A stretch of DNA of 64,000 nucleotides from Auanema rhodensis (Eukaryota > Animalia > Nematoda): NCBI GenBank assembly GCA_964057225.1, contig OZ059897.1, positions 5,828,001-5,892,000 on the forward strand, read 5' to 3'. The notes under the pieces are model-generated. The model made no database searches. It was not told where the DNA came from and saw only the letters and a program-made list of their open reading frames with translations. Of this stretch, positions 1 to 64,000 are shown one piece after another; positions within the stretch are counted from its first letter, which is position 1, and every line of letters begins with the position of its first letter. The translations under genes were made by a program, and so were the position numbers.

Positions 1-1493
1 ACAGATAGTGTGAAACATTACTCTCAATCTTTAGAAGTTCATTTTACTTTCTTCAACTTTATTCACTAAACAAGTCAAACTTTTCTCTTTCTCTTTCTCT
101 TTTTTTAAACAAATTTTATTAATAAAATGACTTATTATATATACATATATGTATTTATAAAATTATTAGTTCATTATACATTCATATGTATATTTATACA
201 TTATTTAATAATTATTTATCATGTTATATAATAACTAAATATATATAATATAATATTCCAAACCAAATGTTTGATAAGATCAGCTCAATATTTCATTCAA
301 ACATAACAGAAAGTTTCAAGATAATTTTTAAATTTCAAGATCATAAATCTCTCATAATTATTTTAGAAAACGTAATTTTAGTTTAGTTTTATTTCAAAAA
401 ATATAATATTATATATATATTATTATACATAGTATATTCTACATATTTATTTAAACAAATTTGAAATCTGTTATTTTTGTTCTAAATCTTCTTCTAAATA
501 GAAATATAACTGTAAATATATAAAAATAAATTATAACTATATGTATGTATGTAAATATATAATATTTACTTTTTTTTTTCAAAGATTTTTAGGATATCTA
601 ATATATAATTTTATTTTTCGTCTTCTAGATCAACAACGTTTCAATTTTAGAAACAACAATCTTTCTTTCAATATGAAATTATGATATAGTATGTATTTCT
701 TTGAAATAAAAATAGTCAACATTCTCTTTTTGAGTTTTATTATTATTATTTTATTAAAATTTATTTTATTTTATAATTAAATGAAAATATTTATTTTGAA
801 AAAGTTTACTTTCAATATAAACTAATAAAATTAATAACATACATAGAATGTATGTAATATGAAATTTATTATAGAAAATAAGTATTTGTTTCTTAGTTTA
901 TAAACTTTTTTGATAAAAAATAAGATGTGAAATACTTCCTAAACTATTGTTCTATAATTATATGTATAATATATCGTCCTTATTCATTGTATCCAAGTAT
1001 TATGATATCATTTTACATAATCAAAAAAGATATTCCAAGAAATATAAATGAATATTATCTTAACAATATAAATCTTGTAATAGTTGCTAATTTGAACTAT
1101 ATATGTACATAGATTTGTATATTTAACTATAAAACAACTACAATTCTAATGTACGTACTGTATAACAACATTCATGTAATTTAGAGAATGCATTTATTAG
1201 TCTTAATCAAATAATATTCTTCATATATAATATATAAGATGAATTTTTAATTTTTATTTCATTCAAATCAGAGATCCTGAGATAACTTTAGATTAAAATA
1301 TGAGAATATTCTCAATACTTTGACAATTAAATGAAACAAACGTAGTTGGCAATATTTGCAATTATTACTCTATATCACAATGATTTATATATGTATATTC
1401 ATATAATGTGTTAGCATTTTATTTTTAATTTTCTATATTTCTCGCATTCTCTCTCATTGTATGTACATCTTTCTTTCTTTCCTTTTCCCTCCC

Positions 1494-1523
1494 TCTCTCT
1501 CTCTCTCTATCTCTCTCTCTCTA

Positions 1524-1555
<32 letters not shown>
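1494..1555. repeat. (CT)n microsatellite
   Basis: Imperfect CT dinucleotide run. Confidence 0.9.
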
Positions 1556-1860
1556 GTTCTTCTTTTCTTTCTGCAATTTCTCGCCTTTGATGACTCGTTC
1601 GTTCCGCACAATATGCTTACAATTTTCACGAGCGATATACAGAATATTCACACACTCACGTCAGAATTCAAATACTTCTGTATAAATTATAAATTTATTT
1701 ATTTTTCTTTTATAGAATTATCTAAATGAAGGATTAAAAAGCAGCGGCGTGATTGGCTTGTTGTTCGATTGTACTGATCCTACCCATGTTTTCTTGCAAC
1801 AATTCCTCTTTAGACTGTTATCAAATTGCTCAACATATTTTATCCAAAACAACTGGTGGA

Positions 1861-2748
1861 ATGAGTCCGTATCTCAATGCTTCGCTTGTCTTAATTGTAA
1901 TATTTTAATTAATTTAGCTATAATTATGCTTATTTGTACTCCGAGTCATAGTAATGCTTTAGATTGCTGTACCTGGCTTTGTTTTCAATATGTTCTCTAT
2001 GCTCGTTCTTTGCACTCACCCATCATTTTCGTAAGTTATAAAAATATGATCTCCACATTTATCAGGATATAATAAAGTTTTCAGAGCTAAAAATTAATTT
2101 TTCAGTAACTCCTTTGGCAGGCTATCAGCCGTTAATTCTGGGGCGAACTCTGTGCTATTGCTTCTGTTCATAATCTGGTCAACTCCTTTAATACTATTGT
2201 AAATTCAATTTTCAAAATTTTATAAGTAAATCAAATGATTATATTCATTTAGAAATTATTTACCTGGAAATCTTCATTTCTTAAATGAACAAATTGGATC
2301 ATTTTCATTATTTTTCGCTGAAATTACATACAATTCCGGAGCATTTATCTCTATCAACAGGTAATCTTATTTATTTATTTCATCTCAATGCTCATCCTTC
2401 GATAAAATAGACTTTTGGCTATATCAATGCCTGTGATATACAGAAAATATTTTACTATACGAATGACAAATTGTATTATTAGTGGAATTTTTATATTTTC
2501 TTTTGTGTATTGGTGTATATATTTTATTCGTAAGTTTCTTCTTTTTAATATATCAAATAGTAAAATTTGATCTATGTGATCAATATTATATCATTCAATA
2601 ATAATAAAAAAAATAATATTTATAAAAACATGAGTGATATACATACATATGTACATATATGATTATTGAGAATCTTTAATTGCAATGATTGTTCGAATGA
2701 CGTATTTCTTTTTCTTCTTCCTCTTTCTCTCTCTCCCTCTCTCTCTCC

Positions 2749-2811
<63 letters not shown>

Positions 2812-3761
2812 GCTAGAAATATATTTCTTTATATTATTTCTTTAACGTTCTATTTTCCACTTCCTTTCTTTAATCCAAGATGAATAGTTCAATTAAATAT
2901 CTTTAAGTGTAACATTCAATATGAAAAAAAAAGATTAAAAATTTATAAGTTATCATAATTCTTAATAAACATTTCCCTTTTCTCTACCTAATTTTCTAAT
3001 CAAATCAAATAAATATAAATTGAGTAAATAATTCTACTTATTTACAGCAAATTGCTCATTCTACTTTGATATTCCAACAAATGCCTGGGTATTTGGTAAT
3101 ACATCATGTGGCCAAACGCTGGGAGATTTCATAGATTTCAAATACAACTTAACCCTACTTGTCATAAGTATAATATCAGATTTTACGACATTTTTGTTAT
3201 TACGTGGTGCTAATTTAGTAATTTGTTATTTTATAAAGCAATTTATATATGTTTATCTACTTCAGAGGATGAAGAAATTAATCAACGACGACAAAAAAGC
3301 TGAGAGAAGGCTGCAAAAAGAAATTATATTCTTCTTACAGGTACTGTCATTTATTCGTTTTGCAATGACAATTTTGTTTTTATTTGTTTTTTTAATGTTT
3401 ATTCATTCAGTCATTTACACAAACATGTGGTTACATCTTGATGTTTATATCATTTCACGTAATTAGTAATAATGTACATACTCAATTTGAAATATTCATA
3501 TCGACAACTTTTGCTTGGCCATCAGCTCATGCATTTGGAGGGTACGATCCATTGAACTAATGAATGAAACAACAAGCTTATATCTATTTCAGATTAACTG
3601 TTGTCTTATTTAACAAAGAAATCAGGGTACGAATACTTAAGAAAGCCAGAAACAGTACTGTTCATAGTACGACGCTGGTAGCTATGAACCACAAAGTTAC
3701 CAAAACTACTCCTGCAATAGCATCAATTTTCCAAGTTCCTTCAACGAAAGAATATAAATAA
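1861..3761 (+). CDS. Serpentine chemoreceptor GPCR, srx-like class (multi-exon)
   Basis: Manual splicing gives MSPYLNASLVLI/IAVPGFVFNMFSMLVLCTHPSF/NSFGRLSAVNSGANSVLLLLFIIWSTP.../SINR/LLAISMPVIYRKYFT.../CSFYFDIPTNAWVFGNTSCGQTLGDFIDF.../KEIIFFLQ.../LTVVLFNKEIR. The NSFG, SINR, C-x-F-x-F..W-x-F..C and FNKEIR motifs are typical of srx receptors. GT-AG introns. Confidence 0.8.
2721..2806. repeat. (CT)n microsatellite in srx intron
   Basis: Long CT run. Confidence 0.9.
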
Positions 3762-3855
3762 TTCTATTATAAAACATATTGAATTCGGTTTTATTTGTTA
3801 TTTTGATTGTGAGATGAAATTATAAATTGATAAAATAAAGAATTTTATTTATAAC

Positions 3856-4716
3856 TTAACAACTTATCAACATCATCACACATACTTCAATTTCAAGATC
3901 TCTGTTTGCTGTTGTTTTTATATATTCCGGAACTATTTTTTTATTTTGAAACATCATAACTGATATCATAGATCTGGTGGTCCGTTGAAGTAGAATCGGA
4001 TAACATCTGTTTCTCAAATCGTGTTTATAGCTTTCAATCAATCTGCCTAACTTGTTACAGTTACTGCCACTGTGAAAGACCAAAAACAAAAGTTTTCGTG
4101 AAAATATATTTTCCACAATTTGCAGTCGGCTTTTTTGGAATCCGTTGGTCATTTCACACATTCGAAAAGCTTGCATCCAGTTCCGGAGATTCTTAATTGA
4201 TCTTCATCATCTGAAACTTCTTGTTTTTCAGCCCATAGTTTCATTAAAATTGATTTCTTAATCTGGTTCACCATGTTATTTCTAATAATCTGAAATGGGA
4301 TAGGAGTACAACTTGCAACAACGGACAACAATCACTTTCAAATAACTTAGAAAAACAGTTTCTTTTGCAAATTTTTCCCACATAAGTAAGAAGAAATAGA
4401 AAGTTTTCTTTCAAACATAAGTTCAACTGTTAGATTGATGGCCAGAAAGAAGTTTGTGGAATAAACGAAGGGCACTCATTCACTTCAAACTCATATAAAT
4501 ACTTGAACAGAAAGATGTAACCAACTTGTTTCTTAGCTACTGTTGTGAATATAATGATTAATGGGTCATCATACTGAAATTATGGTCAATATGTTCAAAA
4601 TGAATGTTTTTTACTTCTTGTTTCTTGGCTGACCTCGATTATTATATCTTTAAAAGTGGTCTTGTTTCCTTTTTTGGACAAGCATCTATCAGTAAACAGC
4701 ATTTTGAAGATGGCAT
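3856..4716 (-). pseudogene. Probable degraded gene (overlapping frameshifted ORF fragments, in-frame stops)
   Basis: ORFs 3856-4176 and 4149-4331 overlap in different frames. An intron-like GTAAAA...TTTCAG lies at ~4614-4574. The upstream frame MPSSK... is broken by TAATAA. No family recognised. Confidence 0.3.
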
Positions 4717-5496
4717 GATGAAGTTTATGATAGATTGATGAGAAATTCTAAAATAGAGGGCTATAAAAGGAGTAAATGAAGATAGATTGGGTGTTAAGAA
4801 TTGAATTGGGAAGAGGAAAGAGACAAAGAGAAATATACAGAGGGAGTGACTGAGAGACAGTTGAACAACAGGTACAAGCGGGAGAGGATGAGAGAGAGAA
4901 AGTGGTAAGACACATTCATATATATATTTCTTTAATTCATACGTCAGAAAAGAAAAAGATTCCTTGACAGACAAAGACAAAGGCGTTCTCATCAACGTCA
5001 CGTTGCCTATCTCTTCCTATACTCTCTTAGCTAGCAGCTTCTGTAGGGTTTCCAATGCTTCACTAGCACTTCATCTTCACGTGTGTTCAATAATTCTTGT
5101 ACGGGTTCTTCTAACTTTTCGTCTCTTAATCATCTTCAATCATTAACATCAGTTTGACCTTCAATCGAATGTCTTCAGCACTTCCATTCATGCCTCCTCC
5201 TTCATCATCATCACTTTACTTCAATTTTCAATCGTTTGTCTGTCATGTAAATTCCATTCTAAAACAAACTTACGTTATTGAAAATCAAAGTAAACATCTT
5301 CATATATAGAAAATATATTTAAATGTATAAATCATATTCTCTTCTAATTCTTCATTTATCATCTATCTATATTCTAAACGAATGCTTTGATTTTTTAAAT
5401 ATTTGTTATTCGCCAAATATCTTCTTGTTTCAGGATAGTGCTCTTGTATATACCTAATATATGTACTGACATTCCAATCATTTTCATTATTAAAGA

Positions 5497-6863
5497 ATGA
5501 AGATTGTCTGTCTTGTTGTAATTCTTCTGACAACAGCACATACTTTACCAATCGACGAGAACCCAAACGAAGCAGATAAACGACCTGTTCGACGTGATGC
5601 ATCTTCTTCATCTTCGGCAGATGATATCACAGAACAGGATAAGGTATGTTGCAAAAAAGACAATTTAATGGATATACACACATGTATATTCAAAGAAATA
5701 CATATATCCTTTTAATTATTTCTCCTTTCAACTGTCGACAATTGCGAGAAAAAAGTATTTGTTCGAACTTTTTCAGCAAGCATGTGCCGAGTTACGCTTA
5801 GAATATGTCAAAGTTTGTGCAATGGCTGGACAACACTTACCTGACGAGAAAGAGAGAGAATTTTGTGCTGCTTTTGAAAATATTTGTTTCCGAATTCCTA
5901 ATTCTGAGCCTGATCAGGCTACTGTGCCGTAAGTTTTATTTTTAATATATGTATGAGAAAAGTAACAAACAATCTAATTTAAGTAATAATGAAATTATAA
6001 TTTCTTTCTGATCAAATGTGAAAAAATATTTTCATTTACAGTCTAAATATAATAGTAAAGAGACTAGAAATTTAATTTTTGAAAATTAATTTTTATTTTT
6101 GGCAACTAATCACACACGGCTTTATCCAAAAATAAGCCTTGAAACTTGAACAGCTTCAATGCTTTATTATTAGTCAATCTTGCTTTATAATTCATCTAAC
6201 AGTTGTTGAAATCAAATAGAAGATGAAGCATAGTCGCTTTTCAGCAAGGCCCTCATAAAGGAACTCACTCCTATGTCAACTTCTTCTAAAGTTTCCCACG
6301 ATTTTGAAGTTAATGAGTGAGTGATAATTAACTTCGATAATACATAACATTCATGAGTATAAATATATTTTTATTATTTTTAATGAATTAATTTCATTGA
6401 ATTACAGGCCTAAAACTATAACAACTGCTAGCACAGTGAAACCGAAACCCAAAATTGATATAGAGGCTTTCTGTAGGGATTTCAAAAATCGTTATCTCTT
6501 CGTGTGCCCAGATCCATTCCGATTTGGTCAAAAGGTTAATATACTTTGAATGCTTCTTCCTGTTACTTTATAACTTTAAGGCTGTTGTATTCTGTCCAAT
6601 CTACTCAGAACGATGTCATGTTCCTTTACCTGATAGGCCTGTAGTACCTACTAGAAAACCTCCAAAGAGCCATCGTGGATCTGCTGTTGAGCGACTGTGT
6701 CGTAGCTACAGGTTATTACATATTTTAATTAATTCTTTAATAACATTTTCCTGCTTTTAGAGGTTTCGCAGATTCTTACTGTAATAATTCTCTTTTACTT
6801 TCCCAGCCACAATACAGAGAAGGTTGTGAGAAATACTGGAGATTCTGCACACACAGAGGCTGA
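5497..6863 (+). CDS. Secreted cysteine-rich nematode protein of unknown function
   Basis: Signal peptide MKIVCLVVILLTTAHT. In-phase exons: QACAELRLEYVKVC...FCAAFENIC / ...FCRDFKNRYLFVCPDPFRFGQK / AVVFCPIYSERC...LCRSYR / GFADSYCNN...GCEKYWRFCTHRG*. Confidence 0.8.
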
Positions 6864-7136
6864 TATAAAGATTCAAAAACCGGCTTTACTTGATCATCTT
6901 GTTGTACAAAATATATTATGAATTATTTCCTCAAAATAGTCATATAAACTATATGAAATGAATAAAAATTTGATATAAACGATGATTCTTATCACCATGT
7001 TGGCTTGATCGATATTAGTTGATTGATGACGATGAAATGCTTCCACTTTTAGATATTTCATCCATTCATCTCTTAGAAGGTTGAAAGACCGACTGACCAA
7101 GCTATTCCTGTATTTGTCTTCATATCTAATAGGAAT

Positions 7137-7523
7137 ATGAGTTTGATTACAACTATCTGTTTGTTACTCACCTTAATTCCAAATATCTTTTCTCAGGGTC
7201 CTATTGCACCCAGACACTATTATGGTGCCAATCAAGTTGGCTTATTGTCCTCTGTATTAACTGCATTAAAATGTGTATTTTAGGGAAATATAAGATCAGG
7301 AGTTGTTCCATTCTGGGGTCCACCACCAATCAACAATCAAGGAACTCTCGCACCTCATGTTTGTGGCTTCAATGCATATACAAGGTGATTTTCTCATCAT
7401 AACCAGTATAACAAAAACTTTAGACAATGCATGGATCCTGAAAACAATTGTCCAGGACGTTGCATGAATTTCAGATATACATATAACGTATTGTATGATT
7501 GTAGGTGTCTTGCACTCAAATAA
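7137..7523 (+). CDS. Small secreted 6-Cys peptide (3 exons; absent from the ORF track)
   Basis: MSLITTICLLLTLIPNIFSQGPIAPRHYYGANQ / GNIRSGVVPFWGPPPINNQGTLAPHVCGFNAYTR / QCMDPENNCPGRCMNFRYTYNVLYDCRCLALK*. Two short in-phase GT-AG introns. Confidence 0.8.
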
Positions 7524-7756
7524 ATTTGTATTTCCGGATGAAAAAAGAAATTTTCACGTATTTTTTCAAAATGTATCTGTTTTATATATCCCCCCCCCAC
7601 TTCTTTATCACTAATTAATACAATATACTGTTTACAGATTTATTAGTAGCATTTGCACGCAATAGTTTAAGTACAGAATGTTTCTACCTGTTTTGAATAA
7701 TACATGAATGACTGCGAGAGAAAAATCACCGAGATAGCACGTGCTGTAATCTTTAG

Positions 7757-8716
7757 TTAGTTAACGGTTGAAAGTGGCACGGGTGCAATGCGTTCTGTTA
7801 CTTCTTTTTGAGGCTCTTCAATTTCTTCGTCTATTTCAGCTTCAGCGTCATCCACTGCGTCCTCATTCTCCATCTCCAAATCTACTACTCCTTCGTTATT
7901 CTCATCTTCCTCATCCTCCTTGAAAATCAAAATGATAATGAATTGTAAATAAACTGAAAGCTTACTTCGTCATCGGCATCCTCTTCATTTTCTTCCATTG
8001 GCATTAAATCGGCTTCATCAACTGGCTCTTCTTCTTGCGCTGGCATCTCCTCAACTTCACCATCATCCCATTTAATGGGGAAAGAAGTTATTCTAATGTC
8101 TTCAGATTGAACTGTACGGATTAACTAAAATATCTCAAATGATCTTAATCAACAACTTTTTAAAAACGACCAACCTTCCCTACAATTGGCTTTGAGGGTG
8201 GGTTCTCTTTCAATTCAACCTCTTCCTCGGGGTATTCATTGGATACGAACCAGCCCAAATTCAAGAACTCCTAGGAGGCGTAAACAATCAATACTGCAGC
8301 ATTGACTTACTTGTTCATTATATCTACATTTCAAGAGAAGTACAGAAACTCCAACAATATCGCTTAAGGGAATTTTTTCGGGATTAGGAGCATCAGCCTG
8401 TATAACATGTAATAAATATTAACCATAATTAAAATTATACTAACGCAAAAAACGAATTTGTGCTTTCCTTCTTCAGTTGGTCCAACAAGAACTGAATCTA
8501 AGATTTGATCATAGTCTTTAGATTCTCCAGACCCAACATAAACTAATTCCCATTCTAAATCTAAACAAAAAAACTTATTTTTTCTATAATATTTTAAAAT
8601 CTACCATGTGGAAGTCTTTGAAATGCTTCAAATGTTATTTCAAGCATAAGTTGGTCTGTGAATTTTCCAGGGTTGTTAAGAGTGTTAACGGAACAAACAT
8701 TAACACGAGATCCCAT
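7757..8716 (-). CDS. asf-1: Histone H3-H4 chaperone ASF1 with acidic C-terminal tail
   Basis: [64 protein letters not shown]...[30 protein letters not shown]...ITSFPIKWD, followed by an E/D-rich tail; the canonical ASF1 signature. Confidence 0.95.
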
Positions 8717-8829
8717 TTTTATACTTCTAAATAAACTAAATCTATATAATTAACATGCATAAGCAAAAAAATAAATTCTTAAAGACATTGCTAAAAAATT
8801 AACTTACTGAAAAATTTAAAGGTCTAATC

Positions 8830-8846
8830 TTTCCCGCAATTTTGAA
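8830..8846 (+). promoter_or_regulatory. E2F site (TTTCCCGC) next to CHR-like TTTGAA in the asf-1/rpn-5 divergent promoter
   Basis: TTTCCCGCAATTTTGAA lies in the ~285-bp gap between the two ATGs. Confidence 0.5.
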
Positions 8847-9000
8847 TTAAAGGTCTAAAAAGTAACAGCGTATGCACTTTCTTTTGTCATCTTGTATTTC
8901 TACTAACTGTTTGCTATTTCTTTAATTATAATTTTTAATCATATAGTTTGTATAATATATAAATTAGCATAAAAGCTTTATATGTTTTCATATATAGATA

Positions 9001-11093
9001 ATGGCTGAAAATCGTTCCCCGATTAAAATTGAAGCTGTAAAAGCAGGAAACCAATCCGAAATTGAAGAGATGGCTCATCTTGCTGCTCAGGTTTGCAATT
9101 TTCTTACTTCGTTTAATTTTTATTCCTGAACTTATAGGGTGGTGATGGAAGATTGTTCAAAATGGAAATTGATTATACCCCTCAAGTTGATGATGCTCTT
9201 CCTATTGCAGACTCTTTGGCTTCGGTTAGTGCAAAAAACATTTTTTTAAACTTATTTTCTTACAGTCAGGAAAGGTTGTTGAAGCTTTGGAATCTTTGAT
9301 CAACTTGGAAAAACTAACTAGATTGGGATCAGACATGAAGAGCAATTCTAGAATTGTTCAGCATATGGTAAGATAATGAGTTAATAAATCTGCTTAGTTT
9401 ATTTCTCTAGGTAAAAATTTGCTTTGATACCAAAAAGTGGGATTTGTTAAATGAAACGATTTTAACCCTTTCTAAGAAGAGAATGATCATCAAAGTTGCT
9501 ATAGCTAAAATGGTTTGAATTTTTTTATGTTGTCAATGTTTAGTGCTTTTTTAGGTTAAAGATGCATGTGCTATGGTAGAGAAACTTCCTTCTGAAGATT
9601 TGAAATTGAAGCTCATTGATACTCTTCGTACTGTCACTGCTGGCAAGGTTTTTTTTACAAATTATTTTGTTTTCATATTTTTTTTTATTCAGATTTATGT
9701 TGAAGTTGAACGAGCTAGACTTACTTCCCTTGTTGTGAAGAAATTAGAAGCTGAAGGTAAAGTTGATGAGGCTGCCACAATGCTTTTGGAACTTCAAGTT
9801 GAAACTTATGGTTCTATGGAACTCAAAGAGAAAGTATTATCAACTTTCTTAGTTCAACTATATTTTTTCTTTTTTGACAGGTTGAATTCTTGTTAGAACA
9901 GATGAGAATTTCCGTAGCTAGAAGTGATTACGTTCGTGCTGGAATTATTTCTAAGAAAATCAGCATCAAGTTCTTCAATAGTGAATCAACTGAGGTTTTT
10001 ATTTTCTTATTAAGTTTGTTAAATTAAAAAAATGCAGGTTCAAGATCTTAAGCTCAAGTATTATAATCTAATGATTACTATTGGTTTACAAGAATCTCAA
10101 TACTTGGAAGTATGTAGACATTATAGGTATGAAATGATATAAAATTGATATTTGAAACATTTTTCAGAGCTATTTGGGATACTCCTGTCATCAAGGCCGA
10201 CTCCGATAAGTGCAAAGCTGTAAGATTTTTTATTTTAAATTTATATTCATTTGTATCATATTTAGGCTCTTAAATGTGCTGTTGTCTACTGTCTGTTATC
10301 TCCTCATAGTAATGAGCAGTGGGATTTACTTCACAGAATCAATGCTCAGAGAGAACTGGAGCAAGTTCAAGAATACAAGGTTTTCTCATTTTTTAGCTGC
10401 TTATTTATTTATTGTTTTCGGTAGACTCTCCTCGAACTCTTCGTTAATCAAGAATTGATCTCATGGAAAAACGTTATTGTCAAGCAGTATGAAAAAGTTT
10501 TGAAAAAGGGCACTCCAACTTCACTCCCTACACCTGTAATTCAAATCTAAAAATGTAAAACTAAAACTAAAATTTAAGGTTTTTGATGCTGCATCCAAGG
10601 ACGGAGAAAAACGATGGGAAGATTTTCATCTTCGCGTTGGAGAACATGTAAGCTATATTAGTTGTTTTCAAAGCTTAATGGTATTTTTGTAGAATATGAG
10701 AATGATCGCTAAATATTACTCCGAAATAACTTTTGATAGATTGGCTGAACTTTTGGATTTCCCTCTGGAGGTATGCATAGTATATACTTTGACGCATATT
10801 TACACGATTTTTTTATTAGAAAATGGAGTCTTTCTTATGTAACCTTATTGTCACTGGACAAGTACCTGATGCTAAAATCCACAGACCTAGTCGAATTGTA
10901 AATCTTCGTGCCAGAAAGGCGCCTATCGAAGAATTGGACCAATGGGCAAACAGTGTGCATAAATTAACTGAGACTCTTAACAAGGTTTGAAATTAAATTC
11001 CTTCTATTTTTTATCATTGCTATTTACCAGGTTTCACACCTCATTCTAAAGGAACAAATGGTTCACCGAAACTTGGAAGTTTGCCATCATTAA
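9001..11093 (+). CDS. rpn-5: 26S proteasome lid subunit RPN5/PSMD12
   Basis: [91 protein letters not shown] (PCI domain), [13 protein letters not shown]. Confidence 0.97.
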
Positions 11094-11389
11094 GTTAAAA
11101 AATACTGATCTGAAAGTTTTCATTGAACGGTGTGTATTTATTTAAATTTGTCGTAATACTGGTCTGTACTTGATAACTTATTGTTCCTTTTTCATAAATT
11201 CTAATTTTATAATGTTATCTTTATGTTGTTTTATGAAGTCTATAGCTAGAGGAAATTCAGAAGCTATTGATATGAAAGCAAACGAAGTAGCCAGCATAGT
11301 TATAAAAGTGACATAAAACTCGTTATCGACATGAAGCTAAGAAATAATCTAGATAATAGACAAAACCTCTACGAGTTGACGATTTCATA

Positions 11390-14300
11390 ATGCCTGGAGG
11401 TAAGTAAAAAAACTATCATTGCTTCTCTATGCTTCCGTCTCGTTAGGTTGTATCGTGAGGATTTGGATATGTATTCCCCTTATCTCGATTACATATATTG
11501 ATGACTAATTAAAAATATTATTCAGGTTTTGAACATGAGTTAGAAACCAGAAGCCGTATAGTACACAATCAGTTACAGGTAATCATCATAATTCTGAATA
11601 CAGATGTGACAGCTTATATTTAGGAAAGAGATAATTGTATAATCTTGAAGATAGACACACATAATACAGCAATAAAGAATCTCAATCCTTTTGGGTTTCA
11701 TTTTGAACTAGACAAAGCAAAATATGAAGCTAATAAAAAGCGAAAGCGAAAAGAACGTAAGTTTTCATTAATTATTTTTTAAATTGTATTACTTTTAATT
11801 GCTTTTTAACGTTTTTCGGTTGCATATCTTTATATTAGTACTGTTTGACATGCTTCTCTGCCGCTGAAAAACATTTAGAAACAATTGAAATTATTTGTAA
11901 TTACTGTAGATTAAGAAAGAAGCCTACATCATGTAGCCATCTTCTTGCATATGTTTAAACTTGTGTATTTGGCTTCATCATAAGTCATCAATTGAATTGA
12001 AGGTATCACTCAATGGTTCGCTTGGATTGCTCATTATCATCACAAGTTCGGAATTAGACATATTCTATTGATAGGATTGTTAGTTGCTTATGTATGTATT
12101 GGAGGTGCTATATTCAATTCGTTAGAAGCACCAAATGAGTTAGAGGTTAGTATCTGTTATACAGGTTTTATCTTTGTTCTTAGATTCTGAGTTATCTTGA
12201 TCAGATTCTATTTTTATTTTTTTTATCTGTAATTCTGTTTCGCAAAAGTTGTAAAGTTTTTTTTTTGAAGAATACTGCTTTTAACGAAGAACATATCTTT
12301 TTGAACCCTGATTACAATTGTTTCTGATAATGTGTATATAATAATTAAAATGATTTTAGGATCTCCGAGATAGTGTAGAAGAAATGACAGAAATTATAAT
12401 AGAAGAAGTTGGAGAAATTAATAATATTACTAGGACTTATAATGGAACTGAAAAAGATGAAAGATTAGCTAGATTATTAAAGGTACGATTTTTTGAACTT
12501 GAAGTTATGAGAACAATATATTAATGTATAGAGATTTTATAAAACTATGCTTGAAGCTGAAGGCAAGTTTCATGGTAGTGTCTGGCATAAAGCTGAAAAT
12601 TTGGAATTAAGATTAACATGGCATTACTCGAGTTCGTGCTTTTATTGTATCACATTGTTTACAACAATTGGCTATGGTATATAGAAAACTGAACTTTTTT
12701 TTGTATAATATCGTATGATAATAGGCTCAATTGCTCCTCAAACTGTATGGGGACGTGTAATCACAGTTATATATGCTTGTATTGGAATTCCACTAATGCT
12801 TGTAGTTTTGGGAGATTTGGGAGAATGGTTCCAAAAAATTTTAACAAATGGTTATATTTTTCTTTTATTAAAATATAGGTAATTACTGTAAACAAAGTCA
12901 TTTAAAATATAAGTATAATATCCAGAAAGTTGAGAAATCTACCGGATCTGACTGAAGATGAAATTGAAGATTTGTTTCTTCCAATGTGGCTTGCTCTACC
13001 TCTTGTTGGAACGTATGTTATTGCTTGTGCACTATTCATAAGGATGTTTGATCACAACGAAGGAACTCTACCAGGTAACTGATGCAAGTATTTGCAAGCA
13101 AAATCATAAGAATCTTCTACTTGGAACTATCAGTATTTAATTTTATTTCCTGTAGACTATAAATAGTCGAGACAAATGATTATATCAAAAATCAAAGAAA
13201 CAATCAGCTCGGTCACTTCCAATAGATAAATCAAAAATTCTCATATGATGTAAAATCAAAAAAATTAGGAAAAAAACAAGTAGTTTTGAAAAAATAAAGC
13301 CATACAAATTCGTTTCCATTTGGTATATTACGTTAAAGATTTGAATTTAAGGAATTGGATTTGGTGAAGCCTTTTATTTTACTTTTATAAGTTTAACAAC
13401 TATTGGATTAGGTGATTTGATGCCCTATAATATACAGGTATGAATAATATTCTAACTTTACCTAACTTGTTTATAAATTATAAGGTTTTTGCTTTGTTTA
13501 AAGAAAAGTTGTTTATGGTCATTTTGAATTGAGTTTTAGTTATTTGATACGGCATAGTTAAGACGGTGATTATTCATTACTATCAGTTTGAAAGCTCACA
13601 ATATGAATTTATAGGTGTCAAAAAGAGCAATACCCATCTTCTTATGATAACCGAAAGATCTTAAAATCAAACAACCAATATAACAATGAGATTCACACCT
13701 TAAATCGGTGTTATATTGGACTTTTTGAAATCATTTCACAGCCTAGAGCATAGCAAGCAACACCTCTTGCTAAGTCTTAACTATATGTCCCTTGACTTTA
13801 ACACTAAAACGTTGTAAAAAATTTAATTTTTAAATATTTAACATAATTATAATTTTCATAAACATCCTTATATATCATGCATTCTATCTAAATTTATTCT
13901 TTAGTATTCTCCAATCTTGTCATCTGTCTTTTTACTTGGTCTGGCACTTGTGAGTATTGTGAATACATCTATATATGCTCAGCTATATGATGTATTCTAC
14001 AATTCGATCAGGGGCATGGAAGATAAGTTAGAGAAAATACATCGCAAAAAACAAAGAATTGGTGAAGGATACAAAATCTTCCAGGTGATTTTTCTCACTT
14101 CTGATCTCATATTTTATTCCAGTTTTGAGTTTTATCTAAAGCTCAAATGACCAGTACATCTTAATGTAGTTTCTTATCTTTTTTTCAATTTACTTAATGA
14201 TTTATATACTTATAAACTACACTAATCTGATATATTTCTCACATAATTCTTTCATTCTATCTCGAATTTTCTTATTTTGATAGAAATAATATTATTATTT

Positions 14301-15431
14301 CCAAGGATATGGAGCCAAGTGTTCGTCTTCTCGTTTGCTCATTTCCCCATGTTGGTAACACTATTCGTGATAGCGCTCTTGAGAGTATTTTGAAATCTGG
14401 AGATGGTGGAAGCGGTGGAGGCAAGAAGGACAAAAAAGTCACTGTATGTTGTTTTTTTACATTTCGTGTCTTTTTTGAGTCATAGAGAACTCTTTGCAGT
14501 ATTCATCAGTTGTTCGAAAACGTACTATCTCATATACTGCTGACGAAAAGGAAGAGAAATCTAAAGGAAATAGTGGCCGTGCTCGTGCTCCAACTCTTGG
14601 TGCATTCGGTGGTCGAGAATTAGCTAAATTCAGGTAAAATAATATTAATTATAAATGCTGAGTAATATTCATAATTTCAGAAAAGATAGACAAGTTACCC
14701 GAAGATCTTCCGATGCTTCAGCTCCCAGTAAACCAACTATTCAGCGTCGCGCTTCAGATGACAGAAAGGAAAAAAATCAACTTCTTAACTTTGACTGGAA
14801 GAAAATCAATTTCAAAAAATCGAAAGCAAAATCAGAGACCACAGCAGATGAAAAATCGGAGTCTAAACCTATTGAGATAATCAGTGATACAATTTCTAAT
14901 CTATCAGTTACGAGTACTGACGAAACGGTGGAAATCCCACAGCGTAGCAGATATGTTCAACCAGCTCAGCCAGATATGTCTGACTTGTATAATAATGAGC
15001 CAGATTTCTATAGTGATGGACCTCAGCTTCACGATAATAAACCTACTGCTCAATCAACAGAACAGGAACACACTAATGAGAGCCGCACCGAGAAAGTAGA
15101 AACTGATAATGCCGATGGCGATGGCGATGCCGATGCCGATGCCAATGCCAATGCTGATTCCGATGCCGAGGCCACTCAAGAAAATCTTGATCGACAATCT
15201 TCTTCTGAATCGGATGACGAAGAAAACGATGAGCCACCAGCCAATCGACCAGCACCGCTATTAGAGATGCCAGTGTTAGTGCCGCCGTCAGATGATTCCG
15301 ATGACTCAGATGACGAGTGGGCACCTCCAATGAACAAATTCGCAAATCTTAAACGCGGTTCATATTTCGTGCCACGACAAGAAACAGATTCTGAAGATGA
15401 TGAAGGGCCAAGTGTTGAATATATTCCTTAA
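11390..15431 (+). CDS. Two-pore-domain (TWK/K2P) potassium channel with long acidic C-terminus
   Basis: TM1 ILLIGLLVAYVCIGGAIFNSLEAPNE. Pore 1 FYCITLFTTIGYGSIAPQTVWGR..YACIGIPLML. Pore 2 FYFTFISLTTIGLGDLMP. Last exon ~14681-15431. The start exon is tentative. Confidence 0.9.
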
Positions 15432-15675
15432 AGCTGTGGGAAAAGTCAAAAGCAGAGGAATACAAATTCTTCTGTTTTTGAAAATTTAATATATATATAT
15501 ATATATAAAAACATGTACATTATTGGTTTTCCTAAATTTGTACTTTAGACATCTTTAGTCTAATGTTTGAACTTTTGATTTATATCATATATCCCATGAT
15601 TATTACATAACAAATACTTTAGTTTTCCTTTTTTTTACTTAGTTTCTTAACAATAGTTTGTCAAAATAAAAATAC

Positions 15676-16380
15676 TTAATAATGATTTATTGGATTGATG
15701 TAGCTTGTCTGTACCAACATGAAATCTTGATTACGGCTTTGCATGTTTTGCCAATCTTGCGTTCGCGTACTCTGAAATATTTTGTGAACAGTTAGATCAG
15801 AAGGAATGAAGAAAGAAAAGACTTTGGGTTTTTTCGATTTCTCCGACTCAGTTGAGTTATTTCTCTGTTCTCCTAAGAATAACATGATTTCTCCGGGGGC
15901 TTTAAAAGATGACACTTGAGGTTCAGATTTAATTCCAGCTTCTAAATTTATGGATGATTTTAAATTCTTTGATTTCGTTTACCTGTTTGTATTAAAGTTG
16001 CTCTTTTATCTTCATATTTTTGTTTATTTGTTTTGCGTTTTGCTGTAGCGTCAATACAAACATATCTTTTAAACTCCCCGTCAACATGAAGCAAGAGTTC
16101 ATCCGGGTTTTCGGTATTTGAAAAACTCATCAAATCTACATTAGATTTGAAAACACATTGTCTAAATGTCTAGAGCTTAATAAAAAGAAATTCTAGTTAA
16201 ATAAATTGATATGAAAGCCTTCAATGCTGTAGTAAAGAGTCTATAATCAATACGGCCAAGCGAAATGTTAGCTTCACTCACTTCTAAACGATAGTTCAAG
16301 CCGCATTTTCTCCTAGGGCAACGAAAAAAGCAAAAGAGGTCATTGATTTTCCATTTATTATTTATAACAACTGTTAGCAT
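15676..16380 (-). CDS. Hypothetical orphan protein (about 3 exons)
   Basis: Open exons MLTVVINNKWK..., ...QCVFKSNVDLMSFSNTENPDELLLHVDGEFKRYVCIDAT...LIQT and (GT-AG intron) EAGIKSEPQVSSFKAPGE... The first intron would need a non-canonical GC donor. Confidence 0.4.
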
Positions 16381-17276
16381 AGTTCTATAAAAAACATTGA
16401 ATTATTTAGTGCGTTAAAATTTTTTTCATTAATTTTGTAATTATAATGGAAATTAATGGCATTTCACTGTTTTACATAGTTTTTTTTGAAGAAACTTTAA
16501 TGTTATTCAACCGTACTAAGCACTTGATTTGTATATAATTTTATTGAATGTTTAGGCGTTTTGAAAGCAAATGATCTGTGCGCGCATATTCACCCTAATA
16601 ATAACAAAAACGTGGAAATAGTTCACGTAATCACGTTGCGCGTTCTTGATGAATAACGCGTAAAACGAAGAACATTTGTTACATTCATAGATATACATAT
16701 ACATTATTATTGAAATGGTTAAATATTACGATTTAAGGTTATATATGAATAGTTTGTACTTGATTTTTCTATGTTTTGTATAATCATTTTATAATTTTGT
16801 TTTATTTAATTTCAAGACTAAATTGTCTTGATAAATTAGGGAATGTATTATAAATTGAAAGTATATTAGAGAAATCACAATTTTCTTTGATTAAAACTTA
16901 TTGTTCATTAGCTCACTATACCACCATCTTATCTTTTTTGAGCATTTTGAGCGCATACGCAAAATCGCGAGATGCTAATTTGGATGAAGCTTTCATACAT
17001 GCCAAAGCGCATTTTAGATTGCTCCAAGTCAATCTATTCAATTATAGGGAAAGCAGCTCTAACTCTCTTTCTGAAACATACGTGCCATAATCGCGTGTTA
17101 TAGAGAGAAAACTATTTGCTTTACGTTTATCCTCTTGCCTTGCAGTTTTAGTCCATTTCTATGATTAAGCTACATTTTAAGTCTATCCATGTTTCATTAT
17201 TCACCCAAATGCCATTTTAGTTCGTTAAGAAGTTTTTTCTGTTCTCATATTTATACTTGTATTGTTGCAGTATATC

Positions 17277-20200
17277 ATGATTATGACTAATGAAGCCGAA
17301 AAAGGCATGGTGCCTGTAGATCCATCTGTCGGTGCTGTTATAATGAATTCCAAAACTGTTGAAGAGAAAGAAGCTGCCCGTTTGCTCAATCCATCATCAG
17401 TTGCATCGGAGAAAAAACTGAAGCCAGTAAGTGATGCATTGATCTTTCATTTCATTTCAAAGATTTTCTTCATGATCATTTTTTCCAAATATATGATACA
17501 ATAGTTTCGTCTTTCTTTGGTTTCATACCTTCATTCATCAGACTGAGCGTGATTTGTTTTCTATTATAGTGTATAGAATAAGTTTTGTTCTGAAATCAAT
17601 TACCTATGAAAGTAAAATCATTCTTATAACGATCTTTTTTAGAATTCCTTATTCTGACAAAGCGTTTCTGTGCGTTTTTCTATTTTTCCTAGGTTTACCA
17701 GTCATTTCTCTGTCAACATCTCTGTTACCTATCTCTGCAAACTGGAGTGCTATCGTTGGGCGTCAAAGTGGAGTGACCATTTCCATTTGTATTCTCTTTA
17801 GTTACTGCTTTGCTCGCCTCATTCACCTTCCTTTATTCTCTTTTTTCTCTTCTCTGTTATAACTATATCAGCAACTCATCCTCATCCCGATCTTTGACCT
17901 TCAAAACTCCATGTAGTTGACGTGAAGTATAATTTCATGCTATTATTATAAATATTCCGTATGCTATAACTGCCCTTGAAAATCTTTTGGCTCCATTGTA
18001 CCATATAGATGCGCAGATTGAGTAGTAGAATACTATAGGAATGTCGTATATTTCCTTTTTAATTTATGAAGACAACTAGATTGATTGACGCTTTTGTTAT
18101 TTTGATATGAGTATTAGATAATTATCACGTTTTTCTTGTCACTAGCTGTTCCTAAAGGCGATGAGCTGAACAAATATATATGTTTTTTAATCGTCTTAGG
18201 CTATTTTTCTAATGTTATAGTGCTAGTCTTACACTCAATTTGCTTAGTTCGTATAGATTCGCGACCTCTAGCTCAATCAGAGTGGGGCACATTGATACGA
18301 CTTGTCAGCTGTTCCACCATGCTCAATCTTTCGTCGCATATAACTCTTTCTTACTTATCTGCTACCGTGCTGTTCTTATATTTGAGTCTTTAAAACGTTT
18401 TTTTACCTTTCCCTGACCCTACTTTACTATGGGTCATCTCTCCCGGCAAACTTGAAACAATCACGTGGCGCTTCCGTCAAAACTAAAATTGTTTGTACAG
18501 CTTTTGTTGAAAAAAAGATTGTGAAAAGTTGTGTTGGCGCTCATCCTAATGGCGTTTTTGTTCTTTTTCCTTTTGTTTTGCTACAATAAGATACCGCTAT
18601 AGTATCGTTTTATTCATTAAATAGCTCTTGAATAGCTTTTGTGTCATCCTTAGAACTGTAGGCAAGGTGCATCAGCATTTTTTCTTTTCACAAATCACAT
18701 CTTTACATTTTTCTGATTTCTATATACTAAACATACACTGTCTCCTAACCAGCTTCTCCATTACAAAAATGTTTAGTTAACTGCAGTATTTGTGTTTCTC
18801 CCCCCACCTCCCCATCTAACCAAAAGTTTTCTTTTCTATCGATGACCTAAACCCAATTTATTATCGTGTATCACTTTCTTTTTCTTTTTGGGTATTTCAA
18901 CAAGAATTTGTAAAAAAATTTCCTAAGTTGTTTCGTACTCTAGATATGAAGCAGGATAGTCAAGAAGTATCGGTGCCGTTACGCACAGAACAAAAGATCG
19001 AGGTTAATCATGTTACTACATTCTATTCCTAACCTTATTGAAATATCTATGCAAATAATATATTTAGAAACTTAAGGAGAAAGCTTTTATTTTCTGTTTT
19101 GATTAATTCAATTTTTTTAGGGCCGTTTAACTGGTGCTTTGGCTTTTGCTGTTTTTGCCGTTACTCTCTCCTCATTCCAGTTCGGATATCACATAGGATG
19201 TGTCAATGCTCCAGGAGGGGTCAGAAACTCTATCAAACCCCTTCTTTGAAAAAATATTTTTTTAGTTAATCACCGAATGGATTATGGAATCCCACACCAA
19301 TATGTTCAATTCAACAATTAATAAACAAGAAGCGGATATGGCTTGGTATGTGCCGGGAACATTCTCTTACTATGATTTGATCTCTTTAGGTCTGTTGCTG
19401 TCTCTGTTTTCGCTGTTGGAGGTATGGCTGGTGGACTTCTCTCTGGATGGCTCGCAGACAAGGTTTATCTTGAAACTTTGATTTTTTAATGTTAGGCAAA
19501 TATCTTAGGTCGGTCGTAAAGGTGGACTTCTGTACAACAACTTGTTTGCCTTCATCGCCGCTGCTTTAATGGCTTTGTCTAAATCTGTTGGTGCTTATCC
19601 AATGATAATTCTTGGACGTCTTTTCATTGGTTTCAACTGCGGTATTCAGTTCTCCATATATTTAATTTAAATTTATTGTTTTTAGGTTTGTCCTCAGGAT
19701 TAGTACCAATGTATTTAACTGAAGTATCCCCCATCAACCTTCGTGGTATGCTCGGTTCACTTCATCAGCTTCTTCTTACTATTGCTATTCTAGTCTCTCA
19801 GGTATGCTTTGAGCCACAAATCGTTTTCATATATTCTTTTTAGATATTTGGACTTCCTTCCCTACTCGGATCCGATGAACATTGGCCAATGATCTTCGCT
19901 TTTACCATAGTTCCTGCTGTTCTTCAACTTGCCACACTTGTCTTCTGTCCAGAATCTCCTAAGTATACCTTAGCTGTTAAGGGAGATGAACCAAAAGCTG
20001 AAACTGATCTTAAGAAGCTCAGAGGATCCAACGACGTAAAATTTCTTTTCACTTTTTTGAAACTGCGAATGGTTTCAGGTTTCTGCCGAATTAGACAGTA
20101 TGAAAGAAGAAGCTGCGAGCAGCAACTCAACTGAGAAGCCTTCCATGGCCTCTATGTTTTCTGGAGCTCTTCGCTGGCCTATGACTATTGCCATTATGAT

Positions 20201-21048
20201 GATGCTTGCTCAACAACTTTCTGGTATAACAACTTTATTTTTATTTGTTCATTCGCAATTATATTTGTAGGTATCAACGTTGCCATGTTCTACTCCACCA
20301 TTATCTTCAAGGGCGCTGGACTCAACACTGAACAAGCTGTTTATGCTACTATTGGAATGGGTGCTGTCAATGTTTTCATGACCGTTGTCTCTGTCTGGCT
20401 TGTAAGAACATTGAATAATCTAGTGATTTTCATTCATTTTTCTATCTAAGGTTGATCATCCTAAGTTCGGACGTCGTTCCCTTCTTCTTATTGGTCTTGT
20501 TGGAATGTGGTTCTGTACCATTTTCATTGTTGGAGCTCTGTCTCTCAATGGACCTTCTGCCACCGGAAAAACTGAACATCCATGGGCCAGTTATGCTGCT
20601 ATTATCGGTGTACTTCTCTTTGTTGTTTCTTTCGCTTCTGGACCAGGTTTCCCGTCAAAATCATTAGATATCTCAAACAATTAATTTCCAGGAAGCATCC
20701 CATGGTTCTTTGTTTCTGAAATCTTCAGCTCATCTGCTCGTGGTAATGCCAACTCTATTGCCGTTATGGTTAACTGGATGGCTAACTTGATTGTTGGACT
20801 AACATTCCTCCCCATTAATGTGAGTCTTTGACCTCATTCTTATAACTTTATATCTATTTCCAGAATATCTTACATCAATTCTCATTCTTCGTTTTCACTT
20901 TCTTCCTTTCCATCTCCATTCTTTTCACTTGGAGGTTTTTGTTGTTGTTTTTTTCTGTTATTTTATCCGTTATTTTAGATTCGTTCCTGAAACTAAAGGT
21001 AAGACAGTCGAAGAAATCACTGCCGAATTTGAAAACAATCGTCGATAA
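17277..21048 (+). CDS. fgt-1: Facilitated glucose transporter (GLUT/SLC2, MFS sugar porter)
   Basis: [103 protein letters not shown]. First exon 17277-17426 follows a TTGCAG acceptor. Confidence 0.95.
18946..19002 (+). CDS. fgt-1: Alternative first coding exon of the glucose transporter ([19 protein letters not shown])
   Basis: ATG just after an AG acceptor, 57 nt long, phase-0 GT donor joining in frame to the exon at 19121 (GRLTGAL...). Confidence 0.65.
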
Positions 21049-21556
21049 AGCTTAGGTTCTTATTAATCTGTAATTTCATAATTTTCGAATTTATTTTCAA
21101 CCAATTCCATATTTAATGAAATTGTCATTTAATATTATATATAACATGCGTCTGGGCGAGCTTTAAATTTCCTCTTCGCTCCGCACCTTCTTGCTTGTTT
21201 AGTGCTAACAAATTGCTAGTTTAATAAGTTAGATTTTTTATTTTTGCATTCATCAATTATACTTTTTAATTTACAAATGAATAAAGTATGTGATTTATTT
21301 ACAGTAATCCTATCGCAATAAACAGGAAAGGCAAAGAATACCCGCATTGAACTCCGTGCGACAAGAAATTGGAAGCATATATGACGAAAATCCGATTATG
21401 ATACAGAATCTAACATAAACATTTGAAAACAATTGAAAACAATTGGATGAAAATATAAAATATCAATAGATTCAAGAATGATGATGCTGGTGATGATGAT
21501 AGTGATAAAGGAACGATGTATGTGCATATATTTAAAAATTTAAATTGAAAAACTAT

Positions 21557-22344
21557 TTAATCAGCACTACTCTGTACCAGTGTCTGTTTGCTCTGTCCTA
21601 ATATGGTTGGAGCATCCGATCCTGATTGTCTGCGTCGAGGACAAATTGACATCTTTTCGATCGCTCGCCAACTACGGAAAGTCACCTGAAATGCGTGAGA
21701 ATATGCACCCGGAATGATATCATTTGCAAAATGTAGTTGATGATGAATTATTAAGTTGTTAAAAAGGTAAAAACAAACCTCGAGAGCTATAACCCCCGCA
21801 GCAGATTCAAATAAGCCATATATACTTGCATAGAAATACGATGTGATAAGCTCTGGCGTTAATAAGATAATCAATGACACTGAAAATAGAATAAAGTATA
21901 ATGGTTGCTAAGTGCTAGTAGAAGGTTCCACATACCAGAACCCAGAATAACAATTCGAATAATTTTTGCTACTATATATGGCAGAAAGAAGGTTGGACGT
22001 CGTTGACATAGCGCTCGGGAATGTGCTAGATAGAGGACAATACTCAGAACGATGCCAGAGAGAAGAAAAAAGATGAAAATCAGAAATGAAAGAAGGAGCC
22101 AATCTATAGACAAAGATTTTAAAATTAAATTTAACAATGTGATGTTTAAAGCTGTACTTTCAGGGACTTTCTTCAGATAAGCATGCAAGAAGACATTAGA
22201 ACTAATGAGAAGGGGAGCGAAAACCCAAGCAAATTCCTGAAATAAATAGAATATTAACGTAAATTAATTAAATAATTATATAATTACTTGCAAATAAATA
22301 ATGACAAAAACTGTATGCAAACTGTTAACTGTTGAGTCTGTCAT
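21557..22344 (-). CDS. Multi-pass membrane protein of unknown function
   Basis: MTDSTVNSLHTVFVIIYLQ / EFAWVFAPLLISSNVFLHAYLKKVPE / DWLLLSFLIFIFFLLSGIVLSIVLYLAHSRALCQRRPTFFLPYIVAK... / VTFRSWRAIEKMSICPRRRQSGSDAPTILGQSKQTLVQSSAD*. Several hydrophobic helices. Confidence 0.65.
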
Positions 22345-24085
22345 CGCATTTCGTAAATTTCTGAAAACATATTAGTGAGAAAAATATCTTTATTTTCGGA
22401 AAAAAATAACAAGAAGAAGAAAAAGGAAATCAATGAGAAAAATCTCTTTATTTTCAGAAAAAGAAAAAGAATATTTAGATCACATTTAATTCATATTATT
22501 GAGCTAATTCTCAACATTCATGTCAATATGAAGATCATGAAAAATATGCTTCAAACTTTTTTTTTGATTGCCAGGACAACGGATGCCATCCAGCTTTTTT
22601 CACATAGTATACATCAATTCGAAATCAAATCGCTTATATATGTAAAAGATTGAAATAGTTGATATACATATATCAATTCCAAGAACAACATGTAAGATTA
22701 TAAATCATTTACAAGATGAAAAATTGGAAGAATTTAACATGGAAAGTTCGTTTTTCAGTAAATTTGGAACTATATGTTTAGGAATATTGAATAAAGTTTA
22801 TATGATTTCAAGTTATAATCAAGAAATAGAAATAAAAAATAGTTTGAATATGCTCAAGTTTGAGCAGTTTTACCAAATACAGATGTAGGATAGTAAGAAA
22901 GAATATACAACAGTATATGTATGTGTATTGACATCTCATCATCGGGCACTTATAATTTCCTTTTCCCTGTAATTTCGTTAAAAATTTACTTTTTTTTGGA
23001 ATAAAATATAGAATAAGGTCCTTATCAATCCATATTCCTGATTTTTTGAAGAAAAATCGTTTTTTCAATTTCAATTATTCTAATAAAGAACAGATGGTTT
23101 AGAAAAGTTCTATTTATAAAGTTTTCGATAGAAAACCTTCTTTTCAAATATTTTTGTTTGGCTTTAATTATTAAAAATATTAGAAAATAGAAATTTCTAG
23201 AACAAATGTGAATCTTTTTTTATTTTTCAAATAATTCTTTGAGATTAAAAGAAAATATTGTTTATGTGAAAGTGACATCTACTTTTTTGTTCCTCAAAAT
23301 TCAATAAGGATAGATAAAAGTTGGATTTTGATGGGAAAACGTACATTTGAGAGATCACGAGCATGTGGTTCCATTTATGTGAGTTCGAACATACATATTT
23401 AACTGAATATTAGGATAGAACCGACCAGAAAGCGAAGCCTTGGATGAAAATATTTTAGGAGAAATGATAATGACAGATTAGAAAGAGAACATAAAAACTA
23501 AAAAGATAACAGGTGGCTGATTAATTGAAGTAAATTAGTTTGAGAAATGCTTGTTATATTTCTTTGACATGTCTTGTAACTTCATGATAAACACATATTG
23601 TTATGTAGTTGAAAAGTTTGTTGTAAAAGAAGAATGAAAAAGAGTTTGAGCTTAGATTTTGTGCAATTGTTTCAATCAAAAGAGCGAAAAAATCTTAGAG
23701 AGCAAGAAAAGATGGATAGAAACTGGTATAAAGAGAGAGAGAGAACGATATAAAAAGAAAGATAAATGAAGAAAAAGAGAAAGAGGGAGAGAGAGAGAGA
23801 AAAGGGGAAATGTTGAACCTCAATCCCGGTTATTCAAAAAATTCAGAGCAACAAATTACAGGCAATCATCATAAAAGATACTGTGAAAAGAGATGCATAA
23901 TCAATATCTATTGAATAAAAAGAAAATAATTTTATAATAATAATAGGTTTTTATGAAGTTTCTTCGAAAAAAAAATATAAAAAATAAAGGAAAATAAAAA
24001 AACAAGAAGTGTTCAAGAAGATAAGTTGTGTTGGCCACAGGAATACTTGAACTTAAACTCGTTCTCTCTCTATATATTAATATAT

Positions 24086-24088
<3 letters not shown>

Positions 24089-24121
<33 letters not shown>
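24089..24121. repeat. (GA)n microsatellite
   Basis: Perfect AG run. Confidence 0.9.
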
Positions 24122-24126
<5 letters not shown>

Positions 24127-26360
24127 GCAATATATGTGAGAGGAAAAACAATACTCAAATCTATGAGCAACGAGGTGGAAGTCCATGCCTGAATTATGAA
24201 ATAGCGAGAGAAAAAAGGCTTTAAGCTTTTCATGAGTTTGAAGAATATAACGATACAAAAAAGTAGTTTGAAATACAAATGAACAACAAGACTAATATAA
24301 AAAAGAGAAAAAAGAAAAGAAATAGATTAATAAAGGTAAGAAAAGAGAAAAAAAAAGTTTATTATGGTAATATTATAAGAAATAAAAAATAATATTAGAT
24401 AAGTTTGTAGTTTAAAGTTTGATGTTGAAAGAAGAAGAAGACATACTAATATTTTCTAACAAAATGTAGAAAACATAATAAAAAATAAAAATAATGAAAG
24501 AATTTATGTTGAATGAAAGAATATTTTTTTGGAAAAAAAAGCTGAAAACTGAATAAAGAATAAGCTTTTAATGTAGATATTGGCTAAAATTTGATTTTAA
24601 GAGGATTAAATTGATTTACTAATATATTCATCTTAGTACTTATGAATAACTAATCTGTTGATAGAGGGAAAGATTTTTTTTCTGCATATAAGATCATTCG
24701 ATAGATAGCATGGAGGCTTTCAAACTTTTTCTCAAATCATATCTTGGACATCAAAGGTAAACACACATCATACGTCATTCATAAGCAACACACATGTTAC
24801 ACATACATAGACATATCTTAGTACATAATACATGAGAAAATGTATTTGAAACGTAGGAAAATTAGGAAAAAAACGACGTCGAATTTGTATATTCATGCCT
24901 GGTTTCTTCTCAAATTTCTTCTATTTCGTCTTCTGCCTCCATGACTGAAAGGGCGGACGCTAACACTAGTTGGTGAACCACTACCACAACCATCATTATC
25001 ACAATCATCATCATACAGCGTTTTTCGTTTTGTACGGTAGATGTTTAGACTGACATGTGGGGGCGTCCGACTGAAGCGATGGCAGCCAATTAGATCTGAC
25101 TCCAGGCTGTCTGACGAGTTGACTAGGCAGAAGAAAAGGCGGGGGAGAAGTAACAATCAGGCAGTCACGATGACATGTTCTTGATATACAAACTCATAAC
25201 ATATCTCAAGAAGACATATTTTACGTATAAAAATAAATATTTTAATATTCAAATCATTCGCTTAGTATATATCTTTATCTTTGTACCATTCCGATGTTCA
25301 TTATGAAACAGAGCAAGTGGTAGAGATAGTGATGTTGACGTTTGCACAATATCCTTATAAACTACAAATGACGTGAATATGATTCATAATATCTAAATTT
25401 GTTTCTAATATAACAGTTTTTTCAAAAAACATTCTCACTTTTGAAGCAAGAATATTGTAATATCAGTGAGATAGAAGAGACGTAGATGCGGAATGGTTTG
25501 TTATCTTTGATGGAAAAATAGATAATGGCTAAGAAATAAAGTGAAGCAGAAGTAATGGTTAGAAAAGAGTATCAGACATTAATAAAGAGAACAAAAACTA
25601 AAAGAGCATGTTAGATATAGATAATTAGAGAAAAAACTTTATAAGAGCACGTAATTCAGGAAGAACTGAAAGCCCCACCAACAGTCCCGTTTGGGTGAAT
25701 CTAAGCACATTCTATCATTGTATTCCCGTATTTTGATTATTTTAAGCAATACGGAATTGCCTCTGTGATATGAGATGTCATTGGCGCTAATTTAGAACTA
25801 GATTTGTATCTCAATTTCGATTATTTCTAAAAGTCTCACTCTCATACTATCTGAGATATATATTCTGTTAAAATGTTAGTTAAAATTATTTTAAAAAAAT
25901 ATTATTTTATTAATTATAAATAAATTAAAATATATTCATATTAAATGATAAACCTAAATTTTATTTCAAAATATCAAAATATCAAGCTATTAAGCTGATT
26001 TTCAATTGATTTTTAAACATTTATAATCATTCTTAAACAATTTCAGGAGTAGAGTTCGTCACGCTTCGCTAGGAGCGCATAGTATTGAATCAGAACAAAT
26101 TGAGTAGGTTGAAAAATAAAACTTAAAACATTTTTTTTAGTTCAAAATCATAATCTCATGTTCAATTATCGTATTTTAGAAGGAGGTTTCCATCATCTGA
26201 AATCAATTCTACAGCGTTTATTAATATGGGTGAATGGAACCGAGGTGATGACAATGAAAAGAAAGATTTCAGAGGTTTCTTATCATTTTAATTTTTTTAG
26301 AAAAAGAATCTGTCACTTTTTGTTCTTCTACAAACTTTTGTCAATCGTGAAATACATATC

Positions 26361-28355
26361 ATGTCTGTTGCAGCACGACTTCATCAATTTTTTTCTTCCA
26401 TACCACGTAAAGTCTGGTTTATAATCGTTGCTGTGTTCATATTACTTCTTCTTCTAATAGCTATAGCAGTAACACTTTTACTTGTACTTCATGTATTTCC
26501 TAATAACAATACAGATCCAAAGGTAAATCATTTGTCTTTTCTTAATTATATGTACATATATAGTAATAGCATTATCTATTCAGCTTTATTTAAAGGTTTA
26601 TTCTCTTAAAATTTTCATTTGTTTTCAGAATCTTGTCATTACAACAAGTAGATATCCACATACAACATCAACTCCACCGGTTAATTACCCTGTTGGATAT
26701 GTAATAGGAACCAAAAGTCATTTCTTTCAAACTAATAGTAATTATACTCGTATAGTTCCCGATTATCGTGGATTTAAATTTAGAGATCGGTATGTTTTCA
26801 AAATTTCTTTTCTTTAATTTAATACTTTTTTTGTTTTTTTAGTGTATTAGCCTATACATCGGATACAATATTTATAATTGAAGCTAATAATAGTAGTCCA
26901 ATTCATATAAACTATACTATGAATGATTGCTCTGAATGTCATTTGATTTCATTGACTGATGTCTGTCTTCAACAAAGACAATGTAATTCTAATTCAGCTA
27001 TATATTGTTGTTATAACTGTTCAGCACAGGTTTGTTATTTTATTATTTTTTTTATAAATATCGATTATACGGTAAATTAGTAGAATAGAAAAAGAATGAG
27101 GCTATATGAAGTTGTTTATAATGATGGCAATGTAAAAGTTGTATCTCATCATTTCAATAGTACATTAATAGAAGCTTCAACAATTAAAATTTTAAAATGA
27201 AAAAATTTTAATTTTCTATATTTATAGATTTTATTGATATAATGCATTATCAAATGTTGATTTATACCCATTTGAATAGAAAAATGTTTTATCGATGAAT
27301 AATTCCGTTTTCATATCTTTATCATTTATATTTGCTCCAAAAATGCTTAAACAGTTGCAACTTTTTGTTTGTTTCAACAATTAAATTAAGAAAATACTTA
27401 TGTTTGCAAAAGACATTCAATAAACTAATAAAATCGATTAAAATAAATTGATAAATTCATTCTTAAGTTCAAATTCATTACTAATCTTTAGAAAAATATG
27501 AAAAATTTAAATATTTATTCACGTACGTGAGATTAAGGAATTCTCAGTGTTTTCATTTTTCAATCATATGCAGTTGTGAGCGGTTGTCTTTGCTGTTATA
27601 TTACTTTCTTTTTCTTTTTTTAATTTTTATTATTAACTATATGCATAATATAATAATTATAGAATTATACAAGATGCTCAGTACATGGAAGATTAATAGA
27701 AGATCTTTCAAAGATAATTGAATATCGTGTATCTACAGATGGAAAACAATTACTTCAGAGTACTTCACAAACTTTATATAATAGTACTTTAATACAGGTT
27801 AATTAGAAATAAATATATAATGATTAATATTTTATTTAGGTTAAACGAATCAATGAAACTGGTGATGTTCAAATTGGAGAACCGAAAGACTTTCCAGCTT
27901 TAACGAATATGCTGCTAGTGGCATCTGTTGTTACCAATACAGATGATAGCTCATCTACAAGTTTTGTGGTTGGCTTCGATGGAATATCACGAATGATAAT
28001 AGTAAATATGAGCAATACGGTAGAAATCGAATTATCTGGAGTTGAGACAATTTCAATTAGATCATTAACTGCATCTCGAAATGGTAACCATATAATGATA
28101 TCACTATTATTAGTTAATCGTTTCTATATTATGCGATATAATATTCTAAATAATTGCATAAGTTTATTAGTTGATAATCAATATGTATCATTCTTATATC
28201 CAGGTGAATTAATTGATTCATATTGGATTGATGATGTTTATTTATTACAATATGTACAAAGAAATGGAATAGATTTAGTTGAATTTTTATTTAATTGGGA
28301 AGATGATACAATTTGTAAGTATTCAAATAATAATAAACATAAAGTTTATATATAA
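26361..28355 (+). CDS. Type II single-pass membrane protein with Cys cluster; orphan (5' end uncertain)
   Basis: TM VWFIIVAVFILLLLLIAIAVTLLLVL, then spliced exons NLVITTSRYP..., NDCSECHLISLTDVCLQQRQCNSNSAIYCCYNCSAQ and the 27909-28355 ORF. Confidence 0.6.
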
Positions 28356-29142
28356 AATATATAATATTAATTGTACATATTGTGTAAAATAAATTTATTA
28401 TTAATTAATTCTCAAAAGCTTAATCTATCAACTGGCTTGCCTTTGATGTATGAAAAACATGAAAGAAAACGAGGAGAAAGACATAAAAGTTTGAACTTTT
28501 TTGACGTGTCAATGTTATAGCTTCTGATAATCGTACATTGTAAAATTAAATTGTAAAATATGGCAAAGATAAGACGTTATATGATGAAGAAAGTTGATTT
28601 TGCTTCAAAAGGTCTTCTAGTCTTCGTATACTTTCATTATTTCTTTATACTTTCTATAGATGATGTTGGTTGATACTTGTCTTCAATATACTTCAACATG
28701 TAAAACTTCTTCGAAACAATGTTAGAATATAAGAATTTATTCTAAAATAATAATTATTTTAAATTTTATGTTTAATTATTTATATAAATAAACATGTATA
28801 TACATATGTATGTATGTATATGTACATATTATAATATACTACATGCTTTTATTTGATTAATGTGATATAATCTTATTAAAGATAGCAATTTACAGGACAC
28901 GTACAAGTTCTTATCTGATTTTAATAATGTAATCCTTATATTCATTCATAACTTTCTTACATCAGCTTACTCCTGTTTGAAATAATCTTTCGTCATTAAT
29001 TGACCTTTTTTTCAATTTTTAAAAGTTTCAAATATGATTTAATCGTAAAATGTTTTTGTATAAAATGAAAGATTTATCATTTTCAATATATGAATTTCAT
29101 TTTATCTTTCTAAATAAAACTTGTCAAGTACTGTTTTTGCAG

Positions 29143-31538
29143 ATGTGGTGGGTGATATTTCTCTTAGGTATCACCTCTGTTTTGGCAGCAGATAAAGGTG
29201 AAAAGGATATTGTCTCAAACTTACCAGGATTAACATTCAAGCCAAAATTCAATACTTATTCGGGATACTTACAAGCAGGAAAACCAGAATGGAGAATGCA
29301 TTACATGTACAAACACGTCTCATATTTTCTTCTTCTTTAAACTATACATTTTAAGGTTAACTGAATCGAAAAGCAATCCAAAAACAGATCCTTTACTTGT
29401 ATGGTTCAATGGAGGTCCAGGATGTTCCTCATATGCTGGTCTATTCGAAGAATTAGGCCCATTCCAAATCAATTATGATGGCAAAACTGTATATGAAAAT
29501 GTTTATTCATGGAATGCGGTAAGAGAGAGCCTAAACTCATTGCATAGTTAGTATAACTTAGAAAGCCAATGTTCTTTATTTGGAATCTCCTATTGGAGTT
29601 GGATTTTCTTACAATACCAAGAATGATAGTTATTCAGTAGCTAATGATGATCAAAGTAGTCAGCAAAACATGGCTGCTCTTATTGATTTCTTCAAGTCAG
29701 TTATTATCTTCTATTTGAAAATATTTAATTATTTCTCAACTTAGTCTTCATGCTCGCTATGCCAATAGAACATTCTATCTATCCGGAGAATCCTATGCTG
29801 GAATCTATATTCCCATGCTGTCTCAATCAATCGTTAAAGCTATTAACAATGGAACATTCCCCAATCCTAATTTCCAAGTAATCTCTAATTACTTTTCTTA
29901 TGTTAAAAATCTTTTATTGAACATCAAATTCTTATAATCTGATCTTGTTCAAGGGTGCCGCTATCGGAAATGGTTTCTTAAACGTTAAATTACTTTATAA
30001 TTCCATTGTTACTTGGAGTGCTTATCATGGTCGAGTTGGACCAGAGTATGTTATTGTTTTCCATCTACAAGAATTGCCTAAAAAGCTTACATCTTATCTA
30101 ACTAAGTATCATGCTGTTATAGACAATGGGAGCAAATCAAGAAAGAATGCGGAAAACCAGGAACTGATATTGATACTTTTGATTTCACTAAGTTCATTAC
30201 TCCTAACAAAACTAATGGTCAGCTTCAAATAATATTAGTTATAAAGAAAGCAATTCAGGCATCGATTATCAGGGCGATTCAAGTGCTTGTGGTCAATTAA
30301 TTGACCCTCTGATTCGAATGCCATTGAAGTGAGTTAAGCATAATTTGATCGTGAAAGTAACATTCATTCAGTATGTTCCCTTACAACTTTTTCCAAGATT
30401 GCTATGATAGCGCTTACATCGAATCTGCACCGGTACCACCCAAACCAGCTCATCGTCGTCGTGTAAGAAGAGCAGCTAGTTCATTCCAAGGATCACAGAC
30501 CATCAACAAGAATACTGCAGTAAATACATTCTTATATTGAAAAAACGAAGAATTAGAATCTTGGTAGCATCATGTTTCATCATATTTTCAGAAATTATTG
30601 AATCACATCTCTACTGATAACCAATGGGGATACAACTGCTGGAACGAGAATGCATTATCTATTTACTCAAATCGTAAAGATGTTCAAAAAGCTTTGAATA
30701 TTGAACCAGCATGGCAACAACAAGCCGGAGGAAAATTCCAATGGACTGATTGCAAGTAAGATAACTTATCTCTTTCTACTAATTTTCATATAAATTATAT
30801 TTTTAGTGATGCAATCTATGAACAATATCACAATACTTACAATGATACTGAACAATTCTTCAAATATGTTATTGATAATGTGAAAGTAAAAACTAAAATT
30901 TGAAAAAAAAGTTCTAAAGAAACCCTATGTTAGATTCCAAACTTCCGTTTCTTGATCTACAACGGAGATATTGATACCGTTTGTAATTACTGGGGAGATG
31001 CACTTCACATGCGAAATATGGCAACTCATATCAGAAACAAAACAGTATGCTGACTGATTATTTTTAAACATTTTAAAACAATTTATTGTTACAGAATACA
31101 AATCGTGACTATTGGTACTTCAGTCAAAATCAGCAAACTGCTGGATATCAGATGCGATATTCCGGTAAATCAGGAGCTAATGCTAGTATCAGTATTGATG
31201 TCATTACTATTAAGGTTAATTCGTTGAACACTATAGATAACAATGAAATGAACAATAACTTTTATTATTTTACAGGGAGCTGGACATATGGTTCCTAACG
31301 ATAGACCAGGACCAGCACTTCAAATGATCACAAACTTCTTGTTCCCAGGAGAGAAAGGTGTAGATTATTCTGCTCAAGTTGTTGATCCAATGCCACAGGT
31401 GAGGAAAAAATAAAAATTAAATTAAATTAAATTAAAAAGTAATTTCAGCCATCAGAAACAATTTACGACACGGGCTCCGGCATAATCAATACATTACCTT
31501 ATGTATTATTATTATTAATTTTACAGATATTCCATTGA
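29143..31538 (+). CDS. Serine carboxypeptidase S10 (cathepsin A-like), single domain
   Basis: Signal peptide [43 protein letters not shown] (catalytic Ser), YNGDIDTVC (Asp), GAGHMVP (His), hydrophobic C-terminus. Confidence 0.95.
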
Positions 31539-31807
31539 AAATATGTATTTTATATAATTTTTAAAATGTGAAAAATAGAAAAAATAGTTAATAAAATAAA
31601 TTTGAAAGATAAGTTTGTAGTTTGTAGGATAGTTGTAATACGCATAATACACGGGAGTGAAGTAATTACTACATAAGAGAGAGAGTTCGGTGTTCTAGCT
31701 CTTGTCTCTTGGGAATGTAATCTTGATGTTTCTGGCGTCTTGGCGTTCCTAGATTAAAATATAAGTATGATATTTGCCTGAAACACCTTTTAGTTGCGTT
31801 AATGTCG

Positions 31808-31868
31808 AGTCCATCCACAAGAGTGTTCACTTAAAAGTTCAGGCTGAGAGGCACGTTGGGTCAGGTGT
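31808..31868 (+). repeat. Diverged partial copy of the 200-bp satellite monomer
   Basis: ccatccacaagagtgttcacttaaaagttcaggctgagaggcacgttgggtcaggtg aligns with the satellite ccatccacaaattttgttcacaaaaaagttcaggctgtaggcacgttgtgtccggtg. Confidence 0.8.
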
Positions 31869-32808
31869 GGGGGTCCTCGGAAAAAAATTTTTTAAAAATG
31901 TCCTCGGAGGGATTCTGGGGGTCCTCGGCGTCGTCGGTGTCCCGGCTGAAAAAATAATTCAATCGGGGGTCGCGTCGTGGGTCGGGGCGTCGTGGGTCGG
32001 GGGCGTCGCAGGTCTTCTGGGGTTGTCGTGGGGTCTTCTGGGGTCGTCAATTTTAAAATTGTCCGAGTAGGGATTCTGGTGGTCCTCGGCGTCGTCGGTG
32101 TCCCGGCTGGAAAAATAATTCAAAATTCCTCGGGGGTCGCGTCGTGGGTCGGGGGCGTCGTGGGTCGGGGTCCGCGGGTCCTTGGGGGTCCTAGTCCTGG
32201 GGTCCGCGGGTCCTTGGGGGTCCTAGTCCTGGGGTCCGCGGGTCCTTGGGGGTCCTAGTCCTGGGGTCCGCGGGTCCTTGGGGGTCCTAGTCCTGGGGTC
32301 CGCGGGTCCTCGGGGGTCCTGGTCCTGGGGTCCGCGGCGGTCCTGGTCGGGGGTCCTGGGGTCCGCGGGTCATCGGGGGTCCTGGGGTCCGCGGGTCATC
32401 GGGGGTCCTGGGGTCCGCGGGTCCTCGGGGGTCCTGGGGTCCGCGGGTCCTCGGGGGTCCTGGGGTCCGCGGGTCCTCGGGGGTCCTGGGGTCCGCGGGT
32501 CCTCGGGGGTCCTGGACCTGGGGTCCGCGGGGGTCCTGGTCCTCGAGGTCCTGGTCCTCGGGGGTCCTGGTCCTGGGGTCCGCGGGGGTCCTGGTCCTCG
32601 AGGTCCTGGTCCTCGGGTCCGCGGGGGTCCTGGTCCTCGAGGTCCTGGTCCTCGGGGGTCCTGGTCCTGGGGTCCGCGGGGGTCCTGGTCCTCGAGGTCC
32701 TGGTCCTCGGGGGTCCTGGTCCTGGGGTCCGCGGGTCCTCGGGGGTCCCGGTCCTGGGGTCCGCGGGTCCTGGTCCTCGGGGGTCCTGGTCCTCGGGGGT
32801 CCTCGGGT
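31869..32808 (+). repeat. GC-rich, G-tract minisatellite block
   Basis: A ~100-bp segment repeated at ~160-bp spacing (from ~31909 and ~32069). Then a 32-bp period GGGGTCCGCGGGTCCTTGGGGGTCCTAGTCCT, a 26-bp period GGGGTCCGCGGGTCCTCGGGGGTCCT, and GGTCCT variants. Confidence 0.95.
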
Positions 32809-32861
32809 GCTCCTGTATCTGTACCTGTATCTGTAACTTTTGTCTTACCTTCTGTTCATCA

Positions 32862-32933
32862 GCAACCTGTGGGATTCGATCTTGGACTGTTTGAGTGCCA
32901 GTCTGTCATCTTATCCTTTCGGCTATTGACCAC
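32862..32933 (-). pseudogene. tRNA-derived relic (A/B box-like, poor stems)
   Basis: The minus strand reads GTGGTCAATAGCCGAAAGGATAAGATG...CAAGATCGAATCCCACAGGTTGC, 72 nt, with A-box-like TAGCCGAAAGG and B-box-like GATCGAATCC. The acceptor stem is mostly G-T or mismatched. Confidence 0.4.
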
Positions 32934-33943
32934 ATTTATATATAATTGGTAACTATATGATAAAATAAAAAATGGATATATCATATAAACTATAAGGCAA
33001 CATATTTTCATAATGGGGCTATGTTTAAGACGTCATATCTCATCGATATGTCAATATTTTCAATTTTCAATTAGATTTTCATGTTCTACGGGTTCGATTC
33101 CATATTTAGTAAGTCTCGTAATATTTAATATATTTTTTTAAAACATACTTTTAGTAAAATTATCAAAGAATTCTCTTCAAGGTCGCGCTCCACTGATAAT
33201 CATGAATTTGATTCAAATATATTATTCTTATTAAACTAAAATTAAAATATTTTATTTAATGATTTTTATAAATTTATATAATAATTTTATATTTTTAAAT
33301 ATTAAATAATTTTTATTATTTCTATTAATTTGTTTCTTTTGCTCGGCGATTATCCAGACAAATTCTTATTAACAAATGTTTTTCACAACTATTTAAGAAA
33401 TATTATATTTTCGTATATGACATGAAGCGATTGTTGTCCAATTCGTAGTAGCCTCAACCTCCTTTACATCGTTCCATATTTTGAAAAATTTCAAATTTCT
33501 TGGTTTTGGGAGATCCGAAAGAAATAAATCGACAATCGAACTTGAACACTTTTAAAATTCTTCAATCCCTACTGGAGTAATGTATAATCATACTTGTACA
33601 GTTAAATTACTGTACTTTTATTACTTTAAGTAATATATATTTTATTTTTTTGATGAAATTCAAAAAAAATTAATTAAAAGCAATTTTTAACACAAAAACT
33701 TATTTTATTAATAGATTGTGGAAAATTGAAGAAAATAAGAAATTTTTCTTTCATAAACAACTTAAGCTGTGTGTTATTCAATTTCTGTCTTGCGCACTCG
33801 TTTTTGAAAATTTTATTATCTCAATTCAACATTCTCTTTCGAGAAGGGACGCAAGAAGTTAATCATATATTAAAAAATCTCCGTAAGGGTTTGTGAATAG
33901 CAATGAACAGGAATAAAAATGTTTCTAACTTCCAATTCTATTG

Positions 33944-34015
33944 GCCCAAGTAGTATAGTGGTTAGTACTCCACGTTGTGGCCGTGGCGACACAGGTTCGA
34001 TTCCTGTCTTGGGCA
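33944..34015 (+). tRNA. tRNA-His (GTG)
   Basis: GCCCAAG/CTTGGGC acceptor stem, D-arm GTATAGTGGTTAGTAC, anticodon arm CCACG-TTGTGGC-CGTGG, T-arm ACAGG-TTCGATT-CCTGT, discriminator A, downstream TTTTT terminator. Confidence 0.97.
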
Positions 34016-34063
34016 ATCGTTTTACATGTTTCTTTTTTTATCTAATTGAAATAAAGGAAAAAA

Positions 34064-34160
34064 AGCGAAGTTGATACCACGAAGATCCAGCTAAGTTGAT
34101 TCCAAGAAGCGTTCGTAACTGGGACCGAGACACCACTTTTGTAGTTGAAGAGCGGAGACG
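34064..34160 (+). repeat. Isolated copy of the 25-bp repeat plus the start of spacer module B
   Basis: agcgaagttgataccacgaagatccagctaagttgattccaagaagcgttcgtaactgggaccgagacaccacttttgtagttgaagagc matches ~43885-43972. Confidence 0.9.
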
Positions 34161-34211
34161 TTTGCGGCCAAACATGATGATGACTCAATTACTAGACTGA
34201 CTTATTTCGAT

Positions 34212-37200
34212 TTTTGTTCACAAAAAAGTTCAGGCTGTAGGCACGTTGTGTCCGGTGATTGTCAATTTTTCTCAAAGATTTTCAACTATAACCAAACAAA
34301 AATAGTTACAACTTGGGTATTCAGATGTGTAGATTCTGAATTACTTAATGAGATTTGGCTGTGACTTCTCAGTTTTCCGGAAAAAAGGTTTATATCAACC
34401 CCATCCACAAATTTTGTTCACAAAAAAGTTTAGGCTGTAGGCACGTTGTGTCCGGTGATTGTCAATTTTTCTCAAAGATTTTCAACTATAACCAAACAAA
34501 AATAGTTACAACTTGGGTATTCAGATGTGTAGATTCTGAATAACTTAATGAGATTTGGCTGTGACTCCTTAGTTTTCCGGGAAAAAGGTTTATATCAACC
34601 CCATCCACAAATTTTGTTCACAAAAAAGTTTAGGCTGTAGGCACGTTGTGTCCGGTGATTGTCAATTTTTCTCAAAGATTTTCAACTATAACCAAACAAA
34701 AATAGTTACAACTTGGGTATTCAGATGTGTAGATTCTGAATTACTCAGTGAGATTTGGCTGTGACTCCTTAGTTTTCCGGGAAAAAGGTTTATATCAACC
34801 CCATCCACAAATTTTGTTCACAAAAAAGTTTAGGCTGTAGGCACGTTGTGTCCGGTGATTGTCAATTTTTCTCAAAGATTTTCAACTATAACCAAACAAA
34901 AATAGTTACAACTTGGGTATTCAGATGTGTAGATTCTGAATAACTTAATGAGATTTGGCTGTGACTCCTTAGTTTTCCGGGAAAAAGGTTTATATCAACC
35001 CCATCCACAAATTTTGTTCACAAAAAAGTTTAGGCTGTAGGCACGTTGTGTCCGGTGATTGTCAATTTTTCTCAAAGATTATCAACTATAACCAAACAAA
35101 AATAGTTACAACTTGGGTATTCAGATGTGTAAATTCTGAATTACTTAATGAGATTTGGCTGTGACTTCTCAGTTTTCCGGAAAAAAGGTTTATATCAACC
35201 CCATCCACAAATTTTGTTCACTAAAAAGTTCAGGCTGTAGGCACGTTGTGTCCGGTGATTGTCAATTTTTCTCAAAGATTTTCAACTATAACCAAACAAA
35301 AATAGTTACAACTTGGGTATTCAGATGTGTAGATTCTGAATTATTTAATGAGATTTGGCTGTGACTCCTCAGTTTTCCGGAAAAAAGGTTTATATCAACC
35401 CCATCCACAAATTTTGTTCACAAAAAAGTTCAGGCTGTAGGCACGTTGTGTCCGGTGATTGTCAAATTTTCTCAAAGATTATCAACTATAACCAAACAAA
35501 AATAGTTACAACTTGGGTATTCAGATGTGTAGATTCTGAATAACTCAATGAGATTTGGCTGTGACTTCTCAGTTTTCCGGAAAAAAGGTTTATATCAACC
35601 CCATCTACAAATTTTGTTCACTAAAAAGTTCAGGCTGTAGGCACGTTGTGTCCGGTGATTGTCAATTTTTCTCAAAGATTATCAACTATAACCAAACAAA
35701 AATAGTTACAACTTGGGTATTCAGATGTGTAGATTCTGAATAACTCAATGAGATTTGGCTGTGACTTCTCAGTTTTCCGGAAAAAAGGTTTATATCAACC
35801 CCATCCACAAATTTTGTTCACAAAAAAGTTCAGGCTGTAGGCACGTTGTGTCCGGTGATTGTCAATTTTTTTCAAAGATTATCAACTATAACCAAACAAA
35901 AATAGTTACAACTTGGGTATTCAGATGTGTAGATTCTGAATTACTTAATGAGATTTGGCTGTGACTTCTCAGTTTTCCGGAAAAAAGGTTTATATCAACC
36001 CCATCCACAAATTTTGTTCACAAAAAAGTTCAGGCTGTAGGCACGTTGTGTCCGGTGATTGTCAATTTTTTTCAAAGATTATCAACTATAACCAAACAAA
36101 AATAGTTACAACTTGGGTATTCAGATGTGTAGATTCTGAATTATTTAATGAGATTTGGCTGTGACTCCTCCGTTTTCCGGGAAAAAGGTTTATATCAACC
36201 CCATCCACAAATTTTGTTCACAAAAAAGTTCAGGCTGTAGGCACGTTGTGTCCGGTGATTGTCAATTTTTCTCAAAAGATTTTCAACTATAACCAAACAA
36301 AAATAGTTACAACTTGGGTATTCAGATGTGTAGATTCTGAATAACTCAATGAGATTTGGCTGTGACTTCTCAGTTTTCCGGAAAAAAGGTTTATATCAAC
36401 CCCATCTACAAATTTTGTTCACAAAAAAGTTCAGGCTGTAGGCACGTTGTGTCCGGTGATTGTCAATTTTTCTCAAAGATTTTCAACTATAACCAAACAA
36501 AAATAGTTACAACTTGGGTATTCAGATGTGTAGATTCTGAATAACTCAATGAGATTTGGCTGTGACTTCTCAGTTTTCCGGAAAAAAGGTTTATATCAAC
36601 CCCATCTACAAATTTTGTTCACAAAAAAGTTCAGGCTGTAGGCACGTTGTGTCCGGTGATTGTCAATTTTTCTCAAAGATTTTCAACTATAACCAAACAA
36701 AAATAGTTACAACTTGGGTATTCAGATGTGTAGATTCTGAATAACTCAATGAGATTTGGCTGTGACTTCTCAGTTTTCCGGAAAAAAGGTTTATATCAAC
36801 CCCATCTACAAATTTTGTTCACAAAAAAGTTTAGGCTGTAGGCACGTTGTGTCCGGTGATTGTCAATTTTTCTCAAAGATTTTCAACTATAACCAAACAA
36901 AAATAGTTACAACTTGGGTATTCAGATGTGTAGATTCTGAATAACTCAATGAGATTTGGCTGTGACTTCTCAGTTTTCCGGAAAAAAGGTTTATATCAAC
37001 CCCATCCACAAATTTTGTTCACAAAAAAGTTCAGGCTGTAGGCACGTTGTGTCCGGTGATTGTCAATTTTTCTCAAAGATTATCAACTATAACCAAACAA
37101 AAATAGTTACAACTTGGGTATTCAGATGTGTAGATTCTGAATTACTCAGTGAGATTTGGCTGTGACTCCTCCGTTTTCCGGGAAAAAGGTTTATATCAAC

Positions 37201-40200
37201 CCCATCCACAAATTTTGTTCACAAAAAAGTTTAGGCTGTAGGCACGTTGTGTCCGGTGATTGTCAATTTTTCTCAAAGATTTTCAACTATAACCAAACAA
37301 AAATAGTTACAACTTGGGTATTCAGATGTGTAGATTCTGAATTACTCAGTGAGATTTGGCTGTGACTTCTCAGTTTTCCGGAAAAAAGGTTTATATCAAC
37401 CCCATCCACAAATTTTGTTCACAAAAAAGTTCAGGCTGTAGGCACGTTGTGTCCGGTGATTGTCAATTTTTCTCAAAGATTTTCAACTATAACCAAACAA
37501 AAATAGTTACAACTTGGGTATTCAGATGTGTAGATTCTGAATAACTCAATGAGATTTGGCTGTGATTTCTCAGTTTTCCGGAAAAAAGGTTTATATCAAC
37601 CCCATCTACAAATTTTGTTCACAAAAAAGTTCAGGCTGTAGGCACGTTGTGTCCGGTGATTGTCAATTTTTCTCAAAGATTTTCAACTATAACCAAACAA
37701 AAATAGTTACAACTTGGGTATTCAGATGTGTAGATTCTGAATTATTTAATGAGATTTGGCTGTGACTCCTCCGTTTTCCGGGAAAAAGGTTTATATCAAC
37801 CCCATCTACAAATTTTGTTCACAAAAAAGTTTAGGCTGTAGGCACGTTGTGTCCGGTGATTGTCAATTTTTCTCAAAGATTATCAACTATAACCAAACAA
37901 AAATAGTTACAACTTGGGTATTCAGATGTGTAGATTCTGAATTACTCAGTGAGATTTGGCTGTGACTTCTCAGTTTTCCGGAAAAAAGGTTTATATCAAC
38001 CCCATCCACAAATTTTGTTCACAAAAAAGTTTAGGCTGTAGGCACGTTGTGTCCGGTGATTGTCAATTTTTCTCAAAGATTTTCAACTATAACCAAACAA
38101 AAATAGTTACAACTTGGGTATTCAGATGTGTAGATTCTGAATAACTCAATGAGATTTGGCTGTGACTTCTCAGTTTTCCGGAAAAAAGGTTTATATCAAC
38201 CCCATCTACAAATTTTGTTCACAAAAAAGTTCAGGCTGTAGGCACGTTGTGTCCGGTGATTGTCAATTTTTCTCAAAGATTATCAACTATAACCAAACAA
38301 AAATAGTTACAACTTGGGTATTCAGATGTGTAAATTCTGAATTACTTAATGAGATTTGGCTGTGACTTCTCAGTTTTCCGGAAAAAAGGTTTATATCAAC
38401 CCCATCCACAAATTTTGTTCACAAAAAAGTTTAGGCTGTAGGCACGTTGTGTCCGGTGATTGTCAATTTTTCTCAAAGATTATCAACTATAACCAAACAA
38501 AAATAGTTACAACTTGGGTATTCAGATGTGTAGATTCTGAATTACTCAGTGAGATTTGGCTGTGACTTCTCAGTTTTCCGGAAAAAAGGTTTATATCAAC
38601 CCCATCTACAAATTTTGTTCACAAAAAAGTTCAGGCTGTAGGCACGTTGTGTCCGGTGATTGTCAATTTTTTTCAAAGATTATCAACTATAACCAAACAA
38701 AAATAGTTACAACTTGGGTATTCAGATGTGTAGATTCTGAATTATTTAATGAGATTTGGCTGTGACTCCTCAGTTTTCCGGAAAAAAGGTTTATATCAAC
38801 CCCATCCACAAATTTTGTTCACAAAAAAGTTCAGGCTGTAGGCACGTTGTGTCCGGTGATTGTCAAATTTTCTCAAAGATTATCAACTATAACCAAACAA
38901 AAATAGTTACAACTTGGGTATTCAGATGTGTAGATTCTGAATAACTCAATGAGATTTGGCTGTGACTTCTCAGTTTTCCGGAAAAAAGGTTTATATCAAC
39001 CCCATCCACAAATTTTGTTCACAAAAAAGTTCAGGCTGTAGGCACGTTGTGTCCGGTGATTGTCAAATTTTCTCAAAGATTATCAACTATAACCAAACAA
39101 AAATAGTTACAACTTGGGTATTCAGATGTGTAGATTCTGAATAACTCAATGAGATTTGGCTGTGACTTCTCAGTTTTCCGGAAAAAAGGTTTATATCAAC
39201 CCCATCTACAAATTTTGTTCACAAAAAAGTTCAGGCTGTAGGCACGTTGTCTCCGGTGATTGTCAATTTTTCTCAAAGATTATCAACTATAACCAAACAA
39301 AAATAGTTACAACTTGGGTATTCAGATGTGTAGATTCTGACTTATTTAATGAGATTTGGCTGTGACTCCTCCGTTTTCCGGGAAAAAGGTTTATATCAAC
39401 CCCATCCACAAATTTTGTTCACAAAAAAGTTCAGGCTGTAGGCACGTTGTGTCCGGTGATTGTCAAATTTTCTCAAAGATTATCAACTATAACCAAACAA
39501 AAATAGTTACAACTTGGGTATTCAGATGTGTAGATTCTGAATAACTCAATGAGATTTGGCTGTGACTTCTCAGTTTTCCGGAAAAAAGGTTTATATCAAC
39601 CCCATCTACAAATTTTGTTCACAAAAAAGTTCAGGCTGTAGGCACGTTGTGTCCGGTGATTGTCAATTTTTCTCAAAGATTTTCAACTATAACCAAACAA
39701 AAATAGTTACAACTTGGGTATTCAGATGTGTAGATTCTGAATAACTCAATGAGATTTGGCTGTGACTTCTCAGTTTTCCGGAAAAAAGGTTTATATCAAC
39801 CCCATCCACAAATTTTGTTCACAAAAAAGTTCAGGCTGTAGGCACGTTGTGTCCGGTGATTGTCAATTTTTCTCAAAGATTTTCAACTATAACCAAACAA
39901 AAATAGTTACAACTTGGGTATTCAGATGTGTAGATTCTGAATTACTCAGTGAGATTTGGCTGTGACTCCTCCGTTTTCCGGGAAAAAGGTTTATATCAAC
40001 CCCATCCACAAATTTTGTTCACAAAAAAGTTTAGGCTGTAGGCACGTTGTGTCCGGTGATTGTCAATTTTTCTCAAAGATTTTCAACTATAACCAAACAA
40101 AAATAGTTACAACTTGGGTATTCAGATGTGTAGATTCTGAATTATTTAATGAGATTTGGCTGTGACTCCTCAGTTTTCCGGGAAAAAGGTTTATATCAAC

Positions 40201-43025
40201 CCCATCCACAAATTTTGTTCATAAAAAAGTTTAGGCTGTAGGCACGTTGTGTCCGGTGATTGTCAATTTTTCTCAAAGATTATCAACTATAACCAAACAA
40301 AAATAGTTACAACTTGGGTATTCAGATGTGTAGATTCTGAATTATTTAATGAGATTTGGCTGTGACTCCTCAGTTTTCCGGAAAAAAGGTTTATATCAAC
40401 CCCATCTACAAATTTTGTTCACAAAAAAGTTCAGGCTGTAGGCACGTTGTGTCCGGTGATTGTCAATTTTTCTCAAAGATTTTCAACTATAACCAAACAA
40501 AAATAGTTACAACTTGGGTATTCAGATGTGTAGATTCTGAATAACTCAATGAGATTTGGCTGTGACTTCTCAGTTTTCCGGAAAAAAGGTTTATATCAAC
40601 CCCATCTACAAATTTTGTTCACAAAAAAGTTCAGGCTGTAGGCACGTTGTGTCCGGTGATTGTCAATTTTTCTCAAAGATTATCAACTATAACCAAACAA
40701 AAATAGTTACAACTTGGGTATTCAGATGTGTAGATTCTGAATAACTCAATGAGATTTGGCTGTGACTTCTCAGTTTTCCGGAAAAAAGGTTTATATCAAC
40801 CCCATCCACAAATTTTGTTCACAAAAAAGTTCAGGCTGTAGGCACGTTGTGTCCGGTGATTGTCAATTTTTTTCAAAGATTATCAACTATAACCAAACAA
40901 AAATAGTTACAACTTGGGTATTCAGATGTGTAGATTCTGAATTACTCAGTGAGATTTGGCTGTGACTCCTCCGTTTTCCGGGAAAAAGGTTTATATCAAC
41001 CCCATCCACAAATTTTGTTCACAAAAAAGTTTAGGCTGTAGGCACGTTGTGTCCGGTGATTGTCAATTTTTTTCAAAGATTATCAACTATAACCAAACAA
41101 AAATAGTTACAACTTGGGTATTCAGATGTGTAGATTCTGAATTACTCAGTGAGATTTGGCTGTGACTCCTCCGTTTTCCGGGAAAAAGGTTTATATCAAC
41201 CCCATACACAAATTTTGTTCACAAAAAAGTTTAGGCTGTAGGCACGTTGTGTCCGGTGATTGTCAATTTTTCTCAAAGATTTTCAACTATAACCAAACAA
41301 AAATAGTTACAACTTGGGTATTCAGATGTGTAGATTCTGAATTATTTAATGAGATTTGGCTGTGACTCCTCAGATTTCCGGAAAAAAGGTTTATATCAAC
41401 CCCATCCACAAATTTTGTTCACAAAAAAGTTTAGGCTGTAGGCACGTTGTGTCCGGTGATTGTCAATTTTTCTCAAAGATTTTCAACTATAACCAAACAA
41501 AAATAGTTACAACTTGGGTATTCAGATGTGTAGATTCTGAATAACTCAATGAGATTTGGCTGTGACTTCTCAGTTTTCCGGAAAAAAGGTTTATATCAAC
41601 CCCATCCACAAATTTTGTTCACAAAAAAGTTCAGGCTGTAGGCACGTTGTGTCCGGTGATTGTCAATTTTTCTCAAAGATTATCAACTATAACCAAACAA
41701 AAATAGTTACAACTTGGGTATTCAGATGTGTAGATTCTAAATAACTTAATGAGATTTGGCTGTGACTCCTTAGTTTTCCGGGAAAAAGGTTTATATCAAC
41801 CCCATCCACAAATTTTGTTCACAAAAAAGTTTAGGCTGTAGGTACGTTGTGTCCGGTGATTGTCAATTCTTCTCAAAGATTATCAACTATAACCAAACAA
41901 AAATAGTTACAACTTGGGTATTCAGATGTGTAGATTCTAAATAACTTAATGAGATTTGGCTGTGACTCCTTAGTTTTCCGGGAAAAAGGTTTATATCAAC
42001 CCCATCCACAAATTTTGTTCACAAAAAAGTTTAGGCTGTAGGCACGTTGTGTCCGGTGATTGTCAATTTTTCTCAAAGATTATCAACTATAACCAAACAA
42101 AAATAGTTACAACTTGGGTATTCAGATGTGTAGATTCTAAATAACTTAATGAGATTTGGCTGTGACTTCTCAGTTTTCTGGAAAAAAGGTTTATATCAAC
42201 TCCATCCACAAATTTTGTTCACAAAAAAGTTCAGGCTGTAGGCACGTTGTGTCCGGTGATTGTCAATTTTTTTCAAAGATTATCAACTATAACCAAACAA
42301 AAATAGTTACAACTTGGGTATTCAGATGTGTAGATTCTAAATAACTTAATGAGATTTGGCTGTGACTCCTTAGTTTTCCGGGAAAAAGGTTTATATCAAC
42401 CCCATCCACAAATTTTGTTCACAAAAAAGTTCAGGCTGTAGGCACGTTGTGTCCGGTGATTGTCAATTTTTTTCAAAGATTATCAACTATAACCAAACAA
42501 AAATAGTTACAACTTGGGTATTCAGATGTGTAGATTCTGAATTATTTAATGAGATTTGGCTGTGACTCCTTAGTTTTCCGGGAAAAAGGTTTATATCAAC
42601 CCCATCCACAAATTTTGTTCACAAAAAAGTTTAGGCTGTAGGCACGTTGTGTCCGGTGATTGTCAATTTTTCTCAAAGATTTTCAACTATAACCAAACAA
42701 AAATAGTTACAACTTGGGTATTCAGATGTGTAGATTCTAAATAACTTAATGAGATTTGGCTGTGACTCCTTAGTTTTCCGGGAAAAAGGTTTATATCAAC
42801 CCCATCCACAAATTTTGTTCACAAAAAAGTTCAGGCTGTAGGCACGTTGTGTCCGGTGATTGTCAATTTTTCTCAAAGATTATCAACTATAACCAAACAA
42901 AAATAGTTACAACTTGGGTATTCAGATGTGTAGATTCTGAATAACTCAATGAGATTCGGCCGTGACTTCTCAGTTTTCCGGAAAAAAGGTTTATATCAAC
43001 CCCATCCACAAATTTTGTTCACGAA
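34212..43025 (+). repeat. Tandem satellite array, 200-bp monomer, about 44 copies
   Basis: Exact 200-nt period (ORF-track starts 34355, 35155, 35355, ...). One 1-nt insertion near 36275. Units differ at only a few positions. Confidence 0.99.
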
Positions 43026-43129
43026 AAAATTCTGGATATTGACATTATTTGAATTTCTATTCATTTGCTCGGCTGTTATAAAGACAAATTTATTAAATTT
43101 TTATTAAAATCCAGAAAAAAAGAAAAATC

Positions 43130-44532
43130 ACTGAAGTTGGGTAGACTCCGAGATCTATTATCCCGGAGAACCAGCGAAGTTGATACCACGTAGACCCAGC
43201 GAAGTTGATACCACGTAGACCCAGCGAAGTTGTTACCACGAAGATCCAGCGGGAACGGTGGGCACTAACACGATAACTCGGTTAGTACCATTGTCCCGGA
43301 GTCTCATCAACTTCACTGGCCCTACCGAAAAAAAAAAAGTAGAACCAGTGAAGTTGAGTAGACTCCGAGATTTTTTGTCCCGCCGAAGCAACGAAGTTGA
43401 TACCACGTAGACCCAGCGAAGTTGATACCACGTAGACCCAGCGAAGTTGATACCACGTAGACCCAGCGAAGTTGATACCACGAAGACCCGGCGAAGTTGA
43501 TACCACGTAGACCCAGCGAAGTTGATACCACGAAGACCCGGCGAAGTTGATACCACGTAGACCCAGCGAAGTTGACACCACGTAGACCCAGCGAAGTTGT
43601 TACCACGAAGATCCAGCGGGAACGGTGGGCACTAACACGATAACTCGGTTAGTACCATTGTCCCGGAGTCTCCTCAACTTCACTGGCCCTACCGAAAAAA
43701 AAAAAGTAGAACCAGTGAAGTTGAGTAGACTCCGAGATTTTTTGTCCCGCCGAAGCAACGAAGTTGATACCACGTAGACCCAGCGAAGTTGACACCACGT
43801 AGACCCAGCGAAGTTGATACAACGAAGACCCGGCGAAGTTGATACCACGTAGACCCAGCGAAGTTGTTACCACGTAGATCCATCGAAGTTGAGACCATGA
43901 AGAAGCAGCGAAGTTGATTCCATGAAGCGTTCATTGCTGGGACCGAGACACCACTTTTGTAGTTGAAGAGCAGAGACGGTCGGGCCCACCGTTCACACTC
44001 ATCTACTTCAGAATAGTAGGAGTCAGGGACCTGGAAATAAACAATACATAACCAAAAAAAATGAAGTTGATACCACGAAGATCCAGCAAAGTTGATACCA
44101 CGAAGACCCAGCGAAGTTGATACCATGAAGATCCAGCGAAGTTGATACCACGAAGAAGCAGCGAAGTTGATTCCATGAAGCGTTCATAGCTGGGACCGAG
44201 ACACTTTTGTAGTTGGAGAGCAGAGACGGTCGGGCCCACCGTTCACACTCATCTACTTCAGAAGAGTAGGAGTCAGGGACCTGGAAATAAACAGTACATA
44301 ACCAAAAGAAATGAAGTTGATACCACGAAGATCCAGCGAAGTTGATACCACGAAGATCCAGCGAAGTTGATACCACGAAGATCCAGCGAAGTTGTTTCCA
44401 TGAAGCGTTCATAGCTGGGACCGAGACACTTTAGTAGTTGAAGAGCAGAGACGGTCGGGCCCACCGTTCACACTCATCTACTTCAGAAGAGTCGGTCCTG
44501 GAAAGAAGAAGTAGACCAGCTCCGAAGTTGAC
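43130..44532 (+). repeat. 25-bp minisatellite clusters (CCAGCGAAGTTGATACCACG[T/A]AGA[C/T]) alternating with two types of hairpin-rich spacer
   Basis: Five clusters of roughly 3-9 units. Spacer A at ~43251-43390 and ~43618-43757, with a partial copy at 43130. Spacer B at ~43925-44062, ~44177-44312 and ~44402-44500. Confidence 0.95.
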
Positions 44533-44784
44533 ATGTCGACTGACTGATTCCTTATGGAAAGCAATTCCTTATATACCATTTTCCACGTAAGTCCACGTCT
44601 GCGTATAATTTCAAAAACTATTTTTGAAATTTCCGGTTGTTCATAGACCAATCTCGCAAAAATTTCAAAATAAATGTCCGATTTTGAATTTTCGTGTTAA
44701 CAAAGTTTATTCGAAACAAATTAAAAAAGAAAAAATAATTGAATTTGAACTGTTTTCTAACTAACTAAGATTAAACTAAACTGA

Positions 44785-44914
44785 GGTATTCAGTCGTGTA
44801 GAATCTGAATTACTCAGTGAGATTTGGCTGTGACTCCTTAGTTTTCCGGAAAAAAGGTTTATATCAACCCCATCCACAAATTTTGTTCACAAAAAAGTTC
44901 AGGCTGTAGGCACG
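44785..44914 (+). repeat. Partial forward satellite monomer abutting the inverted array
   Basis: ggtattcagtcgtgtagaatctgaattactcagtgagatttggc...caggctgtaggcacg, then attttc, then reverse-oriented units. Confidence 0.95.
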
Positions 44915-44920
44915 ATTTTC

Positions 44921-46766
44921 TGATAATCTTTGAGAAGAATTGACAATCACCGGACACAACGTACCTACAGCCTGAACTTTTTTGTGAACAAAATTTGTGG
45001 ATGGGGTTGATATAAACCTTTTTTCCGGAAAACGGAGGAGTCACAGCCAAATCTCACTGAGTAATTCAGAATCTACACATCTGAATACCCAAGTTGTAAC
45101 TATTTTTGTTTGGTTATAGTTGATAATCTTTGAGAAAAATTGACAATCACCGGACACAACGTACCTACAGCCTGAACTTTTTAGTGAACAAAATTTGTGG
45201 ATGGGGTTGATATAAACCTTTTTCCCGGAAAACGGAGGAGTCACAGCCAAATCTCATTAAGTAATTCAGAATCTACACATCTGAATACCCAAGTTGTAAC
45301 TATTTTTGTTTGGTTATAGTTGATAATCTTTGAGAAAAATTGACAATCACCGGACACAACGTGCCTACAGCCTGAACTTTTTTGTGAACAAAATTTGTGG
45401 ATGGGGTTGATATAAACCTTTTTCCCGGAAAACGGAGGAGTCACAGCCAAATCTCATTGAGTTATTCAGAATCTACACATCTGAATACCCAAGTTGTAAC
45501 TATTTTTGTTTGGTTATAGTTGATAATCTTTGAGAAAAATTGACAATCACCGGACACAACGTGCCTACAGCCTGAACTTTTTTGTGAACAAAATTTGTGG
45601 ATGGGGTTGATATAAACCTTTTTCCCGAAAAACGGAGGAGTCACAGCCAAATCTCATTGAGTTATTTAGAATCTACACATCTGAATACCCAAGTTGTAAC
45701 TATTTTTGTTTGGTTATAGTTGATAATCTTTGAGAAAAATTGACAATCACCGGACACAACGTGCCTACAGCCTGAACTTTTTTGTGAACAAAATTTGTGG
45801 ATGGGGTTGATATAAACCTTTTTCCCGGAAAACGGAGGAGTCACAGCCAAATCTCATTAAGTAATTCAGAATCTACACATCTGAATACCCAAGTTGTAAC
45901 TATTTTTGTTTGGTTATAGTTGATAATCTTTGAGAAAAATTGACAATCACCGGACACAACGTGCCTACAGCCTGAACTTTTTTGTGAACAAAATTTGTGG
46001 ATGGGGTTGATATAAACCTTTTTCCCGGAAAACGGAGGAGTCACAGCCAAATCTCATTAAGTAATTCAGAATCTACACATCTGAATACCCAAGTTGTAAC
46101 TATTTTTGTTTGGTTATAGTTGATAATCTTTGAGAAAAATTGACAATCACCGGACACAACGTGCCTACAGCCTGAACTTTTTTGTGAACAAAATTTGTGG
46201 ATGGGGTTGATATAAACCTTTTTCCCGGAAAACGGAGGAGTCACAGCCAAATCTCATTAAGTAATTCAGAATCTACACATCTGAATACCCAAGTTGTAAC
46301 TATTTTTGTTTGGTTATAGTTGATAATCTTTGAGAAAAATTGACAATCACCGGACACAACGTGCCTACAGCCTGAACTTTTTTGTGAACAAAATTTGTGG
46401 ATGGGGTTGATATAAACCTTTTTCCCGGAAAACTGAGAAGTCACAGCCAAATCTCATTAAGTAATTCAGAATCTACACATCTGAATACCCAAGTTGTAAC
46501 TATTTTTGTTTGGTTATAGTTGATAATCTTTGAGAAAAATTGACAATCACCGGACACAACGTGCCTACAGCCTGAACTTTTTAGTGAACAAAATTTGTGG
46601 ATGGGGTTGATATAAACCTTTTTTCCGGAAAACTGAGAAGTCACAGCCAAATCTCATTGAGTTATTCAGAATCTACACATCTGAATACCCAAGTTGTAAC
46701 TATTTTTGTTTGTTTATAGTTGATAATCTTTGAGATAAATTGACAATCACCGACGGACACAACGTA
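44921..46766 (-). repeat. Inverted array of the same 200-bp satellite, about 9 copies
   Basis: Reverse complement of the left-array monomer with a 200-nt period; the same pseudo-ORFs appear on the minus strand. Confidence 0.99.
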
Positions 46767-47482
46767 CATCTCAGCTTTTTTATTAATTCTTTTATTTTGC
46801 TCGGCGATTATAAAGACAAAGTTTTTATTAACAAATGTTTTTTACAACTATTTAAATACTATAATGATTAGATATAATGTTATAAGAGAAAAAGTATCTC
46901 GTTGATTTGTTGATTTAACTTATTATGCACAATATTGAGGATATGAACTAGAAATAAAAACAAATTACAATTTTAAATTTTAAAACATTTGGTTAGATAT
47001 ACATACATATATATGGTTAACTGAAAATGTGAGAAATTTATCCCGATTAGACTGAAACCCTGCATTTAACATTGATTATTGAAGCTGAAGAACATAATAT
47101 TGAATTCTTAACATTAAATTTCTCAATTTGGGATGAGGAGAGGGAGGGACAAAACCACCGTAAATCATTGCATTTGGAAATAAAAGTAGAAGAAAAGTTG
47201 TGTAAGAGATGAATTTTGCATGTAGATCATGATTTGTTTCTGTTATAATCTTTCCAGAAAAATATAAATTAAAAAAATTAGTGAAGGAGAGTACAAAAAC
47301 ATTTGAAAACCGGGTGCAATGCATATATTTTGAATTTTGTTTTTATAATCTCATTCCTCAGCTCTGATTTTGTTTTTTTTTCTGATTTTGAGAGCAAAGA
47401 AAGACTTGCACAGGTAGAAATATTGATAAACTTTTCTATTTACAGACTATGAATCTATATGGAGCTTTTCCGTTTTACAGGA

Positions 47483-50400
47483 TTATACTGAAACATCGGA
47501 GAATGCTCGATCTCGGAGATCATGTGCAGAATCCACAACTCCTACAGCCATATGGGGATTTACTAATCGTCGTAATCGAGCAATTTCTTCATGTGCCTTC
47601 TCTAATTCTTCAGTCAAACAAGATTGTCTAGAAATGAATGTTATAGTTTAATCTAACTATTACTATACTTACCTATCTTTCATCTTCTTAATATCTGTTT
47701 TACAATTCACATTTTGTCGTAATAAATCAGATCGATCAATATGAAGACGATCAATGTCTGGATGTGATGTATCTGATCGTTTTTGCTCATTTCCACTATC
47801 ATCTGTGCAATAGTTACAGGATGATCTTGTTGCTCTATTTGAAAGATCAGCAGATGACATTGATTCCTTAAATAAATTTAATTAAAATGTTTCAAAAATG
47901 ATTCAACAAACCATTCCTGTATCAGAATCATGCTCATGTTCAGGTGATTCGTTATCTGTTGATGATAAATCCCAATCATGACGACATGGGCTTTCATTAT
48001 GATGATCTTTCATGCTTAAGTGGCGGCTAATGATACGACGCTGAACTCCGCGAACTGGAGATACAGTAGCTGGTAAGGTTTCATCATCAGCTTGATCGCT
48101 GTTATCATCAGGAATTGGGCTATGATGGCGAAGGGAGCCAGCACCACTGGACGAGCTGCTCTTCGAATCTTTCTCCGATGTCGTTAAACGCTTAGGTATC
48201 TGAAAATCAGATTTCATTCATATTCAATTATTTAAATTTGGTAATGTGAAATCTCTACAATATTAGAAGATAATAACAAACCTGGAAGCTTCTGGCTGGA
48301 ACACACATCGACACAGCTCTTGATGGTGGAACTGTGTTAACTTCTTGAGAAACAGATCTCGATCTACCAATGAAGGCTTTCTTGACTGAGTTCAATAATC
48401 CACCAGAGGTTGCTTGAATAGCATTAGAATCGGCTGATTGAAGCAGAGGCATTCCGTAGAATTCAGCTCGTTCTTTCAAGCTTCCGAACAATGTATCCAA
48501 TAAGCTAGCTCTTGTTCTTTCAGCTAATTTGGCAAATTTAGCGCTCTTGTAGGCAGCATTCTCAGCATTGATCAATTTTGTCAACAAAAAGTTTCTGAAG
48601 TCTTGACCACGCTTGAATATGGATGGAGCAGGCAATGTTGGACCGAAGAATGGAACATCATCACGAGCAGCAACAGATACCTAAATAAGTAAATATTAGT
48701 TAGAGAATATAATTAAAATAGTAAATACAGTTATTTTGTATTTTATATGAAATACTTACTCTGTATCTAACACGATCAGTTAAAGGATCAATAGGTTGAA
48801 CTACAATGTAAGCATGTAAGAAGTTGCTTGCAATCATATCTGGAGCAAATGGTGTGTTAGCTTCCTGAAAAAAAGATCAATTTAAAGAAATAAAAAATAA
48901 AATATTAACCTGGAAAACAATGGCAACAATATCATTTCCAATATGACGCTTTCTTTGTAACTGTTGGCTATCACCCAGAGTGTAAGGAAGCATAGTTGAA
49001 ACATGGAACAAGCATTCACGTCCTCTGAATTCGCTGTATACAGCGTTTTGTCCAGTTTGTCCATGAACCGTATCCAATCCACCACGATATCCCTGTATAA
49101 ATAAATAGAATAATAGAATAATATTTGATAATACTAACAGTAAAGCCTTGCAAGTTGATGGTGTCTCCTATGATTTCCAAAAATTCATTGAAAGATGGAC
49201 TTCCATGAGCATTTCCGAAAAGCTCTTCTTCGGTTGTTTGACCACCCTTTTGATAAACAATACCAAACTTGTAAGTATTTGTAAGAACATGTTCATCGTA
49301 TCTAAAAATTAATAAATAAATAAAATATAATTATAATTATAATTTAATAAAAATAAAATTGAAACAAAGACATACTGAACAATCAGTTCAGACCCTCCAG
49401 GGAATGCAACTGGTGTGAAGTTTTCTGTGCTCACATCATCTAAGAGAATTTTAGCCATTCGAGAAGCTGAAGGACGATCAGCAACAACTTAAATAAATAA
49501 TTTATATTTTCTCAACAAAAGAAAAACAATAAATATACCTGATGCTGAAACAATTTCATGAATTGTTCCTTGCTTCGTTCGTAACATGATACGAAAATGA
49601 TCTTGAGATGAAATAACTTCTGTACGAACAGATAGTACAAGAGGACCAAGAACTGGGTCCATTGCAAAGAAATCATGATGTTCTCTGCCATAGAAATGTC
49701 TTCGATAACAATGACTTGTTTCATCAGTTTCTAACTTAAAACGAGCACAACTGTTCATACATAATCCCATAACCTTGAAAAATTACAATAAAACAAAATA
49801 AAAATATTTAAATTTAACCTCTTCATCAATAGAAATATTACTGTTACTAACACCATCCATCCAAAATCCATTAGATGGTAAAACGATTTGAGGATAAGGT
49901 CCAGTACGTTTCAAAATCTTGAAATAAAATAATTTTTAAATAATTATGATTTTTTATAGAAATATTACTAATGTCATGACTATTATAGCTTCAACCTTGC
50001 TGCCACCTCTGTCTCTATTTCTCCTATATTTTCTCTCTCTTTCTCTCTTTTTTTTACTATTTTGTGAATAAAATCATAAAAGTACATCCGACAATAGTTA
50101 TAACTTGAAGTATGAGTACGTATGTTTGGTCACAAGGAAATGATTGAAAGCCATGACAACCCGCTTAGTCATGTATCTTCTTCAATTGTCTAGTTGTTTG
50201 TATATTTATTTTTCAATGGTCACCTCTCAAAATTGTTATAACTATGACATTTATGAAAAGGCTATTTCAAGTAGTCAATAACAATGGCTGAACTGAAAGT
50301 TAGCACTTTTTTTTTCAATTTTCTTGGAAATTCAATCAGAAAACATCGAAAATTTTGAGCTTGTGATTAAAATTATTTTGAAAAATGGTTTGAAAAAGTT

Positions 50401-51204
50401 TTGAAACTTACATCTTGCATCAATTCTCTAGTTGTTATATTATCTTTTTTACGATCTCCATTTTCATTCTGAAAATTATAATTAATATAATAGAATAATA
50501 ATAATAATAAATATTTTTAATTATTTTAAATTTTTCCATGTGAGTTTATTTTTAATTTCCAAAAAAAAGAAGATATTTTAATGATTAACCTCTATTCTTT
50601 TTAATGTTACGGCTGAACATGTCGATGAAATGAGGACCGGAGAGCTCACTATCGTTGACATACTACGCTCAGATGTCTTCCGGCTTCGGAAGACTGACGA
50701 TAGTAGACTAAGTTTTCTAGTGGGTGCCGACAGTTTACGGGCAGGTAAGCTCTCCGTGGATGCCTTCATTTGATAACGTTCAGCTTGTCGCAGGTTTTCC
50801 ATGGCTCGAAGAAGTTTATCAGCAGCCATTAATTTGAATTCGTCTGCAGGAGCTAGTGAGGATCTGGAGTCAGATAGTTCCATCACTCCAAGACTGCGTC
50901 CTGTATCTAATGCAGCGGCAGCGGTTGTGAGGCAATCCATACTGACAGCTCTAGTAGGATGATGCTCACAGTCTGGTTCACGTATAGGTGTAAGTGTTGG
51001 TAAAAGTCGTGAACGACGTCGAATTCGACGTGCTACAGCTCCAGAAGGCAAGCCAGAGACAATACCAACTGCGCCGTACGTCCAATCGACATCTTCGTCC
51101 TCGGAACTGTCGATAAAGCGCATCCTGATGGCAAGAGGCAGCGCGTCTGAAGATGATAGACATGCTAGATGAGGAAAAGGAACAAATGGATAAGGGACAG
51201 CCAT
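47483..51204 (-). CDS. Rap1 GTPase-activating protein (RAP1GAP family); further 5' exons may lie upstream
   Basis: [75 protein letters not shown]...[19 protein letters not shown] (Asn thumb), [15 protein letters not shown], and a C-terminal coiled-coil-like end. Confidence 0.95.
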
Positions 51205-52576
51205 GGTCAAGGCGACCGACTGTCCGAAGAGTGACGAATGAACGATTATGACAAACTGTTAACAATGAAGAAAAGAGATGAAAATAAACACGGAGAGCAG
51301 GGAAGGTGAGCATAAGAAATGAAGAAAAACTAAAAATGACTACAACTGTATAGTATAGTCAAGAGGTTTAAGTAGTATATGTATGTACGTTGATGCATTA
51401 ATAAGGTATATTATAGGATTTTTTGAATTTTGAAATAGAAAAGTAACCAGTCCATAGCATAGTTAATGAAATTATATTTAAGAAATGCAATATAGGATAA
51501 TTTTAATTTATTAAAGAGAAGACTTTAGCGTTTCAAATAGAAAAATGACAATTTAGCTTGTAAACGAAACAAAAAATATTTTTTACAGGTGTTCAAACAC
51601 CTAAGAACATGAAATTGTTATAAATAGATATAGATTACATATATATAAACGTTTATTGAAGATATATGAATTCATACATGAGGATAACAGTGCTCTAATG
51701 TTCTATCATGTTCCCGCCTGTTTATGCAGCTTTACAGAGTTTTGGAAAAATAATTAAATGAGATGATTTCGAAAAAAGGCCAACAAGAATGGAGAACGGA
51801 TACAAATGTATAATCAGAAGCTTAGTAGAATATGAATAGAATAAAAAGAAAATATGAAAATATAGAATGAAACTTGACCAAAAAAGAGGAAATCATGATT
51901 TGCAAATAATCCGGGGGCCACTTGAGAACTAATGTTCCAGCTTGTGGTACTTGAGTGTCTTGAAGCAAATCGACTTAGAATTCTGATGACCTCGAGATCA
52001 GAGCTTTTACTTTGTTTATTTTTGAAAATAAAACTCAGTTTTCGACATTTTTTTACAAAAAAAAAAAAGTCAGACAAAAATATTTTTTGTTCTTGCAAAA
52101 GAAGTTAAAGATTTTGAATAAGAGAGAGCATGAGTATTAAAACAAAACATAGAATAAAGAGCAGAGTAAAGAGAAATACTCATTGAAATCAATTCACATC
52201 ATGCTAATCTAGATTTCTGATTGTAATTAGAGATTATACACTATTAGCCGTAAGGTAATCAGCATTAACTCAACACAAACAGCATAAGCATAAGCGATAT
52301 GCTCAACCCATTTCAACTTTAAAAATTCCAAAACAATATTTATATATTGTATTTTCTAGTTAAAGTCTGTTAAACTAATAATAAATGAATATTTGTATAC
52401 GTATTTGAGATGTGTGAAGGTTGAACTTCAAAGTGAATATTAGAAAAACACGTTATTTCCGCCAATTGTAGCGGAAAATGAGCTGAAGAGTATATGAGTA
52501 CGAATAGAAGGTAGATTGCATTCTTAGTTCTTTTAGTTGTTTCTCATACGAATACTCTATTGTATCCATGTTCTTG

Positions 52577-52598
52577 TCTCTCTCTCTTTGTTTCTCTC

Positions 52599-52635
<37 letters not shown>
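52577..52635. repeat. (CT)n microsatellite
   Basis: Imperfect CT run. Confidence 0.9.
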
Positions 52636-52637
<2 letters not shown>

Positions 52638-55600
52638 TCTTTACTTGTTCTCTGATTTCATCAGGACGTATGCATGTACCATCCATATTCATATACATCC
52701 TGAAGGTCAAAAACACCAAAAATTACAACAGGTGTATGTGCTAAATGGACAAAAAAACGGAAATTATTAGTCAGCACCTAGGATTAGTTGGAAATCGGAT
52801 GTTTGAAAAAATAAGACAACAATCTATTATGCGACTGACAGAAAAATTCAAAAAATGTTTGGAATAGATGTTCAAGTTTGATCGAAAAATTTGAATAAAA
52901 GTCAGATAATAGCAGATAAAAATGAATAAAGTCATCGAGGGTAGATGAAAAATCAGTGAAAATCAGAAATAATTAAAAGAAACTTTGAAATAAAATAAAA
53001 GAAAATCAGAGATATGTATGCAAATGATCAAAAGAGTAGAAACAATACGACCTGATTGAGAAGATGGCATAAAGAAGAGGGAGAGAGAGAGAGAAAAGCT
53101 ATAAAGAGAACTGGAATTATTGGAAAAAGCTCAAAATAAGCATCTGAAGATACGGATGAAGACTATGTCAGCTATGTCGCCTTGATGATGACCATTGCTA
53201 CAAGATATAAAACACTAATCATCTCAAAGAAGAATGACAAGGATGATGATGAATTGAAAAATCACCATCAGATATCTAGATGTTTCACAGCATATTCATA
53301 TAAAGACATGAAGATGTTGGGATGGAACACAGAGATGGTCCTGCGAATGAGACAGTGCATAGCATTATGACAAGACACGAGAGGCTGAGAAAGTGAGAGG
53401 AGCCAGCAAGAGATTGAAGGAGCAGTCAGATGAATAGAAGGATTATGCAATTTCATCTTAGCGCTCTTCACCCTCGCTTTCGTTCTCTCTTTACCATTTA
53501 GTCTTACTAATATTAGTGGCTATAATGGCTTCTTCTACCAGTCTTTAGGATACAAAGTAACAAAAGCAGTAGATTCAGAAGACGGAAGAAGAAGGAAACA
53601 GAAGAAGAAGAAGCACACATGTTCACATAGAGTTGTCGTTGTCAGAAAAAGGACAAACTTTCCAAGTTTAATTTGCATCATGTATTGTCCTTTAACTAAC
53701 TTCACATTTTGATTTCTGACAAAAGAACGGAATAATCAGAGAAGTTAGAAGATCTTTTGTCTGTTGCCATTCTTATACTCTTAGTAGAATGACAAAGTAA
53801 CACAAAGATAGATGTACAACAATTTCCGGGTTCCAGTTCATTTCTGATTTAGCTTGTTAAGGGAATTGAAGTTGAAAAAACAAAAAAAAATATCAAAAAA
53901 ATATGAAAAATACAAAAATAATGTTTGATAGTTAGAGTATGCTAAGAAGATATTTCATTGAAATGTGTTCAAATAGTAGTAGCATCAAACATATTCCAGA
54001 ATATAAAATATAAATTATTCACGAAAAGTAATAAATGATTGTTTATCGAATATAACATGAATAAATTAAGCCGAAGTACGAGTACTTAGTCAAATCAGGG
54101 TAAGCTGATTAGGTAGGAAGATTGATAAATCATCCGGAAACACCAGAAAGATATAAGAAAGATAGGTAGATAGATAGAGAGATAGAGATAGAGAGAGCTA
54201 GAAAAGGAAGAGAGTCAATATGGGGTTAATAGAACTACCTGTGAAATTAATTTAATAGTTTATAGAGAAAAACAAAGTGATCAAATAATATAAGATGATA
54301 AAATAGAATTAAGAGAGAATATTAATACTATTGCTAGCTAAATATTTGAAATGATGTACTTCTATTAAAGCAGACAAAACAAGGCGGGACCATCTATTAT
54401 TCAGAAAAAAGCATGTGTCAATTCAAAACTGTCTGGAATCATAGGGTATTTCCCCCAGTTTTTCAGACAGTTTTGATCATTTTTTCAGACAAAACATACT
54501 TCCGTCCGGTAACATTTTGGCAATTAGTTCTATGTCTGCTAGAAGAGACGTTCCAAACATTTTTTTTACAAAGGAAATGTTAAATCATCTCAATCAATAT
54601 GAAAACAAATTGTTTAAACAATTTCAAAAACGAGTTGTTTGTGTATATTTGAGCTCTGAAGATCATAAATTTCAACAAACTTATAGGTTCGATTATCATA
54701 TAGTTAATGGCAGAATTGAAAGAATTATCATAAATTTCATGAAGGTTTTACTTCAATGTTCAATAATCGGTGAGAGAGAGATGGCTCATTCTATGTATAG
54801 CAGGAAGACAAGTCTGTGGACATATGATCAGGCTAGAGAAGCAAGCATAGCAAATCAGTCACACAGCTCCCTTGCACTTGCCATAAGCAGAGAATTTGTC
54901 TGAGATAAAGTAGAAGGAGAAGAGAGATGAAGAGAGTAGAAAAGGAAAGTAAGCTGAAAGGTTTTCATTTAAGATACTCATTGAAGCATATTGTCTTTCA
55001 TATAAGTAACAAGTCAAATAGGCATTGACTTTCCAGCTTTCCGATAGAGAGAGAGGGAGTGAGAGATGGAAAGAGAGAATGAGGGAGAGCAACCACATGA
55101 TTCTAAGCTTGTAGAAAACAGTTAAAACTTTGTGTTACATTGATCATTCATACATATGATAAGTTGAATTTCAAATTTTTAATATTGACTGGTTTTAGTA
55201 GTTTCTCTATGGCCCATTGAGTCAGCCACCATTCAATCAAAATCAATCACTTGGCGGCTTATTTGGTCAGTCAGTCAGTCAGCGCCAGTCATTGAGTCAC
55301 TGTCCATATTGAATAGGATAGGTAGCTAAGGTAGAACATAGCTAAAATTGGCGCTTTTCTAGTTCATGAGCTTATTTGGACAGGTGTCTCCTATTCATTC
55401 CTCATTCTTTCACCAGTTAAAACTCATCTTTCAGATAATTGAAATGCATTTTGGTCAAGTTAGATAATTTGGGACAACCGAGTATATGGGTGACTGACTG
55501 ACTGACTGGCTGTAAAGTCTATAGATGTGCGTGTGCGGGCAATGATGTAAAGACTAAATTGGAAAGAAAATAAATGGAAAACTGAGAATACGAGGAAGTC

Positions 55601-58600
55601 AGAGTGTAAATGAGACGTTGAATGTTAAAAATGAGATGAAAATTAGCTGCAACTTGAGAAATGAACGAAGTGACGCTTTCAAAACTTGTAGATGCCAAAA
55701 TTAGGTTGATACTTAGGAAAAGGGAAAAAAGATGAAGACAAAGAGGGGATTATCTTCAAAATATGCTAACTAATAACTTATATGTTGATGTTATATTCCA
55801 TCAAATGATTTTACATGCTCAATAGCAACATGATGACTTTTTAAATCAAGATTAGCCATGCATTTGCCGATGGCTTAAATAGTTTGGAGGATGGTGCATC
55901 CCAACGGTCAAAAGAGAACCTCATCTTGACCGCTGTTCTCTCTTCATTTCTTCAATCTCTCTATGCCTCATTCTCATCTGCTCTTGTATTATTCTATCGT
56001 TCACTCTCTTATGCTCTTGTTGTTCTCTGACTTATTCCTCCATATCTCTCATCTAGTTAGTAGCTCTATAATGACATAGCCGACAAACTCAATTAGCTAT
56101 CCAGACATTCATTAGATGCCCTGTATACCATATAGAAACACAACAACATGACTCAGTCTAAAAACAACAAATAGGATAATACCATTGCTGGCTTGATGCG
56201 TGATTACTCTCGTATAAATAGTTCTTTCATGAGATGTCTCATTAGGATCTTGCTTTCAAACTCATGTTATAGAACAACCAACAACTGACCAATAACATGA
56301 AGTAAATAAAAGAAAGTAAATAACAAACTAGCTTGAATTCAATAAATAAAACATGAAAAATAAAATAAAAGTATAAATCCTTCAACATATAAACTTGAAA
56401 ATTGGAATAATAAGTCAAAGGTCACGTGAAAAGTTCACGGAAATAATATATGAACTCACGTAAAAACGTCAAGTGAACCGTTATTTGTGAAAAATAAACG
56501 GATGAGAACAGTTGCATAGCTTTACGTTTTTTGTCTAACCGATAAGAAATATAAAAACAAAAAAAGAGATAAAGACAATATACACAAATCAATCAATATT
56601 ATTTACAAAAATATTTTAGACGATTTTATGGAAAGCTTTTATGTGTCTATACCAATAAAAGTCAAAATCTTTTATACACATGTATGTTTGACTCTGTTAG
56701 ATCGAGTGAAAGGAAATGGCTAGTGTGTTCTTTCATCCTGATCATTGGCAAGATCAGGCTTAGCCAAGCTATAACACTACATAGAGAGGTGGAATTTGAT
56801 ATTCGAGGATATAGAGGTTAAAGAGAAGGAGAGGGGGGGGGGAGAGCGAGACCTAACGAATTCTCATATTAGCTAAGGATGATCTTTACAATGTCAGAAG
56901 AAACAACAAATACGGATTGAATAAAAGTCGGAAATATAGAAAAGAAGGGAATACTAGTGAAAAAGACATGTGAAGATTAATAAGCTTAAAGCATATGCTC
57001 TGGACACATTAAGGTTATAGATTTGTGCATGTGTGCACCCCAATGCTCAATTAAGATTTGTTATAGAACGATTGCAAAGAGTCATACACAGCATTTCGTA
57101 AAGCTCTATGGAAACAATGAAATGAAACCCCAATTTTGGAAAGAAAAATAGAAAGAAGGAATATTAGAAAGAAAAGAACAAGAGAGAGAGAGAGAAGGGT
57201 GAACATAACATAGAGAGAAAATGTGCTTGAAAATTAATGTAGAGAGGGAAACTGAAGTAGAGAAAGTGGAAGAGAGAGGGAAAAGAAAAGAGAGATATAG
57301 AGGAAGATAGAGAGAGAGATAGAGAGAGATAAAAGAAGAGAGAGAGAGAATAACGATAATTTAGCTTTTACAGAATGACGGTCATCTGGATAGCTATAAT
57401 ACTAATATAGCAATTAGATAGAAAGAGCTTGAGATGGTTGAAATAGATATCGAGTTGGGTAGTTCAATTTAGGAAAGCAAACATTTCCAAATAAATCTGG
57501 CAATCAAATTGGTTCAACTAGGTGAGATTTGTACAAAAAATTGAGAAGATAATTGTACACGAGAAATTGGCAAGTTGACAAAACCGGATTATAAATAATG
57601 AGGGAAAAAGGATGATCGAGAGATGTGCTTTAAAATATGAGAAAAAACAGAAATTTAGAATTAATTATTAATAGAAATCTTTTATAATTAAAATTATAAA
57701 AACAAATAGTTATATATATATATATATATAGTTATAAATATTATAAAAAGTACTAATTTGTATTGAAAAATGAAATGTTTAAAGCGAAATTTTGTGTGTA
57801 AAAACGATACAGATTGCTTACTTTTCGTCTTTAGAACGATTATTCGACAATTTAGTTACATATATGTATATGTGCATATAGTATTTATAAAATATAATTC
57901 AAGTATAATATTATATTTATAAAAATATAATAATAATAATAATAATAAGAGAAATAAGATATATATTATATGTATGAATGAATGACTAATACTATTTGTA
58001 GTGTTATTGGTAAAGGAAATGAAAAGCTGTTCAATTGATTTTTATATTTTTATGTCAAGTTCTTCCTTATTCAAACGATATAAAATTTTTTTTTTCTGTT
58101 GAAATCTTTAAAATAACAAATATTGATTGCTGAGCCTCCAAGAATTCAGATGAAGAGGAAGACGATGAAGAAGGAGAAAAGTGACAGATGAGATATATAA
58201 TAAGTACAAAGAAGAGAAAGAAGAGAATGGAATTAATTACCATCCCGAAAACCGTAACCCATCCGTCCCGTTTAAAGGATGATGAGATCCAAGAAAAAGC
58301 AGAAATCGAGGATTAAAACAAGAAACTAGCTTCCTAATCAAGAAGATTGAGATATTTCTCGAAGTCACATATTTTTCTTCTTGATGAATCTAGGTAACTA
58401 AATCATTAGATGAAAAAGAAATTAACAAGAGTTAGAAAGAGACTAAGAGACATACTAAAAGAGAGAGAGAGAATAGAGAGAGGGAAGGGATGAGAATATT
58501 ACGGTTAACAAGGAATAGTATGAGGTAAAACAACAAAGAAGAAACGGTAAACGCATGTATCGGAGATAACTTGCTTCTTCAATTAGATGTTTTACAATGA

Positions 58601-60503
58601 AAAGAAGAAAAAGAAATGTATTAACAACACTTTCATTTTTAAAATTAATTGTCTATTGTATAAGAAAAAAAAATAAGAAATGTAAAGTTAATACTTCAAA
58701 ATAGAAATTCATTTGTTTTGAATAAATAAAATATGAAAAGAATATAAAAAATATATTTTATTAACAAGTCTTCTTAGTCCTCATTCAAGTTTTCAACGTA
58801 TAAACTATGCGGAACATGGTGAATTTCTTTTTTTCCGGAAAAGAAAATTTGAAAGAAAGCAAAAAGTACCTGTAGGGGGGGAATAAATGATCAATTTTGA
58901 CTTAATTGTTCATCCAATTGATCGTGAATGTGAATAGACAACTATGATTCGTTATCAAATTATAACGAAAGATTACGTTAAATTTGGATTATTGAAAGCA
59001 AAAACTGAAAATGAGTAGAGAGCAGAATGAGATAGAATATAGGAATACAGCTCGAAATTATTTAAAATCTCAAACTTGAATGAATAAATTGCATTATACT
59101 ATTCTAAAATCTGATGATATGAGGATAGAATTGATTGGAAATAAACATTTTTTTTGTTAGAAAACAAAAACGAGATAAAGATGATTCAATCAAGACTAGA
59201 GCTAAATGAATTGAGAATCGGAGCATTTTTTTTCCTCAGAAACTAGCACATATCAAATTGCTGCCCTGATTTATATGACAAATAGAATAACAGAAGATGA
59301 CATTCATTCGAAAATCTTTTTTTTTTTTGCCATTACTTGTCTTGAGAGATGAAGGTCGTGAGAGTAGCCTCAATAATATAGAATGACCTAAGCTTAAATT
59401 ATACTTTGTAAGGTCAAATATAAAAAAAAAGATGTAAAGTAAGTAAATACAAGTAGTTTGTATATATTGCATAGTTAAGATAGAGTTTGAGTAAAAAAAG
59501 CTTTCTGTTGAATGTGATTAGAAAGCATCAAACAGCATCTAACCCTTCCATCTTTCTAATTGGCATTCATAATTTAATTCTTGATGTGGAGGCGAACATA
59601 AAGAAAACGAAAGTTAAAAGCTGTCAATTATAAAGAAAAGAGGGGAGGGGTTGACATCTTAACGAAACCAATGAGTATATAAGCTTGTCACAAAACTGAA
59701 AATGAACATTTCTTCTTACTTAAATGAATGTTGTAACAGTCAAATTTAGAATAATGATGATAAGAGTTGTCAATTGAAAAAAATCTTCAAGAAACTGTAT
59801 ATTTCACAGATTAATTTTTCATTCATTTAAGATTTTGTATGTTGGCTTGGAAAGGTAAAGCTGAAACAAGTTATTCAGATCACTCACTCCTAGTCTTCAT
59901 CTATGATGATGGACATACAAGAAATACATGGAAATTGCTTGTACTACCTACTGTGAAGAGTGAATTTTGAGGCAAACTGGGATGAACAATCGTCTAGGTA
60001 ATTGGTCGCCGGTAGCAAAATGTTCACAGAGATTGAAAAGTAAATAGGAATAGGTAGTACTAGCCAATAGTCCGAGCAATCAGTTTCACATGTCATTCAT
60101 AGAAGGGTCAGAATACTGCAATTGTTTGAAAGGAAATATAACAAGATTATCGTAATAGCTGAAGGAATCCAGAAAAAAAGGAATAAAAACTTTGAAAATG
60201 GTAGACCATGGAGACGATTGACTTGAACAACTGAAGTGAATGAGTGGAAAGAAGAAGATGGAGGAGGAGGAATGACGGGAAGGATGAAGATAGTCAATCT
60301 ATATGAAAACAGAACACTTATTTGGAGAAAATGCTGCTTTGCAAGCATTGTGATAGCAAATTTTTAATTTTCTACATCTACATCGAAACTAAAAATTCAA
60401 TTTGCACTATTATGGTCATATAATTGTTAAAGGAGAGAAGTAAGCGACTTGACTGTCATTGGTCGTCTTCAAACGAGTTTCTACTACCCATATCACATAC
60501 TAT

Positions 60504-60506
<3 letters not shown>

Positions 60507-60554
<48 letters not shown>
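60507..60554. repeat. (CT)n microsatellite
   Basis: CT run. Confidence 0.9.
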
Positions 60555-63440
60555 ATATTTCTAAGAGCCATACATGTATACATACATATATACAAGGCGT
60601 GTTTAGTTCTTTTCCCTTATTTAGATATTGCAAAAGCACGTAGAATGTATAGTCTCTTAGTTAACTGACCAGTTCCTGACCCTTCATTCTACTTTCAAGC
60701 TTTAAGCATCATGATAAAGCTTGAAATTATGCTTCAATAGCTGTTTTCAAGGCTAATAAGAGATTTATAGAAGTCAAATAGAAAAGTCAGAACAGAAATA
60801 GAAATAGCATTCAAGTTGCCGAACATATAGTCTATCGGGATACCTTGAATGAGATAATCCAATAAGCTAAACACAGATTACAAGGTGAAAATCTTTTATT
60901 TTCATCTTAAAACATTGTAAAAGCATGATGTATGTCTAATTGATTATAGACAAAAAGCTAAATAAATTGAAAAAAGGAAGATTTTCAAAGGAAATAATGT
61001 GTTCGGGATAAATAAATCTTCATAGAAAGCATAGGATAACAACTACTATGCAGTTACTACTATTTGTAATTTGATCTTGAGCGATTTTCTTTTCGATCTT
61101 TCGGCCTCGTTGTTGTCAGCTGCCTGCTTAACCATAAAGACCTAATTCTGTTACTTTTCAATGTACGTATGGCAGTAGAGTAGGTGACAAAATATCAATT
61201 GAAACCGAATTAACAACATATTGTGTCAGATAGTTACAGAGAGAGAAAGAAATAGAAAGAGAAAGAGAGAGAGAGATGGGGAAAGGGGAGCTGGGAAACA
61301 AACATGTGGAAGTTTCTTTCTGCTTTGAAGCAGCAAACAGTCAATCATATGATAATAAATCTAATATCTATTGATTAGCTTTGTAATAGTTTTGAAAGTA
61401 AAAGAATAGATTTGCATAACTGTTAATGACATTCACATGTCATCATCATTTGCTCTTTTCCTTTTATTTTAACTGTTTGGTCACACTTCATCGTGTCACC
61501 AACTATGAAGCCATTCTGTTCATAAAAACTAATTATGTTTAGAAAGACTATGATGTTCTTTCTTGTGGAACATCAATGCTATGTCTATATATGTACTGTT
61601 ATTTATATGGAAAATAGTATGAAAGAGGATAGAATACACATGTTTTACGATGAGAAAATTTACTTTTTCATTGCTTGAGGTAAAACTGGGACAAGTTTGT
61701 ATGTGTGTTAAGTAAGATAGAATTGAAATGATTGATGTGCCATGTTTTTATTGTTAAAGATGTATATTATTCAATTCATTCATATAATATTGAATTTATA
61801 GAAAAATACAAAAATACATGAAGAAATTAAAGCTTCACCTTCTTATTTGTACAAAAAAAAAGTTTAAAAAATTAAAATCAAACAAGGAGAGAAGAGAAAA
61901 AGAGAATATGATATAGAGAAAGAGAGAAAGTGAAGTACACAACTTGCAAGCAATCTCGTTGGTTACGGTAAGCAGGAAGAGAAAAGAGTTCATCATCAGA
62001 TTTTGAACATATTGTGTCAGATGGTTCATTTTCTATTGTCTGTCTCTATTCAATATAATTGAAAAAGCTGCGAATAATGAACAAGTTTCAGACTGTAAAT
62101 AGTTAATGCTTTTAACTATTAACCGTCATCATCAACTTCTAAAAACGACAAATACGTAATAAGCTTGCAGTATATGTAACTAGATCAATTACGGTAACCA
62201 GTTGACTAGTTGGTCAAATAAAAAAAAAATAAAAAAAAAGAAAGTAAAAATGTAAATTGGAAACATTGTTATTTGAATCTTTTCCATTATTTCTATTACT
62301 TCTTCATCTTCTTTTTCAACTACTTTAACTACAATTTATTTCAATCTTTGTCAAGTTTTTAGATGGAATTGCTCTTAACTACTATCCTTTATATAATTTT
62401 TTTCACAATCCTTATATAATAGAATAAACAATTAAGAAATAAAGAATAAAATTTTTTTTTAACTGAGAAAAACTAAAATATTACAAGTTTTAAGAGAAAA
62501 GTTTTAAAGAAAGATACATATTGAAAGAGTTAGTAAAACTAGAAATGACCCAACCATGCACATGAAGTAGTTAAAGTAGTGCTTATAGCTTTTGTCATCT
62601 ATTTTCTGTATTTACAGAGAAAAATAATATTTGCTTTATCCCAAAAAAAAATTTTTTTTTCAATATTCACTGGCAGAACATCATATATGGGCAATTGAAA
62701 TTAAAAAGATTCATAATGGAACAGAGAAAAGCTATTATGATGAAGATACATATACATACATGTACACATACATACATACACATGTACATCTATATATATA
62801 TATATATAAATCAATTATTATATGATATAGTTAAATAATATTATATTAACTATATGTATATATATAAATATATTAAAAATAAATAGAGGATAATTGATCT
62901 TGAATCTTTAATGACATGACCAACAATATTTCAAGGTGAACGGTAAGACTTGAGAAGATGGGTGTATAGAAAGATGAAAAAGAAGAGGAGAAAAGATGGA
63001 AATGAGAAGAATCCAACAGAGTTCGAATGGAAATACAGACAAAGAAAGAATTGAAATTGAGGTCTTGTATATTACGTGAAAGGAATGAAAACAATATTGT
63101 GAAAGCAATCGGAAAGGTAAGGTTGAAGGTAAGGCAATTATCTATTCATAATTCGATATTTTCATGGAAAATTAGATTATTTCATTGAGCTCTTCAATAA
63201 GGTAAGCAGATGAAATAATTAAAGAAAACGAGAATAAAATGAAATGTATATTCATCTTCTATAATACTATGGTAAAAATGGTAAAATAGTTAGAAGAAAT
63301 GAACATATTTTTTAGAATTGGCTCAATTCATCACATGAAAAACATTAGTAATTCATTTAAGTGAAAATTGAGAAGAGCAAAAGAAGTCTGAATAAGAATG
63401 GACAATTAGATATGTAGTATAGAATGGTTAAGAGGGAAAA

Positions 63441-63442
<2 letters not shown>

Positions 63443-63493
<51 letters not shown>
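63443..63493. repeat. (GA)n microsatellite
   Basis: Perfect AG run. Confidence 0.9.
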
Positions 63494-63497
<4 letters not shown>

Positions 63498-64000
63498 AAG
63501 ATGGATGAAGGCATATCTTGAAGAGAGAAGCAACATAAGAAGATCAAAGCAGAAAAATAGAAACCTCTTTATAGATAGATTGACCATAATGAAAAGCTAT
63601 ATACTATCAACATCCGTATAAGCACAACGGATATTTACATGATGTTGAGTTAAAGCTTAAGCTGCACCTCAAGTATTCTACTGACTTTAAGGATAAACAA
63701 GAGGAAGATGGAACGGAATGACGTGAAGATGAGCAAGTACAACGAGAAATACATCATCATCCACATAGTTATAGTAGGCATATACGTACAATATAACGTC
63801 ATATCATCAAGCTGGATGTGTATGCTCAAGAGATGTAGATAGGTTGACGATTATGTGAAGGATTAGAGCTATGATTGGCTTGCAAGAGCAAAGTCATCAT
63901 CGTTCAGACGACGAAGCCGAGGACAACAATGACGAAGCAAGAAATATAAGGAGTCACTACAAACATATGAAATTGACGATAAAAATGTAAAGAAATAAGA

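Follow-up and report, generated by a model that had tools for sequence, protein, structure and literature searches.

The window, that is, the whole 64-kb stretch of Auanema rhodense DNA analyzed here, contains tandem repeats only in a 15-kb island. The island is an orderly block of non-coding repeats that lies between two convergent genes, encoding a serine carboxypeptidase (+ strand; Peptidase_S10) and a Rap-GAP (- strand). The other 48 kb is non-repetitive and bears conserved genes, and both island edges run into unique gene-bearing DNA with no gaps. A Pfam search of all island open reading frames found no domain, in agreement with the original prediction that transposase, RepHel and RT frames are absent; no coding capacity was found in the island. 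An Rfam search of the island found no family except tRNA. Every module of the original prediction was recovered at or near its predicted position with TRF and blastn, and the features are as follows.

31798-31867, + strand: degenerate fragment of a 200-bp monomer (approximately monomer positions 187-200 plus 1-57); 76-80% over 71 bp to array monomers by blastn
31868-32170, + strand: G-rich unit of ~160 bp, present twice, leading into the minisatellite (31890-32035 versus 32051-32204, 84-89%)
32167-32815, + strand: G-rich minisatellite, period 16/32 bp, 13-17% indels, 65% GC (TRF, composition)
32830-33320, + strand: core of dispersed repeat family R (genome searches)
33319-33396, + strand: boundary motif copy 1 (core 33338-33353), 100% identical at C5:6555245-6555322
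33397-33688, + strand: rest of the young R-unit duplicate, 97% to C5:6555323-6555614
33944-34015, + strand: intact tRNA-His(GTG) gene (ARAGORN; Rfam tRNA model, 67.3 bits, E = 1e-13)
34058-34160, + strand: array-start cassette of unit 1, two 25-mers and a partial module B, 89-90% to 44360-44453, 43884-43978 and 44135-44228
34161-34211, + strand: short leader remnant with GACTGACT at 34195; a longer homologous leader lies at 44526-44778
34212-43032, + strand: 200-bp satellite, 44.1 head-to-tail copies, 97% matches (TRF)
43033-43163, + strand: array-end segment, boundary motif copy 2 (core 43064-43079), 81-82% to 33327-33372 and 46787-46831
43164-43922, + strand: 367-bp unit, 2.1 copies, of 25-mer runs and a double-hairpin spacer (TRF)
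43810-44495, + strand: 250-bp unit, 2.4-2.7 copies, of four or five 25-mers and module B (TRF)
44526-44778, + strand: leader with GACTGACT at 44538, single in the window; 91-92% to the two contig C7 loci described below
44779-44914, + strand: partial direct monomer (monomer positions 99-200 plus 1-34), one arm of a fold-back junction (blastn)
44915-44959, no strand: asymmetric spacer of ~45 bp at the strand switch (read from the sequence and arm coordinates)
44921-46752, - strand: 200-bp satellite, 9.2 inverted copies, 98% matches (TRF)
46777-46855, + strand: boundary motif copy 3 (core 46796-46811), capping the inverted array, 89% to 33319-33396

The island is two unrelated components that adjoin. 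The first is an R unit, composed of the G-rich minisatellite, a ~500-bp core and a 3' region, followed by the intact tRNA-His gene. Searches of the 180.9-Mb germline assembly of A. rhodense revealed at least 35 copies of family R, with 71-88% identity, on contigs C1 and C3-C8. Most copies begin at one same base, directly after a minisatellite; at a copy on contig C7 (L003:7780-8166, within the locus C7b described below), a 45-bp-period minisatellite with open frames precedes. The window copy has a very young paralogue at C5:6.555 Mb, which is 97-100% identical and whose homology reaches 33688. The ~160-bp G-rich units are also present there (C5:6553706-6554060), and the degenerate monomer at 31798-31867, fused straight to G-rich DNA in the window, is missing. 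The G-rich minisatellite is most likely non-coding, and the 224-aa open reading frame within it has no Pfam match. A tRNA-Pro called by ARAGORN inside the minisatellite (32470-32554) was rejected as spurious, having no Rfam support. The original prediction overlooked both the tRNA-His(GTG) gene and the membership of 32830-33320 in a dispersed family.

The second component, which begins with a 25-mer 42 bp downstream of the tRNA gene, is one composite satellite unit, a tandemly doubled module of 25-mer cassette, leader, 200-bp monomers and end segment. Its order is 25-mers, leader, 44 direct monomers, end motif, 25-mer/hairpin cassette, leader, partial monomer and 9 inverted monomers. The direct array has a mean pairwise monomer identity of 97.0% and intermixes two monomer variants, with no higher-order period detected by lag analysis. 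The inverted array has a mean pairwise identity of 98.4%, and its consensus is 97.5% identical to that of the direct array. At the strand switch, the partial monomer (44779-44914) is 94% complementary to 44960-45095 across the spacer. A per-monomer table revealed that the variant of the inverted units is also scattered through the direct array, which speaks for a local origin. The nine inverted units were probably produced on the spot by fold-back or template switch of one monomer variant, with subsequent amplification.

The cassette is a nested repeat. The 25-bp repeats span 43167-44405 (TRF) as the 367-bp (2.1 copies) and 250-bp (2.4 copies) units, and the 25-mer/module-B piece at the array start (34064-34160) is 90% identical to 44360-44453 by blastn. 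One arm of the second hairpin of the double hairpin is an inverted 25-mer-like unit. The hairpin spacer DNA folds at -37.6 kcal/mol (z = -6.7); module B has no significant fold. The leader element GACTGACT occurs at 34195 and 44538, its other matches in the window falling in a (GACT)n microsatellite at ~55.3-55.5 kb.

The same ordered composite is present at two loci on contig C7, C7a at 16.446 Mb (304 monomers) and C7b at 16.700 Mb (~411 monomers). At both, the order is kept: array, end motif, hairpin/25-mer cassette, module B, leader, partial monomer and inverted monomer. The cassette of the window is 86-97% identical to those on C7, and C7a and C7b are 95-98% identical to each other; by part, identity to the C7 copies is 93-97% over the 367-bp unit region and 86-92% over the 250-bp unit region. 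The far end of the C7a array again carries the unit of 25-mers, leader and array in degenerate form, including a degenerate leader. The leader that had been called unique is thus single within the window but recurs on C7. Genome searches found the cassette, leader and hairpin modules at these three loci only, plus one degenerate copy at C7:16508955. At C7a and C7b, monomer plus end segment forms an inverted repeat on the two sides of the cassette; the window lacks the inverted end segment. Flanking DNA is unrelated among the three loci where read: the left flanks of C7a and C7b have no homology to each other, and nothing at the C7 loci matches the window flanks, the tRNA-His gene or the right-hand unique DNA.

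These results bear on the proposal that the island consists of three tandem copies of one element. The genome search for modules co-occurring in the same order found blocks 2 and 3, which hold the direct and inverted arrays, together at the two C7 loci, and this part of the proposal stands. Block 1 is separate and does not qualify as a third copy; it belongs to family R and has in common with blocks 2 and 3 only the 70-bp degenerate monomer and the 45-79-bp motif.

The motif itself was called a boundary motif and listed in all three blocks. Its core, TTTGCTCGGC(K)(R)TTAT, has three exact occurrences in the 64-kb window (33338, 43064 and 46796), all on the + strand; chance alone would predict no occurrence. 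Identity is 89% over 79 bp between copies 1 and 3, and 81-82% over ~45 bp for copy 2. Copy 1 lies within the R unit and its young duplicate, and therefore marks no boundary there. The array-end segment (43033-43163) is akin to the R 3' region, and copy 3 is a fragment of that region. Positions 44-131 of the array-end segment are kept at C7a and C7b. Both C7 array ends lack the core, at odds with a general boundary. The motif is probably a relic of R-family 3' sequence abutted by the arrays, rather than a signal.

Genome-wide, the 200-bp satellite amounts to ~1,190 monomers, or ~0.24 Mb in total, and its other arrays have no cassette. The window monomer type was found in this window only (43+9). 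The C7b type is nearly confined to C7 at ~16.70-16.72 Mb (2+411); a single outlying copy is at C7:16466404. A third type occupies C7:16.27-16.31 Mb and C5:1.64 Mb. The window consensus is 93.5% identical to that of C7a and 88.5% to that of C7b; within-array identity is 94-98%. Array-private variants and the differing monomer numbers (44+9 versus 304+1 versus ~411+2) reveal local expansion or contraction and homogenization.

The window composite has two paralogues in the genome, both on C7, and the three copies probably arose when an array was duplicated or inserted ectopically along with its border cassette. Candidate routes are repair-mediated capture, reintegration of circular DNA or segmental duplication. 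The several independent junctions of R units with 200-bp monomers (window 31867, C7b, and the end segments at motif copies 2 and 3) are not explained by simple duplication. Moreover, three copies with ordered modules, sharp edges and unrelated flanks are also the footprint of a mobile element. The composite could also be, though this is unlikely, a non-autonomous DNA transposon of the foldback type or some other hairpin-ended element, with long inverted arms of 200-bp subrepeats around a 25-mer/hairpin middle. On this reading, which is close to the original prediction, the arms expand after insertion and the element seeds satellites.

Foldback elements have inverted arms of tandem subrepeats, of unequal and variable length, around a non-repeated middle domain, and their non-autonomous copies lack coding capacity. 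The island resembles foldback (FB-type) elements in having subrepeat-built inverted arms of unequal length, a non-repeated middle and no coding capacity. The inverted monomer and end segment on either side of the C7a and C7b cassettes match this layout, and the window cassette has a direct array on one side and an inverted array on the other. The short 25-mer-like units in both orientations, forming strong hairpins, are typical of transposon ends, at three outer ends the array breaks off within monomer positions 1-22, and the published annotation of A. rhodense includes Helitron and other transposon genes. However, only three copies exist, the genome search having found no further cassette, leader or hairpin match, and arrays of the same satellite occur elsewhere without the cassette. 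The outer ends differ among loci, the C7b arm meeting an R-unit minisatellite at monomer position 106, and the inverted end segment is absent in the window. The ends read show no target-site duplication, block 1 has no terminal inverted repeats around it, and no transposase lies nearby. Unlike foldback elements, the composite has a 200-bp subrepeat, one arm reaching 61-82 kb, and neither conserved outer termini nor a many-copy family. Neither terminal inverted repeats nor a target-site duplication nor consistent termini were seen that would favor the originally predicted non-autonomous composite element, and there is no sign that the island is a working jumping gene.

Helitron/Helentron non-autonomous elements with central tandem repeats, such as DINE-1 and oyster HINE, are known to give rise to dispersed satellite arrays (PMC7492417). 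Like them, the composite is non-coding, with a satellite-like internal array adjoining hairpin-forming sequence (PMC7492417). Unlike Helitrons, it has no identifiable 5'-TC and 3'-CTRR ends with a correctly spaced subterminal hairpin, is not inserted between A and T, and numbers three copies rather than hundreds or thousands, with arrays far longer than typical central repeats.

A. rhodense discards ~61% of its germline genome, chiefly tandem repeats whose units measure 167-504 bp. The original prediction raised the idea that the island is germline-restricted or a chromosome-structural unit; it would then be lost from somatic cells through programmed DNA elimination, or serve as a structural unit in that process. 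The 200-bp unit lies inside the reported size range, as do the units of the germline-restricted satellites AT-1/2, AC-I to VI and XT-1/2 of the same genome, which form multi-megabase blocks bounded by break palindromes (bioRxiv 10.64898/2026.08.27.747507), and one array of the 200-bp satellite family is at C5:1.64 Mb. Nonetheless, this idea is very improbable. Internal break sites in A. rhodense carry a 29-bp palindromic motif at 28 of 28 sites, and eliminated DNA is >90% repeats per 10 kb and contains only 3% of the genes, according to published results. In contrast, no GGC-NNN-GCC break palindrome or telomere repeat was found in the 64-kb window, and the 15-kb island sits within 48 kb of non-repetitive DNA with conserved genes. 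The 61-kb C7a array likewise has non-repetitive surroundings and no break palindromes. Unlike the germline-restricted satellites, the 200-bp family totals only ~0.24 Mb, and the arrays read are islands in non-repetitive DNA lacking break signals. The sequence context suggests that the island is probably retained in somatic cells. An assembly artefact, in which collapsed or chimeric satellite reads were joined between two genes, is scarcely credible even though satellite arrays and inverted junctions are classic misassembly sites, given gap-free joins to unique gene-bearing DNA, many positional variants and a private subfamily that HiFi reads can anchor, and the same architecture assembled independently at two further loci.

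Finally, the island is comparable to the euchromatic satellites Cast1-9 of Tribolium castaneum (PMC11610590) and the X-linked 1.688/Rsp-like satellites of Drosophila (PMC7403614), which spread between gene-rich loci. Like these, it is an array of few-hundred-bp monomers in gene-rich DNA (PMC11610590, PMC7403614), a subset of the arrays shares adjacent transposon-like sequence at the array end, and both inter- and intrachromosomal spread would have been followed by local homogenization. For those satellites, carriage by transposons, reintegration of circular DNA and interlocus conversion have been proposed as routes (PMC11610590, PMC7403614). Unlike them, the Auanema family has only five or six arrays, three of which share the border cassette, the cassette is nested (25-mers within 250- and 367-bp units, with hairpins), and the host discards most satellites from its soma. 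No dedicated function of the locus is indicated. Based on these results, the island is probably a low-copy euchromatic satellite locus that spread by ectopic duplication and is most likely retained in the soma. Each array of the three loci then expanded or contracted and was homogenized locally through unequal exchange and gene conversion.

The 15-kb island is a real feature, and it was correctly described by the original prediction. Analysis of the window, which occupies C5:5828001-5892000, with TRF and by self-comparison recovered every module that had been listed, at or near the position first assigned to it, and the self-comparison also bore out the three boundary motifs. The core of this motif occurs exactly three times in the 64 kb, where none would be expected by chance. 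The GACTGACT motif lies at 34195 and 44538; its remaining matches in the window come from a (GACT)n microsatellite in the right flank (55269-55507), which is unrelated to the island. The flanking genes, encoding a serine carboxypeptidase and a Rap-GAP, are convergent, and the island thus fills the gap between them. An intact tRNA-His(GTG), absent from the original prediction, is also part of the island; 42 bp separate it from the first 25-mer of the satellite start cassette, which lies downstream.

Features of the island and its flanks (window positions; method of detection of the repeats in brackets)
~29050-31300, plus strand: serine carboxypeptidase gene (Peptidase_S10), island flank
31798-31867: degenerate monomer (self-comparison)
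32167-32815: G-rich minisatellite (TRF)
33944-34015: intact tRNA-His(GTG), inside the island
34064-34160: 25-mer/module-B piece (self-comparison)
34212-43032: 200-bp unit, 44.1 copies (TRF)
43167-44405: 25-bp repeats nested in 367-bp and 250-bp units (TRF)
44779-44914: partial direct monomer (self-comparison)
44921-46752, opposite strand: 200-bp unit, 9.2 copies (TRF)
~47400-51300, minus strand: Rap-GAP gene, island flank

The island had been taken for three copies of one element. The idea of a repeated unit holds for blocks 2 and 3, which form an ordered composite of the 200-bp satellite that recurs as a repeated unit, whereas block 1 (the degenerate monomer, the G-rich minisatellite and a unit of a dispersed repeat family, R) is a different thing. 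Four parts of the composite (module-B tail, leader, array-start piece and end-segment/hairpin piece) have matches at only three places in the genome: the window and two loci on contig C7, at 16.446 Mb (C7a) and 16.700 Mb (C7b). On the minus strand, both C7 loci consist of a long 200-bp array, the end segment, the hairpin unit (three copies or one) and the module-B unit (two to three copies), followed by the leader, a partial monomer, an inverted end segment and one or two inverted monomers. This is the order of the modules in the window. The border cassette of the window, made up of the 25-mers, the hairpin spacer (367-bp unit) and module B (250-bp unit), is 86-97% identical to those on C7; the C7a and C7b cassettes are 95-98% identical to each other. 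The C7a array comprises 304 monomers over 61 kb, and its far end opens with approximately eight degenerate 25-mers and a shortened leader, indicating that each locus has two tandem copies of the module of 25-mers, leader, monomers and end segment. No homology was found between the left-hand DNA of C7a and that of C7b, and the flanks of the window have no counterpart at the C7 loci. Within the leader, conservation across all copies, an old degenerate one among them, is best over a stretch of approximately 25 nt with TATATACC...CCACGT (window 44566-44592; genome stretch L014, ~2985-3010, minus strand). This stretch may be a promoter-like element driving transcription into the array.

Block 1 contains, at 32830-33320, the core of family R, of which at least 35 copies with 71-88% identity are found on contigs C1 and C3-C8. 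The R core is approximately 500 bp long, and most matches begin at one fixed base (query position 15, window 32830), directly after a minisatellite. A minisatellite precedes the R core in the window, on contig C5 at 6.554 Mb and at C7b; the R copies whose sequence was read are the window copy and two outside it. The sequence of the preceding GC-rich minisatellite varies between copies, and some R copies are paired, 3.4-4.1 kb apart. At C7b, the R copy (7780-8166 of genome stretch L003) follows inverted monomers and is preceded by a different GC-rich minisatellite with a 45-bp period and Pro-, Ser- and Val-rich open frames. The latter (L003:8191-9735; C7:16698191-16699735) has 34 copies with 1% indels and long open frames encoding PPSV/SPGRVAPS-type repeats; partial 200-bp monomers interrupt it and are joined to it in frame. 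R may represent either a non-coding repeat or the 3' end of genes of a low-complexity (Pro/Ser/Gly-rich) family whose C-terminal stretch is hydrophobic and conserved; it has no Pfam match, and its sequence conservation extends beyond the putative stop codon. An ARAGORN call of tRNA-Pro(CGG) inside the G-rich minisatellite (32470-32554), repeated in the C5 paralogue (L001:9584-9680), is spurious, since it is without Rfam support.

The proposal that the boundary motif acts as a boundary signal is contradicted by the paralogues. Approximately 1.6-1.75 kb of block 1, from the G-rich region through the R core and boundary motif 1 to 292 bp beyond it, is paralogous to C5:6.554-6.556 Mb, and the part outside the minisatellite is 97-100% identical. 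Boundary motif 1 is internal to this duplicate and is therefore not a boundary. Motifs 2 and 3, which follow the direct and inverted arrays of the window, respectively, are pieces of the R 3' region, and the TTTGCTCGGC core is missing from the array ends at both C7a and C7b. In the inverted end segment of C7a (L002:9960-10000 and L005:1-30, minus strand), a 21-bp gap corresponds exactly to the boundary-motif core (TTTGCTCGGCTGTTATAAAGA); the missing 21 bp have a CA dinucleotide on either side. The motif is most plausibly a remnant of the sequence on which the arrays border.

The 200-bp repeat has the organization of a satellite, with head-to-tail monomers of constant length in long arrays, those of the window (44.1 and 9.2 copies) and C7a (304 copies) among them. 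Across the genome there are 437 + 755 matches to a conserved 33-mer from the monomer, corresponding to ~1,190 monomers or ~0.24 Mb. Diagnostic variants assign each array to its own subfamily. All occurrences of the window-type variant (43 + 9) are inside the window, and those of the C7b-type variant (2 + 411) are, among the matches listed, nearly all at C7 ~16.70-16.72 Mb. A third type is found at C7:16269774-16306215 and C5:1637029-1641295, with a single copy at C3:19037934. Searches of the genome with the cassette gave no match at the third-type arrays, so the cassette is not a general attribute of the satellite. The C5:1637029-1641295 array, which shares its subfamily with the array at C7:16.27-16.31 Mb, has a head-to-head strand switch of its own between ~1638466 and 1638658. 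Consensus sequences of the direct and inverted arrays of the window are 97.5% identical, compared to 93.5% for the window versus C7a and 88.5% for the window versus C7b. Monomers within an array are closer (94-98%) than the consensuses of different arrays (88-93.5%), and no higher-order repeat structure was found in the arrays. Judged from these identities, the pattern is one of ordinary concerted evolution.

The nine inverted units of the window carry a variant that is also scattered among the direct monomers (e.g., at 36012, 37013, 37613 and 39213). At the strand switch, arms of 136 bp with 94% complementarity enclose a spacer of ~45 bp. Together, the sharing of the variant and the geometry of the switch indicate that the nine units are the product of a local fold-back that was amplified afterwards, and not an inherited arm.

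The favored reading of the three composite loci, and one we consider reasonably probable, is that the array was duplicated ectopically together with its border: array and border cassette would have been copied to an ectopic site, and local array dynamics would have followed. It is favored because the composite is present in no more than three copies, its outer ends are inconsistent, no target-site duplications are visible, Helitron-type ends are lacking, and other arrays of the satellite are free of the cassette. For euchromatic satellites, both duplication and mobile elements are established routes in beetles and flies (PMC11610590; PMC7403614; PMC7492417). The main rival, that the composite is a foldback-like mobile element, is unlikely, although its layout is suggestive. 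The hairpin spacer has a strong fold (z = -6.7), units resembling the 25-mer are found in either orientation, and the C7 cassettes are bracketed by inverted arms of monomer and end segment, as in a foldback element. The window likewise has inverted subrepeat arms around a middle domain, with the direct and inverted arrays on either side of the cassette. However, identical outer termini with a target-site duplication for each copy were not found, and the ends differ between loci. The composite ends at monomer position 1 on the left of the window and at ~22 on the right, where a fragment of R follows; the right end is at position 4 at C7a and at position 106 at C7b, where the arm enters, and is fused to, the minisatellite. 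No direct repeats or target-site duplications are visible at the ends that were read. The low copy number and the missing cassette at other arrays of the satellite also argue against a mobile element, and three full copies plus one degenerate cassette are too few to separate transposition from duplication. Three of the outer array ends fall within monomer positions 1-22, namely window left (34212, position 1), C7a right (L002:9739, position 4) and window right (46752, position ~22); this clustering could reflect a preferred end point or chance.

Somewhat more doubtful still is that the composite represents the birth of a satellite from a non-autonomous foldback-like element with ends of 25-mer/hairpin type and arms of 200-bp subrepeats, which would have inserted at three sites in the somatically retained genome and whose arms would since have grown to arrays of 10-80 kb. 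If true, it would be a living example of satellite birth in a nematode that discards most satellites from the soma. The junctions read (34016-34215, 43033-43165, 44400-44560 and 46740-46860) have no Helitron or Helentron ends (5'-TC, 3'-CTRR, a hairpin 10-12 nt before the 3' end, A/T insertion) common to the units, nothing at 44534 corresponds to the CTAG at 34191, the window contains no Rep/helicase ORF, and a scan for MULE-type terminal inverted repeats around block 1 (31300-34250) returned only AT-rich low-complexity pairs. The island had been said to lack coding capacity, and indeed no long ORF in the minisatellite, the cassette or the C7b minisatellite has a Pfam match. A search of the non-satellite parts with Rfam found tRNA-His alone; sub-threshold miRNA matches are a mere reflection of hairpins.

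The germline assembly of A. rhodense APS4 is 180.9 Mb and has 28 internal break sites, where telomeres are added at a 29-bp palindromic motif with a conserved GGC/GCC core; the eliminated DNA is >90% repeats per 10 kb and holds 3% of the genes (bioRxiv 10.64898/2026.08.27.747507). The suggestion that the island is germline-restricted finds no counterpart of these features in the window. No SFE-like break signal was found there, whether as GGC-N3/4-GCC palindromes, TAGGC...GCCTA dyads or any 28-29-bp near-palindrome, and no TTAGGC telomere repeat is present. Based on the motif as published, the only two GGC-N3-GCC sites of the window have 2-4 of 10 palindromic flank pairs and lie away from the island. 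The rest of the window, beyond the 15-kb island, is free of tandem repeats scoring 150 or more and contains conserved genes. The 61-kb C7a array likewise lies within non-repetitive DNA that lacks break palindromes. Given this sequence context at both loci, the island is most likely retained in the soma.

The island is a well-documented instance rather than a new principle, and current views of satellite biology stand. The three paralogous loci, with a common complex border cassette and privately homogenized arrays, make a clean small system that is suited to measuring how fast arrays expand, invert by fold-back and spread ectopically. Body cells of A. rhodense discard almost all satellite DNA, and satellite islands in gene-rich, probably retained DNA therefore provide a useful contrast. 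Comparison of this family with eliminated satellites could reveal whether the two groups have different origins, chromatin states or transcription.
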